The translations under genes were made by a program, and so were the position numbers. Under the pieces are notes generated by a model that was given only the letters and a program-made list of their open reading frames with translations, made no database searches and had not been told where the DNA came from. From the IMG/VR virus record IMGVR_UViG_3300028833_003520: a stretch of 64,000 nucleotides of DNA. One strand, 5' to 3'. Shown here piece after piece: positions 1-64,000 of this stretch; position 1 is the first letter of the stretch, and the number at the start of each line of letters is the position of its first letter. This DNA comes from a virus (lineage: Duplodnaviria; Caudoviricetes).

Positions 1-15
1 TTGAGAAATCTTAAG

Positions 16-58
16 AAAAAAAAGCCTACAATATCGTCGCAGACGGTATCATAGGCTT
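16..58 (-). terminator. Intrinsic terminator ending the minus-strand gene run
   Basis: AAGCCT..AGGCTT hairpin preceded on + by an A-run (U-tract on -). Confidence 0.6.
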
Positions 59-135
59 TAAGGCTTTGTTAGATAGAAGTCAAATTCCTTGTTTTATGCT
101 GTATGGGTGTAAACAACAAAACTTCTATAAACACT

Positions 136-519
136 TTAGTTCTTCTCTTCTTCTCTTCTGAGGTTATTGTCAACTACATCATCGAACCATCTACCGCCTA
201 TAGCAAATCGAGGGATAGTGATTTTCTGATAGTCGGTAATATCCTCTAACTTAATACAGGCGATTGTTAAATCGTCTGGATAAGCATTGTCTCCTGTGAG
301 ATGATACTTATCGTTCATCTGCTTGCCAGTGATTGTGTAGAGATTCTTGGGTTCATTCCAGGTGGCACCGTTATCGGTGAACCATTTGTCGAGGAATGTA
401 ATGTTCTCAGGTGTCATAGCGAAACCTTCGAAGGTTAAGGCAGAGCCAAGACCGTCGATGATTGTATCATCGCACGGGATAACTGTAGGTTTTACATAAG
501 TAACTTTAGATTTAGCCAT
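136..519 (-). CDS. Hypothetical protein
   Basis: ORF; start moved to MAKSK behind AAAGGAG RBS. Confidence 0.75.
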   Translation of the reverse strand: MAKSKVTYVKPTVIPCDDTIIDGLGSALTFEGFAMTPENITFLDKWFTDNGATWNEPKNLYTITGKQMNDKYHLTGDNAYPDDLTIACIKLEDITDYQKITIPRFAIGGRWFDDVVDNNLRREEEKN

Positions 520-536
520 AAGAATTACTCCTTTCT

Positions 537-773
537 TTAACGCAACGCAACGATGCAAAGGCAGTTTCCATCCACTGATACCGAACTGACGGTGAGTTCA
601 CAGATGGCAGACTTTTCTGTATGCAGATTGAAGAAATCGGCAACAGTTTCTCCTTCATCGTGCCATTCGTTGAATCTCATATTCGGATTTTCGGTATCAT
701 CGGGACATTCTACGCTGAGACTTACTTCAGACGGTTCATCAATGAACTGAGTGAGAAATTCGTAAAGAGTCAT
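537..773 (-). CDS. Small acidic hypothetical protein
   Basis: ORF with AAAGGA RBS, in operon context. Confidence 0.6.
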   Translation of the reverse strand: MTLYEFLTQFIDEPSEVSLSVECPDDTENPNMRFNEWHDEGETVADFFNLHTEKSAICELTVSSVSVDGNCLCIVALR

Positions 774-803
774 TAGTCATCATTTCCTTTCTTTTAGATT
801 GCA

Positions 804-1640
804 TTACTTGTTGAGATAGATGTCATTTTTAATTTCGTTTGTTAATAAGTTTCTTGTCTGCAATCTCATTAGCATTCCAACAGGGGCGTGTATCTGTATG
901 AAAAGCCCTTTGGTGGCGTTGCTACAAATCTTTACTGCAGCCTCAATAGCGTCTTTTGCTGTGAAGAAAACGTCATTATACCCGTCTTTGTTAATGTCAT
1001 ACCATTTGTTATCGTAGAACAATGAGTATGTGTATATGCAGAATTCTTCTGCTTTGACAAGTGTTGGAACATCTGCAAACACGCCTTCGTTATAATCAGA
1101 TTGTGTGTAGATACAGATGCGTTTTTCTTCATAGTTCTCTCGTATTAAGCAATATTTGTCGAAAATATCTTCAGCACGAGGTAACCTGACGATATGAGGT
1201 TCCTGTTCATAATGATGGAAGTGTGAGCCATAGAACATAACATCTGAACCGTCATCAAGATGAAGATGTGTATCATAATGCTTTTTGCTATCCAAAGCAG
1301 ACTTTGTATATTCAAAAGCAAAATTATATCTTCTTGAAGTTGCATCATACGGCACGGCTAAACGTCTTTCAGGGTTGTATGTGTTCTTTATATGAGAGAA
1401 CTTTTCTTCTAATTCGCTATCATATTTAGAACGCATCTCGTTGATATCAATATCAGCGAGGTCAATATCTTCTCTTGCATCGTCTTCTGAAAACGGAACG
1501 ATACCATTTGGCATACCAATCTCATTGTCTTTGTATGTTATAACATACGGTATGGGAAAGGGAGGCGTTGCAATGTCGTGCGGTGAGAATGACGAATGAG
1601 GCGATTCAATATTCTTAGATGTGAATGGATGCAGTGCCAT
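804..1640 (-). CDS. Hypothetical protein (278 aa)
   Basis: Long ORF, AAAGGAG RBS. Confidence 0.8.
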   Translation of the reverse strand: MALHPFTSKNIESPHSSFSPHDIATPPFPIPYVITYKDNEIGMPNGIVPFSEDDAREDIDLADIDINEMRSKYDSELEEKFSHIKNTYNPERRLAVPYDATSRRYNFAFEYTKSALDSKKHYDTHLHLDDGSDVMFYGSHFHHYEQEPHIVRLPRAEDIFDKYCLIRENYEEKRICIYTQSDYNEGVFADVPTLVKAEEFCIYTYSLFYDNKWYDINKDGYNDVFFTAKDAIEAAVKICSNATKGLFIQIHAPVGMLMRLQTRNLLTNEIKNDIYLNK

Positions 1641-1667
1641 AATAGTGACTCCTTTTTTATATTTGTT

Positions 1668-1991
1668 CTAATCGGAGAAGGTGCAGTAAGGATGCCATTT
1701 GTGGCTAAACCATCGTTCATACACAGTGTTGTCTTTGCCTAAAAGAAATCCTGAATTATGAAAGGCTTCTTTAAGAATTCTTTCTCGCTCTTTTATGTCA
1801 TAATATTGAGCGTGAGTGACTTCTTTGAAGGCAAAGAGTTCTTTGGTTTCACCGTATTTAATGGCGTTGATGACCATTCCATATCGAGACATCCATACAA
1901 CTTGTAATTTACCAATGTTCCTGTAACGACGGTGAAAGATAGAAGTCAGTATATTTCTTACTGGCTTAGCCTTGTATGTTGTTATATACAT
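1668..1991 (-). CDS. Hypothetical protein
   Basis: ORF; likely start MYITTY behind GAGG. Confidence 0.65.
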   Translation of the reverse strand: MYITTYKAKPVRNILTSIFHRRYRNIGKLQVVWMSRYGMVINAIKYGETKELFAFKEVTHAQYYDIKERERILKEAFHNSGFLLGKDNTVYERWFSHKWHPYCTFSD

Positions 1992-1995
1992 AGGC

Positions 1996-2565
1996 TCAAT
2001 CCTCACTTTTAGCGATATTGTAGTTACCGATAGGTGTAACAAGAACCGTTTCGTTTACATAAATTGGACCACACCAATTTCTACGAAATTCGACGTGAGG
2101 TTCTGTATCGCCTTCGGCTCCGATTGCTATTGCCATATTGCCGTCAAGTGTTAAGTCGTGACGCTTGTGGGTTACAGGTTCAACATAATAATAGATTTTA
2201 TGTGTTTCTGCACTATAAAATGGTGTAAGTTCAGGATTACCATCATCATCGTTTCCTGTTTTTATGTAGCCATCAAGACGTGTACTTTCACCTTCTATGT
2301 AGTAAACAGGCGATGTGTCTGTTACTGTGTATTTTGTGGGTGTGAACTTGTGAACCTGTGCAAATCCAAAGAATATGCAGACGAAGGAAGCAGCAAATAT
2401 GATACCGCTAATAAGTGCTTTGCAAATAGCCTTTGGTTTGCGTTTAATGTAATCCTTATCATCTTCTTCTTCAGACTGAGAGATATCAATAGCAAGAATA
2501 GCCGTTGAAATTAAAGTGGCAATAGCCACTGGTAAAAAGATTGTGTTCCATAACCATACTGGCAT
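1996..2565 (-). CDS. Membrane protein (2 TM) of unknown function
   Basis: Two hydrophobic segments, AAAGGAG RBS. Confidence 0.75.
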   Translation of the reverse strand: MPVWLWNTIFLPVAIATLISTAILAIDISQSEEEDDKDYIKRKPKAICKALISGIIFAASFVCIFFGFAQVHKFTPTKYTVTDTSPVYYIEGESTRLDGYIKTGNDDDGNPELTPFYSAETHKIYYYVEPVTHKRHDLTLDGNMAIAIGAEGDTEPHVEFRRNWCGPIYVNETVLVTPIGNYNIAKSED

Positions 2566-2594
2566 AGTGTTATACTCCTTTTGATGTTTTAGTG

Positions 2595-3011
2595 TTATGC
2601 GTCAGGATATTTAGCCTTGAGATAAGCAAGTTGAGCCAACTCTGCTTTCTCGTTGGCTTTAGCCTTTTCTTCTGCTAATTTCTGACGCTCTTTTTCTCTG
2701 ATTTCTGCCAATTCTGCTTTGTAGGCTCTGACTTTTTCTTCTAACTGGTCATCATCAGTGAATAACCAGTTGATAGGGAAGGTGATTTCACCGCCTTCAT
2801 CATAGCATTCGACAATCTGAATGTAGCCAAGAGGAACTGCTGATGGTTCGTCTTTGTGCGTGTAAAACTTATCGCCACTAAAGCCATTGGGTGCTATCTC
2901 ATACTTGTGAAGTATTTCGTTGGCTCTATCAAGATACTTGTGAACAGTATTGATAGCATTTTCAAGATTGTTGGGTGTGGAATTCATTTGAGGATAGTTA
3001 TTTGTTGACAT
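2595..3011 (-). CDS. Hypothetical protein, C-terminal coiled coil
   Basis: ORF, GAGGT RBS. Confidence 0.75.
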   Translation of the reverse strand: MSTNNYPQMNSTPNNLENAINTVHKYLDRANEILHKYEIAPNGFSGDKFYTHKDEPSAVPLGYIQIVECYDEGGEITFPINWLFTDDDQLEEKVRAYKAELAEIREKERQKLAEEKAKANEKAELAQLAYLKAKYPDA

Positions 3012-3123
3012 AAGCCTTACCTCTTTCTAATTCTTTGCTGAAGCAGAATCCGATGATTAGCCCTATGAACATTCCTAATCCAAGGAATTCTGCACCGATA
3101 ATTGCGAGACTATATGGTGACAT
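2998..3123 (-). CDS. Small membrane peptide (41 aa, MSPYSLAIIG...)
   Basis: Not in ORF track; AAAGGAG RBS, one TM segment. Confidence 0.55.
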   Translation of the reverse strand: MSPYSLAIIGAEFLGLGMFIGLIIGFCFSKELERGKAYVNK

Positions 3124-3140
3124 AAGAATTACTCCTTTCT

Positions 3141-3602
3141 TTAATCGCCGTTAAATCCTGCACCGTACCAGTAATCATACTTGCATTCCCAGACATCACC
3201 TTCAGGTGTTGTCATCTTGGCATAATAGGGCTTATTTCCTTCGAAATAGAATTTGTAACCCTTGTATTCGAAGTGGATGTTGTAATCGAAGAAGTCTGTG
3301 CTTTCATCACAATATTCGATTTCCTTAAAGCCGTCTTCAGTGGCTTCAAGAATACGAGGTCTGCCCTGCTTATGACATTCAACACGAATGTTGCCATCAC
3401 CAAGAATGCCGTGATGGATGCTGATGTTGTTACCTGTATTTTTCTGCTGAAGAAGATTTACCCAAAGTCTGGCACCACTCGGCAAATTTGCTGAGTCAGT
3501 TCCGAAGGTTTCTTCATCAGTTGCAAATGTAGCAACATCTTCCTTATCTGTTCGTCTGTTGCCATTAAGCCAGACAAATGCTCCATAATCACTGTATGCC
3601 AT
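3141..3602 (-). CDS. Hypothetical phage/plasmid-type protein
   Basis: ORF, AAAGGAG RBS. Confidence 0.8.
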   Translation of the reverse strand: MAYSDYGAFVWLNGNRRTDKEDVATFATDEETFGTDSANLPSGARLWVNLLQQKNTGNNISIHHGILGDGNIRVECHKQGRPRILEATEDGFKEIEYCDESTDFFDYNIHFEYKGYKFYFEGNKPYYAKMTTPEGDVWECKYDYWYGAGFNGD

Positions 3603-3608
3603 TTTTGT

Positions 3609-3932
3609 TTACTCCTTTAATTCTGATATGGGATAGTAGTTTTTGTCACTCATAAGAAGTGACAAGCCTATGAAAATGCCGCCGTTTCTTGCAAGTTCAA
3701 TTTCAGTAGCGTTGTATGATATTGATGCATAATTTCTTCGAAATGTTTTTGGAGATAAGCCTTCGGCTTCACACAAACGATTGGCTTCAGCGAGTGAAGT
3801 AGCACCGCAGATGATACGAACTTGGTTGCTGTGTTCTGATAAACCTCGCTTGCGAGCATTTTCGAGCATTTTTCCGTAAAGAAAGGTGTTTGTTCCGTAG
3901 ATTTTAATCGTCTTTGCCATCAGGCATTTCAC
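3609..3932 (-). CDS. Hypothetical protein
   Basis: ORF in operon; true start may be MAKTI (3920). Confidence 0.7.
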   Translation of the reverse strand: MKCLMAKTIKIYGTNTFLYGKMLENARKRGLSEHSNQVRIICGATSLAEANRLCEAEGLSPKTFRRNYASISYNATEIELARNGGIFIGLSLLMSDKNYYPISELKE

Positions 3933-3941
3933 CTCTTTCTT

Positions 3942-4238
3942 TTAGGATGCTGTATTTTCTTGTTTCTTTGCTTCATAACGGTCACATATTTCTTCAGCAA
4001 TTGCGTAGCACATAAGTCCGACTGAAAGCGGTAAGGCGACGACGGCTGCTATAATGATGATAAATCCAAGGATTTGCATAACTAAATCTCCAAGGCTCAT
4101 ACCCATTGTGTTTGCAAGGTAGTCAAGACCAAAAACAATGCCAAAGATAGAGCCTATGATAGTGACAAAAGCAAAGAACAGAAGTAATGAAACTATAATG
4201 CGTCTTATTTTCTGTTTGCGAGTTAATGTTTTACTCAT
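3942..4238 (-). CDS. Small membrane protein (2 TM)
   Basis: Hydrophobic ORF, AAAGGAG RBS. Confidence 0.75.
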   Translation of the reverse strand: MSKTLTRKQKIRRIIVSLLLFFAFVTIIGSIFGIVFGLDYLANTMGMSLGDLVMQILGFIIIIAAVVALPLSVGLMCYAIAEEICDRYEAKKQENTAS

Positions 4239-4243
4239 ATTGA

Positions 4244-4342
4244 TTATCGCTCCTTTCTGTTCAAAGAACTCTTGGGCGATACTAAATAGTAGGTGATAAG
4301 GCTACCCATAATGTAGCCGATAATTGTAGCAATGATGTTCAT
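4244..4342 (-). CDS. Small membrane peptide (32 aa, MNIIATIIG...)
   Basis: Not in ORF track; AAAGGAG RBS, fills the gap exactly. Confidence 0.55.
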   Translation of the reverse strand: MNIIATIIGYIMGSLITYYLVSPKSSLNRKER

Positions 4343-4355
4343 AATTATGTCTCCT

Positions 4356-4694
4356 TTAAGGTCTGTAAACTACCTGCATTGTTTTGAACCAAGGAAGGCT
4401 CAAAAGGTCGTCAATGGTGATGAATATATTCTCAACATTGGCAAAGTCATACAGGCTTTCTCCGTGATATCCTTTGTAAAATGGGATATATGTATGATTT
4501 GAATTTTTGAGTTCTTCCTCAGTATATCTTTCACATCGGTCTAAACCTGTTGTGTAGCCTCCGAAGGAACGCTTTTCGTTATCTTCGGTAAGGTTACCCC
4601 AAAACAATAAGCAGCCTGGAAATAGACCTTTATGTTTGAAACAAAGGATGACATACTTTCTTTCAGGGTTGATTTTATTAGGTATAATATCCAT
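4356..4694 (-). CDS. Hypothetical protein
   Basis: ORF in operon. Confidence 0.75.
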   Translation of the reverse strand: MDIIPNKINPERKYVILCFKHKGLFPGCLLFWGNLTEDNEKRSFGGYTTGLDRCERYTEEELKNSNHTYIPFYKGYHGESLYDFANVENIFITIDDLLSLPWFKTMQVVYRP

Positions 4695-4696
4695 AG

Positions 4697-5344
4697 TTAT
4701 TTCTCCTCTGAAGGTCTTTCTTCGTATTCACAGGGTTCTTTGAAACTCTTTGTGCAAGTTTCAGTTGGAGCATCTGCGATTGCGGAATGGACGGTGTTGC
4801 AATTCTTACAAGTTTTGCACTTACCTGATTCTTTCATTTCTACCCTTTTACAGAAGTCTTGTATGTATATGTCAGGCACAATATCATCAAGAGTAGATTC
4901 ACTGTTCATTGCAGCAAGACAGAATGGGCAATGGTCATAGTCGTCGAACCTCTTCATTGAATACGAAGTATTGATAATACGACCACAGTTTGTGCATTCA
5001 AACTGCTCAGTATAGCCTCTGCAGTCAGGATTTACAGGTTTCCAAGAACCTGTAGCAACTGATATAGGCGTGAGTTTCATAGGGTGTTTAGACACCTGAA
5101 TTTCATCGCCTGTGTACTTGTGTCGATAGATGACGGCATCTGTCGTTTCAGTGTCGTATTTGTAGTCTTTTGGAATATCAAGAGATATTGTCTGAATGAA
5201 AGTGTTCTCAAGAGTTCCTTCTATTTCAATCATAGGGCAATTCATTGACCTTTGATTGGTGATGGTTAAATCACAGAAGGAACACTTTTGATTAAGAGGA
5301 CACGCTTGACAATTCTCTGGTGTGGGAATGTTAAGTAATAACAT
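4697..5344 (-). CDS. Cys-rich zinc-ribbon protein (phage-type)
   Basis: Multiple CxxC motifs (CQAC, CTNC, CPFC, CKTCKNC). Confidence 0.75.
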   Translation of the reverse strand: MLLLNIPTPENCQACPLNQKCSFCDLTITNQRSMNCPMIEIEGTLENTFIQTISLDIPKDYKYDTETTDAVIYRHKYTGDEIQVSKHPMKLTPISVATGSWKPVNPDCRGYTEQFECTNCGRIINTSYSMKRFDDYDHCPFCLAAMNSESTLDDIVPDIYIQDFCKRVEMKESGKCKTCKNCNTVHSAIADAPTETCTKSFKEPCEYEERPSEEK

Positions 5345-5359
5345 TTGTAGTTCTCCTCA

Positions 5360-5755
5360 TTAGGTTGTGAATGTTTTATCTCCGATACGAAGTTCGTCGT
5401 GGAAAATACGAACAATACCACAATCGTTGATTGGGTCTTTTTCAATGACTTGAAGATTTTGTTTGCCATAAACTCGATGATGCTTCTTGTAGATACTTTT
5501 TGCTTCATCTTCGTTGTGTGCTCTGATGTATTCAGGCTCTTCAGAATAATACTGAATGAAGCCATCAAACTTGGGTTTGGCTACCCAATATAGTTTGATG
5601 TCCTGCGGTTCATTACCCTTCATTTGGATAAGAGGACAATGTTCTGCTATTTTGCTGAAATCTTCGATGAGTTCTTCATTCACTCTGCAGTCAATTCTTG
5701 AAGCGAATCTGCATTCTGCACAGCATTTGGGCATTGCTATATCAATTCCGACCAT
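5360..5755 (-). CDS. Cys-rich hypothetical protein, N-terminus similar to that of 4697-5344
   Basis: MPKCCAEC...HCPLIQ resembles PENCQAC...NCPMIE. Confidence 0.7.
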   Translation of the reverse strand: MVGIDIAMPKCCAECRFASRIDCRVNEELIEDFSKIAEHCPLIQMKGNEPQDIKLYWVAKPKFDGFIQYYSEEPEYIRAHNEDEAKSIYKKHHRVYGKQNLQVIEKDPINDCGIVRIFHDELRIGDKTFTT

Positions 5756-5760
5756 AATAG

Positions 5761-5901
5761 TTACTCCTTTTTGGGTGGTGTTTTGTCAGGACAGTCTTTG
5801 ACATATTCAATGGTAATGGCTGACCAATTGTGCATCTTGCAATTAGCGAGATTTTTCTCGCAATCTGTGTTTTTACAACTGCTGAACATACAATAAGCCA
5901 T
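5761..5901 (-). CDS. Small Cys-rich peptide (46 aa, MAYCMFSSC...)
   Basis: Not in ORF track; GAGG RBS, stop overlaps next RBS. Confidence 0.5.
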   Translation of the reverse strand: MAYCMFSSCKNTDCEKNLANCKMHNWSAITIEYVKDCPDKTPPKKE

Positions 5902-5913
5902 AAGCATTACCTC

Positions 5914-6483
5914 TTAATCCGTAAAGCCTTCATCAAGATTGAATATCTTGAATGGATAGGGCTTATCCTTATCTGTAAGAATTGAAGGGTCAAAGAGAGT
6001 CTGAATTATCTTGGATTCAAGTGAGAAATTGCTTGTTATAACAATAGAAACATTGTTTGGTATAGCAACAATAAGGTCACCGATTTCGATGGTGCGAGTT
6101 GTAGCAAGTTCGATTGCTTTCTGTATGAATCTTCTTCTGACACAGGTGTAATCAATGTCGTCGAACAATAAGACATATCGCTTGTTAGGGTTTTCTTTTG
6201 TCTTCTTAAGAAGGTCGATTTCGAAGAGACCGCTATTAAGAGAAGCCATATCCTTATAAATTGTTTCGTAGCCAAATTCGTTACAGATGGACTGAATAGT
6301 GAAAGTCTTGCCGTTACCAGGCGTACCGATTATGAAAATAGGTGTTTCAGGGTTGTTTGCAAGGCTTGCAGCCATCTTTATTGAGATTTCGTTCATTGTT
6401 TTAAGTCTTGTCATAATCTCAAAAGCGTGCTCACGCACATACGTCTTGCGATTACAACCGAGAGCCGTTGCTAAATTAGCCAT
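5914..6483 (-). CDS. AAA+ ATPase (MoxR/AAA_5-like, short)
   Basis: Walker A GTPGNGKT, Walker B LLFDD, sensor-1-like IVITSN. Confidence 0.8.
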   Translation of the reverse strand: MANLATALGCNRKTYVREHAFEIMTRLKTMNEISIKMAASLANNPETPIFIIGTPGNGKTFTIQSICNEFGYETIYKDMASLNSGLFEIDLLKKTKENPNKRYVLLFDDIDYTCVRRRFIQKAIELATTRTIEIGDLIVAIPNNVSIVITSNFSLESKIIQTLFDPSILTDKDKPYPFKIFNLDEGFTD

Positions 6484-6486
6484 AGG

Positions 6487-6690
6487 TTATTCTCCTTTAG
6501 GTGATGAAAAGTCAGAGGCAATTTGTTCCTTGACTTTGGAGCAGATGTCTGCATCTCGCCCTGAGCAGTGGAACTGTTCAATAGCACTTTTTTCGCAATA
6601 GTCGCAAAAGTGTGTTATGGTGTAAACAGCATCTTTATTGGTTTCAATAGTGATAGGCTTAGTGAAAGAAGACTGGTATGTTTTGGACAT
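6487..6690 (-). CDS. Small Cys-containing protein
   Basis: Start MSKTYQ behind AAAGGAG. Confidence 0.65.
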   Translation of the reverse strand: MSKTYQSSFTKPITIETNKDAVYTITHFCDYCEKSAIEQFHCSGRDADICSKVKEQIASDFSSPKGE

Positions 6691-6703
6691 ATTAAGACTC
6701 CTT

Positions 6704-6988
6704 TCACTGAATGATACCAAGTTCACGAAGAACGGTCTTGATACGAGTTCTCGCATCAAGTTCTTTTTCAAAAGCAGTAATGAAAGGAGAAAGAAAGTCT
6801 TCTCTATACGAGTCACGCTTGATGTAATTGAGAGTGTTTTTAATGTGGTCAGTGCTCATCTCGCAGATTTTGAGTTTCTGACCATCTTTAGTTGTCCAGA
6901 TGCCGCTTGCGGCAGCGGATTCAACTGACGCTTCCATTACAGCATAGTTTATTTCCATTTCTTCTGCGAGTTCTGAGCCATAAGACAT
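6704..6988 (-). CDS. Phage-type hypothetical protein (WTTKDG..MSTDHIKN)
   Basis: ORF, GGAGAG RBS. Confidence 0.75.
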   Translation of the reverse strand: MSYGSELAEEMEINYAVMEASVESAAASGIWTTKDGQKLKICEMSTDHIKNTLNYIKRDSYREDFLSPFITAFEKELDARTRIKTVLRELGIIQ

Positions 6989-6991
6989 AAG

Positions 6992-7360
6992 TTACTCTCC
7001 TTTCTTTATGGATGCGATGAGTTCTTCTGCAGAAGGCATTAGTGATATATCAGTAATGACTTCGGATGGAATAAGTGCATATCGCCAATAACATCTGTGC
7101 TCTTTCGATTCTTCGACAAGATGTGCATAGACATCTTCAGCACAGTTGTCGTAATAAGCGAGATGCCAAGGTGCATCGTCAGCACCTCTGTCTTTGACAT
7201 AAATCAAAGCAATATTTTCTTGCTCTGAATTGATAGTGTTAGGTAGGATTACGCCAGGTTTTAGAATTATATCTCGGTAGTCATAATCCCAACCGCCACA
7301 CTCTGTTCTTTTCCATTCACTGAATTCTGATTCAGGTGATACGAATGTGGTTGCAGTCAT
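6992..7360 (-). CDS. Hypothetical protein
   Basis: ORF, AAGGAG RBS. Confidence 0.75.
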   Translation of the reverse strand: MTATTFVSPESEFSEWKRTECGGWDYDYRDIILKPGVILPNTINSEQENIALIYVKDRGADDAPWHLAYYDNCAEDVYAHLVEESKEHRCYWRYALIPSEVITDISLMPSAEELIASIKKGE

Positions 7361-7382
7361 AAGTATTGCTCCTTATTAAGTT

Positions 7383-7562
7383 TTAGCATTTGCCGAGTTT
7401 CTGGTTCACAAGCATTGTTTCAACGGTGTTGTAGGCTTCTTTGAGTTTTGGGCAAGTGCCCATATAATCACATTGCCTGCAGTCAGCAGCCCAATTACAG
7501 TCGTTTTCACCTCTTTGGTGAGATACGAAATTCATACCTTCAAGGATTTCAGGACGATACAT
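7383..7562 (-). CDS. Small Cys-rich protein (59 aa, MYRPEILEG...)
   Basis: Not in ORF track; fills gap; CxxC motif. Confidence 0.55.
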   Translation of the reverse strand: MYRPEILEGMNFVSHQRGENDCNWAADCRQCDYMGTCPKLKEAYNTVETMLVNQKLGKC

Positions 7563-7567
7563 AGTGG

Positions 7568-7852
7568 TTACTTTTTTTTCTCATAATGTGGAACATAGGT
7601 TTCCCACAATATTTCATTCATCCAGTCCCAAAATTCTTTAGTACAAGTACAAGGTTCTGAGATAGAGAACGTGATTTTTCCTTCGTCTCGCCACTGTTGT
7701 AAGATTGTTCTTTCTTCAGCATCAATTTTGCCTGCATTGAGCCTGCTTTCATTCATAAGCAAATACTGAAAATAAGGAAGCAATCTTAACTGCTTCAGCG
7801 TGATGTTATACTTTTCCTTTATTTCATCGGTTAAACAACCTCTATTACGCAT
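7568..7852 (-). CDS. Phage-type hypothetical protein
   Basis: Start MRNRG behind AAAGGAG. Confidence 0.75.
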   Translation of the reverse strand: MRNRGCLTDEIKEKYNITLKQLRLLPYFQYLLMNESRLNAGKIDAEERTILQQWRDEGKITFSISEPCTCTKEFWDWMNEILWETYVPHYEKKK

Positions 7853-7853
7853 T

Positions 7854-8117
7854 TTATATCTCCTTTGTAGCGGAATAGTGTTTCTTTTCAATGTGGTGCA
7901 AACGAATACTCTGTATGACGTAAACACCCAATAGTATTACGCCAACAATGAGTAATGTTGCATCGAAAGGGAAGAAACTTGCTAAAATAATTGTCACTGA
8001 CACTACTGAAAGTAGCGTATGCATCATCTTCCCCATTGCTGAATCTGGAGCAATCAGATAGATTAAGGGGCAGATAACAAGCGATGCAATGATTAAGTTG
8101 AGTACGATTATACCCAT
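7854..8117 (-). CDS. Small membrane protein (3 TM)
   Basis: Start MGIIV behind GAGGAG. Confidence 0.7.
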   Translation of the reverse strand: MGIIVLNLIIASLVICPLIYLIAPDSAMGKMMHTLLSVVSVTIILASFFPFDATLLIVGVILLGVYVIQSIRLHHIEKKHYSATKEI

Positions 8118-8127
8118 AATAAACTCC

Positions 8128-8718
8128 TCACTTTTCGTCATCTTCGAAGGCAAGAGGCTTGCACTTTTTGCCATTATATTTACAACCGTAAATTGGTGTG
8201 TAAGACTCGATGCCATTTTCGATTTTGTGGTCAACACGCTTGATTTCGCATCTTTGACACCATTGACAATTCGACGGTTCGATAGTGCCATCGTGTTCCA
8301 TTGGCATAGGGGCTTCGCCCATACGGCAAGCCCACCAATCGTGTTCACGCTTTTTGTTTGCTTCATCATAATATGATGTGCAGAACTCTTTGAACGCTTC
8401 TATAGTGTCAAAACGATGTTCATTGAAGGTTGCCAGACAATGATTGTCAAGGTCATCACCGCCCTCTTCGTATTCAATGTGCCACTCTTTATGAAGCCTA
8501 TTGAGTTCCTCAAGGACATCATAGAGTGGCTGTGAATGTTCGCAATAAATGCGAGACATAGGAGCATCGGCAAGACCGACTATTAAGTTGCCGTTGTGCT
8601 TGACAAGTCTTTTGGCTAACTTCTCATCCTTATCATCGTGAATGTAGAGATGAAAACAACCAAGATGACAAAGCCAAAAAGGTCTAATGCGTTTAGAGTT
8701 AGGCTTCTTTTTGAACAT
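8128..8718 (-). CDS. Hypothetical Cys/His-rich protein
   Basis: ORF, translationally coupled to upstream gene. Confidence 0.75.
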   Translation of the reverse strand: MFKKKPNSKRIRPFWLCHLGCFHLYIHDDKDEKLAKRLVKHNGNLIVGLADAPMSRIYCEHSQPLYDVLEELNRLHKEWHIEYEEGGDDLDNHCLATFNEHRFDTIEAFKEFCTSYYDEANKKREHDWWACRMGEAPMPMEHDGTIEPSNCQWCQRCEIKRVDHKIENGIESYTPIYGCKYNGKKCKPLAFEDDEK

Positions 8719-9197
8719 TATAGTTTCTCCTTATAAACGAGGTCTTCTTTGAGAAGAGTGAAAAACTTCTTCAAATCATCGAGGTCTAAATCTTGATTGC
8801 TGCAGGTATTGCAGCGACCGACGTGTTTGTAGAAGGTAATGATGGTGCAAGACTTCTTGTGGATGAAATAGAATGTATCTTCGTCCCAAGCAAGTATGAA
8901 GTCATCAAGATAAGGACTTTCCTGACACAAAGAAAAGACACTATCTGTTTCCTCAGCCGTAAATACTTCGTTCCAAACTTTTGTGAAAGATTCTCTTTCA
9001 AAGATGTATTCAGGTGGGAAACTGAGTTTTGTATGATTTTTGTCTCTTTGGTCACGCTTCTCAAACTTGCCGATAATGTCGAGACAATGCTGATAGCACT
9101 GGTATCTGATGCCAGATTCTTTGTCTTTTCGAAGACAATGTTTCTGCATCAATTCTTTGAGGTCGTCCTTGATGGCTTTAACATATTTTGGTTGCAT
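8718..9197 (-). CDS. Hypothetical protein
   Basis: ORF, AAAGGAG RBS. Confidence 0.75.
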   Translation of the reverse strand: MQPKYVKAIKDDLKELMQKHCLRKDKESGIRYQCYQHCLDIIGKFEKRDQRDKNHTKLSFPPEYIFERESFTKVWNEVFTAEETDSVFSLCQESPYLDDFILAWDEDTFYFIHKKSCTIITFYKHVGRCNTCSNQDLDLDDLKKFFTLLKEDLVYKEKL

Positions 9198-9225
9198 AGT
9201 AGTTACTCCTTTTCTGATAGTCGGA

Positions 9226-9858
9226 TTAGCCTTGTCTGAAGTTACATCTTATAGCGAACTTGTCGTCGTTAAAGTGTTTAATACAGGCTTTAATCCAATC
9301 AGGCTTGAAATTTTCTGTAACTTTACGACCATAATCATCTTCGAAGATTTGGTCATAAAATAGCAATGGTGGATGTTTGGTTGTTACGTTTTGGTTGGGA
9401 TAACTAAACCCATAGTCCGTAAGGACAATGCTGATTTCGTTAAGGCGTATATCAGATTCGTTGATATAATTCCAAATCATTTCTATATCTGTACCACCAT
9501 CAACCATAGGTCTTTGTCTTGCTTGTGTTAAAGCCGAATTGACGGTTCTATCGGCAACTCGGATTTTGTATGTCGGTCCAAGCAGATGAGAAAATGATGT
9601 GATATAAAGGTCACAGTCCAAAGTTTTTGCGATACAGATGTATTTAGCAACCATAAACCAAATCAGATTTCTGTCTAATACAGAACCAGATGAATCGAGA
9701 TACAGATGGATAGGCTGATTTGCGTACTTTGGGATGTAGTTCTTAACACCTTTCACCCAACAAAACTCTGTAAGAGGAATTGTTGTAGGTAAAAGCATAT
9801 CTTTGATTAGACGCTTGATTTCGTTAGGCTCAAGCCATTCCTGATGTTCTCTGTTCAT
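9226..9858 (-). CDS. VWA-domain protein
   Basis: MIDAS DSSGS, GGTD and VLTD motifs. Confidence 0.8.
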   Translation of the reverse strand: MNREHQEWLEPNEIKRLIKDMLLPTTIPLTEFCWVKGVKNYIPKYANQPIHLYLDSSGSVLDRNLIWFMVAKYICIAKTLDCDLYITSFSHLLGPTYKIRVADRTVNSALTQARQRPMVDGGTDIEMIWNYINESDIRLNEISIVLTDYGFSYPNQNVTTKHPPLLFYDQIFEDDYGRKVTENFKPDWIKACIKHFNDDKFAIRCNFRQG

Positions 9859-9873
9859 AGTAGTTACTCCTTT

Positions 9874-10272
9874 TTAGACTTTTGTGACTGTAATCGTAGG
9901 TACACCTGTAAAGATGTACTTATGATTGTCTTCTCTCATTATGTCATCACCATATCTACCAAACCCTGCGTCAATGTCTTGAGATTTACGTAATTCGTTA
10001 AGAAGATTAAGATTTTTAGGGATGGTAGCAGAATATGAGACTTTTCCAACATTAGGGGCAAGACACCAACCTTTGAGTTTGCCGTCAACGGTCTTTGTGA
10101 CTTGGCGAGCGTACTCAGTTCCAGGAATGTGAGAAAATCCGTTTCTCAATGCTCTGACTCTTCGAGCAATCTCTAACTTACACTCCCACTCGGTTCCGAA
10201 AAACTTTGCTCTTTCGGGACCAAACTGTGGGTCTATGGCTGTTAATAGCCAGTTATAGCGTTTTGTAGCCAT
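9874..10272 (-). CDS. Hypothetical protein
   Basis: ORF, AAGGAG RBS. Confidence 0.75.
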   Translation of the reverse strand: MATKRYNWLLTAIDPQFGPERAKFFGTEWECKLEIARRVRALRNGFSHIPGTEYARQVTKTVDGKLKGWCLAPNVGKVSYSATIPKNLNLLNELRKSQDIDAGFGRYGDDIMREDNHKYIFTGVPTITVTKV

Positions 10273-10294
10273 AAGTAGTCTCCTTAAAGATAAT

Positions 10295-10325
10295 AAGAAA
10301 GACTGCTATTTGAGCAGCCTTCTTG
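10295..10325 (-). terminator. Probable intrinsic terminator inside the small-gene run
   Basis: AAGAA..CTGCT/AGCAG..TTCTT inverted repeat in an intergenic gap. Confidence 0.5.
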
Positions 10326-10351
10326 ATAGAGGTATTCAATTTTGCAAAAGG

Positions 10352-10936
10352 TTAAGAGATTTGCGATTGCTGTTTAAGATTATCCAATTCCTTGAGCCTG
10401 TGTGTGATTTCGCTCACGATATCTTCGTGGTATTCCTTTTTAGAGGAATCATCTAAAGCACCTATAAGAATGTCAGTAGGCGTCCTACTGAGGTCATATT
10501 TCTTCTTTTTAGGTGGTTCATTTGGAATCACCTTAACTTGTGAGGTCACAGGAAGTGGATTAGGGATAACTGAAAGGTTAGGTGATGAAGTAGTCTTTGG
10601 GACTTTAGGTTCATCATCTTCGTCTTCATATTGCTCGAAAATAATGTGTCCATTATTGTCGTTTTGATAGACGTTGTAATGTCCCATAAGACCACCTTGA
10701 TGTAGATTTCCAAAGTGTTTCATTGTAAACAAGCAAATAGGATAGTTTCCTTTGCTTGAGATTTTACAGACGAATCTGTAATCACGAGTGTTTAACTTTT
10801 CATTGGAATCATAAATATCAATGGTGTGGTCACCGATTAAACCTTTGTTATACTTGGGGAATGGCAAGGTAGATGTACCGCCGCCGATTATCAAGCAATC
10901 GTTTGGCTCTACGATTTGGTATGTAATCTGTTGCAT
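10352..10936 (-). CDS. Hypothetical protein
   Basis: 194-aa ORF, GAGGT RBS. Confidence 0.75.
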   Translation of the reverse strand: MQQITYQIVEPNDCLIIGGGTSTLPFPKYNKGLIGDHTIDIYDSNEKLNTRDYRFVCKISSKGNYPICLFTMKHFGNLHQGGLMGHYNVYQNDNNGHIIFEQYEDEDDEPKVPKTTSSPNLSVIPNPLPVTSQVKVIPNEPPKKKKYDLSRTPTDILIGALDDSSKKEYHEDIVSEITHRLKELDNLKQQSQIS

Positions 10937-10949
10937 TGAAGGGAATACC

Positions 10950-11465
10950 TCACTTTATCTTATTAAGGATTATTTTACCATCTTTAAGATTTTTGTACAC
11001 TTGCAAAGTTCCACTGAATTTAAGCGTTGCGGTGAGCATTTCCATAGCACGACCTGTACGCTGACTCATAGTAGATGTAGGTGTAGTAATTCTTATAATG
11101 ATGGGGTAATCTTTACTGCCCATAAGGGTATCAGTAAGTGTCCATTCACAAGATAACTTGAGGGGTTTTTCCTTTCTGTATATTCTGATTTCTTTCTTTT
11201 CAGGTGGGAAGAAAATGATTTCATCAGTATCATTCTGAATGTAGTCATCAACACCGAAAACTTGAAGCACATTTTTGTGCAAATTTTTTGACGGTTCAGC
11301 AATGGTTTCGTATCGGTAATGATGATAGTAACCATTCTTTACTGCCGAGATGTAAACGGTTTTATCGGATATCTTAATGTCTTCGGTTGATTCGAAATTC
11401 GGGCAGAGTTTCGTTAATTCATCCAGGTTTTTAAGATTATCCTTATTGGGTTTCTTGAAAGCCAT
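10950..11465 (-). CDS. Hypothetical protein
   Basis: Start MAFKK behind AAGGAG. Confidence 0.7.
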   Translation of the reverse strand: MAFKKPNKDNLKNLDELTKLCPNFESTEDIKISDKTVYISAVKNGYYHHYRYETIAEPSKNLHKNVLQVFGVDDYIQNDTDEIIFFPPEKKEIRIYRKEKPLKLSCEWTLTDTLMGSKDYPIIIRITTPTSTMSQRTGRAMEMLTATLKFSGTLQVYKNLKDGKIILNKIK

Positions 11466-11475
11466 ATATCGCTCC

Positions 11476-11664
11476 TTAAGTGCGTTGAATCCTGAATCTT
11501 TCCCAAAATTCAGAAGTAGGGTCGTATGGCTGATTAAGCCAGTCAATAACTCTGACGGGAGTTGGAGTACCCATTTTGTCTAATATACTTGCAAAGTAAA
11601 TCATTCTGATTGCCTTTTCAAACCCTTCGGTATCGAGAGTTTGAATGTAATCGCTATTAGTCAT
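11476..11664 (-). CDS. Small hypothetical protein
   Basis: AAGGAG RBS, operon context. Confidence 0.65.
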   Translation of the reverse strand: MTNSDYIQTLDTEGFEKAIRMIYFASILDKMGTPTPVRVIDWLNQPYDPTSEFWERFRIQRT

Positions 11665-11679
11665 AGTGGGTGCTCCTTG

Positions 11680-12000
11680 TTACCAATCGTTGCCGACGAG
11701 GATGTCAAGAGCATCGTAGGTCGAACCATTTTCGGTGACCTTAAACCAATCATAACCAAGTACGAGCATTTCTGCGTTGTATAAGTCGCCATCAAGAGGT
11801 GAGAGAATATTGTTCTCCCATTTGCAGATGCCGCAGAAACCGAGAATTTTATTTTCGCCGACAACTTCGGCGGAATGAATCTGAACGAGGTTAATGTCTT
11901 TGTCAGCAAAGAACTTATTAAACGGTTCAGGGGTGTCAAGTATCGTGAATGTCTTATAGCGTTCATCGTTATTGATGATATTTCTTATTTTAGCGTTCAT
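11680..12000 (-). CDS. Hypothetical protein
   Basis: AAAGGAG RBS. Confidence 0.75.
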   Translation of the reverse strand: MNAKIRNIINNDERYKTFTILDTPEPFNKFFADKDINLVQIHSAEVVGENKILGFCGICKWENNILSPLDGDLYNAEMLVLGYDWFKVTENGSTYDALDILVGNDW

Positions 12001-12012
12001 AGGTTTTCTCCT

Positions 12013-12327
12013 TTACTTGTTAGGGTCGTAGATGAGAGTGCAATTGAAAGAGTGAACAAGATAGGTTACCCCGTTAATCTTTATCTGCAATTGGTCGCTA
12101 TCTTCATAATCATACCACGACTGTACCGAGCCTTCGATAACAGTGCCGTTCTGCAGTTCAATGTAAGCATAATTGAACTTGTATGTAGTGTCGATAACTG
12201 GACGATTGCAGCCTGACAGCATTGCTGTTACACCCAGGATACCACCGATAACGATAGCAAAAATGCAAGCAGGAAGAACTACATTCTTCAAGTAGTCAAG
12301 AAAGGGATGATTGATGTCGTGATTCAT
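12013..12327 (-). CDS. Small lipoprotein (phage/plasmid type)
   Basis: Hydrophobic leader + lipobox LSGC; start MNHDI behind AAAGGAG. Confidence 0.75.
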   Translation of the reverse strand: MNHDINHPFLDYLKNVVLPACIFAIVIGGILGVTAMLSGCNRPVIDTTYKFNYAYIELQNGTVIEGSVQSWYDYEDSDQLQIKINGVTYLVHSFNCTLIYDPNK

Positions 12328-12329
12328 TG

Positions 12330-12839
12330 TTATGTCTCCTTTGGATTTGATTTTAACACCATACAGAAGTGTTTCTCGTAAGGCGGTAAACAAGGCTGAT
12401 AGGAAGTGGATTCGGTTACAGAGATATAGGCACCGAAGGTTGTGCGTAAGATGAGGTCTATACCGTTAGGAATATCCTCGTCAAAAGAAAGATTGCCTGT
12501 ATCAAGAGGCGTTGCTCCTTTTGTGTGTGATATTGTTAGATGAGCGTTACCTTTTTCGTTAAGTAATTTACGAAGAAGGGCATTCTGCTCTTTTGTTCCG
12601 TCAACAGCATCAAGAAATTCAACGCTAACACCTTCATTCAGACCATTATTCTTGTAACCTGTGACACGAAATCTTGCGTGAAGTCCGTAGAGGTCGGTAT
12701 GAAGGGTTTCAGGCTTAAATGCTACTGTAATATGAGGGTTAGCGACTCTAACAGGGAGCGACTTGCTGATATTACAAGAGGTATCAAGGAAAAACGCTTC
12801 ATAAAGCGTTTTGGTCTGAATAGATGTGGACTTGTACAT
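12330..12839 (-). CDS. 2H phosphoesterase family protein
   Basis: Two HxT motifs (PHITVAF, AHLTIS) ~65 aa apart in a 169-aa protein. Confidence 0.7.
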   Translation of the reverse strand: MYKSTSIQTKTLYEAFFLDTSCNISKSLPVRVANPHITVAFKPETLHTDLYGLHARFRVTGYKNNGLNEGVSVEFLDAVDGTKEQNALLRKLLNEKGNAHLTISHTKGATPLDTGNLSFDEDIPNGIDLILRTTFGAYISVTESTSYQPCLPPYEKHFCMVLKSNPKET

Positions 12840-12872
12840 AGATAATCTCCTTTCTATGAAGAATATAGGCAG

Positions 12873-13010
12873 TTACTCCTCATCATAATTATGGTTATAA
12901 CCGAGAATGTAAAGAGCGTCTGCACGGTCGATTAAACATTTACGCATAAGCACTTTAAGAAGTCGTCCGAGGATTCGGGCGATAGAATGGAAAATTGCAT
13001 TATTGGACAT
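12873..13010 (-). CDS. Small hypothetical peptide (45 aa, MSNNAIF...)
   Basis: Not in ORF track; GAGGT RBS. Confidence 0.5.
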   Translation of the reverse strand: MSNNAIFHSIARILGRLLKVLMRKCLIDRADALYILGYNHNYDEE

Positions 13011-13055
13011 AAGCGTGACCTCTTTTCTGTTATGATGTTGTAAGATGAAAAGTGT

Positions 13056-13130
13056 TGGTGTGCTTGAGGGGACTCGAACCCCTGGCTCTCTGATTAAAAG
13101 TCAGATACTCTACCACTGAGTTACAAGCAC
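13056..13130 (-). tRNA. tRNA-Lys(UUU)
   Basis: Full cloverleaf: GTGCTTG/CAAGCAC acceptor, TCTGA-CTTTTAA-TCAGA anticodon arm, TTCGAGT T-loop, encoded CCA. Confidence 0.95.
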
Positions 13131-13137
13131 ATATAAA

Positions 13138-13238
13138 TGGAGCACCGAGCAGGATTTGAACCTACATCTTCCGATATTCTCGGCTGTTTTACTGAATTGA
13201 GAGTTAGATATCATTACTCAATATTAAACTATCGGTGC
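13138..13238 (-). ncRNA. tRNA-like RNA with enlarged D-loop and 5-nt anticodon loop
   Basis: Perfect GCACCGA/TCGGTGC acceptor + CCA, GTAGG-TTCAAAT-CCTGC T-arm; ~28-nt hairpin insert in D-loop; CCGA-GAATA-TCGG anticodon arm. Confidence 0.75.
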
Positions 13239-13241
13239 GTA

Positions 13242-13316
13242 TGGCTGAGGTTGGCGGATTCGAACCGCCGAATGCAGGAGTCAAAGACCTGTGCCTTACC
13301 GCTTGGCAAAACCTCA
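13242..13316 (-). tRNA. tRNA-Gln(UUG)
   Basis: TGAGGTT/AACCTCA acceptor, CTTTGAC anticodon loop, GGCGG-TTCGAAT-CCGCC T-arm, CCA. Confidence 0.92.
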
Positions 13317-13400
13317 ATATTAAAGCCAGTCTGTTCCTGGCAGTCAACAGTTACTCTTGAGTTTTGAAAAAGTCTTCAAAGTAAGTCGAAATTAGACTTT

Positions 13401-13483
13401 TAGTCTCTCGGTTAGGACTCGAACCTAACATCACCGCCGCAGCCAATAGGCTCGTGCTTGCATAATCCATTCTGCCACGAGAG
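13401..13483 (-). pseudogene. Degenerate tRNA-like gene
   Basis: CTCTCG/CGAGAG acceptor, GCA-GAATGGATTA-TGC D-arm, GTTAGG-TTCGAGT-CCTAAC T-arm; anticodon arm replaced by AGCC-TATT-GGCT; ends CTA. Confidence 0.6.
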
Positions 13484-13524
13484 GTGTATCAAAGGTGGTG
13501 GGCATACCACCTTTGATTTTATCG

Positions 13525-13671
13525 TTACCAATCTTTAGGTAATACCCTATCTATATCTTGCCATTTATGTCCTTTTTCATAATTCTCACAATCATTCTTA
13601 TACATAGGACATTTTTTGCAATTATCAGGATAGTTCTTGGCACATAATTTCTTTAGTTTTTCTATTGTCAT
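13525..13671 (-). CDS. Small Cys-rich protein (48 aa, MTIEKLKKLC...)
   Basis: Not in ORF track; AAAGGTGG RBS. Confidence 0.55.
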   Translation of the reverse strand: MTIEKLKKLCAKNYPDNCKKCPMYKNDCENYEKGHKWQDIDRVLPKDW

Positions 13672-13805
13672 TCTGTACCACCTTTCTTATTTTCCCTTTC
13701 TTGCCGTAATCAGTTTAACATTTGTATTGTAACATACTCTTGGATTTCCCACCCAAAGGAACAACCGTCGGAACGGTAGTTGGGTATGGAAACTTTATTC
13801 ATCAG

Positions 13806-13982
13806 TTATGCGATAACTTCTATAGTCTTTTTGATGCGAACCATACGGTGAGCATACTTAGGCTCATTTGTGTTGTAGCAATCAAGCATTGCTTTTGCGT
13901 CGAACGGATTATCTTCTGTAGTTAATCGTTCCCAGCCGTAACCGTAGTTACCCTGAATTTCGTACTCATAATTGTTAGCCAT
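13806..13982 (-). CDS. Small phage-type protein (58 aa, ..IQGNYGYGWE..)
   Basis: Not in ORF track; AAAGGA RBS. Confidence 0.65.
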   Translation of the reverse strand: MANNYEYEIQGNYGYGWERLTTEDNPFDAKAMLDCYNTNEPKYAHRMVRIKKTIEVIA

Positions 13983-14003
13983 AGTGAGTTCCTTTCTGCG
14001 AAC

Positions 14004-14210
14004 TTATGAAGGGATATTTAGCATATCTTCCAGTTCGCTAATGAGTTCGTATTTATCTTCAAGAGGGCGACCTTTGAAAATCGTATAGATAATCCTTGAA
14101 GATAATCCGAGAAGTTTGGTCTCGGCTTTCTTCTTTTCTGTTATGGTCTCGATTTTCGGGAGTTCTTCTTTGATGATGTTTATTGCTTTCTTGTAGTTTG
14201 CAGTAGGCAT
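14004..14210 (-). CDS. Small hypothetical protein
   Basis: GAGGTG RBS. Confidence 0.7.
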   Translation of the reverse strand: MPTANYKKAINIIKEELPKIETITEKKKAETKLLGLSSRIIYTIFKGRPLEDKYELISELEDMLNIPS

Positions 14211-14225
14211 AATTGAATCACCTCA

Positions 14226-14558
14226 TTATTCATCCAGGTTTTCACCAGTGACAAGCAGTTTATCAAGGTCGAACTTGTAAACAGGGTATGTGCAAAATCC
14301 TGAACGGAGTGTCATACCTGTGAATGTACCGAGTTCGTATTTCTCGATAAACTCTTCTGCCCAAGAGCAGTTGTTTGTATCAACGGCTGCAAGAGGAGCA
14401 GGAAGTGGGTCAATGTTAACTGTAAGTGTGGCAAACGGACCTTCGTTTTCTGCATCAATGCAGATAGCAAGGTTTCCGTTGTCAGAATAGTGAGAGATAT
14501 TGGTGTGAAGATTGTAGGTTTCACCATATGCTTTGAGAGTGTATGCAGGCTTGCTCAT
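14226..14558 (-). CDS. DUF4313-like protein
   Basis: YxDNGNLAI..PFATLTVN..VDTNN..SGFCTYPVYKF signature, recalled from the family. Confidence 0.75.
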   Translation of the reverse strand: MSKPAYTLKAYGETYNLHTNISHYSDNGNLAICIDAENEGPFATLTVNIDPLPAPLAAVDTNNCSWAEEFIEKYELGTFTGMTLRSGFCTYPVYKFDLDKLLVTGENLDE

Positions 14559-14559
14559 T

Positions 14560-14760
14560 TTAGTCCTCTTTCTGCCGTCTTTCAGAACGGTCTTTGTCTT
14601 TTTGTCTGCGAATCTTTATGTTCACAGGCTTGTTCTTTACTTTGCGTGGTTGATACTTTGTGCAGTTTTTGCACTTTGAAGTATCAACTTTTTTGAATCC
14701 CTTTTTGCAATCTACACCGTGACAGATGTAATGAATGCAAGGGATGTTTCTATCTTTCAT
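14560..14760 (-). CDS. Small basic Cys-rich protein
   Basis: CIHYIC..C..CKNC, Lys/Arg-rich tail. Confidence 0.7.
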   Translation of the reverse strand: MKDRNIPCIHYICHGVDCKKGFKKVDTSKCKNCTKYQPRKVKNKPVNIKIRRQKDKDRSERRQKED

Positions 14761-14787
14761 ATCTCTAATCCCTTCTTTTTTCTGATG

Positions 14788-15198
14788 TCAATGCTGATAT
14801 AAGACGAATTGAATGTTTGGTTCATCCTTGCAATTTTCAATGAGTCCAACGAAAGCGTTGCTTCGATACTCGTGGTCAATTGCTTGCATTTCTTTCGCAC
14901 AAGCGAGCAGATTGTCGAGGTCAGGAGCAAGGCGAAGCCTGTTTCCATATGCGTCTTTGCTTATGTCATTCCATACGGCTTTGTCGAGGTTAACATCGTA
15001 AAAGTCGTAATATATGGAGAACGGTGTTTCTTCAGAGAAACACTTCATAAAACGGTCGTAAAGTTCGTCGAATCCTCGCAAATCACCCAAGCAAATATGG
15101 GCGATTGTTTTAGAAACATACAGGTTTAATCCTGTGTCTGCTGCAGGTCTTTTATGTTCATAAGGTGATATGATAAAAATATCTGTGATAACACTCAT
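14788..15198 (-). CDS. Hypothetical protein
   Basis: AAAGGAG RBS. Confidence 0.75.
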   Translation of the reverse strand: MSVITDIFIISPYEHKRPAADTGLNLYVSKTIAHICLGDLRGFDELYDRFMKCFSEETPFSIYYDFYDVNLDKAVWNDISKDAYGNRLRLAPDLDNLLACAKEMQAIDHEYRSNAFVGLIENCKDEPNIQFVLYQH

Positions 15199-15225
15199 AG
15201 GTTACTCCTTTACTGTCAGTAAAGA

Positions 15226-15579
15226 TTACATATCTTCTGTTTCGATTTCAGCATTAACGACCTGAATACTCTTACCATCTTCGGTAATGAGTATTTTGAT
15301 TCCGTTATTGCGAGTAACGATTCTTGCATTTTCGTAGCAAACAGTTGTGTTTGTATCTATGTAATGCAATGTGACTCTCTGCTTCTTGCCGTCAAGCAGT
15401 CCGAGCATAGCGAGAATGCCGATTGCGAAGAATACAATTGCAATACCAATGGCAAGAGCACGAGTAGCAATAGCAGAATCTTTTTCGATTGTAAATTTGG
15501 AAAACTTCCAACCAACAATGGCTATGAAAATTCCGATACTTATGAAGAAAAGAAAAGTGATGATTTTAGTTGTTAACAT
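15226..15579 (-). CDS. Membrane protein (2 TM)
   Basis: Hydrophobic N-terminal half. Confidence 0.75.
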   Translation of the reverse strand: MLTTKIITFLFFISIGIFIAIVGWKFSKFTIEKDSAIATRALAIGIAIVFFAIGILAMLGLLDGKKQRVTLHYIDTNTTVCYENARIVTRNNGIKILITEDGKSIQVVNAEIETEDM

Positions 15580-15616
15580 AACGAACCTTTCTGAAGATTA
15601 GTCTTCTTTCTTATGA

Positions 15617-15910
15617 TTAACATAAAGGTCTGATAAGATATGGGAAGAAGTCCTCGCTGTTTACAACGAGATAGTTATTCTTGTGGAATGTCCTGCTTTC
15701 GAGAAGTTCTCTAACTGCATCGAAAAGAGCATTTCCTTCATCGCTGTAATCACCGATGTTAAGTTTAACATCAGTAACGATGTAGAAATCGAGATTCCAC
15801 TTACCAGTATCTTTGAATGCCTGAACCTTGAAAACAACCTTGTCGGTTGTGGGTTTGTTCTGTGTGTACACCAGAGTGTAACCTCTAACATTAAAAGTAT
15901 TTGCGTCCAT
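15617..15910 (-). CDS. Hypothetical protein
   Basis: AAGGGG RBS, coupled to upstream stop. Confidence 0.7.
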   Translation of the reverse strand: MDANTFNVRGYTLVYTQNKPTTDKVVFKVQAFKDTGKWNLDFYIVTDVKLNIGDYSDEGNALFDAVRELLESRTFHKNNYLVVNSEDFFPYLIRPLC

Positions 15911-15913
15911 TGT

Positions 15914-16474
15914 TTACCCCTTCTTTGTGTCTATATTGCCAGCACCATACATAGCATTCATTGTATCTTTAATGAACCTGGTAAATTCATTAGGCATATC
16001 AATCACAGTCGATTTGTCGAGAGCAGGTCCCATTTCAGAGAAAGCCTTTCGGATTTCGTTTTTCGATAATGTCGTTGTGATAACAATGTGTACATTATTA
16101 GGAATGGGCAAGTCTTCAGCAGTAAAATCGTTGTAGCGATATCTGACAAGGTTTGAAACGTGCTTTCTAACGGCATCGTTATTTTCGATGTCATTATACA
16201 ACCATAGAACGTGTGGGTTGTCGTGATAAGGTGATGTGCCATTTCTTTCATACATAAGTGCATTGTTGGTGTGTATGTAGTTATCAGGGTCGCCTTTGTG
16301 AGTGCATCCGAATATGGCTTCGCAACCTTCGTAGCCTTCGGATTCACAATACTGCATCAGAAAATAGTTGTTACACCAACCTTTTCTGCCTGTAACGAAT
16401 ACCACAGATGCATTGTTTTTAACAGCAGATGTAAGAATATATCTGAATGTATTTCTGATTGTATCTGGTATCAT
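15914..16474 (-). CDS. Degenerate AAA-like protein, paralogue of 5914-6483
   Basis: Same length and layout; IPNNVHIVIT vs IPNNVSIVIT; P-loop decayed to GRKGWCNN. Confidence 0.6.
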   Translation of the reverse strand: MIPDTIRNTFRYILTSAVKNNASVVFVTGRKGWCNNYFLMQYCESEGYEGCEAIFGCTHKGDPDNYIHTNNALMYERNGTSPYHDNPHVLWLYNDIENNDAVRKHVSNLVRYRYNDFTAEDLPIPNNVHIVITTTLSKNEIRKAFSEMGPALDKSTVIDMPNEFTRFIKDTMNAMYGAGNIDTKKG

Positions 16475-16641
16475 TATGGTGCGTCCTTTCTTAATCGTAA
16501 ATGATGATTATGGCGAGTAGAATTACCTCTTTTCGCCAGGAATGATGATGTGCAGTGAACCGTCAGCCATTCTGACGATTTTGCACTTAGGACGATTGTT
16601 GTTCATAGGATAGTTAGATGTCTTCATTTGAGTAGTCTCCT

Positions 16642-17271
16642 TTATTCAATGTTGATGTGAAACTTTGTGGCAACAGCAGTGCGAATATCGTCGATAGTAA
16701 TTTTTCCGCATTGGCTCCAAGAGGCAAGGACTCTTGAGTCAATTTTAGATAAATCGTAAAGAGTGTAGGTTATGCCTCTTTTACGTTCAATTTTATCTAT
16801 GTTTCTGCAGAGAACATTGTACCAACGATTAGTTTTTGTGCCTTCGCACAATAACGCAAATTCGTTGTGTTCAAAGATGTCAGAACGCAATGCAACCAGC
16901 AATGGAATTTTCTTCAAAATCTCGTCAGGAAGTCTTACTCCTTGAATGAGATGCTGATAGATTTCTGGTTCAGAAAGATATTCTGTTTCAGTATTGATGG
17001 TCTGATTGGGTTCGTATTTGGTTTCATTCAAGTCGTAGTTGCTTAAATCAATGCCAAGTGTGGTTAATGCTCGCTCTATAGCATCAACCTTTTCTGTCAA
17101 AGCGTAAATCTGTGAAACGTAACTTAATTCTTTGATAAGCCCAAGTCTTTCGGCTTGAAGTTTCTTCACTTTCTCTGAATCAGTTTCGTATAAAGATTTC
17201 ACTTCATTGGCACGAATTTGATTTAAGATATCATTAGGCGTATAACGAATGATAAGTATATCTTTAGCCAT
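16642..17271 (-). CDS. Hypothetical protein with C-terminal RNAP alpha-CTD-like (HhH) segment
   Basis: RWYNVL..GITYTLYDL..LASWSQCGKITIDDI resembles the alpha-CTD pattern RxxNxL..I.T..DL....L....N.G.KS..EI. Confidence 0.55.
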   Translation of the reverse strand: MAKDILIIRYTPNDILNQIRANEVKSLYETDSEKVKKLQAERLGLIKELSYVSQIYALTEKVDAIERALTTLGIDLSNYDLNETKYEPNQTINTETEYLSEPEIYQHLIQGVRLPDEILKKIPLLVALRSDIFEHNEFALLCEGTKTNRWYNVLCRNIDKIERKRGITYTLYDLSKIDSRVLASWSQCGKITIDDIRTAVATKFHINIE

Positions 17272-17292
17272 AATGTATGCTCCTTTACAGGC

Positions 17293-17838
17293 TTATGAAA
17301 CAGGCACAACAATTGGATATAAAATAGTAGTTGTACCACCATTTTCTTCATTAGCGACAGGCTCTTTGTGTGTGAGATATATTGCTTGCTTGTCATCATC
17401 TACAATGACATTGTAGTTTGCAAGAGCCACTGTATCGTAATTAACCTCAGTTCCATCAAGATAAACTTTATATGTTGCTCTTGTATCTGCCATTTGCTCC
17501 GCCTGAGTAACGGCAGCGTTATAAGCAGCAAGTTTTGCTTCATAATCTGCTTTTTCTTGGGGTATGAGAGTGTACATATAGATAGCGGATGCAAGACCAG
17601 TTATACCGAGAAGAGCAACTGCTGTAAGCAGAATATCTCTCACAACAGTAGTGGGAGAAGGGTGACGGATTCTATCGAAGAGGTCACCCCATTCATCATC
17701 AATGAGGAAGCCAATTCCGATTGTTGCAAAGATGATGCCAACAATAAGAATTATTGTTGCAAGGACAATGCTACCAACGACATTTGATTTCGGCATTACT
17801 TCAGTAATGTATTGTCTTAAAAATTCGATATTAGTCAT
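17293..17838 (-). CDS. Membrane protein (2 TM)
   Basis: Hydrophobic segments, AAAGGA RBS. Confidence 0.75.
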   Translation of the reverse strand: MTNIEFLRQYITEVMPKSNVVGSIVLATIILIVGIIFATIGIGFLIDDEWGDLFDRIRHPSPTTVVRDILLTAVALLGITGLASAIYMYTLIPQEKADYEAKLAAYNAAVTQAEQMADTRATYKVYLDGTEVNYDTVALANYNVIVDDDKQAIYLTHKEPVANEENGGTTTILYPIVVPVS

Positions 17839-17870
17839 ATTGATGTCCTTTCTATGAAATAGAGTCTCTG

Positions 17871-17901
17871 AAAAAAAGGGTAGAGTTTTCCAACTCTACC
17901 C
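17871..17901 (-). terminator. Intrinsic terminator after HIRAN gene
   Basis: GGGTAGAGTT/AACTCTACCC stem + U-tract on -. Confidence 0.85.
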
Positions 17902-17915
17902 TGAAAGGCTCTGGC

Positions 17916-18356
17916 TTATACTACGTTCTCGTTACGGTTCATATTGAAGACGTAAGCGTATGCACGAGAATCATAAGCGATTGCAGGGATTCCCAATCTC
18001 TTTGCAAGAGATTTCGCATAATGATACTGCTTCTGTGAAGGCTTCTTGATAGTATCAAGGACCACGTAGTAGTTGTTCTTATAGTGACGAATGAATCCAG
18101 TCATTTGCTCATCCAAATCGGGATTAGCAAGTTCACTTTTAGGAATCCAGCCAATAATTTTACGAGAATTATGCTCGACTACCTTAATGGCATATTCGTC
18201 TTCATCTGTTTCGGGATTATGATAGATTGTGTCCATCAAATCGGTTGTAATAATGCCACCGCACATAGACGTAGCAAAATTGCGGAGTATATCCTGACGG
18301 TTTTCACCATCTTCGTTTGCGAAGGTAACACCTGCGAGTTTTAGTTCTTTTATCAT
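17916..18356 (-). CDS. HIRAN-domain protein
   Basis: LAGVTF..RQ..NPxxDxxAIKV...IGWIP motifs. Confidence 0.7.
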   Translation of the reverse strand: MIKELKLAGVTFANEDGENRQDILRNFATSMCGGIITTDLMDTIYHNPETDEDEYAIKVVEHNSRKIIGWIPKSELANPDLDEQMTGFIRHYKNNYYVVLDTIKKPSQKQYHYAKSLAKRLGIPAIAYDSRAYAYVFNMNRNENVV

Positions 18357-18560
18357 AGTCGTAATTCCTTTCTTAAAAATTCTATAATGTATTTTTGCTT
18401 CTTATAAACTCGAAAAAAGAGACAAAGAAGTATCAAAGATGCTATTGGAACCGTTAGGTTCTCCTGACAGAACTGTAAACAGTTCTGTCCCCTTTTCATT
18501 AAGGCAAAGTAAGTTCTTTTGTAAAAGAATCTACAGCACTGCAGATAACGCAATGAAAAT

Positions 18561-18596
18561 AAAAAAAAAAAAAAGGCTACCATTACGGTAGCCTTA
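18561..18596 (-). terminator. Intrinsic terminator
   Basis: AAGGCTACC/GGTAGCCTT stem + long U-tract on -. Confidence 0.9.
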
Positions 18597-18615
18597 AAGG
18601 TGTATTCGGAATGAA

Positions 18616-19056
18616 TTAGTAGTCAGCACTACAGTCTTCTGTGTAGTTTTCTACAGATTCTTCTTCAGTATCAGTTGTTTCTGTGTCAGAATCGTCTTCT
18701 GCAGAGTCACAGCGATGAGCACAGTTACTACAATCGCAGTCACATTCAGATTCGAGTTCATCCATATCTATAGGTGGATTGCGAACTTCTTCAGGAAGTG
18801 CCATATACTCTTCCTTCATCTGTCTATAAGCAGAAGCGTCCATCCAAGATGTCTGTCTGGCATCATTCTTAGCCCAGCCTACTTCCTTATCCTTGTAGAA
18901 GAATGTAGCACCTTCTTTTGTGTATTCGATACGGCACATCTTGCGGATGATTGTATTTACAGTACCCCAAGAATCACCTTCGAATTCGTATTTTTCTGCC
19001 TGCTTTGTCTGAATAGCAGAGGGAACGAGTTTAGCGAGATTAGACTTGATAGACAT
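18616..19056 (-). CDS. Hypothetical protein with acidic Cys-rich C-terminus
   Basis: AAAGGAG RBS, monocistronic cassette. Confidence 0.8.
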   Translation of the reverse strand: MSIKSNLAKLVPSAIQTKQAEKYEFEGDSWGTVNTIIRKMCRIEYTKEGATFFYKDKEVGWAKNDARQTSWMDASAYRQMKEEYMALPEEVRNPPIDMDELESECDCDCSNCAHRCDSAEDDSDTETTDTEEESVENYTEDCSADY

Positions 19057-19220
19057 AAGTGTGTCTCCTTTCTATGAATAAAATAATGTATTTTATGAGT
19101 AGAACCCAACCAAGAGTTTCTATCTCAAAGATATCCTGAGCAACCAGGCTGGTTGCCCATTGTCTGACTGCCAAGCGGTCAGACTTTTTGTGTAATCACT
19201 ATGATTATAAAGGGGATATG

Positions 19221-19253
19221 AAAAAAGAAAATGGTGATACAAAAGTATCACCA
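19221..19253 (-). terminator. Intrinsic terminator
   Basis: TGGTGATAC/GTATCACCA stem + U-tract on -. Confidence 0.8.
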
Positions 19254-19556
19254 CTTCTCTTCTTTGATGAGGTCGTACACAATAGGTAAGGCATTGAACT
19301 GCTTAACGAAATCTTCAACGGAAGTAGCCGTAATAGGAGCGTAGCCCTCATTCTTCGGCTTTACTTTAATCTTCCATAAGACATTGGTAATTTCGATACC
19401 TGTTTCTTCAAGATAGTTCTTGATGCCGTCTTCGATACCAAACCAGCACTTACCGTCATCGGTAGTGCTTGTTATGAGTAACTGTGTTGCTTCTTTTGTG
19501 AAGCCTCTCTTCTGAAAGAACTCGTCTTTCTTTGGATATACAAAGCGTGTAACCAT
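19248..19556 (-). CDS. Hypothetical protein
   Basis: AAAGGAG RBS. Confidence 0.75.
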   Translation of the reverse strand: MVTRFVYPKKDEFFQKRGFTKEATQLLITSTTDDGKCWFGIEDGIKNYLEETGIEITNVLWKIKVKPKNEGYAPITATSVEDFVKQFNALPIVYDLIKEEKW

Positions 19557-19566
19557 ATTATTGTGT

Positions 19567-19722
19567 TCACTCCTTTATTTCGTTCTTATTGAAGTTAGGA
19601 ACAACGGTGGGAACTTCGGCTTCAGGCTGAGGTTCAACAACAGGTTCCTCTGCATACATTTCTTCACAGCAGATATCTGTGAAAGGGTCGTAGCAATCAC
19701 CCTGCCAATTGTAGTTAGACAT
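19567..19722 (-). CDS. Small acidic peptide (51 aa, MSNYNWQGDC...)
   Basis: Not in ORF track; GGAGGT RBS, fills the gap. Confidence 0.65.
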   Translation of the reverse strand: MSNYNWQGDCYDPFTDICCEEMYAEEPVVEPQPEAEVPTVVPNFNKNEIKE

Positions 19723-19724
19723 AG

Positions 19725-20201
19725 TTATACCTCCGAAGTGTTCTTGTATTCTGAGATGAACATACCTTCATAATCGTAGATTACGAAATGTGTGGTGGTT
19801 ACACGAAGAATACGAGGATAGTAGCCTAAGTATGACCTGAATTCGTCACACATAAGTTCCTTTTCGTATCTGAATTCTTCGTTAGTTTCGTCGAAGTTAT
19901 ACTTTGCGTATAACGCAGCAATCTTCTTAGGAAACTCTTTCTTGTATGTTGCAACCTTTGCAACTGTAACAGGGTATTCGTTGAGTATCTTAACGATGCC
20001 GTCAAGTGTATCATCTCCGCCTGCGTCAAACGGTGCACCATAGATAAGGAAGAATTCTACATCTTCTTCTTTAGTGATGGTGTTTACCATCTGTGAGCAA
20101 GGTTCGATAGTGAGTGTGTCGTAGCCTGCTTCGACCACGATTGAGTTCCAGTTATTATTGATGAACTGCTTCTTCAGTTCTTCTCTTGTGAAGGTTTCCA
20201 T
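19725..20201 (-). CDS. Hypothetical protein
   Basis: AAAGGAG RBS. Confidence 0.75.
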   Translation of the reverse strand: METFTREELKKQFINNNWNSIVVEAGYDTLTIEPCSQMVNTITKEEDVEFFLIYGAPFDAGGDDTLDGIVKILNEYPVTVAKVATYKKEFPKKIAALYAKYNFDETNEEFRYEKELMCDEFRSYLGYYPRILRVTTTHFVIYDYEGMFISEYKNTSEV

Positions 20202-20224
20202 AGTAATTCTCCTTTCTTAAGGTG

Positions 20225-20593
20225 TTAATCATCAGTGTTATAGTTGTAATTAGGATTTCTGGCATAGCCGTTTATTGCATATAAACGCTTATCAGAAATG
20301 GAACAATTGTTATTTGACGGTTCTTTGTAAGTGATTACATTGTATTTACCGTCATCAGTTTTTTCGCTGATTACGAAATAGTGCGTTTCGTCAACAGCAA
20401 TGTTGATGGTTCCATCGGTGTTGTAGTACGCAAGATAAGGATTGAGGAATGTTTCTCTGATTGTATTGACGAATACACCTCTTTCCTTAATACGAATGAT
20501 TGCGTGCTTTGTTAAGCGGTAGTGATATGCAATATCGTATAAGACTTCCTGTGGTACTAACTGACCGTGTTTCTCAAATAAAGTATCTCCCAT
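20225..20593 (-). CDS. DUF4258-like protein
   Basis: LTKHAIIRIKERG..NVITY pattern; start MGDTL behind GGAAGGA. Confidence 0.55.
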   Translation of the reverse strand: MGDTLFEKHGQLVPQEVLYDIAYHYRLTKHAIIRIKERGVFVNTIRETFLNPYLAYYNTDGTINIAVDETHYFVISEKTDDGKYNVITYKEPSNNNCSISDKRLYAINGYARNPNYNYNTDD

Positions 20594-20722
20594 ATTCGTT
20601 TCCTTCCTATTCATAATGTATTAGAGAATGAAATCTCAAAAATGATTAGGGGCGAACGAACAGCGAGCCAATTTACACGCTTAGAAGGATGATAAGCGTG
20701 CTGTTAATCAGACTTAATTCTT

Positions 20723-20961
20723 AAAAAAAAAAAGCAGACATCTCATACGAGACATCTGCTTCTTTCATAGAAAGGCGGTTTATAGCAATGATAGACGGTG
20801 ATTATGGACATTCTGTCACGTCGCGGCAAAATCCTTATGCCGCCGTGTAAGTTTTCCGACTGTAAGGAGACATATTATGTCAATACTTTTCGATGCGTCG
20901 TTATGGTCAGACATTGGTATTTTCGAGGAACTCGTGTCTATCAGCCACGTAACCTATTTGT
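20723..20961 (-). ncRNA. Candidate sRNA A (two anti-RBS seeds + terminator)
   Basis: Terminator 20723-20760 (G.U pairs only on -); seeds 20763-20782 and 20864-20881; hairpin element 20969-20985 upstream. Confidence 0.6.
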
Positions 20962-21016
20962 TTTATGGATTTCCGTGCAGGAAATTCGTTGGGTAGGGGA
21001 TGTTAACAGTGCAAGT

Positions 21017-21092
21017 AAAAAGAAGAAAGGGCGAGTACGAATGTACTTGCCCGTCTTGAAGAATATATATACAAAGAGAACTCTTATAGATT
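21017..21092 (-). ncRNA. Candidate sRNA B
   Basis: GGGCGAGTAC/GTACTTGCCC stem + U-tract; hairpin element 21101-21115 upstream; no ORF. Confidence 0.5.
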
Positions 21093-21149
21093 CTCCATCT
21101 CTTTCGTGCAGAAAGTTGCTTTTATATCTAAATGGAAAGGTTTTATCCG

Positions 21150-21230
21150 AAAAAAAAAAGATAGCAACGGGCGGAGGAAACCCATTGCTATCTGAAAGGA
21201 GGATGTTTATGAAGAGTTTATTTCAAAAGT
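21150..21230 (-). ncRNA. Candidate sRNA C (CCUCCUUUC seed)
   Basis: Terminator 21150-21192; anti-SD immediately 5' of it; hairpin element 21237-21255 upstream. Confidence 0.6.
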
Positions 21231-21287
21231 TTTCTGGGCGAGTGGGCAATGAGCCAATTTAAGAAAGATATTTAAGTGTAATAGGAG

Positions 21288-21359
21288 AAAAAAAATAGGC
21301 ACTCCCCGAAGGGAATGCCTATCTTAAAATACATTATAGAAAGGAGGAATACTAAACTT
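21288..21359 (-). ncRNA. Candidate sRNA D (CCUCCUUUCUAUAAUGUAUUUUA seed)
   Basis: UUCG-capped terminator 21288-21322 on -; seed 21325-21347; hairpin element 21367-21383 upstream. Confidence 0.65.
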
Positions 21360-21464
21360 CTTATGGATTTTTGAACAGAAAATTGAGGTAAGGGTTTAAC
21401 GTCATCTGTAAAGATGACTTTCTTTTGGGCGTAACCAAAAGAAAACGGAAAGAACTTCACGCAG

Positions 21465-21562
21465 AAAAAAAAACAGGTATGCCGAATGGCATACCTGCGA
21501 AACACACATAAATTTTTCGTTAAGAATAGTCTAAGCACTACGAGCATTGTGTTTACACAGGT
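21465..21562 (-). ncRNA. Candidate sRNA E
   Basis: CAGGTATGCC/GGCATACCTG terminator + U-tract; hairpin element 21570-21586 upstream; no anti-SD. Confidence 0.5.
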
Positions 21563-21612
21563 CTTATGGATTTCCGTACAGGAAATACGTTTTAAGGAAC
21601 GGCAGTTTTGTG

Positions 21613-21641
21613 TTGACATTCTCCATATATGGCGTTATACT
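21613..21641 (+). promoter_or_regulatory. Sigma-A promoter of PcfJ-like gene
   Basis: TTGACA-17-TATACT. Confidence 0.8.
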
Positions 21642-21686
21642 GATTTTAAGTTGAAAAACTCTGTTTTTGTAAGGAGATTTATAGAT

Positions 21687-23966
21687 ATGAAACAATCAGT
21701 TTCTATTCCACTTAAGTCATTAAGGGAAGATAAAAAGTCAACCTTCACAGTAGATACTGTGAACGGAATTTGTGGTTGTGCCGATTGTAGAAAAACATAT
21801 CGAGCAACAAAAGAAGATACTTGGAGAGGTAATCGTTATAAGATGGACACACCGTGTCCTGATTGTGGTGGCAAGCAACTTTCAAGTTCACTTCTTTCTG
21901 ACCTTCCGATTGATACAACTGCGAAGACAAGAGCAAAGAAGAAGATGGCAATTAAGAAGGATATTAAGCAAGATGTATATCGTAGCGATGATGATAAGTT
22001 ACAGAGAGTAACGACCGTTAGTACCTACGATGTATTTACTATTTACCCTTCTAATCGTATGCATTCACAGACAATTGAATGTACATTCACGGCTGATATG
22101 GATGCAGGTACTATGCAGTGTTCTTATATGGATGTTACTGATAAGGAGCATCCTGTTCCGATTGGTATGTATGACCTCGATTCACAGTATGCGAACGGTT
22201 ACAATCAGTTCAATGGTCTTGAAGTAATGAATGCGAACTCGATTAGAAAGTATCAGACGAAAGGTGGTTACGAAAGGTCTATTGTACCTTTTGTAAATTC
22301 ACTGAAATATACATCTGATTCTTTTGGTAATAATGTCGTGTCGAAGAACTTGGCAACAACGATAGCAAATGAGTTTGATATTGAAGTTGACCAAGGTAAT
22401 GAGTCTCGTAGGATGGCAATGGTTGACTTTATGGTACGATATCCAGGTTTGAGAGATATGGTGCTTGAGCACGTAAACGAGAACCTTTCGTACAAGCAGG
22501 ATTTGACCGACCGAGAGAAGAGATTAGAGAGAACTAAGGAAGTCAACAAGTATGTTAAGCAAATGTCTAATGTTGACCAAAAACTCCTTGCTGACTTGAG
22601 ACAGTGTAAGACTGGTGATGAAGCCTATAGTTATCTCAGTCGAGTTACTTTCGGTAAGGAAGCAGACGGTTCAAAGATTAAGGATTCTTTCATCAGTCGT
22701 GTTAACATTGATGAGGCTTCCTTTGACGGTTATGGTATTCATAAGAAGATAAGGAAGAATTTTAATCAGAATCCTCTTGGAACTGCTAATTTCGTATATA
22801 CGACAATCGGTAAGATTGGCTTTAGAGATGTAAACCATCTTTATCAGATGCTTGACCTTATGGAAAGTCAGAAGACATCTGATGACGATTGGTATCATAA
22901 TAAGAAGGCATTCAACGGTGATACCATTACTCCGATTGAGAAGAAGTCTCAGTTACGTTTTATTAAGACTTATGCGAAGTCGCACACACCTGGTCAGACA
23001 ATCAAGGATTGGTATGAGAATAAAGGTAATTATGAGATGTTCAGCGATTGTGCAGATATGTACAATAAGATGTGTGAAGTTGGATATGTCTGTGCGACGC
23101 AAGCAGAATGCGATATAGCGTCTGCTGAAGATGCCAAGCGTAAGATTAAAGGTTTGATGGACGAAGGTATGGATAAAGATGCTATCGTCGAAGCAGTCGA
23201 GCCTTACTGGGCAGTTAATGGTGATACATCCGTAGCAACAACATTGGTCGAAAAGACTATCGAAGATATCAAGGTCAATGGTGTTGAAGAGAAGGTTGCC
23301 TTCTATGGTAGAGATGGTAAGCCGTTGATTTCGAATCGTACTCCGCAGGAAATTCACGATGAGTTGTCCAGGAAGAATCGTACTATTCAGGAACTCTCTG
23401 GTGGTCCGAAGAGAGCAGGATATACGAAGGAGATTAGAGATAGGTTTAATCTTGATATTGGCGATTATAAGTTCAGAATACCGAAGAATACTTATGAGGT
23501 AATCAGAACTGGTGAGCAGATGCAGATTTGTGTCGGTGGTTCAGGCTACTGTAATTCAGTACAGAGAGGAGACCCTCACTGTATTATCGTGACTATGGCT
23601 GATAAGGCTGGTCAGAAGGTAGGCTGTATTGAGATTAACAACGATAATATCAAGCAGTTTAAGTCGCCTCGTAACCACGCAATCTGCGATGAAAGATGCG
23701 GTAAAGGAGCCGTAGATGCAGCGAAGGAGTTTATCGAGAAAGCGAAATTAAATGACTCTTGTGAAGATGTACGTCATTTCTGTGATGAAAATTATGCACC
23801 ATATGGTGATGGAGATTTCACTCAGGCTCATCTTCCTTCGAATCCTTATCCGAGTCCTCGTGTTATGATGGCATATTTCAAGGGTGATTTAGGGAAGAAT
23901 AACCGCAAATTACCTGAAGTGCCTGTAGCACAAGCACAGGCTGAATCACAACAGTCTTTGGAGTAA
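21687..23966 (+). CDS. PcfJ-like domain protein with N-terminal Zn ribbon (759 aa)
   Basis: EIHDELS..FRIPKNTYEVIRTGEQMQICVG..Y..IEI..IKQFK..RN PcfJ-type C-terminus; CxxC pairs; start MKQSV behind AAGGAG and promoter. Confidence 0.75.
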   Translation: MKQSVSIPLKSLREDKKSTFTVDTVNGICGCADCRKTYRATKEDTWRGNRYKMDTPCPDCGGKQLSSSLLSDLPIDTTAKTRAKKKMAIKKDIKQDVYRSDDDKLQRVTTVSTYDVFTIYPSNRMHSQTIECTFTADMDAGTMQCSYMDVTDKEHPVPIGMYDLDSQYANGYNQFNGLEVMNANSIRKYQTKGGYERSIVPFVNSLKYTSDSFGNNVVSKNLATTIANEFDIEVDQGNESRRMAMVDFMVRYPGLRDMVLEHVNENLSYKQDLTDREKRLERTKEVNKYVKQMSNVDQKLLADLRQCKTGDEAYSYLSRVTFGKEADGSKIKDSFISRVNIDEASFDGYGIHKKIRKNFNQNPLGTANFVYTTIGKIGFRDVNHLYQMLDLMESQKTSDDDWYHNKKAFNGDTITPIEKKSQLRFIKTYAKSHTPGQTIKDWYENKGNYEMFSDCADMYNKMCEVGYVCATQAECDIASAEDAKRKIKGLMDEGMDKDAIVEAVEPYWAVNGDTSVATTLVEKTIEDIKVNGVEEKVAFYGRDGKPLISNRTPQEIHDELSRKNRTIQELSGGPKRAGYTKEIRDRFNLDIGDYKFRIPKNTYEVIRTGEQMQICVGGSGYCNSVQRGDPHCIIVTMADKAGQKVGCIEINNDNIKQFKSPRNHAICDERCGKGAVDAAKEFIEKAKLNDSCEDVRHFCDENYAPYGDGDFTQAHLPSNPYPSPRVMMAYFKGDLGKNNRKLPEVPVAQAQAESQQSLE

Positions 23967-23990
23967 TAAGGTAACGAAATTACGAAATAA

Positions 23991-24018
23991 AAATAGCCTG
24001 CTTTATGCAGGCTATTTC
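23991..24018. terminator. Bidirectional terminator between convergent genes
   Basis: AAATAGCCTGC/GCAGGCTATTT. Confidence 0.85.
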
Positions 24019-24042
24019 TTTGTAAGATTGTTTATAGAACGA

Positions 24043-24402
24043 TTAGCGAGGTTTATTTTGCCAATAGTTGTAGTTCTCGATGGCTCTTATGATTTCATAA
24101 GGGTCGAGGGAGTGTTCTGTGCCGCTAACAATACGTCTTCTGCCGATTTCATCGGTGAAGTGCTGACAGCACTTGATAGCCGTTCCTTGTAACATACCCT
24201 CGATTTTGTTATTGTATGCGTCAAACCAAAATATTTGGTTGGGTCGAACAAGGAAACTTTCCCAAGGTTTATCGGGAGATGTCATAAAATCGAGAGGTGG
24301 GACCATAATCTCAATCCACTCACCTGAATCGTTCTCAATCAAGTAACAAAGTTCCATCGGAACTCTGATAGATATGTGTGCATCTTTTTGTCCTCTGTAC
24401 AT
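24043..24402 (-). CDS. Hypothetical protein
   Basis: Start MYRGQ behind AAAGGGGAG. Confidence 0.65.
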   Translation of the reverse strand: MYRGQKDAHISIRVPMELCYLIENDSGEWIEIMVPPLDFMTSPDKPWESFLVRPNQIFWFDAYNNKIEGMLQGTAIKCCQHFTDEIGRRRIVSGTEHSLDPYEIIRAIENYNYWQNKPR

Positions 24403-24489
24403 ATAGACTCCCCTTTCTTTAATAGGCTCGTTATTCATTTTTGGTACGTATGCCGAGAAAAATTTTCTACGGTTAGTATAGCACAAATA

Positions 24490-26560
24490 TACTGATAAAT
24501 GAACAGAAAGTTTTGCTTTTTGGTAGTTGAGCGATAGCGTCGATGAGACTCGTGCTGGTCTGTTGCTGGTAAGCAGGCAGTTTCCTGCCTGGCTAAAACT
24601 TGGATACTGTTGCGGATACTTTGATGCAGTTTTTGCAAAGGCAAGTGCTGCGAAGTTGCTGCGGTTGGCAGCGAAATATTAAGTTATGTTCCGCCTGTCC
24701 CTGAATGTGATAAATCCCTGAGCATTGGAAGTAGCCCTTTCTTCTTGACGGGGTTGGATTTAGGCGTAAAGTTGCAGAAGGGTTCACACCTCACTTTTTT
24801 CTTGCTTCCGCCGTTACCCGAAGGTCGAGTTCCTCTTCTTTACCGTTTACCCAGAAGGTTCCCAGAACAGCCTCTCCTCTCCAGTTAGACTGATGGTTCT
24901 GATTCTCTCAAGCGTCGCAAAATTCTATAACAATATAGACCAAAAACGGAAAACGCATTCCATCAAATCGTAAATTTGTGTGTAAGATTTCTTAAAGGAA
25001 GACATAGACTAAAGAGACAACGAATTCGAGGGACTTGTCGTGAGAATGAGTGGCTTCTGCCTGATAAGAAATGAAGCCTTTCTTAAAGAAGAATATTCTT
25101 TGCCCTTAAAATGTGGTGATTTTTGGGAGAAACCACCCTTTTTGAAAGTATTTTAAGGGAAAAGGCAAGTGTAACGAAAATTGTATAAGTTTCGTGACAA
25201 AGAATTATTGTCTAACTACGATTTTATCGTGACTTTAGGAATGCCGCCGAGATGCAATGTGGTTAATCTATATAGTTTTCAGCATTTTGACAACCTTAAA
25301 TGTGATTACTAAAAGCAACGAAATACGGTGCAACCAATTTCATTGATTAAACTTGTTGGTCTTACTCTATGATTTCATCATTGTTGTGCCCTGCGTTTGC
25401 GGAGCGTAGAACCAAATTTCGCAGGAAATGAAGGGTTCTATTTTGTCTAAAGATGTTGAAGGTGAGGGTTTCTCACTTTGCGATAAAGATAGCAATAGTG
25501 GGGTTGAGCCAAGACATCGTTTAACTGTTGTTCTGATTACGATTTAATCGTCCGTTGCAAGAGCCAAGAGGGTCGAGGGAATTGGTATTCCCTAATTAGT
25601 CTTATCTTGTTTTCATTATTCGTGACAATTTCACGATGAACGACATCCAACCGCCTTGACGCGGTAAAGGATGGAAGTCTAATTTGTTGAACCTTTCGTG
25701 ATTTAGAAAGGTCTATATTTTTCTGCGAAGACACTAACAAATTTTGGAGCAACTTCTGCAACGATACACGCAGTTACAGAAGGGGAAACGAAAAAAAAAA
25801 GATTAAGGATGTTGACAAGTTTATCTTGGTGACCTCACAAGAAAAAAAATAGGAATATACAGACTTTAGTGTCTGCACATTCCTATAGTAAAAAAAAAAA
25901 ATGGACATCTCGATTAAGAGATATCCATCTTTTCTCCGAAAAGGAGCATAACAGAAAAAACATCACAAGTGATTTTGAGTCGGGTACACCGACTTGTTGG
26001 TGCTCCTCAAACCGTAGAGGTTTGAATTTTCGTGAGAAAATGGAGCCGCCAGGAATTGCGACATTAAGGAGCAAATCCAAGCGAAAATCCGATGAATATA
26101 AAGTGGTTAAAAGATAAGCGATGTGCTGGTGGTGGAAGTAGTGAATCAAAAATTCGCTGTAGAGGATTTTGAGGCTTAATAAAGCCGATAGCATTACAAA
26201 GAATAATGCGAAAAAAAAGGTAAAAGGATTTACGTGTCCAGCACTTTATGTGCTGAAAAGGAGATGAAAGTTAAGTATGTTTTGTTGAGTATAAACGAAG
26301 CAAAAATAATTAACTTTTAGCGGAATGACAAAGTAGCACGGACCAAGAGGTTGTGAATTGTGTCCGAGCGTAAATATAATGTCAGTATGTTAATCCAAAG
26401 GCTTACTGCCGTATTGTTATTTTAAGGCTGATAGCCGATTAAACTACAAGATTAGTTTGCAAAGTTTTGTTGTAAGTGTTCGACAGTTTATCTGTCGCTT
26501 CGCAAGAGTTCATCGTCTGCTCATTAAACTTTTTTTGTTAGTTTTTCACCAATGTTTAAT
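24490..26560. other. ~2-kb non-coding, hairpin-rich region (candidate origin / regulatory hub)
   Basis: No credible ORF; many stem-loops; tandem minus-strand terminators at 25842-25928. Confidence 0.5.
25890..25970 (-). ncRNA. Candidate sRNA F (antisense to RBS of gene 29237)
   Basis: Terminator 25890-25928; seed 25940-25956; CACAAGT box and AGTCGG-GTACA-CCGACT hairpin upstream. Confidence 0.65.
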
Positions 26561-26586
26561 GGTGTTAAGAAGGTAACAGAATAAAG

Positions 26587-26622
26587 AAAAAAAAAAGAAG
26601 GACAGTCAAATGACTGTCCTTC
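26587..26622 (-). terminator. ssb terminator
   Basis: GAAGGACAGTCA/TGACTGTCCTTC + U-tract. Confidence 0.9.
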
Positions 26623-26649
26623 ATAAGTTTATTCAATTGTAGAGAGCGA

Positions 26650-27060
26650 TTAGCCCTTTGCAGGAGCCTCTGCAGCCTTAGCAGCCTCTTCAGCCTTACG
26701 CTGAGCACGAGCCTCTGTAACTGCCTTTGTCTCAAGCAACTCGATAGAGTCGATTCTGCAAACCTGTCCATAGACCTGCTCGCCAGAAGTCTTGTCTGTG
26801 TAGTTGTTGCTCTTGAGGTGATAGCCGATTGCTACGAGGTCGCCTTCGTGCATAAGTCCGTAAACGCCGTCCTGCTTATCTGCAGGTACGAAACCTTCGA
26901 GACTTACGAACTCAGTTGTCGTGTTGCCCTGAGCGTCCTTGTAGTTATTGGGAACTGCGAGTGTTACCATCATCTTGCGAGAACCGTCGCCATTCTGAAA
27001 TGCTGCAACAGCCTTTGAAAGTCTTCCGATAACGATTCCTGAATTCTGTGCGTTTGCCAT
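26650..27060 (-). CDS. ssb: Single-stranded DNA-binding protein (no acidic C-terminal tip)
   Basis: OB-fold SSB motifs IGRL..TLAV..T.FV...GDLV.I...L.SNNY; AAAGGTGG RBS. Confidence 0.8.
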   Translation of the reverse strand: MANAQNSGIVIGRLSKAVAAFQNGDGSRKMMVTLAVPNNYKDAQGNTTTEFVSLEGFVPADKQDGVYGLMHEGDLVAIGYHLKSNNYTDKTSGEQVYGQVCRIDSIELLETKAVTEARAQRKAEEAAKAAEAPAKG

Positions 27061-27388
27061 AGTCAAACCACCTTTCTCCCTTTAGGGACATTAGAATAAT
27101 TTTTGAGTTATACTCACAAGTATTGTCTATATCCGTGCAGGATATTTATTTGAGAGTGGATTCGTTCCACTTATTGCGTCAGCAATTACTTATGAGAGAA
27201 AACTCACTTATCTTCCGAAGACAGTCGAACAGACTGGCTCATTGGAAAAACATATAAACTTTATCATAAATGAGGAGAAACCGTCAAGAAAAAGGTATCT
27301 ATATTAGTATATATACTATAATTATTATGGTATTTTTATGTGTATTAAAAATGTAATAAAAAATACTTATTAAATGTTGAAAAAAGTG

Positions 27389-27417
27389 TTGACATCTGCT
27401 TTTTTATCCCTTATAAT
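27389..27417 (+). promoter_or_regulatory. Consensus sigma-A promoter of partition operon
   Basis: TTGACA-17-TATAAT after a very AT-rich tract. Confidence 0.9.
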
Positions 27418-27438
27418 TACGATGTAATCATTAAAAAA

Positions 27439-27454
27439 TGCTCATATATGAGCA
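27439..27454. promoter_or_regulatory. Palindromic operator TGCTCATATATGAGCA
   Basis: Perfect 16-bp palindrome; variants at 21620, 27261, 44474, 52483, 61687, 61716, 62336, all in or beside promoters. Confidence 0.7.
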
Positions 27455-27471
27455 GAAAGGAGTACAAGTAA

Positions 27472-27933
27472 ATGGCAAATGAGAAAGCAGATGGCACACC
27501 GAAGAGATTAGGTAAAAACGGCAAGCCTTTAGGTCGTCCTACCTATGCCTCACAGGGAAAGAAGAAAAAGTCTGAAACTCAGACAACTTGGAAAATTGAT
27601 GTTCCGAATGGCGATATTTCAACGAATGAGTTCTTGAGGATTCAGGATAATCCATCACTTTCTGTAAGAACGATTATTCGAGAATATATCGAGAGAAATG
27701 GAATGGTCGATGCAACTTGTCAGCCTGTTGAGTACCGTCCTGTAGGGCGTAACGCAAGTGCAAAGAGGGAGCAAGCCGAAGCAGCGAACAGTCCCGAACC
27801 AAAATTCGAAGCAGAGAATGAACCAATTATTCAGAGAGAAACAGTTAGAACACCGATTTCTCAACCCACCGATGAAGATGATGACGATGCTATCGTTGCA
27901 AATATCTTCAGCAAAAATAAGAACAAGTCATAA
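27472..27933 (+). CDS. Probable partition adaptor / DNA-binding protein (ParR-like)
   Basis: Small gene co-transcribed with parM; basic N-terminus, acidic tail. Confidence 0.55.
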   Translation: MANEKADGTPKRLGKNGKPLGRPTYASQGKKKKSETQTTWKIDVPNGDISTNEFLRIQDNPSLSVRTIIREYIERNGMVDATCQPVEYRPVGRNASAKREQAEAANSPEPKFEAENEPIIQRETVRTPISQPTDEDDDDAIVANIFSKNKNKS

Positions 27934-27947
27934 AGGAGACAAAAATT

Positions 27948-29165
27948 ATGAAATTTGTAGTTGCAGGACTTGATGTAGGCAACGGTTATGTAAAGGGTGC
28001 CATCAAAGTCGATAATGAAGTAGAAAATGTATTTATTCCTTCTTGTGCTATGAAGGTAAAGAACACAGGTAACATTCTTCCTGTTGAGGGTGAGTCAGCA
28101 ATCAAGGAAGTCGTAACCAATATTTTTGATTATCTTGATGTTTCTTTTGATTCGAAGATGATTGAAGACGGAAGACGCAGATTTGTAGGTACTCGTGCAG
28201 TATCTATGGGTGACTACGGAATGGACGTTTTCAAGATTTCTGGAAACATCAGTAAGGCAAAGCAGGAACTCTCTCCTGTGCTTGTATTTACAAGCATTGC
28301 AGGTGTTGTACTCAAGAAAGAGTTCGAGAAGACAGGCAGACTTCCTGAAGAGATTGAATGCCACGTTTCATTGGCAGTCGCTCTTCCGATTGATGAGTAT
28401 AAGGATTATAGAGCAGAATATAAGGCATCTTATAAGAACACTTCTCACGTTGTAAGCATCAATAACTTCTTAACACCTGTTCGTATTAAGATTGTTATTG
28501 ATAACGTAATCGTCGGAGCAGAAGGTGCTTCAGCACAGTATGCGATTACTGAGTACGGAGAACCGTTGTACAATGCTATGCTTAAGACGGCTCGCAAGTA
28601 CGGTGCAGAGTTGAAAGGACTTGAAGCAAGGCATCTTGCCAATATCGTTAATACCGTAGGTATTGACATTGGCGAAGGAACAGTAAACTTTCCTGTATTC
28701 ACGAATGGTCAGTTTAATACTGATATTTCAACAACTGTGAATATGGGATATGGTACAGTTCTTCAGGAGTCTTTGGCGATGCTCAGAAAGTCAGGTCACG
28801 TTTTTAAGGGTGGTCGTAAGGAACTCGCAGAGTACCTTAAGAACCCTCCTGCAGAGGACGATTACTTCTACGAAGATTATAAGGAAGTAGTTCGTATCGT
28901 GGATGACCAGGCAGACACATTGGTTAACGAAATCGTTAATCATCTGACAGATATCCTCGGCTCGAATGTGCAGGTAGCATACGTCTATGGCGGTGGTGCC
29001 GCACCTATGAGAGAAATCCTTTACCCGAAACTCATTGAGGCTACAAGACCTTATGCTGGTGTTAAAGCCGATTATCCGATTCTCTATCTCGGTAATGAGT
29101 ATTCTCAGAACTTGAATAGAGAGGGTCTCTACATTATGGCAGACTCCTATAAGCCCGTTAAGTAA
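27948..29165 (+). CDS. parM: ParM/StbA family actin-like partition ATPase
   Basis: GLDVGNGYVK, AEG, IDIGEGTVN and YGGGA actin-fold motifs. Confidence 0.9.
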   Translation: MKFVVAGLDVGNGYVKGAIKVDNEVENVFIPSCAMKVKNTGNILPVEGESAIKEVVTNIFDYLDVSFDSKMIEDGRRRFVGTRAVSMGDYGMDVFKISGNISKAKQELSPVLVFTSIAGVVLKKEFEKTGRLPEEIECHVSLAVALPIDEYKDYRAEYKASYKNTSHVVSINNFLTPVRIKIVIDNVIVGAEGASAQYAITEYGEPLYNAMLKTARKYGAELKGLEARHLANIVNTVGIDIGEGTVNFPVFTNGQFNTDISTTVNMGYGTVLQESLAMLRKSGHVFKGGRKELAEYLKNPPAEDDYFYEDYKEVVRIVDDQADTLVNEIVNHLTDILGSNVQVAYVYGGGAAPMREILYPKLIEATRPYAGVKADYPILYLGNEYSQNLNREGLYIMADSYKPVK

Positions 29166-29236
29166 TTTACGAGAGGTAAGGTCGAGTCTTTAAGGCTCGA
29201 CCATTCCTCAAGGCTTTTTGAAAGGAGCGTAACAGA

Positions 29237-29740
29237 ATGTATGTTGGAGATGATGGTCGTGTCGAGATTTTGCATATAAAATCTGATGATACGTTTTTAG
29301 TAAAATTTAGCGATTTACCTTTCGATTTGTTTCCTGAGTTTAAGGAAAATGTAGCACGGTTTGAAGATAGTCAATTTGCTATTTTATCGAAAGAGCAAAT
29401 GCGTCTTATTTGCGGAGCAATCAGTCTTTGTAAAACAATAGGTGTAAGCGAAGCAAATAATGTTATATCTGAATGTCGAGTGAATGCTATGCGTGAGCGA
29501 GATGATGAGGATAGGAAACTCGCAAAAGAATTTGCTTTAGAGCGAGATAGAGCCGAATGGCAGCGATTAAATGCTATTTTCGGTAAGAATGAAGAAGCAA
29601 AGCCTGAACAGAAAACCGAAGAAACGGTTGTTACAGAGAATAGAGAATTTCCCTATGGAGAGATTAAGGTGAATCCTTATGATGAACCTCCGAAAATCAA
29701 TCCATACGGCGATAATTTTTCGATATTACCAAGCCAATAA
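29237..29740 (+). CDS. Hypothetical protein
   Basis: AAAGGAG RBS. Confidence 0.75.
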   Translation: MYVGDDGRVEILHIKSDDTFLVKFSDLPFDLFPEFKENVARFEDSQFAILSKEQMRLICGAISLCKTIGVSEANNVISECRVNAMRERDDEDRKLAKEFALERDRAEWQRLNAIFGKNEEAKPEQKTEETVVTENREFPYGEIKVNPYDEPPKINPYGDNFSILPSQ

Positions 29741-29784
29741 TCTATTTGCCAAATACTGTACAAGGATGATAGCCGTGATAGATA

Positions 29785-30560
29785 TGTCACGGCTATCATT
29801 CAAATCAGGGCAAGTAAACAATGAAATGAGGACACAAAAGATGAAGCGTAATTATGATGAAGATGAGCGTTATTTGTCTGAAGCAAAGAATGAAACGAAT
29901 GTTACTATTTCTGATGCTGATACTTATGACGAAGATGAGAATGATGAAGAGTCTGAATCCCAAAAGCCACAAACGAAATGGCAGCGTTTCTGTGAGTGGT
30001 GCAGATGGCACGAATTAGGTATTACATTGACTATAGTAGCCATTGTAGTACCGACGCTGTGGTTTCTCTGTACGGTAGATTACATAGCAGAAGTGCCTAT
30101 TTCTAATAAGGGTTGGGAACGAACTGCAAAACTCCAGACTTGGGGTATGGCACAACACGTTACCACAAACCCGAATAGCGAAATGAATGTGGTGGATAGT
30201 TGGACCGAAAGTCACGTTGTAAGTACGGGTAAGACTGCTTATACAGTTTCTACGACATATTATGTATATGAGCAGGAAGAATGGATAACAGTCGAGGAAT
30301 TTCCGACTTCAGGAAGGAATGATGAACCGTACTGGGGTATAGATGATGCTCAGACATTTGCACAGGTTGATAATCCCACGATAGGCGATTGCAGATATGA
30401 TTTCTCAGATGAGCATTATTACGTGACGGTAGGTGTAAGTTCACAATTACAGGAAATGCCATATGACAAGTGGCAACAGACGAATGTAGGTGATACAGTT
30501 GAAGTCACTTTTGGAAGTTATTTTGAGTATCTGTTTAATACAATAGGCGTTCGTAAGTAA
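29785..30560 (+). CDS. Single-pass membrane protein
   Basis: One TM after acidic N-terminus; start uncertain. Confidence 0.65.
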
Positions 30561-30964
30561 TGAATGGTGATTTCTATGTAGATTTTCATAATGAAGAAGA
30601 CCGAAAGCAAAGAGCGTATCAACAACAGGTTCCGAACGATGTAGGAGCATACATAGTTTGGATTGTTTGCCTCTTTGCTTTATCGGTTGTACTAATAATA
30701 CTCTATCTGACTTTAGGTGAATTTGTCGGTGAAATGATGGAGAAAAAAGAGCCGATAGGCTATGTAGTAACAATTGACCGTGATAACGGTATAGAACCCG
30801 AAACGTATGTAGCGACGGAACTGACATATACGCCAAGCGGATATGTAAAAATACGAGTGGAAGGCGTTACGGGTTATATTTACATTCCATATACTCAGAA
30901 TGTAAAAGTTGAAGAAGTTTACGATGAAACTTTTGAGACAAATTCGTTGACTTATGAGCAATAA
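30560..30964 (+). CDS. Single-pass membrane protein
   Basis: TAATG coupling, one TM. Confidence 0.7.
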   Translation: MNGDFYVDFHNEEDRKQRAYQQQVPNDVGAYIVWIVCLFALSVVLIILYLTLGEFVGEMMEKKEPIGYVVTIDRDNGIEPETYVATELTYTPSGYVKIRVEGVTGYIYIPYTQNVKVEEVYDETFETNSLTYEQ

Positions 30965-31061
30965 TTGCTTATTATAAGCGTGTCTTAAGGATGGATAGAG
31001 TCTTTAGCATAACGGATAATAAATCTCCCCTTTGCTTCGTCCGTTATGCGAAAAGCAAGAG

Positions 31062-31101
31062 AAAAAAAAATAAGTCCTCACTCAAATGAGTGGGGACTTA
31101 T
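31062..31101 (-). terminator. Terminator of RNase H operon
   Basis: TAAGTCCTCACTCA/TGAGTGGGGACTTA + U-tract on -. Confidence 0.8.
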
Positions 31102-31109
31102 TGCTTGGA

Positions 31110-31478
31110 TTAGTTATTTGTGCTTTTGAGCATAGTGATTATTCTGATAGGTGTCAGAATAAGCAAATATGCTGCGTCGTAAAGACCAACGATAATGATT
31201 ACCGCAACGATTTCAAATGCAATAAGTGCGGAGTTTACACTAACTGTAAATTCGTAGTTAAGCATTTCGGGAAGGTAGAGGACAATCAAGAGTATCGCCG
31301 TAGCGATACCGAAGATTATGTCGAATACTCTCCATATCTTCTTGGTCTTTTCACGCTTAACAGCAGGGTCAGTAACGACCTTTACTGTGTTGTAGCGAAC
31401 AGGGTTTTTTCTTTCAATGTACTTTCTATAAAGCACATTACCGAGAAAAACGCCGCAAATTACGCCAATCCACGTCAT
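31110..31478 (-). CDS. Membrane protein
   Basis: Three hydrophobic segments, GGAGGT RBS. Confidence 0.75.
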   Translation of the reverse strand: MTWIGVICGVFLGNVLYRKYIERKNPVRYNTVKVVTDPAVKREKTKKIWRVFDIIFGIATAILLIVLYLPEMLNYEFTVSVNSALIAFEIVAVIIIVGLYDAAYLLILTPIRIITMLKSTNN

Positions 31479-31480
31479 TG

Positions 31481-31888
31481 TTAGCCACCTCCTTTGTTAG
31501 CAAGGTATTCGTCGATAGTGTCGATAAAATTCTGAGGGTCATCGAAGAGGTTGTCTATCTCATTTTCGACATCTTCAGGTGCACAATTGTTGACGATGTT
31601 GAAGAGAATATATTTATAAATATTGTCAACATCGTATGTTTTGTAATGGTCTTTGAAACGGTTAGCGTCAATGTAGCATCTACCTTCTTTTGTAAATGCG
31701 TCAAGAACTTCGCTTAACAGATACCAAGTATCAAATACATACAGAGTGCCTGGTAAACCGCTTTCGTAACGTAAGACAACAATGTTGTCTGATAATTTCT
31801 CAATCTGAGAAATCTGATATTCTGTGAAAACGTGCTTTGTGATGCCTGGAATATCGGAAGGCATTGCTTCTTCTTTTACGAGTATCAT
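31481..31888 (-). CDS. Hypothetical protein
   Basis: Start MILVK behind AAAGGAG. Confidence 0.7.
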   Translation of the reverse strand: MILVKEEAMPSDIPGITKHVFTEYQISQIEKLSDNIVVLRYESGLPGTLYVFDTWYLLSEVLDAFTKEGRCYIDANRFKDHYKTYDVDNIYKYILFNIVNNCAPEDVENEIDNLFDDPQNFIDTIDEYLANKGGG

Positions 31889-31890
31889 AG

Positions 31891-32619
31891 TTAATTCTCC
31901 TTTATTTTGGATTCTGTAAGGCACATTACTTGATAAGCAGTAAGCGAAGTAATGTTATCCTCATATTCGTTGAGCATATTTTTCTGTTCGGTAGTCATAT
32001 CGGACAGATTGATGCTCTTCTTTGCTAAAGCGTCTGCAAGTTCGTTGAACTTGTCGCCTGTGTGTGACTTAATGTGTTCAAAAGTGAAATCACAAAGGTC
32101 TTTGCAATCATCTGCGAAGTCTTGATAACACTTGGTAAAGACTTCGTTAGCCTTCCATTTGTGAGTCGCCCACATTTCAATGCCCATATAGTCGTAGCAA
32201 ATCTTGCAAGACTTGAGGGCGTTCTTGATAGCATAGTTGAATGAAAATGTTGCGGCTTTGATTTCACCGAATACATTGCGAGATTTATGATGGTCGGCAG
32301 AGCCGTAGAAACCTTCGATAAACTCGCCGTTCTTGGTGATGACAATACCGAAGCCAACTCGTTCGGTGTCGGTGTTGTAGGAACCATCGACATAGATAAC
32401 AACATTATCAGTAGGGTTGATTTCCTTAGTAGTAAGGAGTTCAACCGTTGGTACACAGATTGAGTCGGTTGGTTCGGGTTCTTCGTAATAGTCATCAATC
32501 AGTGTTTGAATGATGGTGTTTACTTTGAGGTATTTATGTTGTTCTGAAGGGTTGGCAACCCTGAGTGCAAGGATGCCTCTTTGGGTAATTTCTTTAAGTT
32601 CGGATTTAGATATGTCCAT
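31891..32619 (-). CDS. rnhA: Ribonuclease HI with N-terminal extension
   Basis: YVDGSYN, RNVFGEI, YDYMGI..W..KWK, HIKSHTG..NELADALAK catalytic motifs. Confidence 0.9.
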   Translation of the reverse strand: MDISKSELKEITQRGILALRVANPSEQHKYLKVNTIIQTLIDDYYEEPEPTDSICVPTVELLTTKEINPTDNVVIYVDGSYNTDTERVGFGIVITKNGEFIEGFYGSADHHKSRNVFGEIKAATFSFNYAIKNALKSCKICYDYMGIEMWATHKWKANEVFTKCYQDFADDCKDLCDFTFEHIKSHTGDKFNELADALAKKSINLSDMTTEQKNMLNEYEDNITSLTAYQVMCLTESKIKEN

Positions 32620-33020
32620 TATGTATTCTCCTTTTTTCTAAAGTAGAGTACCCAATATGGGTAACCGTTGTAGGCGTTACACGACTGCTCCATACCCGTT
32701 AAGATTACTTCTTCTCCGAACAGGGCAGAGAGGAATTTGCTTATCTGTTCAGGTGGGTACATTATGTAAAACTGGCAAGTGCCACATATTTCTTCCCATA
32801 ATGTACTGTAGTTAGGGTATTGCTGCATCAGTCGGTCAGACCACGCTTGATTATCACTCTGACGGTAGCCGTTCTTGTAAACGCAATAGTCAGAATAAGA
32901 ATATGGATATTCTTCGGGAAGACGAATAGAAGGTTTGCCAGATATGGTTATATTGTAGTGAACAATCTGACCTTCTTCGTCAACATAGGCTCTACGAAAT
33001 TCTCTGTATGCTGAATCCAT
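32619..33020 (-). CDS. Hypothetical protein
   Basis: Start MDSAY behind AAAAGGAG. Confidence 0.7.
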   Translation of the reverse strand: MDSAYREFRRAYVDEEGQIVHYNITISGKPSIRLPEEYPYSYSDYCVYKNGYRQSDNQAWSDRLMQQYPNYSTLWEEICGTCQFYIMYPPEQISKFLSALFGEEVILTGMEQSCNAYNGYPYWVLYFRKKENT

Positions 33021-33096
33021 TTGATGTATTCTCCTTTTCATTGGTAAATGGCTCTATAGTCAATTAAGTTTTAGAGCCTTGTATTATTATTTATAT

Positions 33097-33127
33097 CAAA
33101 AGTGGGCTGAATGACCGAACAGGTCAT
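33097..33127 (-). promoter_or_regulatory. CAAAAGT-N7-hairpin(GAACA) element heading the RNase H operon
   Basis: CAAAAGT GGGCTGA ATGACC GAACA GGTCAT; same geometry as copies at 21.2, 21.6, 26.0 and 27.1 kb. Confidence 0.65.
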
Positions 33128-33193
33128 TTATTGCCTTTTTATAGTGCAATATTACCAAATACGTTATGCAAAATAACGGTTCTATAAAATATG

Positions 33194-33223
33194 TTGACAA
33201 ACAGTTAGGATTTATGATAGTAT
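33194..33223 (+). promoter_or_regulatory. Sigma-A promoter of structured ncRNA
   Basis: TTGACA-18-TAGTAT with TGn extended -10. Confidence 0.7.
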
Positions 33224-33229
33224 AGCCAC

Positions 33230-33557
33230 AGGTTGATATTCCATTACGGATTGTCAAACTCCTTTCTTAGTTCGATGCTGATGAAGTATCAAAACGTAAG
33301 GATTGAAACTTGTACGTACTTGTGGATAAGGCTGTACGACTAACTGTGACAAGGTAAGGGACTTACCACCTTCGGTTTAAGCAGATTTTGGTTAGTCGAT
33401 GCAGACACACAAAACCGTTAAGCGATACGAAATACGCAAGTCTTTCGGAGTAAGCACAACATAACGGGTGTCTGTAGTAAAACAGTTAGCGTTTGAACCG
33501 AAGTTACGAATTAAGATGAAACGGCACCCATCAGGTAACTGGTGGGTGTTTACTTTT
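33230..33557 (+). ncRNA. Unidentified ~330-nt highly structured RNA
   Basis: Own promoter and terminator (33524-33557), no credible ORF, long-range helices and a 13-bp pseudoknot. Confidence 0.7.
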
Positions 33558-33850
33558 GCTCGGAAATATTTATTTACGAGCGTTTATAGAACATTTGACG
33601 TTATTCAAAATAACAATTTGGGAATGTTTTTCCGATTTATTACGGTTGATGATTATTTTGCATAAAATCGTCGATGTTAAAAATCCGACACCATATAGGT
33701 CAAATGTGACATTATTATTTCTTTTTTATTGAAATATGAGGATATTTGTGGTATATTTACTTCGATATATCCATCCGCCACACTTATCAGACAGATTTGA
33801 GAAAATTTGACTGGTGAGGTGGTGAAAATCGTCAAGAAAGGAGAAGTGAA

Positions 33851-36800
33851 ATGGAGCATATCAATTCTTCGACGCTTAAGCCTAATGAGCAGAAGAATAC
33901 TCCGTCCTTTTGGCACAATCTTACTGACTTTAGCAAAAGTCCTGTTCTGCGTACTGTAAAAGCGATTAGAGATAATCGTAAAGTACGTAGATTTTTGGAT
34001 GTTAGCAGAAGTCCCGTGAGGTGCTGGTGGGTGGAGCACAAGATGTCGAGACGTGTGATTTCAGCCACACTTTCTGCATTTCTTGTGTTTGGTTCTTCAG
34101 GCATTACGGCTCTCGCAGCGTCACCAGATGACATCAACGGTACGACCGTTGTAGATGCCAATCAGGGTACTTCCGCAGTTATACTGAAGCCTGTAACTAA
34201 CGGAAAGTTAACCTTTATTGACAGTCCCGAAAGTTCGTTAGATGTTCCGAGTTCATCAAGAGTATCAATCAAGGTCACTGTTGAAGATGGTTACAAACTG
34301 TCAGGTATTGTAGCCGTTAACAACGAAGGTGAAGTTCTTGAAGGTCAACTTTATGATGATATTTTCACATTTATCGCAAAGGGAGTAAGTATTTCAGTTT
34401 ATGCAGAGTGCCTTGAGAAAGACCGTGTTGATGAAGCACAGGCACAGATAGATAATCTTAACGAGTTAATCGTTAAGACTTCTGATGCATCAATTCTTCT
34501 CTCAGGAAGCAATATTGTATCGCATTATGGTAACTTATATATTTTAAGTTATGACAATAGTGAGGATGCAAAGGCTGCATTCACTTACTACAGCAATGTA
34601 GCAGAGTTTGTTGATTTCAACACAGCAATGATTATTCAGGACGAAGAATTCTCTGATTATGGTATTGCGAACTCAAGTGAATGTGAGTCTGTTGCAGGTA
34701 CAAATGAATTAGAGAAACTTGATGAAGTTTCTGGTTCTGTACCTCAGGCTCCTGCAAAGACTATTGCCCTCATTGATACAGGTGTATCAGCAGATGCGAC
34801 TGTAGTAGATAGAGTATCTTTTATCGAGGGTAGTCTTGATGATGATAACGGACACGGTTCTGCTATGTACGATATCATTAAAGCCGAATATCCTGACGTT
34901 AATATCCTTTCTATTAAGGCTATGAACTCCGAAGGTATCGGTAAGGCTTCAACAATATATGCGGCTATTCAGTATGCAATCGAAGCAAAGGTTGATGTAA
35001 TTAACCTTTCTATTTCTGCATATAGCCGTGTAGAGAATGTGTTACTTCACGAGGCAATTCAACAGGCAACTGCCGCAGGCATTGTTGTCGTTGGTGCTGC
35101 AGGTAACTTGGATTCTAACGCCAAGTGGTTCTTGCCTGGTATGTATGATGAAGTAATCGTTGTAGGTGCGTCTGCACATTATCAGGAAGGCAATAATGAA
35201 ACATCTGAGGGAGTTTCTTCTTCTGATGTATGGTATCTTGAAAAGAATCCTGATTCTAATTATGGCGATACTGTAGATTATTTTGTTGATGCAAATTCCA
35301 CTTCTGAAGCATCCGCTATTATGGCGGCTTATATTGCGAAGAATGGTACAACGATACCTACAGGCAATGCTGTTACAGATAGGTTCCATTTAAGAGCAGA
35401 CCTTGATTATGATGAAGAGACATCTATGGATGACCCTTACATCAACAATTATGCCGACTTTGAAACTGCAATGCATTGGAGTCATATGAACCCCAGTAAT
35501 GCACCTTCAGAAATCACCGAGAACGGTGGTGGTGATGGTGACCTTAGAATTTGGTACAGTGAATTTATTCCTGGTGCTTCGTATTCAACATTCGTATATC
35601 GTCAGGCAGGTGTTTCGCAACAGTATGGTAACTTCAGTCAGTCAATATACTGTGCAGAAGCAGCACAGACGAACCCTATGGGTGGTTGGACACTTGAAAG
35701 AATTGGCGGTTCAGGTTGGGATGATAAGTGTAAACCTTGGTGTGGTCTTGGACCTGGCGGTGACGCTTATGACCTTATGATTGACTGGTGGAGAAGCCAT
35801 CAGGCTGAGATGGATGCAGCAGGTGTTACATTGACTATTCCAGCCACTATGAACGCAAGTCATATGAACACGGGACATACGTGGCCGAGTCAGGCTACGG
35901 ATGTTGATAGAGCCAATAGATTTTTCTATATGGTTGCCCATATGTGCATTGACCGTGCATATACAGGTTCTTGGCATCATTTGCCTGGTGGTAAGAATGG
36001 TAAGTTCGATGACCTTGTAAAAGCATTTTATAACTATGGTCTTGAAGTAATGAAAGACGATAGTGATGCATATACAGATTGGTGGTATAGAAGTTACAAG
36101 GTTAAGGGCAGAAGCGATGGTACTTATCAGCGTCTTTTGCTTGGTGGTGTTCGTAAGAATACTACACAGCCTGTATCTGTTCAGAAAGAAACATCTCGTG
36201 TAGGTTGGGATAATGCAAGAATGGCATTCTTTACAGGTGCATCAAATGTTAATACATCAGGTGTTAGATATTATGCTCCAATAACAGATGCGACATTTAG
36301 ACTTGCAGGAAGCAAGGCTTATCCAATTACACACGTTGGTAGTGATGGTAAAGTTGTTTGGGATAAGGTCGATAAAGGCGATTATATTCTTGTTGAGAAT
36401 GATGTACCAAGAGGTTATATTCGTGCAGACGATGTAAACTTCACTGTTGGTAATGAACCTGTCAGTTTGACTGTTACAAATATCCCTGTTGTAAGAGATG
36501 TGCCTCTTATTAAGACTTATGGTAATACTGCTTTGTCAGATAGTAACAGCAACTATAGTCTTGGTGGAGCCAAGTATGAACTTATTCCTACTTGGGGTAC
36601 AGATGCTCAAAAGCAGACTTATAAGTTTACTGTAACCACAGGCACAGACGGTAAGGCAACATTTACTAATGTTCCTTATGGTCGTTATATTTTGCACGAA
36701 ACACAAGCCTCAAAGGGTTGTGCGTGTGCTCCTGATATTTATGTATCAGTTACACCCGAAGGTATTTATCAGACAGGAAGTAATAACCAGACTGTAAATG

Positions 36801-39800
36801 CAGTTACTTCGACAGAAGTTTGCATTGACGACCCTGTTGATATTATCTTGAAGAAAGAAGCCGTTAATGGTAGTACAGAGGTCGGTGATGCAACTCTCGC
36901 AGGAGCAGAGTTTACAATCTACTTCTATGATGAGACAAATATCACAGATGATAATTATACGAATTATCAGCCTATTTTTACCATTGTGACTCAGACTGTT
37001 TATAAGAATGGACAGTATTTTGTTGAAATGTCTAAGGACTATCACGTTGGTAGTGATTACTGTATTAAGTCATTTACATATAATGCTTCTCCTGCTCATA
37101 CAATCGACGAGTTTTATAACGAAAATGAAGAATTTTTGTTCCCTGCAGGTACGGTAGTTATTAAAGAAACTTCTGCACCTACTGGATTTATAAATCCGTC
37201 AAACCTTGATGGTTGGGAAGTTGATTACTATGATAATAGTGGAAACAAACAACATAAGGTTCTTACAACATCTGATTCTGCGATTGTAATCAGAATCCCT
37301 ACAGTTGAAGGTGTTACACATTCACAGTCTTCCATTAACGCTTTTAATGAAGGTGATGCTACTATCACAGCCATTGAACAGCCGAAGATGATGGGTTATA
37401 AGATTACAAAGACAGATTGGCAGACAGGTAACGGTATTGGTCAGGGCGATGCAACTATCGGTCCTGTGACATATAATCTGACAAACCAGTCTGAAAACCC
37501 TGTATGGGTTGATAAGAATGGTAATGGTCAGGTTGATTCAGGTGAGACTTATAGTGTTGGAGCAATCATTGATACTGTCACGCTTAATCCTATTAAGGAT
37601 GCAAGCGGTAAGGTAACAGGCTTTGAGACTTATACTTCACCTTCGAAATATCTGTCATTCGGTACTTATGCAATCGAAGAGGTTGTAGCAGGTAATGATT
37701 ATGAAGTAGGTTATAATTATTATAATAATAGTTCTCCTACTGGTTTTTCACGTACATTCTCTGTAAGAGATTCGAGTGCAGATGTTTACAACCCGAACGC
37801 AACTGATGGATATGTATTTGACCTTACAACGAAGCCACTCATCGACGAAGTTGAGCGTGGTGGACTTAATGTAATTAAGTACGATTCAGAAATCGTTGCG
37901 GCTACAGGCAATACAACAACAGCAAGAACCCCTCAGGGTGATGCGACATTTGCAGGTGCAGAGTTCCAGATTATCAATATGAGCGATAAGCCTGTTTATC
38001 TGCCGAACTCAACGGTAGCAATCCCTGTTGGTGGCGTGGTAACGACAATCACCACAGATGCTAACGGATATGCAACTACAGGTACTTATGTATTGCCGAT
38101 TGGTACTTATGGCATCAAGGAGACTAAGGCTCCGACTGGATATACACTTAATAGTGGATATCTTGTAGATGCAAACGGTAACCCGACAACTACTGGTAAG
38201 ATTACTGATAAGGGTCAGCAGTTGAGTTTCGTATATATTCCGACAACAACAACTATCCCTTCAGGTCAGTTACCTGGTTGTCCTGAAACACCTGTTCGTG
38301 GTGGTATCTCTGTTTATAAGACAGATGGTCAGAGAGCAGGAGATAATAAGATTACTTCTGTCGCTACTAACGTAGGTCAGGGTGATGCAAGTCTTGCAGG
38401 ATATCGTTTCGAAATCGTTAATCAGTCTGCAAATCCCGTAGTTGTAAACAATGTTGTTTATAAATACGGTGAAGTTGTTATGACTATAACAACAGATGAG
38501 AACGGTAAGGCAACGACTGCGGCTGACGCTCTTCCTTATGGTACATATCTTGTAAGAGAGCAGTCTCAGGGTCAGCAGACAACTTCAGGCTACTATGTAG
38601 ATAGTTCTTGGAGCAAGACTGTTACAGTTCATACGAACGGACAGATTGAGTCTGTTGGTTATACTCTGAAAGGCAACACGCTGAATGTTACAAATCCTAC
38701 AAATCAGGTTGTATGGCGTGGTGGTGCGTTCTTTGACAAGATTGATATGGATAGAGCAAGTGCTCCTGCACAGGGTGATGCCACACTGAAGGGTGCTGAA
38801 ATCTCTATCTATAACGAGAGTAAGTATTCCGTAAAGGTTAACGGTACTTGGTATGAGCCTGGCGAAGTTTGCTTGAAGATTTATACTGATGCAGACGGTA
38901 GGGCAACTACTGGTACAAAGATTTTGCCTTATGGTACTTACAAAGCCGTAGAGACAAAGGCAAGCACAGGATATCTTGTAAATGATACTTGGGAGAAGAC
39001 ATTTAGCATCCGTACAGATGGACAGATGGTAGATTGTACTGATTCTCCTGTTCTTGAGCCTGTTGTAAGAGGCGACGTTCAGATTACGAAGTATGATGGC
39101 GAGTTAAACGCTTCTGAAGCAACTGGCGGTAACTCTCACGGTCAAAAGAAGGATGGCACAGACCTTAGCGGTATCGTGTTCAACGTATATAATGCATCAG
39201 CACTTGATGTATATGTTGATGATGTTTCTGGCATTTACGGTACAGGCAATGTCGTAACGTCCTCTAACGGTACTTGGTATGTTAAGGGTGCTCTTGTAAC
39301 AACTATCACGACACATTGGAATGATAGTGTTGGTGCCTATACTGCCGAAACAACCGACAGAACACTTCCTTATGGTACATATATCATTGAGGAGACTGGT
39401 TATCATAAGAATGGCGATAACTCAGTTACTTATGCAAATGAGTATTATCTCCTCACAGATACTAACCAGAGAGTCTTTGAAATTCGTGAGAATGGCAAGA
39501 CTGTTACTGTCGATACAGGCAAGAACCCTCTTACTTGGTCGAACCAAGTAGTTCGTGGTGATGTAGAGTTTGAGAAGAAGATTCAGACTAATGATGAACG
39601 TGACCAGAGCAGACTTTGGACTGCTTGGATTATCACCAATGTAGCAACAGGTGAGCGTCACGCAATCGTTACTTCTCCGAACGCAGAGTTTAACTCAAGT
39701 TCACCTCTCTTACATCCCGACGATAGTAATCCTGGTTATCTCCATACGAATAATACGAATGGAAATGACTGGATTCTTGCCAAGTATGATGCTGATGAGC

Positions 39801-42800
39801 CTATTAAGATGGAAGACACAGATTATACTTGTGGCGTTTGGTTCGGTCTTGGTGAAGACGGTACAATGTCAGCACCTAACGATAAGGTTGGTGCATTACC
39901 TTATGGTCACTATACTTTGACAGAGGTTCGTTCTGATACTAACGAAGAGTTTGAGAGACTTATCTCATTCGATTTCTATATCACAAGACCTTCTGTAGAA
40001 GTTGACCTTGGCACATTGACAAACAGAGACGATAGCAATCCTCAACTTATGACATCAGCAACTCACGATGAGACTGGTGTTCGTATGGGACCTGCTCTTG
40101 AAGAGACCATTATCAATGATATGTGTTCTTACAGTGGACTTAAAGTCGGTAAGAATTACATTATTCGTGGTTGTATGAAGGTTCGTGAGACAGGTGCAGC
40201 AGTCGTCGATAAGGATGGCAATGAAGTTACTTCCGCATCTGCGAAGTTCACTGTCGCAAAGGGCGGAGAAAATGGTTCTGTAGAAATTCCTTATATCTTT
40301 GATGCAAGGAATTACGAAGGACAGTCCGTTGTAGTCTTTGAGTATCTCTATGAGGTCAAAGCAGACGGAACAGAAGTGCTGAAAGCAGTTCATACCAATC
40401 TGAACGATGATGGTCAGACCGTCAAGTTCCCGAAGATTGGTACAGTAGCACTTTCAGATGCTACTGGTGAGCACGAAGTGCTTGCTGAAGGCACAGTAAC
40501 AGTGACAGATACAGTTGCTTATGAAGGCTTGATTCCTAACAAGTCTTATAAGGTTACAGGTACTTGGTTCGATACAACCGATAATGATGAGGTTCACGAT
40601 GCAAGTGGCAAGGTAGTTACACAGACTGTATCTTTCACACCGAAGACAGCAGACGGAACAGTTGATGTTCAGTTTACTTTCGATGCAACAAACCTTGCAG
40701 GTCATACAATCGTATGTTTCGAGGAGATTAAGTATCAGGGTCACACAGTGGCTATCCACGCTAATCTCAACGATACAGAGCAGATGATTGCATTCCCGAA
40801 GGTCGGTACAACAGCATTGTTTGATACTGGTCTTAAGATGAATGCGAAGTCTGATAACATCGTAATCAACGACGAAGTTGAGTACAGTGGTGTTATCGTC
40901 GGTAACACTTACGGTGTAAGTGGTAAACTTGTTGACCTTCAGGGCAACCCGATTAAGGGTGCTGACGGCAAGGAAGTAACAGCATCAGGTTCGTTTACGG
41001 CAACGGCTACATCAGGTAAGACATTGGTTACATTCAATTTTGATGGAACTAACCTTGATGTAAATGAAATCGTAGTCTTCGAACAGTTGCTTACTGCAAA
41101 GGGCAACGTAGTTGCTAAACACGAAGACCTTACAGACGAGAAGCAGACCGTATATTTCCCTGAAATCGGTACGACATTAACATACGGAACGACGGGATTA
41201 CACGAAGGCTGTGCTCTTGATTCTGTATCTCTGCCTGACGTAGTTCACTACAAGGGCTTGGTAGCAGGCGAAGAGTACGAATTGCAGGCAACATTGATGT
41301 ATGTTGATTCTCAGTCTGTAGTAAAGGACAAGGACGGTAAGGATGTAGTTGCTTCTGCAACATTTACAGCAGATGCGTCTGAAGGTGACGCAACAGTTAC
41401 ATTCACATTTAACGCTCTTGGACTTGAAGGACGTGATGTAGTTGCTTTCGAGAAACTGTTCTATACAGGAATCGAGATTGCAAATCACGAAGATTTCAAT
41501 GATGAGAACCAGACTGTTTCCTTCCCGAAGATTGAAACAGAGTTGGTTGCAACGGAGTCTGGCTTACACTTCGCAATGAAGGGTACGACAGTTGAATTGA
41601 CAGATACTATCGCTTATACGAACTTGACACCTGGCGTTGAGTACACAGCAAAGGGTCACTTGGTAGATGAGCAGGGTAATGCCGTAGGTAACGAGGCTAC
41701 TGCTACATTTACTCCTGATTCTGAGAATGGTATTGTAAAGGTAACATTGTCACTCGATACAACAAATGTTGAGGGTGGTAAGAAGTTCGTAGCATTCGAG
41801 TCTGTATATCGTGGTGAAGTTCTTGTAGCGAAGCACGAAGATTTGTCAGATGAGAATCAGACAGTAGTAGTACCTGAAATTCATACAACGGCTCATATTG
41901 ATACTTCTGATGGTATCAAGGTAACCGATACGGTGGATTATGTCGGTCTTATTCCTAACGTAACCTACACACTTGTAGGTAGGTTGGTTGACCAGAAGAC
42001 AGGTCAGGCTCTTATGAGACCTGATGGTGTAACGCAAGTTACAGCAACCGCATCGTTTGTTCCTACGACGGCTAATGGTTCAACAACTGTTGAATTCAAC
42101 GTAGCAGGAGTTGATATCGAAGTAGCAGTTGTATATGAGCATCTCTTTGTAGGTTCTGCAGAGATTGCAAACCACGAAGACCTTACAGATGAAGCACAGA
42201 CCATCTACAATCCTAAGATTGAGACCACAGTAGGTTATGCTGACGCTAATATCAATATGGCTCCTGCAAAGGCTGGCTTGGTAATTAACGATACAGTTTC
42301 CTATCGTAACTTCTTGATTGGTCAGGATTATGTAATGAAGGGCGTTCTTTTCGATAAGACAACGAACGAACTTACAAACATTACTGCTGAAGGTAAGTTT
42401 AAGCCTGAAGCACACGATGGTCAGATGGTTGTTACTTTCGAATTCGATGCATCTGCGTATGCAGGTCATACATTTGTAGTCTATGAGCAGGCGGTCATTC
42501 GTACAGAAGGACCTGACGGCAAAGTCATTGATACGAATGTCGTAAGACACGAGAATCCTGATGACGAGGCTCAGACAATTTATATCCCTGATATAAAGAC
42601 TACATTGGTCGATACAAAGACACAGACTCATACGGGTGCAAACGGTGAGGAAGTAGAACTGACTGATACAATTACATACACAAATCTTGTTGTAGGTAAG
42701 ACATATCAGGCAACAGGTGTATTGCATAACAAGGCAACAGGCGATGCTTGGCTTGATAAGGATGGTAAGGAAGTAACAGCAACAGCAGAGTTTACTCCTG

Positions 42801-44404
42801 AATCAACTAATGGAACGGTTGACGTTACATTCAAGTTTAGTGGTGTTGATGTTGCAGGTAAGTCTCTTGTAGCATTCGAGACACTGACGCACGAAGGTGT
42901 TGAGATTGCAGTTCACGCCGACATCAATGATGAGGCTCAGACTGTAACCTTCCCTGAAATCAAGACGAATGCTATTGATAGCGTAACTGGTACACATCAG
43001 TTGCATATCATTGAGACAGATGATGTTACAATCACTGTAACACCTGACTCTACGGCTAATGCAACAGCACCTACGACAACATCAACTAATTACGGTGATT
43101 CTCTCCGTGATGCAGCAGTCAATGCTTCTGCAGATTCAACTTCTGTTAATGGCAGAACAACTCCGAAGGAGTTTGCAAAGACTGTAACAGTCGAGATGTT
43201 CCAGGTTATCGAGTCTGCTTCAGACAAAGATAATACCTTTACTGCAACTGGTTATAAGGTTGTAGATGCAGTTGATACACAGCATCCGACAGTAACGCTT
43301 GATGGCGATTACAAGTTCGTCTTTGACTTCAAGACAGTCAAACTTGAAGGTACTGCAAAGTCCTTCAGTGCAATCGTTAACTGTTTGGATAAGGATGGTA
43401 ATACATTGAAGTCTAATACAATCTATCTTGATAATGTAGGCGAGACATTCTCTGCAAGCGTTATCGTACCTGTAGGTACAGTAAAGGTTGTATTCACCAA
43501 CGGTGGCACAACTTCAATGACAGACAATTCTGCTGTAGTCGCTCCTACAGAGCCTACGAAGGTCACAGTACCGAGTGGCGTAGTAAGCGAAGACAAGATT
43601 AAGATTGTCGATACCATTAGTTACTTCGGTCTCGTTAAGGGCGAGCAGTATTCTGCTACAGGACGCCTTATGGATAAGGCTACTGGTAAGGAATTAACGG
43701 ATGCCGATGGTAATATCTTTACATCAGTTCTGACCTTTAAGGCAGAAGCGGCTGATGGAGAGGTTCAGGTTGAGTTCACTGTACCTGCTAACTTGATTGT
43801 CGGTAAGAGTGTAGTAGTCTTCGAGCAGGTTGCTTCTAACGGCGTTGTTGTAGCAACACACGAGGACATCAACGATGAGAATCAGACCTTGTACGGTGCT
43901 AAGATTAGCACAGTCCTCACTGGTTCGGATAAGCGTTCCAAGACTGTTCCTCAGGCGAAGGATACGCAGATTGTTGATGCTATCACTTACGAGAATCTCG
44001 TAATTGGTGAAGAGTACAGGGTAGTTGGTCAGATTTATAACAAGACTGCTGGCAAGTTCGTTGACGGTAGCCGTGTTGAATCTACTTTCAAGCCTGAAAG
44101 CACAAGTGCAACAGTAACTCAGACTTTCGTAGTCGATACTTCAGAGATGAAGAAGAATGAGGTATTGGTATGTTACGAGACGGTTTACGATGCAAAGGGT
44201 AACCTTGTTGCTATCCACCACGATATGGATAGTGCAGAGCAGTCCGTAACAGTCAAGACGAACACTGTTGTTCAGACAGGTATTGCAACTTATGCAACAC
44301 CTATGATGTTGACAGCACTTGCTATGATGTTGTTGGCTATTATGAGTATCTTTGGTGTCGCAGGATATCGTAAGATAAGACTGTATCGAGCAAAGAGAAA
44401 GTAA
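33851..44404 (+). CDS. Giant sortase-anchored adhesin: S8 peptidase-like + thioester domain + SpaA/Cna-B repeats + VaFE (T-Q ester) repeats
   Basis: ALIDTG/NGHG/AAGN subtilase motifs; IYCAE..YQRLL; GxYxxxExxAPxGY repeats; ~10 VxFE..HEDxxDxxQT repeats; VQTG + TM + RAKRK tail. Confidence 0.88.
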   Translation: MEHINSSTLKPNEQKNTPSFWHNLTDFSKSPVLRTVKAIRDNRKVRRFLDVSRSPVRCWWVEHKMSRRVISATLSAFLVFGSSGITALAASPDDINGTTVVDANQGTSAVILKPVTNGKLTFIDSPESSLDVPSSSRVSIKVTVEDGYKLSGIVAVNNEGEVLEGQLYDDIFTFIAKGVSISVYAECLEKDRVDEAQAQIDNLNELIVKTSDASILLSGSNIVSHYGNLYILSYDNSEDAKAAFTYYSNVAEFVDFNTAMIIQDEEFSDYGIANSSECESVAGTNELEKLDEVSGSVPQAPAKTIALIDTGVSADATVVDRVSFIEGSLDDDNGHGSAMYDIIKAEYPDVNILSIKAMNSEGIGKASTIYAAIQYAIEAKVDVINLSISAYSRVENVLLHEAIQQATAAGIVVVGAAGNLDSNAKWFLPGMYDEVIVVGASAHYQEGNNETSEGVSSSDVWYLEKNPDSNYGDTVDYFVDANSTSEASAIMAAYIAKNGTTIPTGNAVTDRFHLRADLDYDEETSMDDPYINNYADFETAMHWSHMNPSNAPSEITENGGGDGDLRIWYSEFIPGASYSTFVYRQAGVSQQYGNFSQSIYCAEAAQTNPMGGWTLERIGGSGWDDKCKPWCGLGPGGDAYDLMIDWWRSHQAEMDAAGVTLTIPATMNASHMNTGHTWPSQATDVDRANRFFYMVAHMCIDRAYTGSWHHLPGGKNGKFDDLVKAFYNYGLEVMKDDSDAYTDWWYRSYKVKGRSDGTYQRLLLGGVRKNTTQPVSVQKETSRVGWDNARMAFFTGASNVNTSGVRYYAPITDATFRLAGSKAYPITHVGSDGKVVWDKVDKGDYILVENDVPRGYIRADDVNFTVGNEPVSLTVTNIPVVRDVPLIKTYGNTALSDSNSNYSLGGAKYELIPTWGTDAQKQTYKFTVTTGTDGKATFTNVPYGRYILHETQASKGCACAPDIYVSVTPEGIYQTGSNNQTVNAVTSTEVCIDDPVDIILKKEAVNGSTEVGDATLAGAEFTIYFYDETNITDDNYTNYQPIFTIVTQTVYKNGQYFVEMSKDYHVGSDYCIKSFTYNASPAHTIDEFYNENEEFLFPAGTVVIKETSAPTGFINPSNLDGWEVDYYDNSGNKQHKVLTTSDSAIVIRIPTVEGVTHSQSSINAFNEGDATITAIEQPKMMGYKITKTDWQTGNGIGQGDATIGPVTYNLTNQSENPVWVDKNGNGQVDSGETYSVGAIIDTVTLNPIKDASGKVTGFETYTSPSKYLSFGTYAIEEVVAGNDYEVGYNYYNNSSPTGFSRTFSVRDSSADVYNPNATDGYVFDLTTKPLIDEVERGGLNVIKYDSEIVAATGNTTTARTPQGDATFAGAEFQIINMSDKPVYLPNSTVAIPVGGVVTTITTDANGYATTGTYVLPIGTYGIKETKAPTGYTLNSGYLVDANGNPTTTGKITDKGQQLSFVYIPTTTTIPSGQLPGCPETPVRGGISVYKTDGQRAGDNKITSVATNVGQGDASLAGYRFEIVNQSANPVVVNNVVYKYGEVVMTITTDENGKATTAADALPYGTYLVREQSQGQQTTSGYYVDSSWSKTVTVHTNGQIESVGYTLKGNTLNVTNPTNQVVWRGGAFFDKIDMDRASAPAQGDATLKGAEISIYNESKYSVKVNGTWYEPGEVCLKIYTDADGRATTGTKILPYGTYKAVETKASTGYLVNDTWEKTFSIRTDGQMVDCTDSPVLEPVVRGDVQITKYDGELNASEATGGNSHGQKKDGTDLSGIVFNVYNASALDVYVDDVSGIYGTGNVVTSSNGTWYVKGALVTTITTHWNDSVGAYTAETTDRTLPYGTYIIEETGYHKNGDNSVTYANEYYLLTDTNQRVFEIRENGKTVTVDTGKNPLTWSNQVVRGDVEFEKKIQTNDERDQSRLWTAWIITNVATGERHAIVTSPNAEFNSSSPLLHPDDSNPGYLHTNNTNGNDWILAKYDADEPIKMEDTDYTCGVWFGLGEDGTMSAPNDKVGALPYGHYTLTEVRSDTNEEFERLISFDFYITRPSVEVDLGTLTNRDDSNPQLMTSATHDETGVRMGPALEETIINDMCSYSGLKVGKNYIIRGCMKVRETGAAVVDKDGNEVTSASAKFTVAKGGENGSVEIPYIFDARNYEGQSVVVFEYLYEVKADGTEVLKAVHTNLNDDGQTVKFPKIGTVALSDATGEHEVLAEGTVTVTDTVAYEGLIPNKSYKVTGTWFDTTDNDEVHDASGKVVTQTVSFTPKTADGTVDVQFTFDATNLAGHTIVCFEEIKYQGHTVAIHANLNDTEQMIAFPKVGTTALFDTGLKMNAKSDNIVINDEVEYSGVIVGNTYGVSGKLVDLQGNPIKGADGKEVTASGSFTATATSGKTLVTFNFDGTNLDVNEIVVFEQLLTAKGNVVAKHEDLTDEKQTVYFPEIGTTLTYGTTGLHEGCALDSVSLPDVVHYKGLVAGEEYELQATLMYVDSQSVVKDKDGKDVVASATFTADASEGDATVTFTFNALGLEGRDVVAFEKLFYTGIEIANHEDFNDENQTVSFPKIETELVATESGLHFAMKGTTVELTDTIAYTNLTPGVEYTAKGHLVDEQGNAVGNEATATFTPDSENGIVKVTLSLDTTNVEGGKKFVAFESVYRGEVLVAKHEDLSDENQTVVVPEIHTTAHIDTSDGIKVTDTVDYVGLIPNVTYTLVGRLVDQKTGQALMRPDGVTQVTATASFVPTTANGSTTVEFNVAGVDIEVAVVYEHLFVGSAEIANHEDLTDEAQTIYNPKIETTVGYADANINMAPAKAGLVINDTVSYRNFLIGQDYVMKGVLFDKTTNELTNITAEGKFKPEAHDGQMVVTFEFDASAYAGHTFVVYEQAVIRTEGPDGKVIDTNVVRHENPDDEAQTIYIPDIKTTLVDTKTQTHTGANGEEVELTDTITYTNLVVGKTYQATGVLHNKATGDAWLDKDGKEVTATAEFTPESTNGTVDVTFKFSGVDVAGKSLVAFETLTHEGVEIAVHADINDEAQTVTFPEIKTNAIDSVTGTHQLHIIETDDVTITVTPDSTANATAPTTTSTNYGDSLRDAAVNASADSTSVNGRTTPKEFAKTVTVEMFQVIESASDKDNTFTATGYKVVDAVDTQHPTVTLDGDYKFVFDFKTVKLEGTAKSFSAIVNCLDKDGNTLKSNTIYLDNVGETFSASVIVPVGTVKVVFTNGGTTSMTDNSAVVAPTEPTKVTVPSGVVSEDKIKIVDTISYFGLVKGEQYSATGRLMDKATGKELTDADGNIFTSVLTFKAEAADGEVQVEFTVPANLIVGKSVVVFEQVASNGVVVATHEDINDENQTLYGAKISTVLTGSDKRSKTVPQAKDTQIVDAITYENLVIGEEYRVVGQIYNKTAGKFVDGSRVESTFKPESTSATVTQTFVVDTSEMKKNEVLVCYETVYDAKGNLVAIHHDMDSAEQSVTVKTNTVVQTGIATYATPMMLTALAMMLLAIMSIFGVAGYRKIRLYRAKRK

Positions 44405-44427
44405 CTGCTCTATTTCACTTCTTGACG

Positions 44428-44463
44428 GTAACCCCTCGGCAATTGTCGAGGGGTTATCTATTT
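44428..44463 (+). terminator. Terminator after adhesin gene
   Basis: TAACCCCTCG/CGAGGGGTTA stem. Confidence 0.8.
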
Positions 44464-44466
44464 GCA

Positions 44467-44495
44467 TTGACTTTTCTCATAAATGAGCATATAAT
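44467..44495 (+). promoter_or_regulatory. Sigma-A promoter with operator in spacer
   Basis: TTGACT-17-TATAAT; TTCTCATAAATGAGCA fills the spacer. Confidence 0.85.
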
Positions 44496-44548
44496 GTGCT
44501 TATAAATTTATTTATAAAAAAATTTACGATTTCGAAAGGAGTGCAATT

Positions 44549-44842
44549 ATGGCACGTAGAGAGAAAGGTTACAAGGAATACAGCGATGAGGTAAAGAAAC
44601 TCGAAGAGAAGTTAAAGCAAGCCAAGGCGAATCAGAAAGCGGCTGAAAAGGTCGAGAAAGAAAAGATTCAGGGTGTCGTCTATGACGCTTGTTGCGAAGT
44701 CTTTGAGTACGATTTCTTCGGTATGAAGAAAGCAGAAGTCGTAGCGTATCTTAAAGAGCAGATGGGTAGCAAGCCTGTGGCTGCACCTGTGGCACAGCCT
44801 GTTGAACCTAAGGCTCCTTATAACCCTGCATCTGACTCTTAA
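44549..44842 (+). CDS. Small coiled-coil protein
   Basis: AAAGGAG RBS. Confidence 0.75.
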   Translation: MARREKGYKEYSDEVKKLEEKLKQAKANQKAAEKVEKEKIQGVVYDACCEVFEYDFFGMKKAEVVAYLKEQMGSKPVAAPVAQPVEPKAPYNPASDS

Positions 44843-44862
44843 TATGAATTGAGGAAGTTAAT

Positions 44863-45702
44863 ATGGGAAGTGGACAGCCAGAAGTAAAACTCAAACCGAT
44901 TATTGAGTCTTATAATGTCGAAGAGGAGTACCTCTATAAAGATGTCTTCGAATTTATCGAAGGCGTAGCGACAGGACGAAGGTTCGTTTATACACTGAAG
45001 GCATTATATTTGGCTCGAAAGTTGCACAATGGTCAGTACAGAAACGGTATGGTCAAAATAAATGATGAACTTGTAAAATTGCCGTATGTACTACACGTCT
45101 TAAAGGTGTGTTCAACGCTGATGGATTTAGACCTTGATTTGAGTGACCACGACCTGGATGTGTTATATGCGTCAGCATTGCTTCACGATGTCCTTGAGGA
45201 CAGAAGTGACCTCTTCCCAAAAGGTGGCTATGAGTTAGTTTCGCAGTATGGTTTCGGCGAAGATATATATCGAGTAGTAAAACTGGTTACAAAGAGCCAC
45301 AATGCTTCCGAAGCAGAGTTGAATGAGTATTTTAACGCAATTAAACTGAATAAGTTAGCAATATTCGTTAAGATTGCCGACCGTAGCCATAATGTAGAGA
45401 GCCTTTCAGTAATGAAGGTCGAGCGACTTCACAGATATGTGAAGGAAACGAGAGATTATGTATATCCTCTATGCGATTATGGTCAGCAGAATTATCCTGA
45501 ACTTTCGAATGGATTCCGTATATTGAAATCGAAGATTGTCTCACTTACAGAGGAAACGGAGATACTGACAAGTATGTTTTCTCGTCAGGTATATGACAAG
45601 CAAGATGAGATAGATTCCTTGAGAAGTAGGATTGTAGAGTTAGAGAACCAAAATCTCGATTTACAGAACGAGATTAGTGAACTTAAGGGTAATCAGAAAT
45701 GA
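44863..45702 (+). CDS. HD-domain RelA/SpoT-type hydrolase (small alarmone hydrolase-like) with coiled-coil tail
   Basis: HxGQxR, PYxxH, ALLHDVLED, VKIADRSHN motifs; no synthetase domain. Confidence 0.85.
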   Translation: MGSGQPEVKLKPIIESYNVEEEYLYKDVFEFIEGVATGRRFVYTLKALYLARKLHNGQYRNGMVKINDELVKLPYVLHVLKVCSTLMDLDLDLSDHDLDVLYASALLHDVLEDRSDLFPKGGYELVSQYGFGEDIYRVVKLVTKSHNASEAELNEYFNAIKLNKLAIFVKIADRSHNVESLSVMKVERLHRYVKETRDYVYPLCDYGQQNYPELSNGFRILKSKIVSLTEETEILTSMFSRQVYDKQDEIDSLRSRIVELENQNLDLQNEISELKGNQK

Positions 45703-46148
45703 TACGAGAAATGGAAATCGGTCCGAATCACCCTGTCGATTTAGACAGCGTTGAGATGGTGAAGAGGGCATTTTTATACTTAAAATTCGGCTATGAGTTG
45801 AATTATAAAGCAGATGAAAGAAGTGAAGCATATAAGCGAATTTCTGTGCGTTATATAAACATCTTTAGGAAAAGGATAACAACAGTCAGAGATGCTTTAA
45901 GAGAGAAGGATGCTCCGTCAGAGATTGTATATCATTTTCAAGATGTTCTAAACGCTTGTTCTGCACCAAGAAACGATTGGGTTAATATCTATGATATAAC
46001 CGAGTTCTCGAAACGATATGAGAGAGTTCTTGATGATGTTGAAGCCGTGATAACACGGTATTTTGGAGAACTCGATTCAATCCGTAAAGGTATGACTGCG
46101 GATGTAGTAAAAACAACGGCTGAAATGAGAAATTTTTTAGGAGAATAA
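45699..46148 (+). CDS. Hypothetical protein
   Basis: ATGA overlap with upstream gene. Confidence 0.7.
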   Translation: MIREMEIGPNHPVDLDSVEMVKRAFLYLKFGYELNYKADERSEAYKRISVRYINIFRKRITTVRDALREKDAPSEIVYHFQDVLNACSAPRNDWVNIYDITEFSKRYERVLDDVEAVITRYFGELDSIRKGMTADVVKTTAEMRNFLGE

Positions 46149-46151
46149 TAT

Positions 46152-46850
46152 ATGGCAAGTTTAGCAAAGGCAAATCCTGAGAAAGCAAAACTTTGGCATC
46201 CGACAAGAAACGGAAATCTTACACCTTATGATGTAGATGAAGATTCAGGCAGACTTGTTTGGTGGCAGTGTGCTTGTGGCTATGAATATATGGCACAAGT
46301 TAGGAGTAATTTTGATAAAAATCCTCGCTGTCCCCATTGTAACAAGAATGTGCGTCATTACGTTGCTGGCACTACGGCTCGACATTCAATTACTCCGAAA
46401 ATTGTTAATGTCGATACGGGAGAAGTTTTTGCGACGGCTACTGATGCTGCATTATTCTACGGTTTAGATGTCGGTCCTATCAATGCTTGCTGTAAGAGAG
46501 GTCTGACGGCTACTGCTAATGGGTATCATTGGAAGTACGTTTTTACAAAGAAAGATATAAAAGAACTCGAAAAACTGGAAAAGCCTTATTATAACGGACC
46601 TTATTATTCAGAAGAAGATTTGCCGCAGTTGATAGCAGATGTTTACTCTGCAGAAAACACAGATTCGGCGAAGAAGAATGTAGAAATGCAGGCAATCGAA
46701 ACCATAGGTTCGGCTTATTTGGAAGAGTTGAATGATGAGGAATTTTTCGACACTATCTATATGTCGAATAGTGAATTATCACATAGAATCAAAGAGATTT
46801 GTCAGAAGGCAAAACTCTATGATGAAATGATGAAGAAGGAAGGTAAGTAA
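46152..46850 (+). CDS. Zinc-ribbon (DUF4379-like) + NUMOD1-like DNA-binding protein
   Basis: WHPTRNG.LTP..V...S...VWWQC.CG..CPHC; GEVF.T..DAA..INACC..TANGYHWKY. Confidence 0.75.
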   Translation: MASLAKANPEKAKLWHPTRNGNLTPYDVDEDSGRLVWWQCACGYEYMAQVRSNFDKNPRCPHCNKNVRHYVAGTTARHSITPKIVNVDTGEVFATATDAALFYGLDVGPINACCKRGLTATANGYHWKYVFTKKDIKELEKLEKPYYNGPYYSEEDLPQLIADVYSAENTDSAKKNVEMQAIETIGSAYLEELNDEEFFDTIYMSNSELSHRIKEICQKAKLYDEMMKKEGK

Positions 46851-46853
46851 CCT

Positions 46854-47177
46854 ATGTATCAGGCGGCAGGCTGGTTCCTTATGATGTTCGCAATTCCTTA
46901 TCTCTTTTATGTCTGTGAGACAGGCATACTATCGTTGATAGGCTTGCTGATTAGTAAGAAAGCCGTGAGAGCAAAACAAATTTTGCTGATAATATCTTGT
47001 GTTGAAAATGGTACGGCTTTATTCTTTGATTTTGTGATGTCAATATATGCGAAAGATTTTAATTCAGCATTGTTATTGATTATTTGGGGCGGAGCGTTTA
47101 TAAGGGTTAGTATTCTAATAGGACAAATAATCAATTATGTGATATGTAAGAAGAAAAAGATTGCAGGTTTCTGTTAA
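46854..47177 (+). CDS. Small membrane protein
   Basis: Three hydrophobic segments, AAGGAAGG RBS. Confidence 0.65.
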   Translation: MYQAAGWFLMMFAIPYLFYVCETGILSLIGLLISKKAVRAKQILLIISCVENGTALFFDFVMSIYAKDFNSALLLIIWGGAFIRVSILIGQIINYVICKKKKIAGFC

Positions 47178-47199
47178 GAAGCCTGTTTTCATTTCTACG

Positions 47200-47453
47200 A
47201 ATTTATCGTGTTTGTTGAGGATGGGCAGGGTCCCTATCCGAGACGAAGGCGACACATTGGTTAACCGCACGGGCGTAGTCCGTGTGGGTTATGCAATGTA
47301 AAGCCAGGAACGAGCCGTAAATCGTAGCGAGGCACCAACAAACTATCGAGCAAGTTTCGCTTGCGACGATATTTTGTTCGAAATTACAACGAAGGACAGT
47401 ACGAGTTGTGTCTTGAACTAAGTTGTGGTGTATTACGGTTTATGCGTAATACT
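47200..47453 (+). other. Branched + strand-folding element (candidate single-strand origin or ncRNA)
   Basis: GTTTGTTG/CAACAAAC closing helix, several GC-rich hairpins with G.T pairs on +, cGTAg triloop, TAGCGA. Confidence 0.5.
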
Positions 47454-47601
47454 TCAGAGAAAGAAAAAGTGTGCTAAAAGTGTGTCATTGAACTGAAAAA
47501 TTTCTTGATTTATCAGTGAATTAGTGATATATTTATATCGTAAATTTGGCACACTAATGACACGAGAGGTAGGAAATGCTGGTATTTAGTGAGGAGAAAA
47601 T

Positions 47602-48477
47602 ATGAGTAGAAACTCAAGGCATTTCATTTGGTTTGTAAGCATTTGTTGCTTATTGATGATGATAGTTGCAGGTTACATATTACTTCAAAATGTGAAGCAA
47701 GATAATCAGTTGCAGGAAGAGGAGCAAGTGATAGAGTCGTTAAGAGAAGAGGTCGTAATTACTCCTACACCTACGCCAACACCAACGGTGGAGACGAGTG
47801 TTACTGAGCCTGCCGAAGAGATAGACCCTTATCTTCTTGTTCGTATTGATTTTGACGAACTTCAGAGTCAAAATGCTGATTGCCAGAGATGGATAACGAT
47901 ACCTGATACAAATGTGGATTATCCTGTAATGGAAGAATCCGAATTTAAGCAAGACGGAGATTATTTCTATCTTCATCACGATTTTAATCGTAAGTGGAAA
48001 TCTTCGGGTTCGATATTTACGCTGCCAAGCACATTCAACGGAAATGAAGACGCACACCTCTTGGTGTTCGGTCATCATATGGTTGATAAGACAGTTGCTT
48101 TTAGCAACTTTAGGAACTACTTCTTAGACGAAGAAGATGCGATGGCACATCGTTACATCTATATGTACTATCCGAACCATTCGGAAAAATGGGTCGTATG
48201 GACAGTTGTAGAAGGAGTGAGTTCGGACAAGGTGTACACTATACCTTACACTCTTGGAACACAGGATTATCAAAATATGCTTGATGAATGTGCGAATAAG
48301 GGTGAGTTTCAATTAGTGGATGCTCCCACGAGTGAAACGAAAACGCTTATCTTAAGTACGTGTAATGGCAGACAGGCAGGACAGAAGTACCGACTGTATG
48401 TCGTCGCTGTACCTATGGCAAGATATTACTATGATATAGAAACATTAGTAAAGGAGAACTACTATGAAGCAGATTAA
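47602..48477 (+). CDS. srtB: Class B sortase
   Basis: N-terminal TM; WITIPDTNVDYPV, YLHHDF, FGHHM, LILSTC..R motifs. Confidence 0.9.
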   Translation: MSRNSRHFIWFVSICCLLMMIVAGYILLQNVKQDNQLQEEEQVIESLREEVVITPTPTPTPTVETSVTEPAEEIDPYLLVRIDFDELQSQNADCQRWITIPDTNVDYPVMEESEFKQDGDYFYLHHDFNRKWKSSGSIFTLPSTFNGNEDAHLLVFGHHMVDKTVAFSNFRNYFLDEEDAMAHRYIYMYYPNHSEKWVVWTVVEGVSSDKVYTIPYTLGTQDYQNMLDECANKGEFQLVDAPTSETKTLILSTCNGRQAGQKYRLYVVAVPMARYYYDIETLVKENYYEAD

Positions 48478-50104
48478 GAAGATTCTGTCACTTGTGTGTG
48501 TTGGAGCGTTAGCGTTGTCAATGCTAACAGCGTGCAACAATCCTACGCCTACTGAAACTTCTGTCACTATGACTGAAGACGATAATCAGATTAGGCTGAG
48601 ACTTGTTGAGGCAATCAACACAACGAAAGCCAATGAGAGTTTTGTTGTAACTGCATCGCATACTTATACGATGAATATGGCAAATTCTATGAATGGCATT
48701 TCAATTCCGACAGTGCTTCGAAGCAATTTTTCGGGTACTTATAAGTACAACAAAACTGTTGGCGATTTGTTCGTCAACGAAAATAATTATACAGTAACCG
48801 CAACAGACTCTACTGGTGCTCATCAGGAGACTCAGGAGTCAAGAAACTCCTATGTTGAAGTATTCAAGGCAGATACAAAGACGTTCTATTTCTCGCAGAC
48901 AGGCGATAATTCGCAGATGTATAGTGCGTCGTTCGATTTCAATTCGATGGTTGATGAGATTGTAACTGCATTGGTTGCAACAAGTGGTGATTATACAATT
49001 CTTGAATCGGCAAATCAGACAACGATTACGCAGTCGATTGCTGATGCTACGAAAGATGAAAATTTCCAAGCCGTAAGAGAAAAGTGGCACGATATGCTTA
49101 TGTCCGTAACTGAATATTCGTCTATGATGACGATTATTTCAGATGGTCTTATCACATACACTATTGATAATAAGACAGGCAACATTACTTGCATTGAGAT
49201 TAAGAATGTTAATATTACGGATAGTCAGGCAAAGAGTTTGTTCAGTGGTAACGACAGTCTTATTGTCGGTAATATCACTATGACTGCTTCAATGAAATGG
49301 ACATTTTCCGAATTCAATACTGTAACAGAAGACGATATTATGGTCTATAGAGACCAAATGAATAATGCAATCGAGCATACAGATAAGCCTTCTCCGACAC
49401 CTACTCCAGAGGTTGACCAGACGATTATTTCTTCGGATGGTTCGTTTGACCAAGTAGGTGTAGCAAATTACGAGTTAAAAGAAGACTTGCCTGCATCTTC
49501 ATTCAACGCTTTTCAGTATAATTCAGAAGATTATACTTTCCCTGTTGCGTTGAATACATTCATTGATAATGGTTGGAATTTTACAAATTACGACGAAGCA
49601 GATGGTTGTTTCTATTTCACAAATGAGGCTTATCCGTATGTTAAATTAGCCTTAGTCGGCAACGAAGGTGATACCGAGATTGATGAGTTGGCTATTAGTG
49701 GCGTATCAGGTATATCGGTCATTTGCACTGAGGCTATTAAGAACGGTGGTTCATCGTTCCCTGGCATAACCGTTACAAATGCAAATATTCACGTTGGAGA
49801 TACCGCAGTACACGTTCTTGAGACATTCGGTAAGCCTGATATGACAACGATTGGAGCCGAGTATGACACATATACTTATGCGGTTTACGACACTGAAGGT
49901 GTAACAGGCGAAATCCATATCGTTGCACAGTTCTATGTAACAATCCATCATATCAATGGTCAGCATCTTGTTGAGACTTATGGTGTTCAGTATCTTAAGA
50001 CAGTTGTGCAGAACACAGAGCCGACTGGAACTGAGCCTTCAAGCACAACAGATGCAACGGCAGAGACGACAACAAGTGCAACAACACAGACAAGCGGTAA
50101 TTAA
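48464..50104 (+). CDS. Lipoprotein
   Basis: Signal peptide with lipobox LTAC; Thr-rich tail. Confidence 0.8.
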   Translation: MKQIKKILSLVCVGALALSMLTACNNPTPTETSVTMTEDDNQIRLRLVEAINTTKANESFVVTASHTYTMNMANSMNGISIPTVLRSNFSGTYKYNKTVGDLFVNENNYTVTATDSTGAHQETQESRNSYVEVFKADTKTFYFSQTGDNSQMYSASFDFNSMVDEIVTALVATSGDYTILESANQTTITQSIADATKDENFQAVREKWHDMLMSVTEYSSMMTIISDGLITYTIDNKTGNITCIEIKNVNITDSQAKSLFSGNDSLIVGNITMTASMKWTFSEFNTVTEDDIMVYRDQMNNAIEHTDKPSPTPTPEVDQTIISSDGSFDQVGVANYELKEDLPASSFNAFQYNSEDYTFPVALNTFIDNGWNFTNYDEADGCFYFTNEAYPYVKLALVGNEGDTEIDELAISGVSGISVICTEAIKNGGSSFPGITVTNANIHVGDTAVHVLETFGKPDMTTIGAEYDTYTYAVYDTEGVTGEIHIVAQFYVTIHHINGQHLVETYGVQYLKTVVQNTEPTGTEPSSTTDATAETTTSATTQTSGN

Positions 50105-50115
50105 GGAGTGTTAGT

Positions 50116-50451
50116 ATGGCTGTAAAGGAAACAAATCACAGAGTCACAGCGACTATCAGTGAAGACGAGTTTCAGCGTATGCAGTATTGGTCAGCAAGAG
50201 CAGGGCTTTCAATCAATGAGTTTTTGCGTGATGCGATAGAGGAAAAAATCAAGAGAGCCAATGGTGATTATGATTTACCTACGCTTGAACAGCAAAGGCT
50301 TAATCAATTGATTGAGGTTATTGTAGGTTTGCGTGATGATGTTAACAGATTAGGCGACATATTCCATACGGATATTGACGCTCTGAACAAACTCACAAAA
50401 GGCGATACAAAGTATCTTTCACACACTCTTGATGACGGTGATGTTGGCTAA
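50116..50451 (+). CDS. Ribbon-helix-helix (CopG-like) protein
   Basis: RVTATISEDE..GLSINEFLRDAIEE. Confidence 0.7.
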   Translation: MAVKETNHRVTATISEDEFQRMQYWSARAGLSINEFLRDAIEEKIKRANGDYDLPTLEQQRLNQLIEVIVGLRDDVNRLGDIFHTDIDALNKLTKGDTKYLSHTLDDGDVG

Positions 50452-50468
50452 TGAAAGGGTGAAGATTT

Positions 50469-51239
50469 ATGGGATATGAATCAATGAAAGTACAGGCTAA
50501 CGAGGAAAAGTTACAGGCATTGAAAAATGCAGGTGAAATTCCGCAGACTGTGGAACTTCCTCGTAAGAGACCTGAACCGAAATTTGAAGATGAGCCTGTT
50601 CGACAAGTTGAAGAACAGCCTTCAAATTTAGAGGGTGATGCTGATGATTATGAGGTTGGCGGAAGTGGTTCGGGAAGTGCTAACGAACCGACAACTTCTG
50701 ATTATCGAGACTCAACGAAGTTAGAGCCTCAGATGCCTTCAGGTGGAACAAAGAGTTCGCCTGGACGTAAACCGAAGAATCGAATCACGGGTAAGGTCGT
50801 TCAGATAAGAGATTTTCCGAGAGATTTGATGGCTATAGCAAGAGCCGAATTTCCTAATGCTCAAAATCAGACAGATGCTTTAGCAGCGTATGTCTATGTT
50901 AAGTCTGGAAAGACGGGAATAGAGGTGTCTGATGAGGTTAAGGCGTTGGTCAAGACCTATGAAGGCGATAAAACTTTGCAGAATATCGAGGCTCGCTTGG
51001 AAGCGATTGAGAGCAATACCTTTGATACAAAGTCGCTTTTAAGAGAAGTATGGTATGGCATCTTGTATGTTATACGAGACAGACTTGGTATGAGAAAGCA
51101 CAATCCTGATACAGAGAAGGATGTGCAGTTCTTCGAGCGTGACGGTATTGCTATTCTTGGCGATACTTTACACGCACAGGTTATTGATAAGAAGAGACGA
51201 GATAAGCAAAGAGAAGGTTCATCTCATAAATATAGGTAA
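50469..51239 (+). CDS. Hypothetical transfer-region protein
   Basis: 256-aa ORF in operon. Confidence 0.75.
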   Translation: MGYESMKVQANEEKLQALKNAGEIPQTVELPRKRPEPKFEDEPVRQVEEQPSNLEGDADDYEVGGSGSGSANEPTTSDYRDSTKLEPQMPSGGTKSSPGRKPKNRITGKVVQIRDFPRDLMAIARAEFPNAQNQTDALAAYVYVKSGKTGIEVSDEVKALVKTYEGDKTLQNIEARLEAIESNTFDTKSLLREVWYGILYVIRDRLGMRKHNPDTEKDVQFFERDGIAILGDTLHAQVIDKKRRDKQREGSSHKYR

Positions 51240-51256
51240 CGAAAGGAACATTAACG

Positions 51257-51595
51257 ATGGATAAGAAAGACAGAAACACTTATTCTTTTTATCAGATGGT
51301 TAACACAATAGGCATCATTATCGGTCTTATTGTTGTATTTATTGGTGTAACGTATTGTTCGGGTACAGCGAAGTGGATAGTTGAAGTTGTCGGAGTTGCC
51401 TTTGTCGTTATTTTCGGTCTTTTGGCTCATAACTTGAGTACACAGAAGACTGCTATCGAGAATGGCGAGATAGGCAAGGATAACGAGGAAGAGGAAGAAG
51501 AGTCTTTCGAAGCATCTGACGAGGAGAATATAGAGGAAGAAGTATCTTCTGACGAAGACAAAGCAACCATAACGTCTTTAATAGACGAAAAATAA
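51257..51595 (+). CDS. Membrane protein with acidic tail
   Basis: 2 TM + Glu-rich C-terminus. Confidence 0.75.
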   Translation: MDKKDRNTYSFYQMVNTIGIIIGLIVVFIGVTYCSGTAKWIVEVVGVAFVVIFGLLAHNLSTQKTAIENGEIGKDNEEEEEESFEASDEENIEEEVSSDEDKATITSLIDEK

Positions 51596-51610
51596 GGAAG
51601 GAGAACAGTT

Positions 51611-52171
51611 ATGGCGATTTTTGTGGACGGTTTATGGATTTCGGGTTTGACACTCCATATCCATCGAAAGGGAGCACCTATCCCTGCAGGAATGCAAGAA
51701 GATTACATCAAGATTAACGCTACACCTACGCAGATAAATGCGATTGCAGCCCTTTTGGGCTTGGGTTTTCGTAATGGCGATTTGTTGATGTATTCGGACG
51801 AGGACCTTCGTAACCATATTACGAAGAAAGAAGGCTTTAATTTTCAAATGGAATATGAAGCCATTAACTCTCGTGAGAGGAATGAGCGTCGCTCCATTCC
51901 TGTCGTTAGCCCACTTAATGAAAGTAAGTTGGTGAATGATATGGATATTACGAGGAATGGTGAGATGTACTTTTGGAAGCAAGAGGACGTAACAAAGCCG
52001 ATTAGTGATAGCAATACTCAACCTGTTGATAATTATGTCGATGAGGAAGGCAATGAGTATATGGATGTACCGATGTATGAAGGTAACATTGAGTATCTTG
52101 AAGACGAGGCATTGGCTGATGCTGATGCAAAGCCTGTATCAGAGGAGGGATTGGACGATGAAGAAGATTAA
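51611..52171 (+). CDS. Hypothetical acidic protein
   Basis: AAGGAG RBS. Confidence 0.75.
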   Translation: MAIFVDGLWISGLTLHIHRKGAPIPAGMQEDYIKINATPTQINAIAALLGLGFRNGDLLMYSDEDLRNHITKKEGFNFQMEYEAINSRERNERRSIPVVSPLNESKLVNDMDITRNGEMYFWKQEDVTKPISDSNTQPVDNYVDEEGNEYMDVPMYEGNIEYLEDEALADADAKPVSEEGLDDEED

Positions 52172-52424
52172 AACACTTGTATCTATCGGACTTGTAAGTG
52201 CGAGTTTACTGGGATTAGTAGCGTGTTCGGAAAAGATGCCACAGGGAGATTTTCCTGAATCCGATACAACTACTATGGTTGCAGAGACGACTATAGAGTC
52301 AACGACTGATGTTGAAGCCTCTATGTTCTATCGGGCGGCTTATGATAGGCTTATGCAGAAACTTTCTGAACGCCCGAAGATAGAGCCTAATCACTTAATT
52401 AAATGCGGTAATCGCCGAATTTAA
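52158..52424 (+). CDS. Small lipoprotein
   Basis: MKKIK..LVAC lipobox; GAGGAGG RBS. Confidence 0.65.
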   Translation: MKKIKTLVSIGLVSASLLGLVACSEKMPQGDFPESDTTTMVAETTIESTTDVEASMFYRAAYDRLMQKLSERPKIEPNHLIKCGNRRI

Positions 52425-52506
52425 TTAGGGAACAAATCCACTTGTAAAGAGGATTAAAAGTTCCCCAACATAAGTGAGAATTTGCTCATAAATAAGTCTT
52501 TTCTTA

Positions 52507-52535
52507 TTGAAAAGGTGTGTCAATTATGTTACTAT
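52507..52535 (+). promoter_or_regulatory. Promoter of topoisomerase/T4SS operon
   Basis: TTGAAA-17-TACTAT, extended -10; operator variant at 52483. Confidence 0.7.
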
Positions 52536-52618
52536 TGGTTTGTGGAGTTTCCACCTGTTGACTTCACAAACTGTAAAAAGCCTTTACGACAAAGGTTACA
52601 GTAAAAGGAGAACGAAAG

Positions 52619-54787
52619 ATGATAGGTATTCTTAACGAAAAACCTTCCCAAATGCGTAACTTTGAGAAAGCATTAGGTGGCAATCGTGGCAAGTTCAATG
52701 GCGAAGATTATGTACTTGTAGCAGCGAGAGGTCACTTATATGAGTACGTTGACCCTGACAAGCAGGTTTCTCCTGCTCTTGCTGAACAGTACCACGCTTG
52801 GGACTTGAAGTATCTTCCTTGGGACGAAAAACAGTTTGCTTGGAAGAGAGAGAAGAAACCAGATACAGCATCCACTTTGAAGACCATCAAAGATGTACTT
52901 TCAAAATGTGATGAGATTTGTATCGCAACCGACGATGACCCTACGGGTGAAGGAGAGTTGCTTGCTTGGGAGATTCTTGATGAATTGAATTTACGACCTA
53001 AGAAGTGGTCTCGTATGTATTTTGAAGACGAAGCCGAGAGTTCTATTCAAGCGGCGTTTAAGAAGAGAAAGACAATTCCTTCGATGGACGAAGATATGGA
53101 CTACGTTAAGGCGAAGTATAGAAGCCAGTGGGATTTTATGTCTATGCAGTGGACTCGTATTGCTACAAGGTTTGGTGATGGAAGAACTGTACTTCGTCAG
53201 GGCAGACTTAAATCGGCAATGGTACTTATCGTAGGCGATGGACTCAAAGCCTACAATGAGTATAAGAAGGTTCCTTCTTACCAAAACAGATTTAAGGATG
53301 AAAATGGCAATATCTTTACGAGTAAAGATGAGCCTATTTTCCCGAAGGCAACCGATGTACCGAAGACTTATCACGATTCTGATGTAATCGTAGATAGCAA
53401 GGAAATGCGTTCTTCGGCTCCACCGAAGTTAATCGACCTTTCTACATTATCTTCAATGCTTGCAGGAAAGGGTGTTAAAGCAAAAGATGTCCTTGCGGTA
53501 TATCAGAAGATGTACGAGGCTCAGGTTGTATCTTATCCGAGAACCGAGGATAAGTGCATAACCAAAGAACAGTTCGACCAGTTGCTTCCGAAGATTGACG
53601 CTATCGCTAAACTTGTTGGTGTCGATACGAAGTTACTTACTCATAGAGCACCTCGTAAGACTCATATTAAGGACGGTATGGCACACGGTGCTAACAGACC
53701 TGGACTTAATGTACCGAAGTCAATGGACGATTTGGATAGGTTCGGTTCTTGTGCAAGGGATATTTACACTATTCTTGCAAGAAACTATCTCGCAATGCTT
53801 GGCGAGGATTATGAGTATGAGTTCCAGAAAGGTCATCTGAAGGATTATCCTGCATTCATAGGAACGGCTTCTGTTCCGAAGAAGATGGGTTATAAAGCAA
53901 TTTTCTCTGATATGGATGACGAGGAAGATACGAGCAAAGGTCTTGGAACAAGAGCAAAGCCGTATGTTCACGAGATTATCCCTCCGAGACCTCCGTACCC
54001 TACAATGAAGTGGCTTATGAAGCAACTTGAGAAGTATGATGTAGGTACGGGTGCTACGAGAACAAGCACGTATGCAGAGGTAACGAATGCTAAGTCGAAG
54101 ACAGCCTTGATGTCAGAGTCAAAGGGTAAGATTTCATTTACTCTTTGTGGCGAAATGAGTTATAAATTGCTGCCTGGAACGAATATCGGTGACCTTAAGA
54201 TTACCGAAAAAGTAATGGCTGATATGAAAGCCATTTCACAAGGTAAGGCGAATCTGAACGAATGTCTGAAAGATATACAGCGTATGGTTCGTGAAGATAT
54301 AGAAACTATGAAATCCAATAGTGCGACAATGAGAAAGGAGTTAGGCGTTATGGATAATTCACAGAAGGAGAAGTACACAGGTACTTGGAATGGCAAAGAG
54401 GTCTCATTCAACAAGGAGTGGAGTGGACACAAGTTTACGGATGCAGAGTGCGAGAAACTCTGTAATGGCGAAGTAATTGAGATTACGGCTGTCTCTAAAA
54501 AGACAGGTAAGCCTTTTACAGTTAAGGGTGCTCTTGCAGAAGATACTTACAATGGTAACCCCTTTGTCGGTTTCAAGCCTGACTTCAATAGTGGTAGCGT
54601 ACCTGCAGAGTGGTGCAAGCACAAGTTCACAGAGGATGAGAAAATCCTTCTTGAACAGGGCAAGATTGTCGAGGCAGATGACTTCGTAGGTAAGAAGGGA
54701 ACTGCATTTACCACAAGGGTTCGCTACGGTGAAAAGAAGGACGGTAGCAAGGGTATTATCCCTGAATTCGATAAAGAGAACTTCTAA
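52619..54787 (+). CDS. topB: Type IA DNA topoisomerase (plasmid Topo III-like) with C-terminal repeats
   Basis: NEKPS, GHL, ATDxDxxGE TOPRIM; GRLKS; SYPRT catalytic Tyr; GTGATR. Confidence 0.9.
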   Translation: MIGILNEKPSQMRNFEKALGGNRGKFNGEDYVLVAARGHLYEYVDPDKQVSPALAEQYHAWDLKYLPWDEKQFAWKREKKPDTASTLKTIKDVLSKCDEICIATDDDPTGEGELLAWEILDELNLRPKKWSRMYFEDEAESSIQAAFKKRKTIPSMDEDMDYVKAKYRSQWDFMSMQWTRIATRFGDGRTVLRQGRLKSAMVLIVGDGLKAYNEYKKVPSYQNRFKDENGNIFTSKDEPIFPKATDVPKTYHDSDVIVDSKEMRSSAPPKLIDLSTLSSMLAGKGVKAKDVLAVYQKMYEAQVVSYPRTEDKCITKEQFDQLLPKIDAIAKLVGVDTKLLTHRAPRKTHIKDGMAHGANRPGLNVPKSMDDLDRFGSCARDIYTILARNYLAMLGEDYEYEFQKGHLKDYPAFIGTASVPKKMGYKAIFSDMDDEEDTSKGLGTRAKPYVHEIIPPRPPYPTMKWLMKQLEKYDVGTGATRTSTYAEVTNAKSKTALMSESKGKISFTLCGEMSYKLLPGTNIGDLKITEKVMADMKAISQGKANLNECLKDIQRMVREDIETMKSNSATMRKELGVMDNSQKEKYTGTWNGKEVSFNKEWSGHKFTDAECEKLCNGEVIEITAVSKKTGKPFTVKGALAEDTYNGNPFVGFKPDFNSGSVPAEWCKHKFTEDEKILLEQGKIVEADDFVGKKGTAFTTRVRYGEKKDGSKGIIPEFDKENF

Positions 54788-54887
54788 TCGAATATTGTGA
54801 TGTTATAATCAAAGGCTATTGGCAGAGTTGCAGTTTTTGTGGCTCTGCTATAGTCGTAAAATATAAGGAAAGGAGATAAAACAAGCA

Positions 54888-55751
54888 ATGAAGGATAATT
54901 ACAGAATTCCTGCTGACCTTAACTCCAGTTACGGAGATATGGAGATTGCTATTCAGAATAAAGACGGCATCGGTCTTAAACCGTTGCCTATTAAGGTAAT
55001 CATATCGTATTTGGGGTCAGGTCTTGTATTGTTTTGGCTCGTTACACACTCTTTTATCGGTAATGGCTCATTACCGCAGATTGTTCTCTTTTGTATCGTC
55101 TGGCTTGCATTAACTTTTGTTCTTACTTCGTTTGATAAAACGAGAAGAATGAATGTGCAGACTATTCCTACACTTTTGGATTATCTTCCGAAAGCGAATA
55201 GGAATATTATTGTTCGTAGGACAAGTCCTGCGAACGATTTTATGCACATCGTTAAGATTTCGAAGATTAACGAGAACGGACTTATCGAATTTGCAGACGG
55301 AAACTACGGTTATCTGTATAGAATAACGGGTTCTGCCTCAATTCTCCTTTTTGAAGACGATAAGTCAGTTATTGTACAGAGGGTTGACTCATTTTTCCGT
55401 AAAATCGGTACTAATTGCGAAGTAAATTTCATTACTGTAAAGGAGCCTCAGCAGGTCTATAGGCAAGTGGCAGCACTCAAGCGTAAGTTTGACAAGTTGA
55501 CAATTGCAGATGATGAACTTCGTGCTCTCGCAATGGACCAATTTGATACTCTGAACAATTATGTTGGTCAGGAGTTTAAGTCAATCCATCAGTATCTTCT
55601 TTTAACTGCCGACAATCGTGAGGCATTAACGCAGAATAAGAATGTTCTGCAAGCAGAAATTGAAGGTTCGTCAAGAATGTTTAAGCAGTGTGTTGCTCTT
55701 TACGAGGAAGACATTATTCAGTTTTTTGCTTCAATTTATAGAAAGTCCTAA
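54888..55751 (+). CDS. Conjugation membrane protein (VirB3/PrgI-like)
   Basis: 2 TM, position directly before the VirB4-like gene. Confidence 0.55.
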   Translation: MKDNYRIPADLNSSYGDMEIAIQNKDGIGLKPLPIKVIISYLGSGLVLFWLVTHSFIGNGSLPQIVLFCIVWLALTFVLTSFDKTRRMNVQTIPTLLDYLPKANRNIIVRRTSPANDFMHIVKISKINENGLIEFADGNYGYLYRITGSASILLFEDDKSVIVQRVDSFFRKIGTNCEVNFITVKEPQQVYRQVAALKRKFDKLTIADDELRALAMDQFDTLNNYVGQEFKSIHQYLLLTADNREALTQNKNVLQAEIEGSSRMFKQCVALYEEDIIQFFASIYRKS

Positions 55752-55769
55752 GGAGAGAGGTCGTAAACA

Positions 55770-57659
55770 ATGGGAATTAGAGCAGACGCAAAAGAACGTA
55801 AGAAGAGGAAGAAGGAAGGTCGTTTCAATTTCGAATCCTATCCTCATCTTCTTGCTATGAAGCCTTCTGAGAAGTATGTATTTCATAGCGACTATTTTGA
55901 AATTGACGATTCTGTTGCAACGATATTGGCATTTTTCCATATCGAAGGTGCAACAGATAATTTTGGTGTGTTTTGGGGTATTAACCGTATTCCCTCTGGT
56001 CTTGACCAAGATGTTTCAACATATTGTTTCGAGGGCATTCATAGAATGGACGAGGGTTGGCTTGCAGGTCATCAGTCTCAGGCTGAATCTGTAGCACAGA
56101 TGAATGCGAAGGAGCAGGGTCAGGCTGGTACAAACACAACTAAAATGAATGCTTCTCGTAAGGAACAAGACCTTATGACAATAGCAAGAGAACTTCAGGA
56201 TGGTGCATCATATCTTCAGTGTCAGTATAGAATTATGGTTAAGGCACCTACTCTTGAGAAGTTGGATAAGGCTGTCGAGAAGATTGGCAGACTTTACATC
56301 GACCGATTTGCTACTCTTGAAGCCGTTCCTTATCACGGAGAGCAGAAAAGAGAGTTATCAACGCTGTTTTCACCTGTCGATAAGAAGTTAGGACACGGCT
56401 TCTACTATACGTCAACAGAGTATGCAGGTTCATATAGCATCGTTACTCACGGTCTCGAAGACCCTGGCGGAGAGTATGTTGGCTATATGATTGGTGATGT
56501 AAACAACTCTGCTGTGTTGTTTGATATCAACAAGTATGACCATCACGTTATCGTTGCAAACGAGAACTACGACGAAGAACTTGAAAGAGCACACGTCGCA
56601 GATGTGTGGGGTAGCAAGATTTCACAGTCTTGTCTTTTAGACGACCATCGAGTAGTACATATGATACTTGATGGTGCGAATCTTGATATCCTCGGACCTA
56701 AGTTCGATAATTTCACATATCGTCTTGACTTAAATCACGGTGATGTCAATATGTTCGAGATGTTCGGTGAAGTTGACGAAGAGTTGTCTATCTTCCCTCA
56801 GCAGATGCAGAAGTTAATTCTGATGGCAGAGCAGGCATACGAGTCAAACGAACACGATAGAGCAATCATCAGAGGTACTCTTGAGGAAATTGCGACAGAG
56901 TTCTATGTTCAGCAGAATATGTGGAAGCGTGATGCTAAAAGGCAGAGAGAGAAACTCCGTGTTGTAGGTATTCCTCACGACCAAGTACCGAAACTTCAGA
57001 TATTCGTATCATATCTTGATACAGAATATAAGAAGATGGCAAATACAAGCGTTCGTGATGACGAGAGACTTCACGCAGTATCAGTTCTTCGTGCAACATT
57101 CAAGAATATGCTTGATAACAATGGTGACTTGTTCAATACCATTACAAGCGACAGCATTGATGGAGCGAAGGCAGGTCGTAGAGTTATCTATGACTTCTCG
57201 CAACTTAAGTTGCGTGGTCAGGGTATTGCTATGGCACAGTTCGTCAATATCATTGGTTTTGCTGCAGGTAACCTTGGTCTTGGTGATACAATCATCATTC
57301 ACGGAGCAGAGACGATTGATAATAATGTCAAGAGTTATGTTAATACACAGTTCTCCAAACTGTGGGATAAGGGCGGAAGAGTAGTTTACCTTTACAACAA
57401 TATTGACAAGATGCTTGCAGATAAGGAATTCTCTCACTTTGACAAGGCAGATTATGTCATTATGGGTAATATGTCACAGTCCAATGTCGATGTTTATCAG
57501 AAGGAAATGGGACAGGAAATACCTCCTGACCTTGTAAATCTTGTAACGACAAAAGCCGACGCTATATGTTATATTAGAAGAGACTTTGATAATGTAGTTT
57601 TCCGTCAGAATCTACAGTTAGGCATCGACGCACATAGAAAGGAGAGAAATAGACTATGA
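55770..57659 (+). CDS. VirB4-like protein with degenerate Walker motifs
   Basis: GEYVG...AVLFD..HHVIV layout and IYDFS motif in T4SS context; no GxxGxGK. Confidence 0.55.
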   Translation: MGIRADAKERKKRKKEGRFNFESYPHLLAMKPSEKYVFHSDYFEIDDSVATILAFFHIEGATDNFGVFWGINRIPSGLDQDVSTYCFEGIHRMDEGWLAGHQSQAESVAQMNAKEQGQAGTNTTKMNASRKEQDLMTIARELQDGASYLQCQYRIMVKAPTLEKLDKAVEKIGRLYIDRFATLEAVPYHGEQKRELSTLFSPVDKKLGHGFYYTSTEYAGSYSIVTHGLEDPGGEYVGYMIGDVNNSAVLFDINKYDHHVIVANENYDEELERAHVADVWGSKISQSCLLDDHRVVHMILDGANLDILGPKFDNFTYRLDLNHGDVNMFEMFGEVDEELSIFPQQMQKLILMAEQAYESNEHDRAIIRGTLEEIATEFYVQQNMWKRDAKRQREKLRVVGIPHDQVPKLQIFVSYLDTEYKKMANTSVRDDERLHAVSVLRATFKNMLDNNGDLFNTITSDSIDGAKAGRRVIYDFSQLKLRGQGIAMAQFVNIIGFAAGNLGLGDTIIIHGAETIDNNVKSYVNTQFSKLWDKGGRVVYLYNNIDKMLADKEFSHFDKADYVIMGNMSQSNVDVYQKEMGQEIPPDLVNLVTTKADAICYIRRDFDNVVFRQNLQLGIDAHRKERNRL

Positions 57660-60600
57660 TTAAGGTATCGAGAACACAGAAAATTATGGCAAGACTTGTA
57701 GGAGTTCTTGCTGTAGTTATGCTGTGTTTCGGCGTTACTTCAACTGTCGCACACGCAGATGGTATCTTAAACGACGTTTGGACCACAGGTGTAAACGCCG
57801 TTTCTTCCATCTGTAGAACGGTCGTAGGATGGGTCGGTGGTAGTGCAGTTGAAGGTGGCTCAGGTCAAGCCGCTGAGGAAGAGGGTGTTGCATCCGCAAT
57901 CGGCTTTGAGGATATTGGTAGATGGTCTGCCGCATATCTTTCAACGAATATGCAACCTGACGAAGATGGTGATGTACCTGGTGCTAAAGCCTTGAACCCT
58001 AACTATCAGGGTGATAAGGATGTTGATGCAGGAGACGCAGGTGTATTTGTAGCCTATGTCGGTAAGTCTTGGATTAGTTCACTCAACACGATTTCATCTG
58101 TTGGTGTTTCTTATTCAACATATTACAAGGTTCCTGTATCAAAGAATGGTAATAAGACTTCAAATTCCATTTATCAGTATTGTAACTATGGTTACGTATT
58201 GGGACAGATGGGACTTGATAAGTCATCTTCAGGTAGTGTATCTATTGGTTCGAAGATACAGGGTTATGTTGTTTTAGGTCTTTATTATGCAGCAATCGGC
58301 GTTGACGCATTGTTCTATGTCGTAATGAAGATACTTAAAGTTCTTAATCCGTTTATGTGGTTCGTCAAAGGTGTAAACACTGCCGTAGGTAATAATGCAG
58401 GAAGTGTTAAAACACCAGACGGCGGTACGGCTGACTGGTCGTTGATGCAAAATTATGATACTGACCCTGCATTTCAGAAGGACGGTCTTGCTGGGCTTGC
58501 CACAGGAGCCTTTAGTGGTCTTCAGGACTTCTTAGGTACTTGGTATGCTGCTATTTATGACTTCTCTTGGGCAGTTCTTGTTCCATTCTTCTTTGCGGCA
58601 CTTCTCGTATCACTTATTCTGTATAGACATACAGGAAAGTGGAAGAGTAAGTTAAAGAAGTATATTATCAGGGTTGCATTCTTGGTCATTGGTATTCCTT
58701 TACTTGGCGGTATTTATACAGCCGCATTGGACAAGATGTCTAATTCACTTAATCCAAATACTTCTCCTGCAACGAAGATTGTATGTTCGACATTTATTGA
58801 TTTCGAGGCTTGGGCTTCAAGAGGTAGATTATCGCTTTATACAAGAAGCACAAGTGGTACAACAATTACTACGGCAATGCCCTTAAATATTGATATTGCG
58901 GCAAGCGGTATGTATGAACCTACTGCTGTAGAACTTATCAATGTTAGAAATAGAGCGTATGAGATTAACAACACTTATGCGATGCCTATTGATATGGGTA
59001 ATCCTTTGTTTACATCGTATGATAATTCATCAGGACACGCTGTTGAAAATGTTTTGTCAACGTCTAATATGGATGTATCCGATAAAGCAACAGGTAACTG
59101 TGCAGCCGTTATCAATATGCTTACAAGATTCTCTGAAGGTAAGTATTATACGGCGGCTGAGTTTGAGGGTTCCGCAAAATCAGCACTGTCCAGTTGGATT
59201 TCAAGCGACGAGAAAGGTAACTGTGTACTTAATCAGTTTCAGACTATCTGTGACGTAAGTTCTTGGTGGGTTACAACAGATAGTGATGACGATGCATTTG
59301 AAGATGCTATCGAGTCTCACAGAAAGCGTTTCTCAAGCCTTAAGCACTTTGGTGATGAGCAGGAGAAGGGCGGAGACTTGCTTATCGAGAATAAAGGCTC
59401 CAAGAGTTACTATGTTAATATCTATGCAAATGGTGGTATTCAGTATAGTGATAAGAAGTTTACAGAAACTTCAGGTAGCCACGTTTATCCTTGGTTTGAC
59501 GTTAGTTATAAGACAATGCCTATTCCTGGCTATTCTGCACAGACTTATACGGCAACAGTGTTCTCTGCTAAATCAGAGACACCTTCACAGGCAGTTGAAC
59601 CTGGCATACACGATAACAATTCAAAGCCTTATGGTTTGTCAACTTGCTCAATGTATAATTATCTGAATACTTCATTCCACGATGGTATGACACTGTATTC
59701 GCCTTCTGATACTCCGACGCTTTGGGCGAGAGAGAATCATAGGTCAGTTAACATTGTAGGTAATGGCTTTGTTTCATTCCTTATGTGGCTTAACTGTGTA
59801 ACAATGCTTCTTTGCTATGCGGTAATCGGTTATTTCTATGGATTTGGTATGCTTCTTGCAAATATTGGAAGAACATTCCAAGTTGTTAAGGCAGTACCGT
59901 TCGCAATGCTTGGTAGTCTTAAGTCAATTGCAGAATTGATTACTTATACGATAGTAATGATTTTGGAAATCATCTTGACGATTTTCCTTTATTCATTCGT
60001 GGCAGAGATTATGTTTACAATCCCTGACCTTATTACTTCGCCTATGGCGGCTGCATTGAAGACTTCTTATGGTACACAAGGTAAGACAGCATATTCAATC
60101 ATTATGCCTGTTACCCTTATTGTTCTTATCATCTTCTATTCTTGGTTTATGGTAAAGGCAATCAAGATGCGTAAGAAGTTTATCAAGGCTATGGATGAAG
60201 CGGCACAGGAAATTGTTAACAAGTTTATCGGTGTTCGTGGTGACGCTCTTGCAGACGGTGCTCCTAATTCTTCTGCAAATGTTAATACAAAGAACAGTGG
60301 TGGATTTGGTAAGGGTGCTCTTGTTGGTGCAGGTGCAGGTCTTGGTGGTGCGGCTCTTCTTGGAGCAAACGGAAAGAAGGACGCTAAAACTAACGCTGAT
60401 GGCGTATCGGGTAGAGACGGTTCAAGCGGTAAGAATGGCAAGAATGGTTTTACAAAGAATGCCGAAGCCAACAAGAATCCGTTACTGCCTACAGGTGCAG
60501 CCTTAGGTTTGGCAAGTGGTGCTGGTTTCAGTGTTGATGCTGATGAAGACCTTAGGGATAGAGCAGTGGCAGGTAACCTCGACGGCAATCTTGACGGTGA

Positions 60601-61675
60601 GTATAACGAGAATTACGGTATGCTTACAGACGGTAAGGATGTTAGCGGTTACGATGAAACTGGTCTCCCGAAGGGTGGTTACGATGCTCAGGGCAATGCT
60701 CTTAATGAGTATGGTCAGCCTATTGACGCAGAAGGTAAGCCTCTTACAGATAAGTCAGGCAGACTTGTTTACTCTGATGCAAATGGTAACCTTGTTAACC
60801 AAGACGGTCATATCGTTGATAATTACGGTAATGTTGTTACTGATAAGCACGGCAAGCCTATTGAGGCAAATAGCAGACAGGCTAATAAGATGGCAGAGCA
60901 GGCACAGAAGCAGGTTTCTGCAAATCCTCAAGGTCCTGTGAATGGTAGATTACCGAATGGTGCTACTCCTTCTGGAGCACTTCCGAGTGGAGCAAATCCG
61001 ACTCAGACTGCACAGCAGGTAGGTCAGGCAGGATTACCGAGTGGTCAGAATGGACAAGTTCAGGCGAATGCACCTCAGGTACAGGCACCGAGAACTGTTC
61101 AGCAGACAGGTGCTCCTCATAAGCAGCCTTACAATCCTGCACAGAGCACACAACAGGTTCAGAGTGGTGTTCAGCAACCGAAGGTTCAGAATGTACAGCA
61201 GAATGCACAGCATACTGTTCGTAGCACACCTGTAACACCTACTCAGGTTAATAGACAGGCACAGAATGTTCAGCAACAGACTGCACAGTCAGTACCTCAG
61301 TCGCATCAGGTGGCTCAACAGCAGGCAATAAGGAATGCTCAACAGGCTCCTCAACAGAGTCAGACAAGACAGCCTTACAATCCTGCACAGCAGAATCGCC
61401 CTCAACAGACACAGCAAGCACCTCGTAGTGTAAGCGGTGGCAGAGTAGTATCACAGAATAATACTCCGAGGGTATCACAGCCTCAGATGCCTCAGCCGAG
61501 AGTTTCTCAGCCTCAAGCACCGAGAAATGTACCTCAACCTCAGGCAAGACCGCAGAATGTTCCTCAGCCGAAGGTTCAGAATGTACCTCAGCCTCAGGTT
61601 CCTCAGCCTCCGACGGGTGGTAGCGGAGTAAGGAATGCTCAGCCTAATCCCGATAAAAAGGGCGATGACAAGTAA
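57656..61675 (+). CDS. VirB6-like polytopic membrane protein with long Gly- and Gln/Pro-rich tail
   Basis: Signal peptide, ~7 TM segments, low-complexity C-terminal third. Confidence 0.65.
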   Translation: MIKVSRTQKIMARLVGVLAVVMLCFGVTSTVAHADGILNDVWTTGVNAVSSICRTVVGWVGGSAVEGGSGQAAEEEGVASAIGFEDIGRWSAAYLSTNMQPDEDGDVPGAKALNPNYQGDKDVDAGDAGVFVAYVGKSWISSLNTISSVGVSYSTYYKVPVSKNGNKTSNSIYQYCNYGYVLGQMGLDKSSSGSVSIGSKIQGYVVLGLYYAAIGVDALFYVVMKILKVLNPFMWFVKGVNTAVGNNAGSVKTPDGGTADWSLMQNYDTDPAFQKDGLAGLATGAFSGLQDFLGTWYAAIYDFSWAVLVPFFFAALLVSLILYRHTGKWKSKLKKYIIRVAFLVIGIPLLGGIYTAALDKMSNSLNPNTSPATKIVCSTFIDFEAWASRGRLSLYTRSTSGTTITTAMPLNIDIAASGMYEPTAVELINVRNRAYEINNTYAMPIDMGNPLFTSYDNSSGHAVENVLSTSNMDVSDKATGNCAAVINMLTRFSEGKYYTAAEFEGSAKSALSSWISSDEKGNCVLNQFQTICDVSSWWVTTDSDDDAFEDAIESHRKRFSSLKHFGDEQEKGGDLLIENKGSKSYYVNIYANGGIQYSDKKFTETSGSHVYPWFDVSYKTMPIPGYSAQTYTATVFSAKSETPSQAVEPGIHDNNSKPYGLSTCSMYNYLNTSFHDGMTLYSPSDTPTLWARENHRSVNIVGNGFVSFLMWLNCVTMLLCYAVIGYFYGFGMLLANIGRTFQVVKAVPFAMLGSLKSIAELITYTIVMILEIILTIFLYSFVAEIMFTIPDLITSPMAAALKTSYGTQGKTAYSIIMPVTLIVLIIFYSWFMVKAIKMRKKFIKAMDEAAQEIVNKFIGVRGDALADGAPNSSANVNTKNSGGFGKGALVGAGAGLGGAALLGANGKKDAKTNADGVSGRDGSSGKNGKNGFTKNAEANKNPLLPTGAALGLASGAGFSVDADEDLRDRAVAGNLDGNLDGEYNENYGMLTDGKDVSGYDETGLPKGGYDAQGNALNEYGQPIDAEGKPLTDKSGRLVYSDANGNLVNQDGHIVDNYGNVVTDKHGKPIEANSRQANKMAEQAQKQVSANPQGPVNGRLPNGATPSGALPSGANPTQTAQQVGQAGLPSGQNGQVQANAPQVQAPRTVQQTGAPHKQPYNPAQSTQQVQSGVQQPKVQNVQQNAQHTVRSTPVTPTQVNRQAQNVQQQTAQSVPQSHQVAQQQAIRNAQQAPQQSQTRQPYNPAQQNRPQQTQQAPRSVSGGRVVSQNNTPRVSQPQMPQPRVSQPQAPRNVPQPQARPQNVPQPKVQNVPQPQVPQPPTGGSGVRNAQPNPDKKGDDK

Positions 61676-61745
61676 TAGTGGATAAATGCTCATATATGGG
61701 GAGAATGCAATGTTTTCTCCATATATGAGAAATTCACATTTTCTG

Positions 61746-61774
61746 TTGACTTTGTGTAGAATGAACACTATAAT
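61746..61774 (+). promoter_or_regulatory. Sigma-A promoter of pilin-like gene
   Basis: TTGACT-17-TATAAT; paired operator variants at 61687-61731. Confidence 0.85.
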
Positions 61775-61835
61775 AAATTTGTGAATGGGTGACCATTCAG
61801 ATTTTGCAAAATCTAAAGAAAGGAGAACGGTTGCT

Positions 61836-62246
61836 ATGGAACTTAACATTATCTCGATGGCGTGGGACATTAGTAATTTTCTTAAGAACGCTAAGAATAC
61901 ACTGTCAACTTGGGGTGGTTATCTCTTTATGCTTTTCGGTGTAGTTCTTATTATCGTCGGCATCTTCCAGATTGTTAAAAAGTTCGTTGCTCCGAATTCG
62001 GCACCTGGTGGTTGGGCTATGCCTATCGTTATGCTGATTATCGGCGGTGCTCTTGCAGTAGGCGGTTGGTCATTCGTCTTCAATATCGCTCAGGGCGGTA
62101 AGCAGACAATTGAAGACCTCGGTGCTGGTAAGCAAGATACAGCAGCAACAGGTGCTACAGTTAAGACCATTGTTAATATGCTTCCTTATTACAAGGATTG
62201 CCTTGCTAACATTGGTGTTCTGGACTTCATTAAAACAATGTTTTAA
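61836..62246 (+). CDS. VirB2-like pilin / small 2-TM conjugation protein
   Basis: Two Gly-rich TM helices, monocistronic with strong promoter and terminator. Confidence 0.6.
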   Translation: MELNIISMAWDISNFLKNAKNTLSTWGGYLFMLFGVVLIIVGIFQIVKKFVAPNSAPGGWAMPIVMLIIGGALAVGGWSFVFNIAQGGKQTIEDLGAGKQDTAATGATVKTIVNMLPYYKDCLANIGVLDFIKTMF

Positions 62247-62278
62247 TTGAAATCGTAGCCTAAACGATAACAAACAAG

Positions 62279-62312
62279 AGTTCCTGTATGACAACATACA
62301 GGAACTTTTTTT
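62279..62312 (+). terminator. Intrinsic terminator
   Basis: AGTTCCTGTATG/CATACAGGAACT + T-tract. Confidence 0.9.
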
Positions 62313-62444
62313 ATCCGTAGCAATATATCAAAAAATGCTCATTTATGAAAGAAATGAGTTGAAAAGGATAAGTATTCGTGTTAGAATCGGAAGTAGAATT
62401 TTGAATTGTGTTTATATCCATTTCAGGAAGGAGAATAGAGAAGA

Positions 62445-63740
62445 ATGAGCAAAGCAGGTAATCTTATTAAAAGATTAACGGATAAGCACCGTAAGATTGA
62501 AAGATTTGGCGTTTTGGCTCTTGTCGGAATTATTGCTCTCGGTAGTGTAACTGGCACAATCCTCGTTAAGAATTATAAGGATAAGCATCAGCAGTTATCA
62601 ACGCAAGCCGTTTATACTGTTGATTTTGAGATGTCTCGAAGTCACACTACGGGTAAGGTTGTTGATGTTTACACTAATGCAAACAAGACAAGTGCTCTCT
62701 TACTGTTGAAATTTGACGATATGGCTCATATGTCAACAGACGCAAACAATTATGTTTGCTTTTTAAGAGGTTACGACCCTAATAAGGGTAAGGAACCTCT
62801 TGAGTCACATCCTGCGTGTGCATTGTATGTATTTGGTACTACAGGCTATGTAGGACTTCATATGGTCGATAAAAACGGTTTCCCTAATCAGATTGAATAT
62901 CTGACTATTCGTAACGATAAGGAACTCGTAGAGGTCAATGATGGACAGGTTGCGGAGAGTGGAAGTCAGTATGATGTTTACGATTTGACCGATATTTATT
63001 TCAATCCTGGTGCTGCAGGAACAACTGTTGTTGAGTGTCTCAACAACGAGGTAGTTACTGTTAAGGATATGTATGAAGAGTGTATTGCTCGTTCAAGAGA
63101 GCAGGAACTCAGAGCCGTACTTGAAGATGATTTACTTCAGATGCGTACAACAATGGTACAGATATCCGAGTACGAGCAGAGACTCGTAAATATGGATATT
63201 GCTCTCAATACACCTTATGGTGCTATCGCAGGGGACTACATTGTTAATAAGGATGGCTTGACTGTTGGTAGTCTTGATTATCAGGCACAGTTAGCAGACT
63301 ATGTTGACGGAGAACATTTAAGGTTAATGTCAAATACAGTATGCGTTGGTGGTGTTGATTTCGATTGGTATAACGGAAGTATTCACGAAGGTTATATCAA
63401 CTCATTGAGAGGCGATATGACTCCACAGCAGTATATCAATAGTATTATGATACCACCTGAAGGTTCGGAAGATGATAAGCAGATTCCTGATAAGTGGTAT
63501 TTCTTGTCTTCTGGTCAAGAATTTACACTTGTAAGTCAGGGCGGTAAGTTTAATCAGACTGCAACTGATATTCAGACGCAGATTGGTTATTTGACAACCG
63601 CTTGGAATACTTACTATAGTATAAAGCAGAAGTATGAATGCACTGATTTAATCAATCTTCTTGACCTTGATTATGAGGTAATGAGTGTAGAGAATAACTT
63701 TACAATCAATAATAGAGCAAGTGCTTTTATTATCAGTTAA
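62445..63740 (+). CDS. Membrane-anchored transfer-region protein
   Basis: N-terminal TM; promoter TTGAAA-17-TAGAAT at 62359. Confidence 0.75.
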   Translation: MSKAGNLIKRLTDKHRKIERFGVLALVGIIALGSVTGTILVKNYKDKHQQLSTQAVYTVDFEMSRSHTTGKVVDVYTNANKTSALLLLKFDDMAHMSTDANNYVCFLRGYDPNKGKEPLESHPACALYVFGTTGYVGLHMVDKNGFPNQIEYLTIRNDKELVEVNDGQVAESGSQYDVYDLTDIYFNPGAAGTTVVECLNNEVVTVKDMYEECIARSREQELRAVLEDDLLQMRTTMVQISEYEQRLVNMDIALNTPYGAIAGDYIVNKDGLTVGSLDYQAQLADYVDGEHLRLMSNTVCVGGVDFDWYNGSIHEGYINSLRGDMTPQQYINSIMIPPEGSEDDKQIPDKWYFLSSGQEFTLVSQGGKFNQTATDIQTQIGYLTTAWNTYYSIKQKYECTDLINLLDLDYEVMSVENNFTINNRASAFIIS

Positions 63741-63783
63741 TGGAACAACCTATTTTTACAATAGGTAGGACGAGGTAGTAACT

Positions 63784-64000
63784 ATGGCGTTTCAGAAGAA
63801 TTCTGATAAAACCAATAGCGACGAGAGAGACCAGTCACAGGCTAATGAGAATGAGAAGGACACTACAAGGTCCAATAGTTCTTCAGAGAGTGACAAGGGT
63901 TCCTCGGATAAGGGTGAAAAATCTAATGAACAGCCTGAACGCAAGTCAGAAAAATCTGGCTTGCGTAAGGTCGTTCCAAATGTAGATGGTGATGCTCATA
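63784..64000 (+). CDS. Partial CDS (MAFQKNSDK...), truncated by window end
   Basis: GAGGT RBS, open to the end of the window. Confidence 0.65.
   Translation, partial: MAFQKNSDKTNSDERDQSQANENEKDTTRSNSSSESDKGSSDKGEKSNEQPERKSEKSGLRKVVPNVDGDAH

Follow-up and report, generated by a model that had tools for sequence, protein, structure and literature searches.

How the minus-strand genes of this locus are switched on is not evident from the usual promoter signals. The window (the whole stretch analysed, 64,000 nucleotides) derives from a ~243-kb conjugative plasmid-like megaplasmid of MobL type, found in gut or rumen metagenomes. Between 18.4 and 33.1 kb it carries 11 short hairpins, all on the + strand, the template strand of the minus-strand transcription units. 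A reading made from the sequence only had proposed that these hairpins are promoters. As detailed below, the copies are most likely recognised by shape and not via the host's usual promoter code.

Hairpin copies and their genomic setting

The stems of the 11 hairpins are 5-10 bp long and vary in sequence from copy to copy. Nine copies share a G-N-N-C-A loop, and copies a and b have variant loops. Every copy listed in the sequence-only reading was recovered at its position on the + strand:

18432-18462, + strand: copy a, box ATCAAAGAT, hairpin 18447-18462 GGAACC/GTTA/GGTTCT with a variant 4-nt loop; heads minus-strand gene 18356-17916, whose terminator is 17902-17877
19125-19156, + strand: copy b, box TCAAAGAT, hairpin 19140-19156 GCAACC/AGGCT/GGTTGC, variant loop; heads gene 19056-18616; covariance-model score 24.2 bits
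20637-20669, + strand: copy c, box CAAAAAT, hairpin 20651-20669 GGCGAAC/GAACA/GCGAGCC with internal G.A/A.G mismatches; heads operon 20614-19248; paralogue of copy f
20954-20989, + strand: copy d, no clear box, hairpin 20965-20989 ATGGATTTCC/GTGCA/GGAAATTCGT; heads an ORF-free unit with terminator 20765-20725
21085-21115, + strand: copy e, hairpin 21101-21115 CTTTC/GTGCA/GAAAG; heads a mini-unit with terminator 21056-21028
21223-21255, + strand: copy f, box TCAAAAGT, hairpin 21237-21255 GGCGAGT/GGGCA/ATGAGCC with a G.T pair and tandem G.A; heads a mini-unit with terminator 21193-21159
21352-21384, + strand: copy g, hairpin 21366-21384 GATTTTT/GAACA/GAAAATT with two G.T pairs; heads a mini-unit with terminator 21325-21292
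21555-21586, + strand: copy h, box ACACAGGT, hairpin 21570-21586 ATTTCC/GTACA/GGAAAT; heads a mini-unit with terminator 21498-21473; top covariance-model hit, 34.2 bits
25963-25996, + strand: copy j, box TCACAAGT, hairpin 25976-25996 TGAGTCGG/GTACA/CCGACTTG; heads an ORF-free unit closed by tandem terminators 25935-25895 and 25886-25849; same sequence present in relative L003
27114-27145, + strand: copy k, box TCACAAGT, hairpin 27129-27145 ATATCC/GTGCA/GGATAT; ~70 nt upstream of ssb (minus strand, ATG near 27061, stop 26650)
33096-33130, + strand: copy l, box TCAAAAGT, hairpin 33108-33130 TGAATGACC/GAACA/GGTCATTTA; 76 nt upstream of gene 33041-32619, the first of the RNase H operon (RNase H 32619-31891)

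A strong minus-strand terminator lies just upstream of each copy, and the gene start or terminator that comes next is 35-250 nt further downstream, in line with an element that heads every minus-strand unit. The region contains 35 terminator-like sites (10.3 expected), five of them within 860 nt (20.7-21.6 kb) with one copy between each, and the mini-units leave ~90 nt from the upstream terminator to the hairpin. Units headed in this way include small unknown genes, ssb, the RNase H operon, and tandem terminator-bounded non-coding mini-units.

After four of the copies comes a second hairpin on the + strand whose tail is T-rich (at 18466, 19162, 21401, and 26007), an arrangement that would also fit short + strand RNAs. 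Separately, no recognisable promoter was seen after the terminators at 17.9 and 10.3 kb.

Enrichment and strand preference

The interval from 18.3 to 33.9 kb contains 4,980 nt of non-coding DNA, in which hairpins with a GNNCA loop and a stem of at least 5 bp number nine on the + strand and zero on the minus strand, compared with 0.44 +/- 0.66 expected from first-order Markov simulation (maximum of three in 1000 runs). In the 64-kb window, a covariance model built from the copies retrieves those copies alone, all on the + strand (19.1-33.1 kb), and nothing on the minus strand with E <0.2. Covariation statistics on the copies themselves are circular, since they were chosen as hairpins; the independent test comes from orthologous sites in five lineages.

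The proposed folding preference for the + strand is present in 10 of 11 copies, but it is modest with DNA parameters (0.1-1 kcal/mol). RNA parameters enlarge it considerably, to a summed -79 versus -61 kcal/mol. Seven of nine copies in L001, a 54%-identity relative, likewise fold better on the template strand. The downstream minus-strand terminators have the opposite bias and fold better on the minus strand, as the earlier reading held. The predicted DNA stability of the hairpins is weak (-1 to -7 kcal/mol), and this counts against the promoter interpretation.

The conserved T and its box

Among the 10 copies whose loop is 5 nt long, nine have a T at 14 nt 5' of the loop's G (binomial P ~0.001 at a local T frequency of 0.38); for a 6-bp stem, this is 8 nt from the stem base. 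The spacing is not strict, being 15 at 20651 and 13 at 18434. The surrounding TCA(A/C)A(A/G)(A/G)T box stands out in eight to nine copies and is missing at 20969, 21101, and 21367, in agreement with the sequence-only account. In L003, a 97%-identical relative, the ssb copy has one additional base between box and stem.

Sigma-A promoters

No sigma-A promoter was seen at the hairpin-bearing heads of the minus-strand units, nor is there a promoter between the upstream terminator and the hairpin in the mini-units. The + strand genes have promoters that match the consensus at 11-12 of 12 positions, including perfect TTGACA-17-TATAAT. Three sites are relevant here:

21613-21641, + strand: contrast sigma-A promoter, TTGACA-17-TATACT with spacer palindrome CCATATATGG; drives a PcfJ-like gene and is also found in L001 and L094
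27389-27417, + strand: contrast promoter, perfect TTGACA-17-TATAAT, for an actin-like partition operon
24476-24505, minus strand: 'stemless copy', TGTGcTATACT; reads well as an extended -10 sigma-A promoter of gene 24402-24043

The stemless copy is missed by the covariance model and is probably an ordinary promoter outside the family. Sequences downstream of the box are weakly -10-like without a fixed register (mean best match 4.18 versus a background of 3.66, P = 0.024), and the candidate hexamers are mostly not TATAAT-like (A at position 2, T at position 6). At the ssb heads of several lineages, TTGnnA is followed 16-18 nt on by an A/T-rich hexamer. The likeness of the box to the Firmicutes TRTG/-16 element, together with a stemless copy that makes a good extended -10 promoter, renders some contribution of sigma-A possible.

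Stem turnover in relatives

Hairpins with other stems occupy the orthologous ssb position in L001, L086, L092, and L093. The window sequence ATATCC/GGATAT is replaced by GAAGTAT/ATACTTC in L001, by GCATTGT/ACAATGC in L086 and L092, and by GCAATGT/ACATTGC in L093, the last pair differing through a compensatory double change. At the head of the RNase H operon, ATGACC/GGTCAT in the window corresponds to TGGCTTAT/GTGAA/ATAAGCCA in L001. Different stems at orthologous gene heads argue for recognition of structure, and no single dimeric DNA-binding protein could recognise half-sites that vary in this way.

The intergenic gaps of L001 hold at least nine such hairpins, plus a similar array, with G-N-N-N-A loops (e.g., GTGAA, GGGAA, and GTATA). 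Loop position 4 is C in all nine GNNCA copies of the window and mostly A in L001; the GNNCA loop is lineage-specific, which fits co-evolution with a dedicated reader.

Interpretation

From their location at minus-strand unit heads, the lack of sigma-A promoters there, the restriction to one strand, and the stem turnover at orthologous sites, we infer that the copies are promoters read by structure, as the earlier reading had suggested. The best explanation, to which we assign about an even chance, is a clade-specific, N4-like class of template-strand hairpin promoters for a non-sigma-A polymerase. Such a promoter would consist of a small template-strand (+) DNA hairpin, whose stem may have any sequence and whose pentaloop starts with G and ends with A, and a short conserved tract 7-8 nt past the stem base, AYYTKTGA on the RNA-like strand, within which transcription probably starts. 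Together, hairpin and tract would turn on a minus-strand 'early/establishment-like' regulon. The signal would most likely be read not by the host sigma-A holoenzyme but by the element's own dedicated polymerase or specificity factor. The hairpin could be displayed on single-stranded DNA, or be extruded from supercoiled duplex and stabilised by SSB as in N4.

A related possibility, which seems unlikely to us, is that the signal works solely on an incoming + T-strand, where host RNAP or a transferred enzyme would read it before complementary-strand synthesis and give transient zygotic expression of a leading region. The hairpin is indeed confined to the template strand, and N4 vRNAP is also active on hairpin-bearing ssDNA (PMC4496689); the regulon, with ssb and many small unknown genes, is like the leading regions of F and ColIb (PMC11541004). 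Moreover, the minus-strand run of 33 kb is directed towards an ORF-poor island of ~6 kb just ahead of the window start (243,445-bp contig), the geometry expected if oriT were there. However, oriT was looked for and not located, and host RNAP would find no duplex -35/-10. The sole relaxase seen is MobL-type (+ strand, near 72 kb of the replicon), and in pLS20, the MOB_L prototype, the nick falls on the strand that serves the conjugation genes as template (PMC5313138) and the establishment genes have the T-strand as their non-template strand (PMC8708921). By this analogy the minus strand would be the T-strand, contrary to the sequence-only reading, which had taken the + strand. A template-strand hairpin needs no T-strand in any case, since the N4 hairpin extrudes from supercoiled duplex DNA with the assistance of SSB (PMC4496689).

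An ordinary duplex promoter, either a weak extended -10 (TRTG) sigma-A type or a two-box alternative sigma type with the palindrome incidental or an operator, is a quite improbable account. It draws on the coding-strand form of the box, T(G/T)TGA, on the stemless copy, on the slight excess of -10-likeness over background, and on the paired elements at the ssb heads. Yet complementary but sequence-divergent stems in all copies would be useless to a sigma factor, one repressor could not read every stem, the -10 candidates have no fixed register, and no -35 lies at the proper distance, whereas the host consensus on the + strand is plainly canonical. We regard as very improbable a short + strand product, either an ssi/sso-like primer RNA from which the complementary strand would be synthesised or an sRNA of 50-65 nt with its 5' end at the box, the hairpin as its fold, and its 3' end at the second hairpin. 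The G.T pairs favour + polarity, all the more with RNA parameters, and the T-tailed hairpins would serve as ends; primers of + polarity are expected if the minus strand is the T-strand, and an RSB-like site (13/15 match plus TAGCGT; PMC6395029) lies on the + strand at 24447-24540. That site is not kept in L001, though, and neither most window copies nor L001 have T-rich tails. There is also no consistent + strand promoter upstream of the box, and primers or sRNAs need no place at each minus-strand unit head, between the neighbour's terminator and the RBS. Hardly credible is an RNA element within minus-strand transcripts (a 5' stabiliser, processing site, or antiterminator target) with the true promoters further upstream. 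While 5' leader hairpins are common, and the promoterless stretches after the 17.9 and 10.3 kb terminators hint at read-through control, the minus strand gives poorer folds for the hairpins and better ones for the terminators, and the ~90 nt between mini-unit terminator and hairpin contain no promoter.

Comparison with known systems

To our knowledge, a hairpin promoter of the preferred, structure-read design has so far been proven for coliphage N4 alone. The N4 early promoters P1-P3 are read by the injected virion RNAP gp50. Their template-strand hairpin has a 5-7 bp stem in which non-conserved bases are free if paired, the 5'G and 3'A of the loop form a sheared pair, and transcription starts at a fixed 8 nt from the hairpin (PMC4496689). 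The parallel drawn in the sequence-only reading is apt, with agreement in stem, G...A loop, and predicted start distance: both systems combine a freely varying, paired template-strand stem that is more stable than its complement, a loop bounded by 5'G and 3'A, and a conserved tract a short fixed distance downstream, with the start (predicted in the window) ~8 nt from the stem base. SSB is involved in N4, and the element's own ssb lies behind one of the window hairpins. The differences are a loop of 5 nt in the window versus 3 nt in N4, the absence of the GC-rich heptamer from the window hairpins, at least 11 copies across 15 kb versus three at a genome end, and a conjugative plasmid versus a phage as host. 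No gp50/T7-like polymerase was seen; the 3,517-aa ORF is a TQ/SpaA adhesin. The promoter of YonO is as yet undefined in the literature (PMC5467207).

The suggested likeness to Frpo does not extend to architecture. In Frpo (Masai & Arai 1997, as cited in PMC8708921; PMC11541004), a long stem-loop with imperfect pairing restores the -35/-10 hexamers in duplex form for the sigma-70 RNAP of the host, whereas the window stems of 5-10 bp contain no such hexamers. Shared with the Frpo/ssi elements of the F and ColIb-P9 leading regions are a template-strand signal on one strand only and a position ahead of ssb and small establishment-type genes. EGeRS1, which lies upstream of establishment operons in the pLS20 family (MOB_L), is 420-750 bp long and GC-rich with copies 62-95% identical, far longer than the ~35-nt window element, in which structure, loop, and a short box are conserved (PMC8708921). 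Both nevertheless occur with MOB_L relaxases as repeated structured elements before several establishment operons with no detectable sigma-A promoter, and the use of the non-template strand as T-strand in pLS20 may also hold for the window element.

The hairpin motif

All eleven hairpins that the sequence-only reading had listed between 18.4 and 33.1 kb are present on the + strand, which is the template for the minus-strand units. Nine of them carry a G-N-N-C-A loop (GTGCA in three, GAACA in three, GTACA in two and GGGCA in one), and the two variants have GTTA and AGGCT. The stems are 5-10 bp long and differ in sequence among copies. In 9 of the 10 copies with a pentaloop, the T that the same reading had placed 14 nt from the loop is found on the 5' side of the loop G (P about 0.001 at a local T frequency of 0.38), and 8-9 copies carry the box TCA(A/C)A(A/G)(A/G)T. 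This 14-nt spacing is not absolutely rigid: two copies depart from it, with 13 or 15 nt, and a 97% identical metagenome locus (L003) has one additional base at the ssb copy. About 35 nt are common to the copies, with a mean column identity of 56%.

The motif lies far above chance and is highly non-random. Within 4,980 nt of non-coding DNA, GNNCA-loop hairpins of at least 5 bp occur nine times on the + strand and never on the minus strand (expected 0.44 +/- 0.66). The covariance-model scan envisaged in the earlier reading, carried out with a model (R1) trained on the copies of the window and of the related locus L001, finds nothing in the window other than training copies, which without exception lie on the + strand (19.1-33.1 kb). 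Pair-count covariation statistics on our own alignment were set aside as circular, because the copies had been picked as hairpins. Rfam, searched at the gathering threshold over the whole window, returns three tRNAs only, and none of its models matches the hairpin motif.

The element and its genes

The landmarks of the element are as follows.

13056-13316, minus strand: cluster of tRNA-Lys(UUU), tRNA-Gln(UUG) and an odd 101-nt tRNA-Glu(CUC)-like gene, inside the small-gene run
20-kb run, minus strand: about 50 small genes, with the three tRNAs among them
18356, 19056 and 20614, minus strand: genes headed by a hairpin copy
21687-23966, + strand: PcfJ-like gene
26650-27061, minus strand: SSB, headed by a copy
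27948, + strand: actin-like partition operon
31.5-33.0 kb, minus strand: RNase H operon, with a copy at its head
33851-44404, + strand: TQ-ester/SpaA surface adhesin, 3,517 aa
within the window: sortase gene
52619, + strand: topoisomerase III-type gene
beyond the downstream end of the window: cell-wall hydrolase (exact-protein look-ups)
~72.1 kb of the replicon, + strand: MobL-family relaxase, 747 aa, then a RecD2-type helicase (exact-protein look-ups)

On these genes it is a large, plasmid-like conjugative element of the MOB_L type, so far met only in rumen and gut metagenomes. A 243,445-bp contig, identified by exact-protein look-up, carries the leftmost genes of the window; in its gene table a ~6-kb ORF-poor island with almost no called genes directly precedes the window start. 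This island adjoins the downstream end of the minus-strand run; beyond it come a 341-aa gene and genes of Rce1-like and RecJ-like type. Megablast of 16 kb of the window against phage and plasmid collections gave zero matches. Scans of species-genome contigs with the PcfJ-like protein and the class-A promoter pattern, and a single scan of viral contigs, found nothing, and ten regulon proteins compared with Pfam yielded nothing informative.

Three independent assemblies (L094/L097, L098 and L099) end within ~50 nt past a 128-aa gene at ~71.6-71.8 kb, in the 162-nt gap that lies two genes ahead of the MobL relaxase; possible causes of these breaks are a repeat, variation between strains or a structure resembling an oriT. 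A ~2-kb ORF-free, GC-richer and highly structured stretch without an Rfam match sits between ssb and the gene after PcfJ (window 24490-26600; L001 12760-13780).

Comparison with related loci

Relatives were collected through the PcfJ-like protein (L001/L002, 54% identity, syntenic, from bovine metagenomes; L003, 97%) and through SSB, which gave three lineages at 65-70% identity (L086-L091, L092 and L093). Upstream of ssb, the corresponding place on the template strand holds a hairpin in every lineage compared, and the stems differ.

Hairpins upstream of ssb (left arm/loop/right arm, + strand)
Window: ATATCC/GTGCA/GGATAT
L001: GAAGTAT/GTGAA/ATACTTC
L086: GCATTGT/GTGGA/ACAATGC
L092: stem as in L086, loop GGATA
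L093: GCAATGT/ATTTT/ACATTGC, a compensatory double change relative to L086

Likewise, the head of the RNase H operon has ATGACC/GAACA/GGTCAT in the window and TGGCTTAT/GTGAA/ATAAGCCA in L001. L001 contains at least nine such hairpins in gaps before minus-strand genes, together with a comparable terminator-separated array. Its loops follow G-N-N-N-A (GTGAA in three copies, GGGAA in two, and GAATA, GTATA and GTCCA in one each), indicating that the 5' G and 3' A are general and that loop position 4 is lineage-specific. No copy of the motif is present in 1.15 Mb surrounding the actin-like partition genes of ~80 remoter relatives (~40% identity), and it is thus specific to this clade.

Promoters and terminators

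On the minus strand, each copy is preceded by a strong intrinsic terminator and followed by a gene or a further terminator. Between 20.7 and 21.6 kb, five copies alternate with five terminators, and a sixth ORF-free unit is found at 25.85-26.0 kb; terminator-like sites in the region number 35, against 10.3 expected. A promoter must lie between one terminator and the next, and the hairpin with its box is the sole conserved feature there. No qualifying sigma-A promoter (TTGACA-16-18-TATAAT or TRTGnTATAAT) was detected upstream of the minus-strand units. In contrast, the + strand operons have TTGACA-17-TATAAT at 27389 (12/12) and TTGACA-17-TATACT at 21613 (11/12). The sequence-only reading had also reported a stemless copy of the motif; this site (24476-24505, minus strand) reads TGTGcTATACT, a good extended -10 that the covariance model misses, and we treat it as an ordinary promoter, the only qualifying sigma-A-type site there.

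Other assignments of the motif were considered and rejected. The box does not serve as a -35 (TTGAnA), as by manual reading most copies have no -10 at 16-18 nt; the loop does not fit a -35 or ECF-type element in sequence or spacing; and an operator is contradicted by half-sites that vary from copy to copy.

Three further features of the region were observed. At window 21613-21641, L001 9928-9958 and L094 16912-16940 there is a sigma-A promoter whose 17-bp spacer holds an invariant CCATATATGG palindrome (TTGACAttctCCATATATGGcgTTATACT), kept almost letter for letter although the elements share just 54% protein identity; such promoters probably define an operator-controlled regulon of + strand genes. 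Inside the 20-kb minus-strand run, strong intrinsic terminators (17877-17902 and ~10.3 kb, minus strand) have the next RBS immediately behind them and no promoter in between; either antitermination operates here or the transcribing enzyme ignores them. Finally, many copies have a second short hairpin 2-20 nt to the 3' side on the + strand (18466-18489, 19162-19184, 21401-21418, 26007-26025 and 27158-27175), and four of these second hairpins have T-rich tails on that strand.

Strand preference of the fold

Folded with DNA parameters, 10 of 11 copies are more stable on the + strand, by a margin of just 0.1-1 kcal/mol; RNA parameters give sums of -79 kcal/mol (+) and -61 kcal/mol (minus). The + fold is also favoured in 7 of 9 copies of L001. 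These energies bear out the assignment of the G.T pairs and tandem G.A mismatches to the + strand. The terminators downstream were said to fold mostly on the minus strand, and the minus-strand terminators of the region indeed show the opposite bias, so that base composition is not the cause of the strand bias of the hairpins.

Probable promoter function and alternative explanations

The position of the copies and the turnover of their stems strongly suggest that the hairpin motif acts as a promoter. We regard recognition of the hairpin by its structure, by a polymerase other than the sigma-A enzyme, as the most likely mechanism, and hold it with middling confidence. The remaining probability is shared by a sigma-type promoter read in duplex DNA, a signal for a + strand primer or sRNA, and an element working at the RNA level. 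As regards the duplex promoter, the box supplies the TKTG of an extended -10 and -10-likeness just downstream of it is slightly higher than in random intergenic DNA (4.18 vs 3.66 matches); the hexamers themselves are poor and have no fixed register, and in most copies none is a TATAAT-like hexamer with A as its second and T as its sixth base.

The sequence-only reading had favoured an ssDNA promoter active on an incoming T-strand, which would have to be the + strand. This is possible, and the geometry offers some support: the whole minus-strand run points towards the ORF-poor island before the window start, as expected of a leading region if oriT is located there. Known ssDNA promoters of the Frpo/ssi type lie beside oriT, on the T-strand. 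The oriT was sought and not located. The analogy with MOB_L systems currently disfavours the proposal, to which we give a low probability. The MobL relaxase is encoded on the + strand (~72 kb), which by analogy argues for transfer of the minus strand (PMC5313138). pLS20 transfers the non-template strand of its establishment genes (PMC8708921); by this analogy the minus strand would be transferred in the present element, and the hairpins would then not be on the T-strand.

Structure-based recognition could also be part of a larger scheme, which we consider a long shot, in which the megaplasmid is the conjugative counterpart of phage N4. A putative two-barrel RNAP of its own would enter the recipient through the type IV secretion channel with the plasmid DNA and would start at template-strand hairpins on incoming or freshly supercoiled DNA. 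Its transcripts would include a set of small RNAs as well as the messages of ssb, RNase H and dozens of small genes for establishment or anti-defence, with no dependence on host sigma factors. To our knowledge, how the establishment genes of Gram-positive conjugative plasmids are switched on is largely unknown. The elements upstream of the pLS20 establishment genes have no detectable promoter (PMC8708921).

Comparison with known systems

Ahead of the pLS20 establishment genes stand EGeRS1 elements, which are structured and lack a promoter (PMC8708921); they are 420-750 bp long, GC-rich and 62-95% identical between copies, in contrast to the ~35 nt and 56% column identity of the motif described here. 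The analogy to Frpo drawn in the sequence-only reading does not hold: Frpo is a long imperfect stem-loop that rebuilds a duplex -35 and -10, whereas the + strand here is a chain of short independent hairpins without such hexamers. An ssoA-type single-strand origin was rejected, as its signature of RSB (TTTATGCCGAGAAAA) and CS-6 (TAGCGT/A) in a large folded region (consensus from PMC6395029) is present on no hairpin copy. A separate stretch (window 24447-24540, +) holds the RSB-like CGTATGCCGAGAAAA, which agrees with the ssoA RSB consensus in 13 of 15 positions, and, also on that strand, a CS-6-like TAGCGT that begins 88 nt past the first base of the match. This pair occurs only in the window and L003, not in L001, and may be due to chance or be the remnant of a single-strand origin.

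A gp50-type (T7-like) single-subunit polymerase, as used by N4, has no counterpart in the window, where the giant ORF is the adhesin. A regular-expression search for DxDGD-type RNAPs in the long ORFs of all loci examined found none; a 1,339-aa protein containing DEDGD resembles TrbL/VirB6 in the protein atlas, if weakly (Pfam-bearing cluster at rank 9, score 0.89, TrbL on 14% of members). In the literature searched, we found no paper on a hairpin promoter of a conjugative plasmid, and the promoter of YonO is still undefined (PMC5467207).

The closest likeness is to the early promoters of N4. There the hairpin emerges from supercoiled duplex DNA and is kept stable by SSB; the dedicated polymerase that reads it recognises the loop (5' G and 3' A, as a sheared pair) plus a few stem bases and begins transcription at a constant distance of 8 nt from it (PMC4496689). 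As the N4 hairpins arise from duplex, a template-strand hairpin promoter needs no transferred ssDNA. The comparison with N4 made at first reading is upheld in strand, free stem sequence, G...A loop ends and a conserved T 8 nt from a 6-bp stem. Specifically, template-strand stems are 5-10 bp here, all differing in sequence, and 5-7 bp in N4, where the non-conserved stem bases may vary while pairing is kept. In 9 of the 10 copies with a pentaloop the conserved T is 8 nt from the base of a 6-bp stem and leads into a conserved initial tract. The N4 loop has 3 nt with a purine centre, whereas 9 of 11 loops here have 5 nt and keep the 5' G and 3' A. N4-like triloops of the form GNA occur only in the second hairpins (ATTCTC/G-N-A/GAGAAT) of L086 and L092.

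The motif is short and readily mutated, with compensatory controls built in, so the idea is directly testable. If it can be tied to a two-barrel RNAP of the element itself, the long-missing promoter type of YonO-like enzymes would be defined (PMC5467207). If true, a compact promoter read by its shape would be, after N4, the second natural case of this principle, and the first plasmid-borne one.

Follow-up and report, generated by a model that had tools for sequence, protein, structure and literature searches.

In the Firmicutes, tandemly encoded small RNAs with CU-rich motifs complementary to Shine-Dalgarno (SD) sequences have been described. The LhrC1-5 RNAs of Listeria monocytogenes are multicopy small RNAs arranged in tandem, each with its own promoter and intrinsic terminator, and carry CU-rich motifs, in unpaired stretches as well as in the loop of the terminator, that base-pair with AG-rich ribosome-binding sites (RBSs); the copies are close sequence siblings, lie on the chromosome and are controlled by LisRK (PMC4132741, PMC5880928). 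The csRNAs of streptococci (ccnA-E) are short, have unpaired parts complementary to SD and AUG, are partly tandem and act additively on translation initiation; they are defined by a CiaR-dependent promoter with a TTTAAG direct repeat and by a conserved two-hairpin body (PMC3091779, PMC4507080). The window analysed here, meaning the whole stretch of 64,000 nucleotides, comes from a large conjugative-type mobile element of Gram-positive rumen Firmicutes, and contains an array of five small minus-strand units, A to E, together with a sixth unit, F. Like LhrC, the array consists of tandem promoter-terminator units, and its unit C has both motif placements, one in a single strand and one in the terminator loop. 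Unlike LhrC, its bodies are mostly dissimilar and only two pairs are partly alike (A, through its 3′ module, with F, and C with D), the locus resides on a conjugative-type element, and no LhrC match was obtained in an Rfam cmscan. As in the csRNAs, unit C reads as an anti-AUG plus an anti-SD, whereas neither a CiaR-dependent promoter nor the conserved two-hairpin body is present here: the CiaR box TTTAAG-N5-TTTAAG is absent from both strands of 20615-21686, and Rfam gave no csRNA match. In kind, the locus belongs with the known tandem anti-SD small-RNA loci (LhrC, csRNA and CcsR). The initial annotation did not recognise the array as a described system, which was too strong, since LhrC1-5 and the csRNAs are precedents for small RNAs encoded in tandem and bearing CU-rich anti-SD motifs. 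The locus is set apart by the unlike bodies, the position on a Gram-positive conjugative-type element beside establishment-type cassettes, and the leader-derived seeds.

The regulation of establishment ("leading") genes in Gram-positive conjugative elements is poorly understood. On enterococcal pheromone plasmids with pcf-type genes, abundant RNAs of 100-200 nt, Anti-Q of pCF10 and mD of pAD1, lie beside the conjugation control regions; each is a counter-transcript of an operon leader and attenuates it. The present element resembles them in having pcf-type genes and an abundant plasmid RNA, the product of unit A (RNA A), near its conjugation control region; unlike Anti-Q and mD, RNA A, about 670 nt upstream of the pcfJ promoter, was not seen to overlap any sense transcript. 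In the pLS20 family, where the described control of establishment is confined to protein repressors and to long structured sequences upstream, the establishment genes are mosaic and organised in many small operons preceded by the repeated regulatory sequences EGeRS1 and EGeRS2, of which EGeRS1 is 325-500 bp long, GC-rich and devoid of a constitutive promoter (PMC8708921). Frpo of F and ColIb-P9, cited in the same source, is a single-strand promoter formed by a long imperfect hairpin. As with EGeRS on its Gram-positive conjugative plasmids, several small establishment-type operons here begin with a repeated element that forms structure. In contrast to EGeRS and Frpo, however, the heads here are hairpins of 15-17 nt beside −10-like boxes and are active in steady state, and the present element has protein-free units, which occur in none of those systems.

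Genetic context and architecture of the array

The window encodes a PcfJ-like protein (21687-23966, plus strand), an SSB (ssb; 26650-27066, minus strand), an actin-like partition ATPase (27948-29165, plus strand), a sortase, a type IA topoisomerase and a 3517-aa surface-type protein, along with three tRNA-type genes; an RNase H family gene is found among the cassette genes near the array, and the topoisomerase gene is also nearby. The array occupies 0.86 kb of a 1.07-kb divergent spacer (20615-21686). To the left of 20614 genes read leftward, pcfJ reads rightward, and both GC and AT skews switch at this spacer. The right-hand border of the array is formed by the sigma-70-type promoter of the pcfJ-like gene (21613-21641, plus strand; TTGACA-17-TATACT), with the palindrome CCATATATGG inside its spacer. 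Searches with blastn against PLSDB plasmids and INPHARED phages gave zero matches. Sheep gut (rumen) metagenomes contained 99-100% of the sampled words of the window, and many sheep and cattle runs contained parts of it, with only 43-59% of its words present in several DNA runs. Relatives were found on contigs of 65-408 kb, from which the whole element would measure about 400 kb, and Tad8 is among the anti-defence genes that relatives carry.

All six units are read on the minus strand. Units A to E follow one another within 20723-21586, each with an intrinsic terminator at its end, and unit F lies apart, about 4.5 kb from the array, at 25890-25994 (to 25850 with its second terminator). Unit A starts with a head hairpin (20969-20985; ATTTCC-TGCAC-GGAAAT) followed by CCATAAAAC, and ends in terminator A (20723-20759), an 11-bp stem (hairpin 20759-20734) with an 11-T tract that folds at −15.5 kcal/mol as minus-strand RNA versus −11.7 as plus-strand RNA. 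Unit B (21012-21115) has a head hairpin at 21101-21115, a TATAAG box at 21083-21088 and the weakest terminator of the array (21029-21052), whose T-rich tail reaches 21016. Unit C (21150-21261) comprises an imperfect head element (21237-21261), a TTTG-N2-ATAAAC box, the anti-AUG plus anti-SD sequence CAUAAACAUCCUCCUUUC (21194-21211) and a terminator at 21160-21192 (21193-21159 in the scan) with UUCCUCC within its loop. Unit D (21285-21383) contains an A/T head hairpin (21367-21383) with CCATAAGA, a seed at 21322-21348 and a terminator at 21296-21321 (21325-21292 in the scan), and unit E (21465-21586) a head hairpin (21570-21586), again with CCATAAGA, a TGTG box, a body of about 75 nt and a terminator at 21474-21497 (21498-21473 in the scan). 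Unit F (25850-25994) has a head hairpin (25978-25994), a TGTG box, a seed (25936-25957) and two tandem terminators, F1 (25902-25927) and F2 (25850-25885). As for likeness between units, the 3′ module of A and F share 70% identity, C and D share 59%, and UCCUCCUUUC and AGAUAG are common to C and D.

A terminator scan of 19500-26500 returned 13 terminator-like sites, compared with 4.4 ± 2.6 in shuffles. Terminators C, D and E came from the first scan, with stems of 11-15 bp and 8-10 T, and A and F were added by a stricter scan of the 64-kb window, in which the minus strand of the interval from 17.9 to 31.1 kb accounted for nearly all strong terminators. Terminators A, C, D, E, F1 and F2 showed the features of intrinsic terminators, with stems of 10-15 bp and 8-12 T. 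The minus-strand RNA was favoured by 3.4-8 kcal/mol for hairpins A, C, D, F1 and F2, in agreement with the RNA strand that had been deduced from stem mismatches in A, C, D and F. Hairpin E was strand-neutral in stability, and stem B, read by eye, contains a mismatch (A.C) on the minus strand where the plus strand has a G.U pair.

Head hairpins with a TGYWC loop and differing stems of 5-7 bp were found seven times in the window (20969-20985, 21101-21115, 21570-21586, 25978-25994, 27129-27145, 27222-27236 and 33110-33128), in each case between genes and on the minus strand; the head elements of C and D are weaker variants. The adjacent boxes (TTTG/TGTG-N2-hexamer or CATAAG/TATAAG) may be read as weak extended −10 elements, with an imprecise fit to the observed 5′ ends. 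Nut-like antitermination sites and solitary CRISPR-repeat mimics were also considered for the heads, and both were dropped because the RNA 5′ ends lie downstream of the hairpins and neither an N-like nor a cas context was seen. The long open reading frames over the array (154 aa on the plus strand, 115 aa on the minus strand) cross the terminators uninterrupted and gave no Pfam match, and none was found for the small open reading frames of the array either. Thus, the terminator scans, the head hairpins and the reading-frame and Pfam check confirmed five tandem minus-strand units without a credible open reading frame and a sixth unit of the same kind, as the initial annotation had described. 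These results support the interpretation of the units as real promoter-to-terminator modules on the minus strand.

RNA A is an abundant and strongly conserved non-coding RNA

To follow expression, contigs of four metatranscriptomes of sheep and cattle rumen (X4, X8, X19 and X20, from four studies) were aligned to 18000-27200. The results revealed a transcript of unit A, RNA A (20724-20955, minus strand), of about 220-230 nt, with its 5′ end near 20946-20955 and its 3′ end in the U-tract at 20724-20733. In X20, a 222-nt contig covered 20726-20946 and terminated within the U-tract; the contig of X19 covered 20779-20940, and adapter-flanked 127-nt inserts were recovered from X4 (20801/20809-20927) and X8 (20805-20931). 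The bin depth at unit A was 5244 in X4, versus 44-112 for neighbouring mRNAs, and 315 in X8, versus 3-11 in flanking bins, so that RNA A is 20-100 times as abundant as the neighbouring mRNAs. Its strand was inferred from the terminator and from both contig ends; the adapter remnants (Read 1/Read 2) disagree between X4 and X8 even for known minus-strand genes, and give no strand.

The upper ends of the RNA A contigs (20946, 20940, 20931 and 20927) were all at least 23 nt below the head hairpin. RNA 5′ ends of cassette genes were observed at 19116 (in two runs, one with adapter) and at 18422, and the distance from head hairpin to RNA 5′ end was 22 nt for 19116, 25 nt for 18422 and 23 nt for the RNA A contig end. 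Since RNA ends are located 22-25 nt below the heads at unit A and at two cassette genes, the heads probably act as promoter-associated elements.

The contigs of X19 and X20 contained 0 substitutions in 383 nt of RNA A, where about 9 were expected, and 66 of 2854 positions (2.3%) differed from the window in the flanking genes of the same two metatranscriptomes. RNA A is therefore a discrete, very abundant and strongly conserved non-coding RNA of about 220 nt, on which strong purifying selection acts. It folds with a z score of −5.0 into a multi-branched body with a long 5′-3′ closing helix, and in the minimum-free-energy fold the CCGCCUUUCUAU linker between the closing helix and the terminator is unpaired. 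Such a large structured body would be superfluous for a simple regulator made of a seed and a terminator, which speaks against an anti-RBS function. A cmscan of 18000-28000 against Rfam (E≤1) gave four chance-level matches and nothing relevant, placing RNA A outside all Rfam families.

Discrete RNAs had been predicted for all six units. The prediction held for unit A, whose RNA of about 220 nt is roughly of the expected size, and units B to F had no contig cover. Depth was zero in bins 21070-21376 and 25368-26595 in all four metatranscriptomes, which consist of assembled contigs; because such libraries would probably lose RNAs of the predicted 55-80 nt, the zero cover of B to F is uninformative.

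Complementarity to gene leaders and turnover among relatives

A plausible explanation of the locus, to which we assign a probability of roughly 45%, is that it represents a bank of small minus-strand non-coding genes acting as anti-RBS regulators. The 0.86-kb array would consist of such genes, each independently transcribed and terminated on the minus strand. Units B to E and F would produce RNAs of 55-80 nt, with a short single-stranded 5′ stretch followed by the terminator hairpin; A, C, D and F would expose a CU-rich anti-SD core just 5′ of the terminator, and in A, D and F the complementarity would run 5-10 nt further into leader sequences common to several cassette genes. Pairing of these RNAs with the ribosome-binding regions of cassette genes would block the initiation of translation, in the manner of the LhrC- and csRNA-type regulators of Firmicutes. 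New units may arise when an RBS or leader fragment is copied in antisense into a promoter-terminator frame, and their turnover would be rapid.

The anti-SD strings that the initial annotation had quoted are present 0-20 nt 5′ of the terminator stems, as CCGCCTTTC in A, CCTCCTTTC in C and D, and GCTCCTTTTC in F. A second anti-SD, UUCCUCC (CCUCC core), is located in the terminator loop of C, and B and E have none. Within the array, the minus strand contains 11 anti-SD 5-mers and the plus strand none, compared with 3.2 ± 2.1 in shuffles, of which 1 in 500 reached 11. RNA A has two candidate seeds. Seed 1, CCGCCUUUCUAUGAAA (20763-20782, minus strand), lies in the linker that separates the closing helix from the terminator, a stretch left unpaired in the fold, and 12-13 nt of it are complementary to the leaders of genes 17838, 19056 and 12839; seed 2, UAUGUCUCCUUACA (20860-20872, minus strand), is internal to RNA A, with 11-nt matches to the RBSs at 12331-12341 and 4346-4356 and a 10-nt match to the pcfJ RBS. 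The runs of the D seed extend over 16 nt in the leader of gene 18356, 13 and 11 nt in that of gene 19056 and 10 nt in that of gene 20614, and the F seed matches the RBS of gene 29237 over 17-18 nt with one G.U pair.

These matches were assessed against a null in which the SD core was fixed and the flanks were shuffled (200 shuffles for runs, 150 for energies). In the contiguous-run test, the real run was reached by 1 of 200 shuffles for A seed 1, by none of 200 for D, and by 4 of 200 for F (with G.U). A seed 2, B, C and E were not above the SD-preserving null, and C had no target in the window, consistent with the initial observation that B, C and E lack a clear in-window target. As for duplex energy, F alone beat the null (2 of 150), and A, B, C, D and E were no better than the SD-preserving shuffles; the extended runs add little energy because the extra pairs are A/U-rich. 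Thus, in the SD-preserving comparison suggested for the proposed bank of anti-RBS RNAs, complementarity exceeded the null for the runs of A seed 1, D and F and for the energy of F, and fell short for A seed 2, B, C and E and for all other energies. The candidate target genes (18616-19056 and the ssb leader) are abundant as RNA in the same samples as RNA A, which speaks against their repression, although translational control would be compatible with it. Unit E was also considered as a pairing unit for the topoisomerase gene and was rejected, as its 16-nt identity to codons 3-8 is same-sense.

The plus strand of the array was compared with 71 gene leaders. With 7 of them it has 22 11-mers in common, whereas shuffles gave 1.8 ± 2.2 and the other strand of the array 1. 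Sharing of this kind is equally frequent among real leaders, each of which has 11-mers in common with a mean of 1.24 others, suggesting that the plus strand of the array resembles four or five genuine leaders written backwards. In addition, three SD-like sequences on the plus strand are followed by an ATG 6-9 nt on, which for three of five would happen by chance in an estimated 1% of cases. These three segments point to an origin from real gene starts; since the plus strand looks like genuine RBSs, inverted RBS copies would explain the complementarity equally well, and an inverted-leader origin is not separable from selection for pairing.

Among the relatives, L001 (PcfJ 54-56% identical) is the only one with the spacer assembled. 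Conservation of the spacer is limited to the pcfJ promoter (21606-21648), at 93% in L001 and 88% in L006. In the same place, L001 has an unrelated 1.7-kb gene-free gap with at least four strong orphan minus-strand terminators and with 8 anti-SD 5-mers on the minus strand versus none on the plus, a bias not significant against shuffles. The complementarity of the L001 array to 26 available leaders was not above the null, and an Rfam search (E≤1) over all of L001 found nothing relevant. One L001 unit matches 11 nt of its own pcfJ RBS (TCAAAAAGGAG), and A seed 2 of the window matches 10 nt of its own, different pcfJ RBS (TGTAAGGAGA); that each array might address the pcfJ RBS of its own element is a weak hint from these sequences, to be taken as a lead only. 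A leader motif beginning AAATACATT is common to this element and L001.

In L003, which is 96% identical and covers F, the unit is unchanged except for a terminator loop, and the second F terminator has been rebuilt by compensatory stem changes. The RBS of gene 29237, the best target of F, carries three changes in L003, with the F seed unchanged. The pairing of F with gene 29237 is therefore not conserved, and neither co-conservation nor co-variation of seed and target was found for this pair in L003. A DUF488 cassette is inserted in L003 beside the ssb terminator.

In several lineages and independent assemblies the contig starts 55-63 nt upstream of pcfJ, and the distant PcfJ relatives P0007, P0009 and P0010 lie on contigs that start 55-63 nt upstream of the gene or are array-less. 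Two further relatives were found through the 129-aa neighbour: the contig of L008 stops 50 nt before the array/129-aa gene, and L007 has a different context. The breaking of contigs at the array borders in independent assemblies fits a hypervariable spacer. Locus searches based on PcfJ gave nothing in GTDB genomes and IMG/VR and one short contig in JGI metagenomes; a search for the conserved pcfJ promoter in genome contigs and an exact look-up of the 129-aa neighbour protein each returned zero matches.

Alternative explanations and implications

The main rival to the anti-RBS reading, which we regard as possible if rather doubtful, holds that only unit A is functional, perhaps in a role other than RBS pairing as a structured protein-binding or regulatory RNA, and that the remainder is a terminator stack with decayed inverted cassette fragments. 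As an insulator, the stack would keep stray transcription away from both the leftward operon and the promoter of pcfJ amid constant gain and loss of cassettes. RNA contigs on A alone, energy tests that fail to beat the null, and plus-strand segments that resemble true relics of an RBS plus ATG are what this explanation would lead one to expect, and it agrees with the cassette turnover directly seen in L003 (the DUF488 insertion), with independent contigs that start upstream of pcfJ as at a hypervariable boundary, and with the spacer sequence not being conserved in L001. However, a pure insulator would have no need of the promoter-type head that each terminator has before it, and there is no reason to expect gene-start relics to be oriented, without exception, away from the local promoter. 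Furthermore, the anti-SD abuts four of the seven orphan terminators (A, C, D and F1; not B, E and F2), whereas terminators that follow genes are preceded by at most weak CCTTT-type resemblances, and the complete strand bias of the anti-SD recurs in L001.

It is unlikely that the RNAs act instead on other genomes, either on mRNAs of the host or on conserved leaders in related elements that enter the cell, as a form of RNA-based exclusion or counter-defence. Such a role would account for the fast turnover, and is in line with the lack of in-window targets for B, C and E, with an array that is wholly different between relatives and at whose borders assemblies break, with the leader motif that this element has in common with L001, and with anti-defence genes such as Tad8 in relatives; the best matches found, however, are the element's own genes.

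Even less probable is a sense/antisense arrangement, in which the plus strand would encode proteins of 20, 39 and 17 aa and the minus-strand RNAs would be their cis-antisense partners, as in type I toxin-antitoxin systems or other such pairs. The three plus-strand pairs of SD-like sequence and ATG suggested it, and RNA A overlaps two of these starts. The hydrophobic membrane peptide that a type I toxin-antitoxin system places under its antisense RNA was not found among the plus-strand reading frames, as the peptides are not membrane-like (GRAVY −0.53, 0.75 and −0.40; best 15-aa hydropathy window 1.19; two of them hydrophilic), and none of the three has a Pfam match. Moreover, D and F are without a usable ATG, the 39-aa reading frame enters the head hairpin and passes the end of the RNA contig, a convincing plus-strand promoter or terminator was not found, and the small reading frames of L001 are unrelated, one being merely ATG-stop.

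Least probable of all, and to be given very little weight, are sso- or Frpo-like priming or single-strand signals, active when the element enters as single-stranded DNA and yielding short RNAs that prime complementary-strand synthesis: although all units read in the same direction as the cassette genes beside them (ssb, RNase H family), the head stems vary while the loop is kept, as expected for a folded strand, and SSB, RNase H and topoisomerase genes are close by, the 5-7-bp stems are too short to rebuild a −35/−10 duplex as Frpo does, the ssoA CS-6 motif (TAGCG(T/A) loop) is absent, RNA A, like the ssb and cassette transcripts with hairpin heads, is abundant in rumen communities at steady state, in which the element is double-stranded, and efficient intrinsic terminators and anti-SD cores are left unexplained.

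The bank of anti-RBS RNAs may be taken one step further, in a form that we consider speculative and on the whole unlikely. The resident copy would constitutively express a library of minimal antisense genes, itself evolving fast, against the leaders that establishment cassettes have in common. Silencing these leaders would both switch off the element's own entry genes once it is established and disarm incoming relatives, with host mRNAs as extra targets for the units that have none in the window. If true, the antisense library would represent an RNA-based immunity or exclusion system for conjugative elements.

Whatever its mechanism, RNA A, which is abundant and belongs to no Rfam family, is a concrete experimental target, and it is among the most abundant transcripts of a widespread element of the sheep and cattle rumen. 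Dedicated small RNAs aimed at the RBSs of establishment genes would constitute a new control layer for plasmid establishment, and such an anti-RBS RNA bank may also be relevant to competition between plasmids.

Proposed pairing site of unit F and a sequence match of unit E

Among the protein-free minus-strand mini transcription units, unit F had been proposed to pair through its seed with the RBS of gene 29237. Comparison of this RBS (window 29221-29237) with the corresponding region of contig L003 (8120-8148), a relative, revealed three substitutions within 12 nt, whereas L003 otherwise shares about 97% identity. The RBS is a local substitution hot spot at the putative pairing site of unit F. 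For unit E, the body (21522-21537, minus strand) is identical over 16 nt to codons 3-8 of the topoisomerase gene (52627-52642, plus strand). Pairing of unit E with the topoisomerase mRNA is ruled out, as the identity is same-sense, and the match may be due to chance or be a relic.

Terminators, cassette turnover and head hairpins

The 96%-identical L003 harbors a complete DUF488 gene cassette (L003 4988-5490; about 26600 in the window), which is inserted adjoining the ssb terminator and has a leader of its own as well as a duplicated terminator. This insertion is direct evidence for the gain or loss of cassettes at terminators. The second terminator after unit F (window 25850-25885) differs in stem sequence in L003, carrying multiple compensatory changes with a 14-bp hairpin retained.

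The head hairpins at 18447-18463, 19138-19158, 27129-27145, 27222-27236 and 33110-33128 have stems unlike each other. For cassette genes, RNA contigs have 5′ ends (19116 and 18422) located 22-25 nt downstream of such hairpins. Because the ssb transcripts extend to 27182-27185 in the RNA contigs, the hairpin at 27129-27145 is internal to the ssb transcript. Hairpin-headed units are strongly expressed in steady-state rumen samples, with the ssb leader reaching a depth of about 2800, which counts against promoters restricted to single-stranded DNA.

The pcfJ region and relatives of the element

The pcfJ promoter (21606-21648, plus strand; TTGACA-17-TATACT) contains the palindrome CCATATATGG within its spacer, and is conserved at 88-93% in relatives whose PcfJ identity is only 36-54%. 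Upstream of the actin-like partition gene, a resembling palindrome, GCTCATATATGAGC (27440-27470), is located immediately 5′ of the gene 27472 SD. The two palindromes represent a candidate operator common to both loci. The approximately 2-kb stretch between pcfJ and ssb (window 24500-26600; L003 2782-5021) is conserved at 96% in L003, despite containing no convincing genes and having nearly no RNA contig cover; it may serve as an origin or a transfer origin, or may specify a large RNA.

In the relative L001, an ORF-free, G+C-richer sequence of about 650 nt (7240-7880, minus strand), ending at a strong terminator (7209-7179) and matching no Rfam family, may be a large non-coding RNA. The L007 scaffold (about 407-408 kb) encodes a homologue, at 60% identity, of the 129-aa gene beside the unit array, adjoining Thg1-like, Tad8-like and pentapeptide genes, which suggests that relatives of this element family may be very large and carry many counter-defence genes.

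Follow-up and report, generated by a model that had tools for sequence, protein, structure and literature searches.

The window analysed here is a stretch of 64,000 nucleotides whose source is a giant conjugative element from cattle rumen, and rumen and bovine metagenomes yielded contigs, up to 243 kb long, with proteins identical to those of the window. Besides a PcfJ-like protein, the element encodes an actin-like partition protein, SSB, RNase H, a topoisomerase and a sortase, and a surface protein of 3,517 aa with T-Q ester/SpaA is also encoded on the window; this gene content points to a Gram-positive conjugative-type element. The phage and plasmid collections contained no DNA match to the window, the sole hit of the protein search against them was a 29% match to the PcfJ domain, and PcfJ-based scans of viral, genome and metagenome collections returned one locus, without usable upstream DNA. 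Only three tRNAs reached the gathering score when the window was searched with Rfam. Three tRNA-like genes are clustered at 13059–13316 (minus strand), and the middle one (13141–13238) is 98 nt long with a score of just 39 bits.

Positions 1–20614 are occupied by small genes on the minus strand, all in one direction, and from 21687 on the genes run in the opposite direction. The gap between the two gene runs is 1.09 kb long, holds no credible gene and carries five tandem terminators on the minus strand. Between 17.8 and 21.8 kb, 17 terminator-like sites were found, while 2.7 were expected. Furthermore, a sequence complementary to the Shine–Dalgarno (SD) motif, hereafter anti-SD, directly precedes the terminator in four of the six units (A, C, D and F). 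The features of the gap and of unit D are as follows.

20723–21686, minus strand: non-coding array of five terminator-ended units (A–E), with the first cassette on one side and the divergent PcfJ-like gene on the other
21687–23966, plus strand: PcfJ-like protein
21352–21465, minus strand: 'head' of D, three small hairpins, including a repeated element at 21367–21383 with a conserved 5-nt loop
21325–21351, minus strand: proposed single-stranded seed of RNA D, complement of the leader box and SD (the plus strand reads box, then SD)
21288–21325, minus strand: intrinsic terminator of D, 12–15 bp stem with a C(UUCG)G loop and U8 at 21288–21295

The stem of the D terminator is GC-rich, and its single G.U pair on the minus strand becomes C.A on the plus strand. 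No T-run follows it on the plus strand, so it would act on the minus strand only. The minimal RNA of D (21351 to 21286) is predicted to fold into a 26-nt unpaired 5' segment and the terminator. The coding capacity of the D locus is limited to an ORF of 3 codons, and over D the Rfam search gave merely terminator-like sub-threshold matches. No sigma-70-like promoter of 9/12 or better was detected in the D head (minus strand, 21352–21465); by contrast, near-consensus promoters precede plus-strand genes at 21613–21641 and near 27390.

The short hairpin of the D head, with covarying stems and the conserved 5-nt loop, is repeated on the plus strand at 20969, 21101, 21367, 21570, 25978, 27129 and 33111. 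A TTGTG/TTTTG box follows about 9 nt after it, and the hairpin heads the sRNA-like units as well as the ssb and RNase H genes. Hairpins and terminators also abound in another region of about 2 kb without credible ORFs (24500–26600). A sixth terminator-ended unit lies within it, at 25890–25994, and no Rfam family matched the region. On the other side of the array, gene 17293–17838 starts merely 32 nt past a strong terminator (17839–17915 region), so its expression must depend on read-through or antitermination.

Shared leader box and its inverted copy in unit D

A preliminary description of this DNA had proposed that the seed of a small RNA, D, is complementary to the leaders of three neighbouring cassette genes. 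All of the sense and inverted matches it listed (16, 13 and 10 nt, together with SD-like parts) were recovered at the positions given, and the string quoted for D was found to span 21325–21346, one base short of the end at 21347 that had been reported. The three leaders are the following.

18357–18395, minus strand: leader of gene 17916–18356, box 18380–18395 (16-nt match), SD 18365–18372; identical in L012, the near strain introduced below
19057–19095, minus strand: leader of gene 18616–19056, box 19083–19095 (13-nt match); the SD block 19065–19075 matches 11 nt more
20594–20622, minus strand: leader of gene 20225–20593, box 20613–20622 (10-nt match), SD block 20601–20610

The 10-mer AATACATTAT is present in exactly four copies in the 64-kb window (0.39 expected, sd 0.6, 100 dinucleotide shuffles), a count that 0 of the 100 shuffles reached, and its one-mismatch variants are not enriched (15 vs 9.3). 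All four copies are in non-coding DNA within 3 kb (18.38–21.34 kb). Three of them lie in minus-strand leaders in sense orientation, 22–43 nt upstream of the start codons, and the fourth is inverted (21328–21337). On the plus strand, 21326–21341 forms a perfect 16-nt inverted repeat of 18380–18395, 21325–21337 matches 19083–19095 over 13 nt, and 21328–21337 matches 20613–20622 over 10 nt. Alignment of the four copies revealed an invariant 10-mer and then the SD, with little else in common and the same polarity throughout, and each copy is located just after a hairpin. The matches outside the SD were evaluated by trimming each leader of its final 14 nt, which hold the SD and the spacer, and comparing the remainder with the plus strand of the array, using 200 shuffles. 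The longest non-SD matches of the three cassettes were 16 nt (0/200 shuffles), 13 nt (0/200) and 10 nt (p~0.055), and four other leaders gave background-level matches only, of 7–8 nt.

When the 27-nt seed of D was paired with 68 start regions, the three cassettes ranked 1, 2 and 3 (-22.9, -20.4 and -19.9), the fourth-best start region reached -18.8, and the median of the 68 was -10.9. Co-folding of D with the leaders kept the terminator and paired the seed. The net pairing gain was -14 to -16 kcal/mol for the cassettes and -9.6 to -13.2 for other leaders with a strong SD. This advantage over other strong SDs is just 1–5 kcal/mol because the SD part gives most of the pairing energy, and the thermodynamic specificity of D for the three cassettes is weak. 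The earlier argument that most of the pairing lies outside the SD thus stands by nucleotide count but not by energy, to which the AU-rich box adds little. Within the 18356 leader itself, the box is predicted to pair with the SD and the start region. If the 5' end of D were downstream of the anti-SD, D could have an activating role, in which its binding opens this leader hairpin.

The product of gene 17916–18356 had been taken for a HIRAN protein. This identity was not borne out, as no Pfam match was obtained even at E<=5, and its AlphaFold2 model (pLDDT 67) had no Foldseek match in the PDB at E<=0.001.

Conservation in near strains and relatives

The contig L012, which comes from a strain of about 96% identity, spans the gap. 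Compared with it, the array shows 0.87 substitutions per 100 nt and the flanking genes 2.0–7.7. The seed and terminator of D (64 nt) have no changes, and the five substitutions in D all fall in the head, two of them in a hairpin loop (21429 and 21431). Indels of L012 at 20778, 20835 and 20991 interrupt the only long plus-strand ORF of the gap, and the plus-strand ORF 20798–21262 (152–154 aa), a gene call in some assemblies, was rejected because of the frameshifting indels in L012. The 1-kb array is non-coding and more conserved than the flanking genes. The cassette heads, too, are conserved at about 100% while the 146-aa protein of 18616–19056 falls to 86–89% identity. The remaining near contigs are 99.8–100% identical overall; because the seed and leaders are 99–100% identical among these near relatives, there is no covariation inside the lineage.

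Some minor features of the gap were also noted. On the plus strand, an ORF of 37 codons (20878–20991) is fairly hydrophobic and is overlapped by the minus-strand unit A; its SD is well spaced, and a site at 20805–20832 weakly resembles a promoter. In L012 the ORF is open too and gains 3 codons. It could encode a small protein that has a cis-antisense partner, arranged much as in type I toxin–antitoxin systems. Two contigs from different sources, L008 and L011, have the same first base (both 20698), 25 nt downstream of the terminator of unit A, and another contig, L010 (20944), begins 16 nt past the unit A hairpin. If derived from RNA samples, these starts could mark 5' ends, but other contigs end at long A/T runs, and contig starts were not counted as evidence.

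L002, a syntenic contig from a bovine metagenome, is more distant (54% identity for PcfJ and 68% for the ortholog of 17916–18356) and has four minus-strand terminators in the corresponding intergenic gap. The second of these (9058–9023) contains three G.U pairs on the minus strand. Before it, with no spacer, lies a segment whose plus strand copies the start region of the element's own orthologous gene over 39 nt (p~0.03), covering an A/T box of 11 nt, the SD and the first three codons, ATG included; out of 26, the copied start region ranks as the best predicted partner of this segment (-24.6 vs -19.7). Since L002 and the window do not have the same matched box, the two elements differ in seed and target alike. 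In the L002 ortholog of 18616–19056 the box takes yet another form, of which a 12-nt inverted copy occurs at 9850–9861 (p~0.015) with no adjoining terminator. Two different box/copy pairs in L002 are hard to reconcile with a single DNA-binding protein; they fit either RNA–RNA pairing or repeated inverted duplication of start regions, on statistics that are modest.

Among four other relatives (L014, L017, L018 and L019, with 55–65% identity in the target protein), no matching antisense copy was found in the DNA available, and no terminator array was seen in the two that were scanned for it (L014 and L019). A similar A-rich box is kept in the orthologous leader of three of these four. As these relatives keep it while showing no D-like unit, the box may have a cis role of its own.

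Other observations concern the same region in the relatives. In L014, a wolf-gut relative, an IS605-type OrfB/TnpB gene (6144–7271) sits at the place of the array, between the PcfJ-like gene and the run of small genes. The promoter of the PcfJ-like gene is near-consensus (TTGACA, 17 nt, TATACT; 21613–21641 in the window, 9929–9957 in L002 and 2403–2431 in L019), and its spacer holds the palindrome CCATATATGG. All 29 nt of the promoter are shared with L002, although the proteins are 54% identical; such conservation suggests that the spacer contains an operator. The hairpin layout of the window's ssb gene recurs at the ssb gene of L002, at about 14405–14425, with a different stem.

Candidate antisense role of D and alternative explanations

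The reading we favour, tentatively and with confidence somewhat short of even, is that D is a candidate trans-acting antisense sRNA on the three cassette leaders. D would be a minus-strand gene for a small non-coding RNA, whose transcript ends at the terminator 21325–21288. The inverted copy of the box lies 0–3 nt from this minus-strand-only terminator, so that a minus-strand RNA would end with an exposed anti-leader and anti-SD stretch, namely about 22–27 unstructured nt just 5' of the hairpin that are the reverse complement of box and SD. Such an RNA would pair in trans with the leaders of the cassette genes starting at 18356, 19056 and 20593, most likely occluding the ribosome-binding region and lowering translation. 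The unit probably goes back to a cassette start region that was copied in part and in inverted orientation, an origin that the preliminary description had also suggested and that fits both the window and L002. From the sequence we infer transcription of D and its 5' end, pairing in vivo and a probably negative effect; its anatomy, its non-coding status, its conservation and the parallel in L002 are direct observations on the DNA.

Conjugative elements are expected to switch on their establishment and anti-defence genes quickly after transfer, and only for a short time. To our knowledge, the control of such genes in Gram-positive elements is largely unknown, and the mechanism of EGeRS1 of pLS20 is still open. 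A trans-acting RNA that arose from an inverted copy of the start region of one of its targets would be a simple and evolvable post-transcriptional brake, and one such RNA would serve several cassettes through their common leader box. An antisense role would also explain why non-coding DNA is here more conserved than genes. In a broader form of this reading, which we regard as unlikely though worth stating, the whole gap would be a bank of antisense RNAs derived from inverted leading-type start regions, each headed by the covarying hairpin as an unconventional promoter (perhaps read on the incoming single-stranded DNA or by an element-encoded polymerase), and D would time or shut off the three establishment cassettes together. 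If true, a Gram-positive conjugative megaplasmid would here shut off its establishment genes in an RNA-programmed manner. If the unit is merely a remnant or an insulator, the finding shrinks to an ordinary leader shared by cassettes.

The remnant-or-insulator account, which seems to us somewhat improbable, takes the box as a cis part of a reused cassette head (either a leader element or a promoter -10 with the start region), treats the copy at 21326 as an inverted remnant that has no role in trans, and sees the terminators as insulators that keep read-through out of silent leading-type genes. In its favour are the constant arrangement of the four copies (box then SD, each just after a hairpin) and the box in three of the four relatives that show no D-like unit. 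Heads at about 100% beside genes at 86–89% protein identity are what one would expect if regulatory modules are reused or recombine, as PeSLs do (PMC2839356); the EGeRS1 regions of pLS20, moreover, have no sigma-A promoters and block read-through (PMC8708921). The three bases preceding ACATTAT complete, in every copy, a hexamer that resembles a -10 box and has A2 and T6. As part of a sigma-A promoter the box could be read in either orientation, since -10-like hexamers occur both ways and the antisense side even shows TATAAT in perfect form, both at D and at 18383–18388. However, no -35 or TG extension accompanies the hexamer in any copy and in either orientation, and the upstream TTTGA box lies at a varying distance of 14 to 41 nt. 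Nor would one expect a remnant to lie 0–3 nt from a U8 terminator of the opposite strand or to be invariant within a region more conserved than the genes, and a remnant leaves unexplained the analogous unit of different sequence in L002. Separately, terminator-like hairpins of the plus strand were noticed inside two cassette heads (18466–18489 and 19162–19184); since they lie 80–100 nt downstream of the antisense-side -10-like box, cis-antisense RNAs to the cassette leaders are possible.

Three further explanations were weighed. The anti-leader segments might act in cis, so that long minus-strand read-through transcripts from the PcfJ side fold back on the cassette leaders and become untranslatable while transcripts from a cassette's own head are translated. 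The five same-strand tandem terminators with no sigma-A promoters between them, the anti-SD just before the terminators of units A, C, D and F, and the gene at 17293–17838, whose start implies read-through somewhere in the block, would agree with this; but terminators with runs of 8–11 U should permit little read-through, the repeated hairpin heads between them suggest separate starts, and pairing over 0.7–3 kb is unlikely to beat local folding, so that we consider it improbable. It is a little harder still to believe that the copy at 21326 serves the plus strand, as the promoter or leader of a short RNA ending at a weak terminator (21401–21428) or of a mini-ORF. The plus strand does offer a terminator-like hairpin at 21401–21418 and an SD-like GGAGG followed by ATG GAT TTT TGA, yet the ATG is 15 nt from the SD and opens just 3 codons, the terminator has only 3 G-C pairs, and the upstream A8 and GC hairpin would be without function on this strand, where it carries the C.A mismatch. 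Finally, the 10-mer might be an operator that a DNA-binding regulator of the cassettes recognises in either orientation, as its repetition in the control regions of neighbouring genes and a weakly palindromic core (AAT..ATT) might suggest. This we regard as very improbable: the repeated unit is box plus SD in fixed polarity rather than a dyad, the two leader boxes of L002, each with its own inverted copy, would require two proteins, and no regulator gene was identified next to the 10-mer.

Comparison with known regulatory systems

FinP/traJ of F-like plasmids and Sok/hok (flm) are plasmid antisense RNAs that end at terminators and block translation at the leader or ribosome-binding site, and the flm locus lies in the leading region of F. 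FinP and Sok are encoded in cis, opposite a single target and with full complementarity, whereas D lies 0.7–3 kb away and would pair partially with three genes via a common box. RoxS/RsaE, FsrA and RNAIII are anti-SD sRNAs of Firmicutes that combine an unstructured, pyrimidine-rich seed with an intrinsic terminator and act on several targets. Their seeds are C-rich loop motifs of chromosomal regulators, while the seed of D is a linear copy of a leader on the 5' side; unlike them, D is carried on a mobile element beside its putative targets and matches no Rfam family. By analogy, these plasmid antisense RNAs (FinP, Sok) and Firmicute anti-SD sRNAs are the closest functional analogues of the proposed RNA. 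The antisense RNA of a type I toxin–antitoxin pair was considered for D and rejected, because the targets are soluble proteins of 122–146 aa and no toxin-like ORF is present at the D locus.

Other systems resemble the arrangement of the cassettes. In the pLS20 family, EGeRS1 and EGeRS2 are conserved repeats directly upstream of the ribosome-binding sites of several establishment-type operons (PMC8708921, PMC6294495). EGeRS1 is 400–750 bp long and GC-rich, with no antisense partner described, whereas the element described here has a core of 10–16 nt and an inverted partner beside a terminator. PeSLs of T4-type phages are near-identical regulatory modules that flank diverging small accessory genes and can mediate their shuffling (PMC2839356). 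The window's cassettes share with them the high conservation of heads relative to genes. However, PeSLs consist of a strong sigma-70 promoter and a stem-loop, all oriented with the genes. Here the key copy is inverted, and the cassette heads contain no strong sigma-70 promoter, their highest-scoring site reaching 9/12 with a spacer of 18 nt. A further parallel is offered by Frpo/ssi, the single-stranded DNA promoters known from F and ColIb-P9, where hairpins likewise head leading-region units and genes lack ordinary promoters; in Frpo-type promoters a long stem-loop reconstitutes the -35 and -10 boxes (PMC12672017). The cassettes had been called hairpin-driven. Taken in the sense of such F-type promoters, this was not borne out by the DNA folds of the three cassette heads, which are short hairpins (z -2.2 to -3.7) with no rebuilt promoter. 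Compared with the plasmid antisense RNAs and the Firmicute anti-SD sRNAs, D is set apart by its encoding in trans beside several targets, by its being a copy of a specific leader, and by its place in an array of similar units.

Follow-up and report, generated by a model that had tools for sequence, protein, structure and literature searches.

The 64-kb window (the whole stretch of DNA analysed here, 64,000 nucleotides) is part of an uncultured Gram-positive conjugative plasmid-like element that is widespread in the cattle and sheep rumen. It carries a plasmid RNA gene that is real and expressed, fits no established class and has a narrow distribution. Positions 33190-33560 form a complete transcription unit on the + strand, and we are highly confident that this unit is a real, independent noncoding RNA gene. 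In the best reading, to which we assign a probability of roughly 0.4, its product is a stable and independent plasmid RNA that acts in trans and exposes a CU-rich anti-Shine-Dalgarno box. The function of the RNA is probably regulatory and it most likely represents one more plasmid regulatory RNA; on present evidence it is not a new class of ornate structured RNA. If the RNA controls expression of the adhesin or transfer genes, it would offer a handle on how giant plasmids silence costly transfer functions in a natural community. The RNA also illustrates that public rumen RNA data can reveal discrete, highly expressed plasmid RNAs.

The RNA gene, its transcripts and its conservation

Recognisable genes of the window encode a ParM/ALP segregation protein, PcfJ, RNase H, a sortase, a NikA-like protein, topoisomerase III and a 3517-aa T-Q-ester/SpaA adhesin, the last of these ~300 nt downstream of the RNA. 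The RNA is located in the 810-nt spacer that separates the divergent early genes from the adhesin gene, at the junction of early (leading-type) genes and adhesin/transfer genes. It is directed at the adhesin gene and stands at the head of the co-oriented adhesin, sortase, relaxosome and T4SS genes. The features of the unit and of the remaining spacer are collected in Table 1. The RNA promoter includes a TG at 33215-33216 (TG-n-TAGTAT), matches the consensus at 10 of 12 positions and would direct transcription from A33230.

Table 1. Features of the RNA gene and the adjoining spacer. Positions refer to the window unless a relative is named.
Feature	Position	Strand	Remarks
RNA promoter, sigma-70 type	33194-33223	+	TTGACA 33194-33199, 18-nt spacer, TAGTAT 33218-33223
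5' hairpin	33233-33257	+	UUGAUA.UCC / GGA.UGUCAA, loop AUUAC; fold prediction
Stretch recovered from RNA libraries	33243-33525	+	contigs from four studies
CU-rich box CUCCUUUCUU, anti-Shine-Dalgarno-like	33259-33268	+	mostly single-stranded (predicted)
Core	33265-33516	+	closed by the closing helix
Closing helix	33265-33274/33507-33516		10 bp
Hairpin of the original prediction	33274-33290		complementary
Helix to be crossed in the pseudoknot	33337-33345/33390-33398		9 bp
Alternative pairing ("switch")	33340-33347/33482-33489		8 bp
Crossing helix, within core	33370-33382/33491-33503	+	13 bp; encloses domain 33400-33476
Helix of domain 33400-33476	33400-33408/33468-33476		9 bp
GNRA-capped hairpin of domain 33400-33476	loop 33436-33439	+	fold prediction
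Further pairings			GGTAAG/CTTACC and CCGTTA/TAACGG, confirmed
Variant change A33405G	33405		A-U pair to G.U
Variant change C33437U	33437		in L012; GCAA loop to GUAA, still GNRA
Variant change	33478		unpaired base
Variant change	33536		terminator loop; sole terminator change
Intrinsic terminator	33523-33557	+	12-bp stem 33523-33550, GUAA loop, U-rich tail (T tract)
Spacer hairpin	33558-33581	+	
Spacer long-range helix	33591-33599/33699-33707		9 bp; one compensatory change
13-nt motif TTATKCAAAATAA	33164-33176; 33601-33613; 33653-33665	+; +; -	three exact copies
Adhesin promoter, extended -10	33729-33757	+	
Adhesin 5' UTR hairpin	about 33776-33824		21 bp
Adhesin start region	33832-33868		AAGGAG(N)AAGTGAAATGRAGCAYAT
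Conserved adhesin promoter/start in relatives	L010 9236-9400; L013 886-1010; L120 15983-16104		

The original prediction described a noncoding unit with its own promoter and terminator that belongs to no recognised family and lacks the hallmarks of tmRNA, RNase P and SRP, and this description holds. Both signals are present and the unit contains no open reading frame with a ribosome binding site. Searches with Rfam 15 covariance models, which took in 6S, tmRNA, RNase P, SRP, ROOL, GOLLD, OLE, raiA, HEARO and T-box, yielded only three tRNAs elsewhere in the window at the gathering threshold. At E ≤ 10 the RNA was assigned to no family, the best local match being rli49 on the opposite strand, whose 19 bits (E = 0.68) fall short of its threshold of 40. 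ARAGORN detected no tRNA or tmRNA in the unit. The RNA and its surrounding 6.5 kb were unmatched in blastn searches of phage and plasmid records, and a 23-mer of the RNA core had 0 matches in genome contigs and viral contigs. Two further candidate identities were rejected. The reading of AAGGATTGAAAC as a CRISPR repeat amounts to a chance-level match of only 12 nt, and the inverted repeat flanking the unit (33179-33188/33583-33592), which had suggested a mobile cassette, is not kept in the near-identical variant L001.

The RNA is present in the RNA libraries of many rumen studies. When a 501-nt query was sampled as words, 14 RNA runs from at least eight cattle or sheep rumen studies contained 0.51-0.53 of them, which is the share that the RNA part of the query alone would give. 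Contigs from RNA libraries of four studies span 33243-33525, 33249-33525, 33248-33522 and 33259-33522. They show 0 differences from the window and are identical between cattle and sheep samples, at depths of 5.5 to 1006. All of them start inside the 5' hairpin or just 3' of it (33243-33259) and leave the terminator uncovered, and in one (X4) sequencing adapters abut 33249 and 33525. The shared stops, one within the 5' hairpin and one at the terminator's foot, hint weakly at discrete RNA ends, contigs having no power to give true RNA ends, strand or level. Neither flank (32900-33242 or 33526-33900) was covered in these four RNA runs, which is not proof of silence. DNA assemblies of three near-identical variants (L001, L002 and L012) run past both RNA ends, so the RNA-library contigs are unlikely to be DNA carry-over.

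Comparison with these three DNA variants indicates that the RNA is constrained more strongly than its neighbours at the sequence level. L001 carries 3 changes in the 328-nt RNA compared to 18 in the 293 nt that follow it (p = 5e-4), and L012 carries 1 change compared to 16 (p = 6e-5). Divergence is 0.3-0.9% in the RNA versus ~6% in the spacer after it, with ~5% in the neighbouring gene for a 140-aa protein, and the RNA is the most conserved stretch among the 1.4 kb compared. All four variant changes in the RNA are neutral for the predicted structure. Two changes fall in the promoter region, one in the promoter's spacer (33211) and one on the n of TGn (33217).

Predicted fold and related elements

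Every helix listed in the original prediction exists, being fully complementary when G.U pairs are counted, and the proposed preference for the + strand is likewise recovered (fold z-score -4.47 on +, -0.80 on -). The closing helix, the 13-bp helix and domain 33400-33476 are common to the MFE, centroid and MEA structures. The individual helices are, however, no commoner than expected by chance. The core contains 9 helices of at least 9 bp versus a mean of 5.3 in dinucleotide shuffles, 28 of 300 of which reach 9, and a helix of at least 13 bp is found in 35 of 300 such shuffles. Much of the fold z-score is due to the terminator: it is -4.5 with the terminator, -2.78 for the core without it and -1.5 when only the part seen in the RNA-library contigs is folded. 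The core fold is only moderately better than shuffles (z -2.8). In these models the pseudoknot and the "switch" are conceivable pairings, and an elaborate pseudoknotted fold is unproven. The UUCG loop once assigned to domain 33400-33476 is better explained otherwise, UUCG being more likely part of the stem beneath a GCAA (GNRA) tetraloop. Two of the variant changes, A33405G and C33437U, are compatible with the predicted core, and all relatives identified are either almost identical to the window or too far diverged for alignment.

To identify more distant relatives, RNase H and ALP homologues were used, which led to three element types (L010, L013 and L120) with ALPs 77-80% identical. L010 and L013 carry, in the same spacer and the same orientation, a TTGACA promoter and a terminator enclosing ~220 and 194 nt, respectively. 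The spacer of L120 has no comparable RNA unit. L013 shares with the window the first 47 nt from the predicted +1 (AGRUUGAUAU, the hairpin and the box UCCUUUCWUAGU) and the promoter layout, and its 5' hairpin keeps UGAUAUC/GAUGUCA at the same distance from the start. The score of this alignment was reached by 12 of 300 shuffles, and a covariance model of the 5' module (R1) matched L013 in the syntenic spacer with E = 1.8 over 1 Mb. The L010 RNA cannot be aligned to the window, with which it has only short strings in common, for example ACGAAUU near the 3' end, and its spacer gave no match in Rfam. Without their terminators, the cores of both relatives fold no better than shuffles (z -0.76 for L013, +0.65 for L010). 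The RNA genes of this slot are thus fast-evolving and dispensable.

Among the ALP-based loci L014-L133, no match to the RNA was found by blastn, regular expression or covariance model; these are distant elements with ALPs 33-44% and 59% identical, L014 (75%) and L120-L123 (77%) being closer. A tblastn search of plasmids with the ALP protein returned nothing above 41% identity. Separately, L014-L119, whose ALP/ParM proteins are 33-44% identical, are found on 100-260-kb contigs, many of which come from gut metagenomes (several titled human gut), and IMG/VR lists many of these contigs as viral. They point to a large family of giant plasmid-like elements, perhaps misfiled as phages. Homologues of the 140-aa protein were also tried as a route to synteny and set aside, as they lie in unrelated contexts (a leuS T-box, phage gene rows). 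In one such locus (L003, 441-861), a 49%-identical homologue adjoins, as judged by eye, a T-box leader and a leucyl-tRNA synthetase gene, indicating that the 140-aa protein is not confined to this plasmid family.

The CU-rich box and competing explanations

The CU-rich box is located in the linker between the 5' hairpin and the core. For those of its bases that lie outside the closing helix (33259-33264), the predicted unpaired probability is 0.39-0.95 in the full RNA and 0.52-0.94 in the 33249-33525 form. The original prediction had proposed that the box is complementary to the ribosome binding site of the adhesin gene. The complementarity is indeed exact over 10 nt (CTCCTTTCTT against AAGAAAGGAG at 33834-33843), but it is not specific to the adhesin gene. 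The matched Shine-Dalgarno sequence is a generic one, AAGAAAGGAG having 6 further copies in the window; the match stops at the Shine-Dalgarno sequence, and neither the adhesin leader nor the rest of the 64 kb offers pairing beyond it. CUCCUUUCUU also matches 9 nt of the 3' end of Firmicute 16S rRNA, and the 5' module as a whole, a hairpin followed by a CCUCCUUUCU-like tail, resembles the end of that rRNA. At the aligned place L013 has UUCCUUUC, with UCCUUUC kept and half of the box predicted to be paired, and in L010 the box is down to CUCC, a comparison that comprises these two diverged relatives only. A trans-acting anti-Shine-Dalgarno role fits the independence of the unit, the accessibility of the box, the likeness to the 16S 3' end and the retention of the box in L013, and is weakened by the generic Shine-Dalgarno match and by L010. 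Taken by itself, the proposition that anti-Shine-Dalgarno pairing is the RNA's mode of action is tentative and somewhat doubtful.

C/U-rich regulatory RNAs that pair with Shine-Dalgarno sequences are known from low-GC Gram-positive bacteria and include S. aureus RNAIII and RNAs of the LhrC, RsaE and RoxS type. The RNA described here resembles them in forming its own noncoding promoter-to-terminator unit, in its stability, in an accessible pyrimidine-rich stretch complementary (not specifically) to Shine-Dalgarno sequences and in having a surface adhesin among its candidate targets. It differs from them in its unrelated sequence, in the position of the CU box in a 5' linker instead of hairpin loops and in being plasmid-borne. 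In the mechanism that we propose, the gene specifies a stable noncoding RNA of a large conjugative plasmid-like element of rumen Firmicutes. Host RNA polymerase would make a 328-nt primary transcript (33230-33557), and the species that accumulates would extend from ~33243/33249 to 33525, perhaps trimmed to the core closed by the 10-bp helix. The RNA would act in trans through its single-stranded CU-rich box, which would pair with strong Shine-Dalgarno sequences of plasmid mRNAs, including that of the adhesin gene, and so keep translation of its targets low as long as no plasmid transfer takes place. The main part of the folded core would be to confer stability or bind a protein.

A less likely alternative is that the RNA is a cis-acting leader of the transfer genes, with transcription mostly stopping at 33523-33550 and reading through to the adhesin and transfer genes under some signal. 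This could be achieved by attenuation (prgQ/Qs-like or zipper-like) or by an RNA that renders the polymerase resistant to terminators (conAn2-, put- or EAR-like). The position of the unit at the head of the transfer-side genes fits such a role, and there are precedents in Gram-positive conjugative plasmids (PMC8191782, PMC13401043, PMC8265641). Strong + strand terminators, at 44427-44458 and 47163-47186, lie further down, and the strongly structured + strand spacer after the RNA terminator (z -6.1), in which variant changes mostly keep pairs, also speaks for a leader. However, ~300 nt separate the end of the terminator (33557) from the adhesin Shine-Dalgarno sequence (33838), a promoter conserved in four element types lies between them, and L120 has this adhesin promoter without an RNA unit. 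In addition, no contig joins RNA and spacer, which is no proof of absence. The closest precedents also differ in their details. In pCF10, the prgQ/Qs RNA and the PQ-proximal intergenic RNA are short, abundant RNAs upstream of adhesin/T4SS genes that end at an intrinsic terminator (PMC8265641). The RNA described here likewise is short and abundant and has a co-oriented promoter ahead of such genes and an intrinsic terminator, but it has no peptide ORF and no antisense partner promoter, the adhesin gene has its own conserved promoter and the terminator is followed by a variable 300-nt spacer. conAn2, which provides the RNA part of the conAn system for processive antitermination, measures 260-600 bp with members only 30-40% identical, and its pLS20 prototype consists of ~20-bp inverted repeats around a ~240-nt centre, with a GC-rich block and, close to the 5' end, a stem-loop (PMC8191782). 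It lies within the conjugation operon directly after the gene for ConAn1 (PF17362) and lacks its own promoter and terminator (PMC8191782). Similarly, our RNA is poorly conserved, falls within this size range and heads Gram-positive conjugation genes, and the 232 nt between the complementary ends of its closing helix may correspond to the ~240-nt centre. Unlike conAn2, it is transcribed from a promoter of its own, no ORF precedes it, and the closing helix has 10 bp rather than 20 bp. The ConAn1 profile was not found in 27 ORFs around the RNA, some of them searched down to E = 0.1, and no 16-nt block of 75% GC was seen in the RNA sequence. In the zipper-type attenuator cATT of pLS20-family plasmids, an upstream hairpin is complementary to the terminator, which lies 0-26 nt from the Shine-Dalgarno sequence of the first gene (PMC13401043). 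The RNA shares with cATT a weak 5' hairpin followed by a long closed structure and an intrinsic terminator ahead of conjugation genes, but the hairpin-terminator complementarity that the zipper design requires is absent. The 5' arm of the terminator instead pairs best internally with 33467-33473 (-13.5 kcal/mol), a pairing that would favour a leader, and this arm is unpaired in folds ending before the terminator 3' arm. Of the defining features examined, a ConAn1 gene among the 27 ORFs, hairpin-terminator complementarity and a terminator close to the first gene are missing.

We consider it improbable that the RNA acts through its fold by binding or sequestering a protein, as 6S, CsrB or Y RNAs do, or serves as a decoy, be it for a host defence or for a factor recognising the 16S 3' end. 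The high depth in RNA libraries, constraint over the whole 328 nt and not the seed alone, the GNRA loop preserved in the variants and the 5' module's general likeness to the 16S rRNA end all point in this direction. The syntenic relatives, on the other hand, lack a conserved fold, GGA motifs are not enriched (5, about the expectation from composition), no partner protein is evident nearby and the CRISPR-repeat-like end AAGGAUUGAAAC is at chance level (E = 0.8). The unit might also have no function of its own, being either a stable by-product or a transcription unit that is decaying or turning over fast within a variable spacer. In favour of this, the cores of the units in this slot (328, ~220 and ~194 nt) are unrelated, L120 has no unit at all, and individual helices are at chance level. 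The low divergence of the RNA relative to spacer and 140-aa gene and the identical sequence in cattle and sheep samples of four studies argue against this explanation, which we hold to be quite improbable. That the RNA is the mRNA of a small protein is barely credible. Frames of 36 codons (from TTG 33233) and 22 codons (from ATG 33275) are present, but both lack a Shine-Dalgarno sequence, the aligned frame of L013 stops after 9 codons and the variant changes follow no codon pattern. A more speculative idea, to which we attach little probability, is a stand-alone RNA that mimics the 16S rRNA 3' end (a hairpin, a CCUCCUUUCU-like tail and a stable core) or a free-standing relative of RNA-based processive antiterminators. 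Were the mimicry true, an RNA as abundant as this would vie with ribosomes for strong Shine-Dalgarno sites on plasmid mRNAs and act as a global translational brake on the conjugative element.

The adhesin promoter and the remaining spacer

The adhesin promoter (TTGAWW-17-TG-n-TAYAWT) and the adhesin start region are kept in all four element types, including L120, and the remainder of the spacers cannot be aligned among them. Conservation of this promoter in the RNA-less L120 indicates that the adhesin gene is independent of the RNA's promoter. For a translation start region, such conservation at the DNA level seems unusually strong. A search pattern for this region (GAAAGGAGNAAGTGAAATGGAGCA) had 0 matches in metagenome, genome and viral contigs; it fits only the adhesin start of L013 and not those of the window or L010. 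The corrected pattern matched only two unrelated phage contigs among viral contigs.

The three copies of the 13-nt motif TTATKCAAAATAA are the only ones in the 64-kb window and all lie in the RNA spacer, around the RNA unit. The first is located 18 nt upstream of the -35 element of the RNA promoter, and the second and third, separated by 39 nt, are inverted relative to each other and lie in the interval from the RNA terminator to the adhesin promoter. The second is part of a 17-nt repeat that also holds the palindrome GTTATT-N3-AATAAC. The motif cores are unchanged in L001 and L012 despite the ~6% divergence of the spacer around them, and the copies look like putative operator sites for some regulator.

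The spacer after the terminator (33558-33850) scores better in folding than the RNA itself, with z -6.1 as RNA and -3.3 as DNA on the + strand and -1.7 on the - strand. Among the predicted spacer pairs that vary between the three variants, 13 of 16 stay paired and one is changed on both sides. This compensatory change, in L001 and L012, combines 33592 C>T with 33706 G>A in the long-range helix. Such pair-keeping, seen in three sequences only, is suggestive, and the region may serve as a structured leader or comprise several palindromes that bind proteins, as judged from the folding models.

On the far side of the adhesin gene, a strong terminator with a 14-bp stem is followed at once by a near-consensus promoter (TTGACT-17-TATAAT; 44427-44495), and a second strong terminator (47163-47186) follows a 107-aa gene. 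These signals indicate that the transfer-side genes are split into several promoter-terminator units. Upstream of the RNA, a 9-bp hairpin with a GAACA loop (33108-33130, +) precedes the divergent 140-aa gene. In L120, a 530-nt gap between early genes contains, at 14790-14990 (- strand), two tRNA T-arm-like stretches, GGGAATCGAACCC and GGGATTCGAACCC (given as + strand). One of the three clustered tRNAs of the window (13141-13238, -) is 98 nt long with a 33-nt insertion in the D-arm region and scores 39 bits against the tRNA model.
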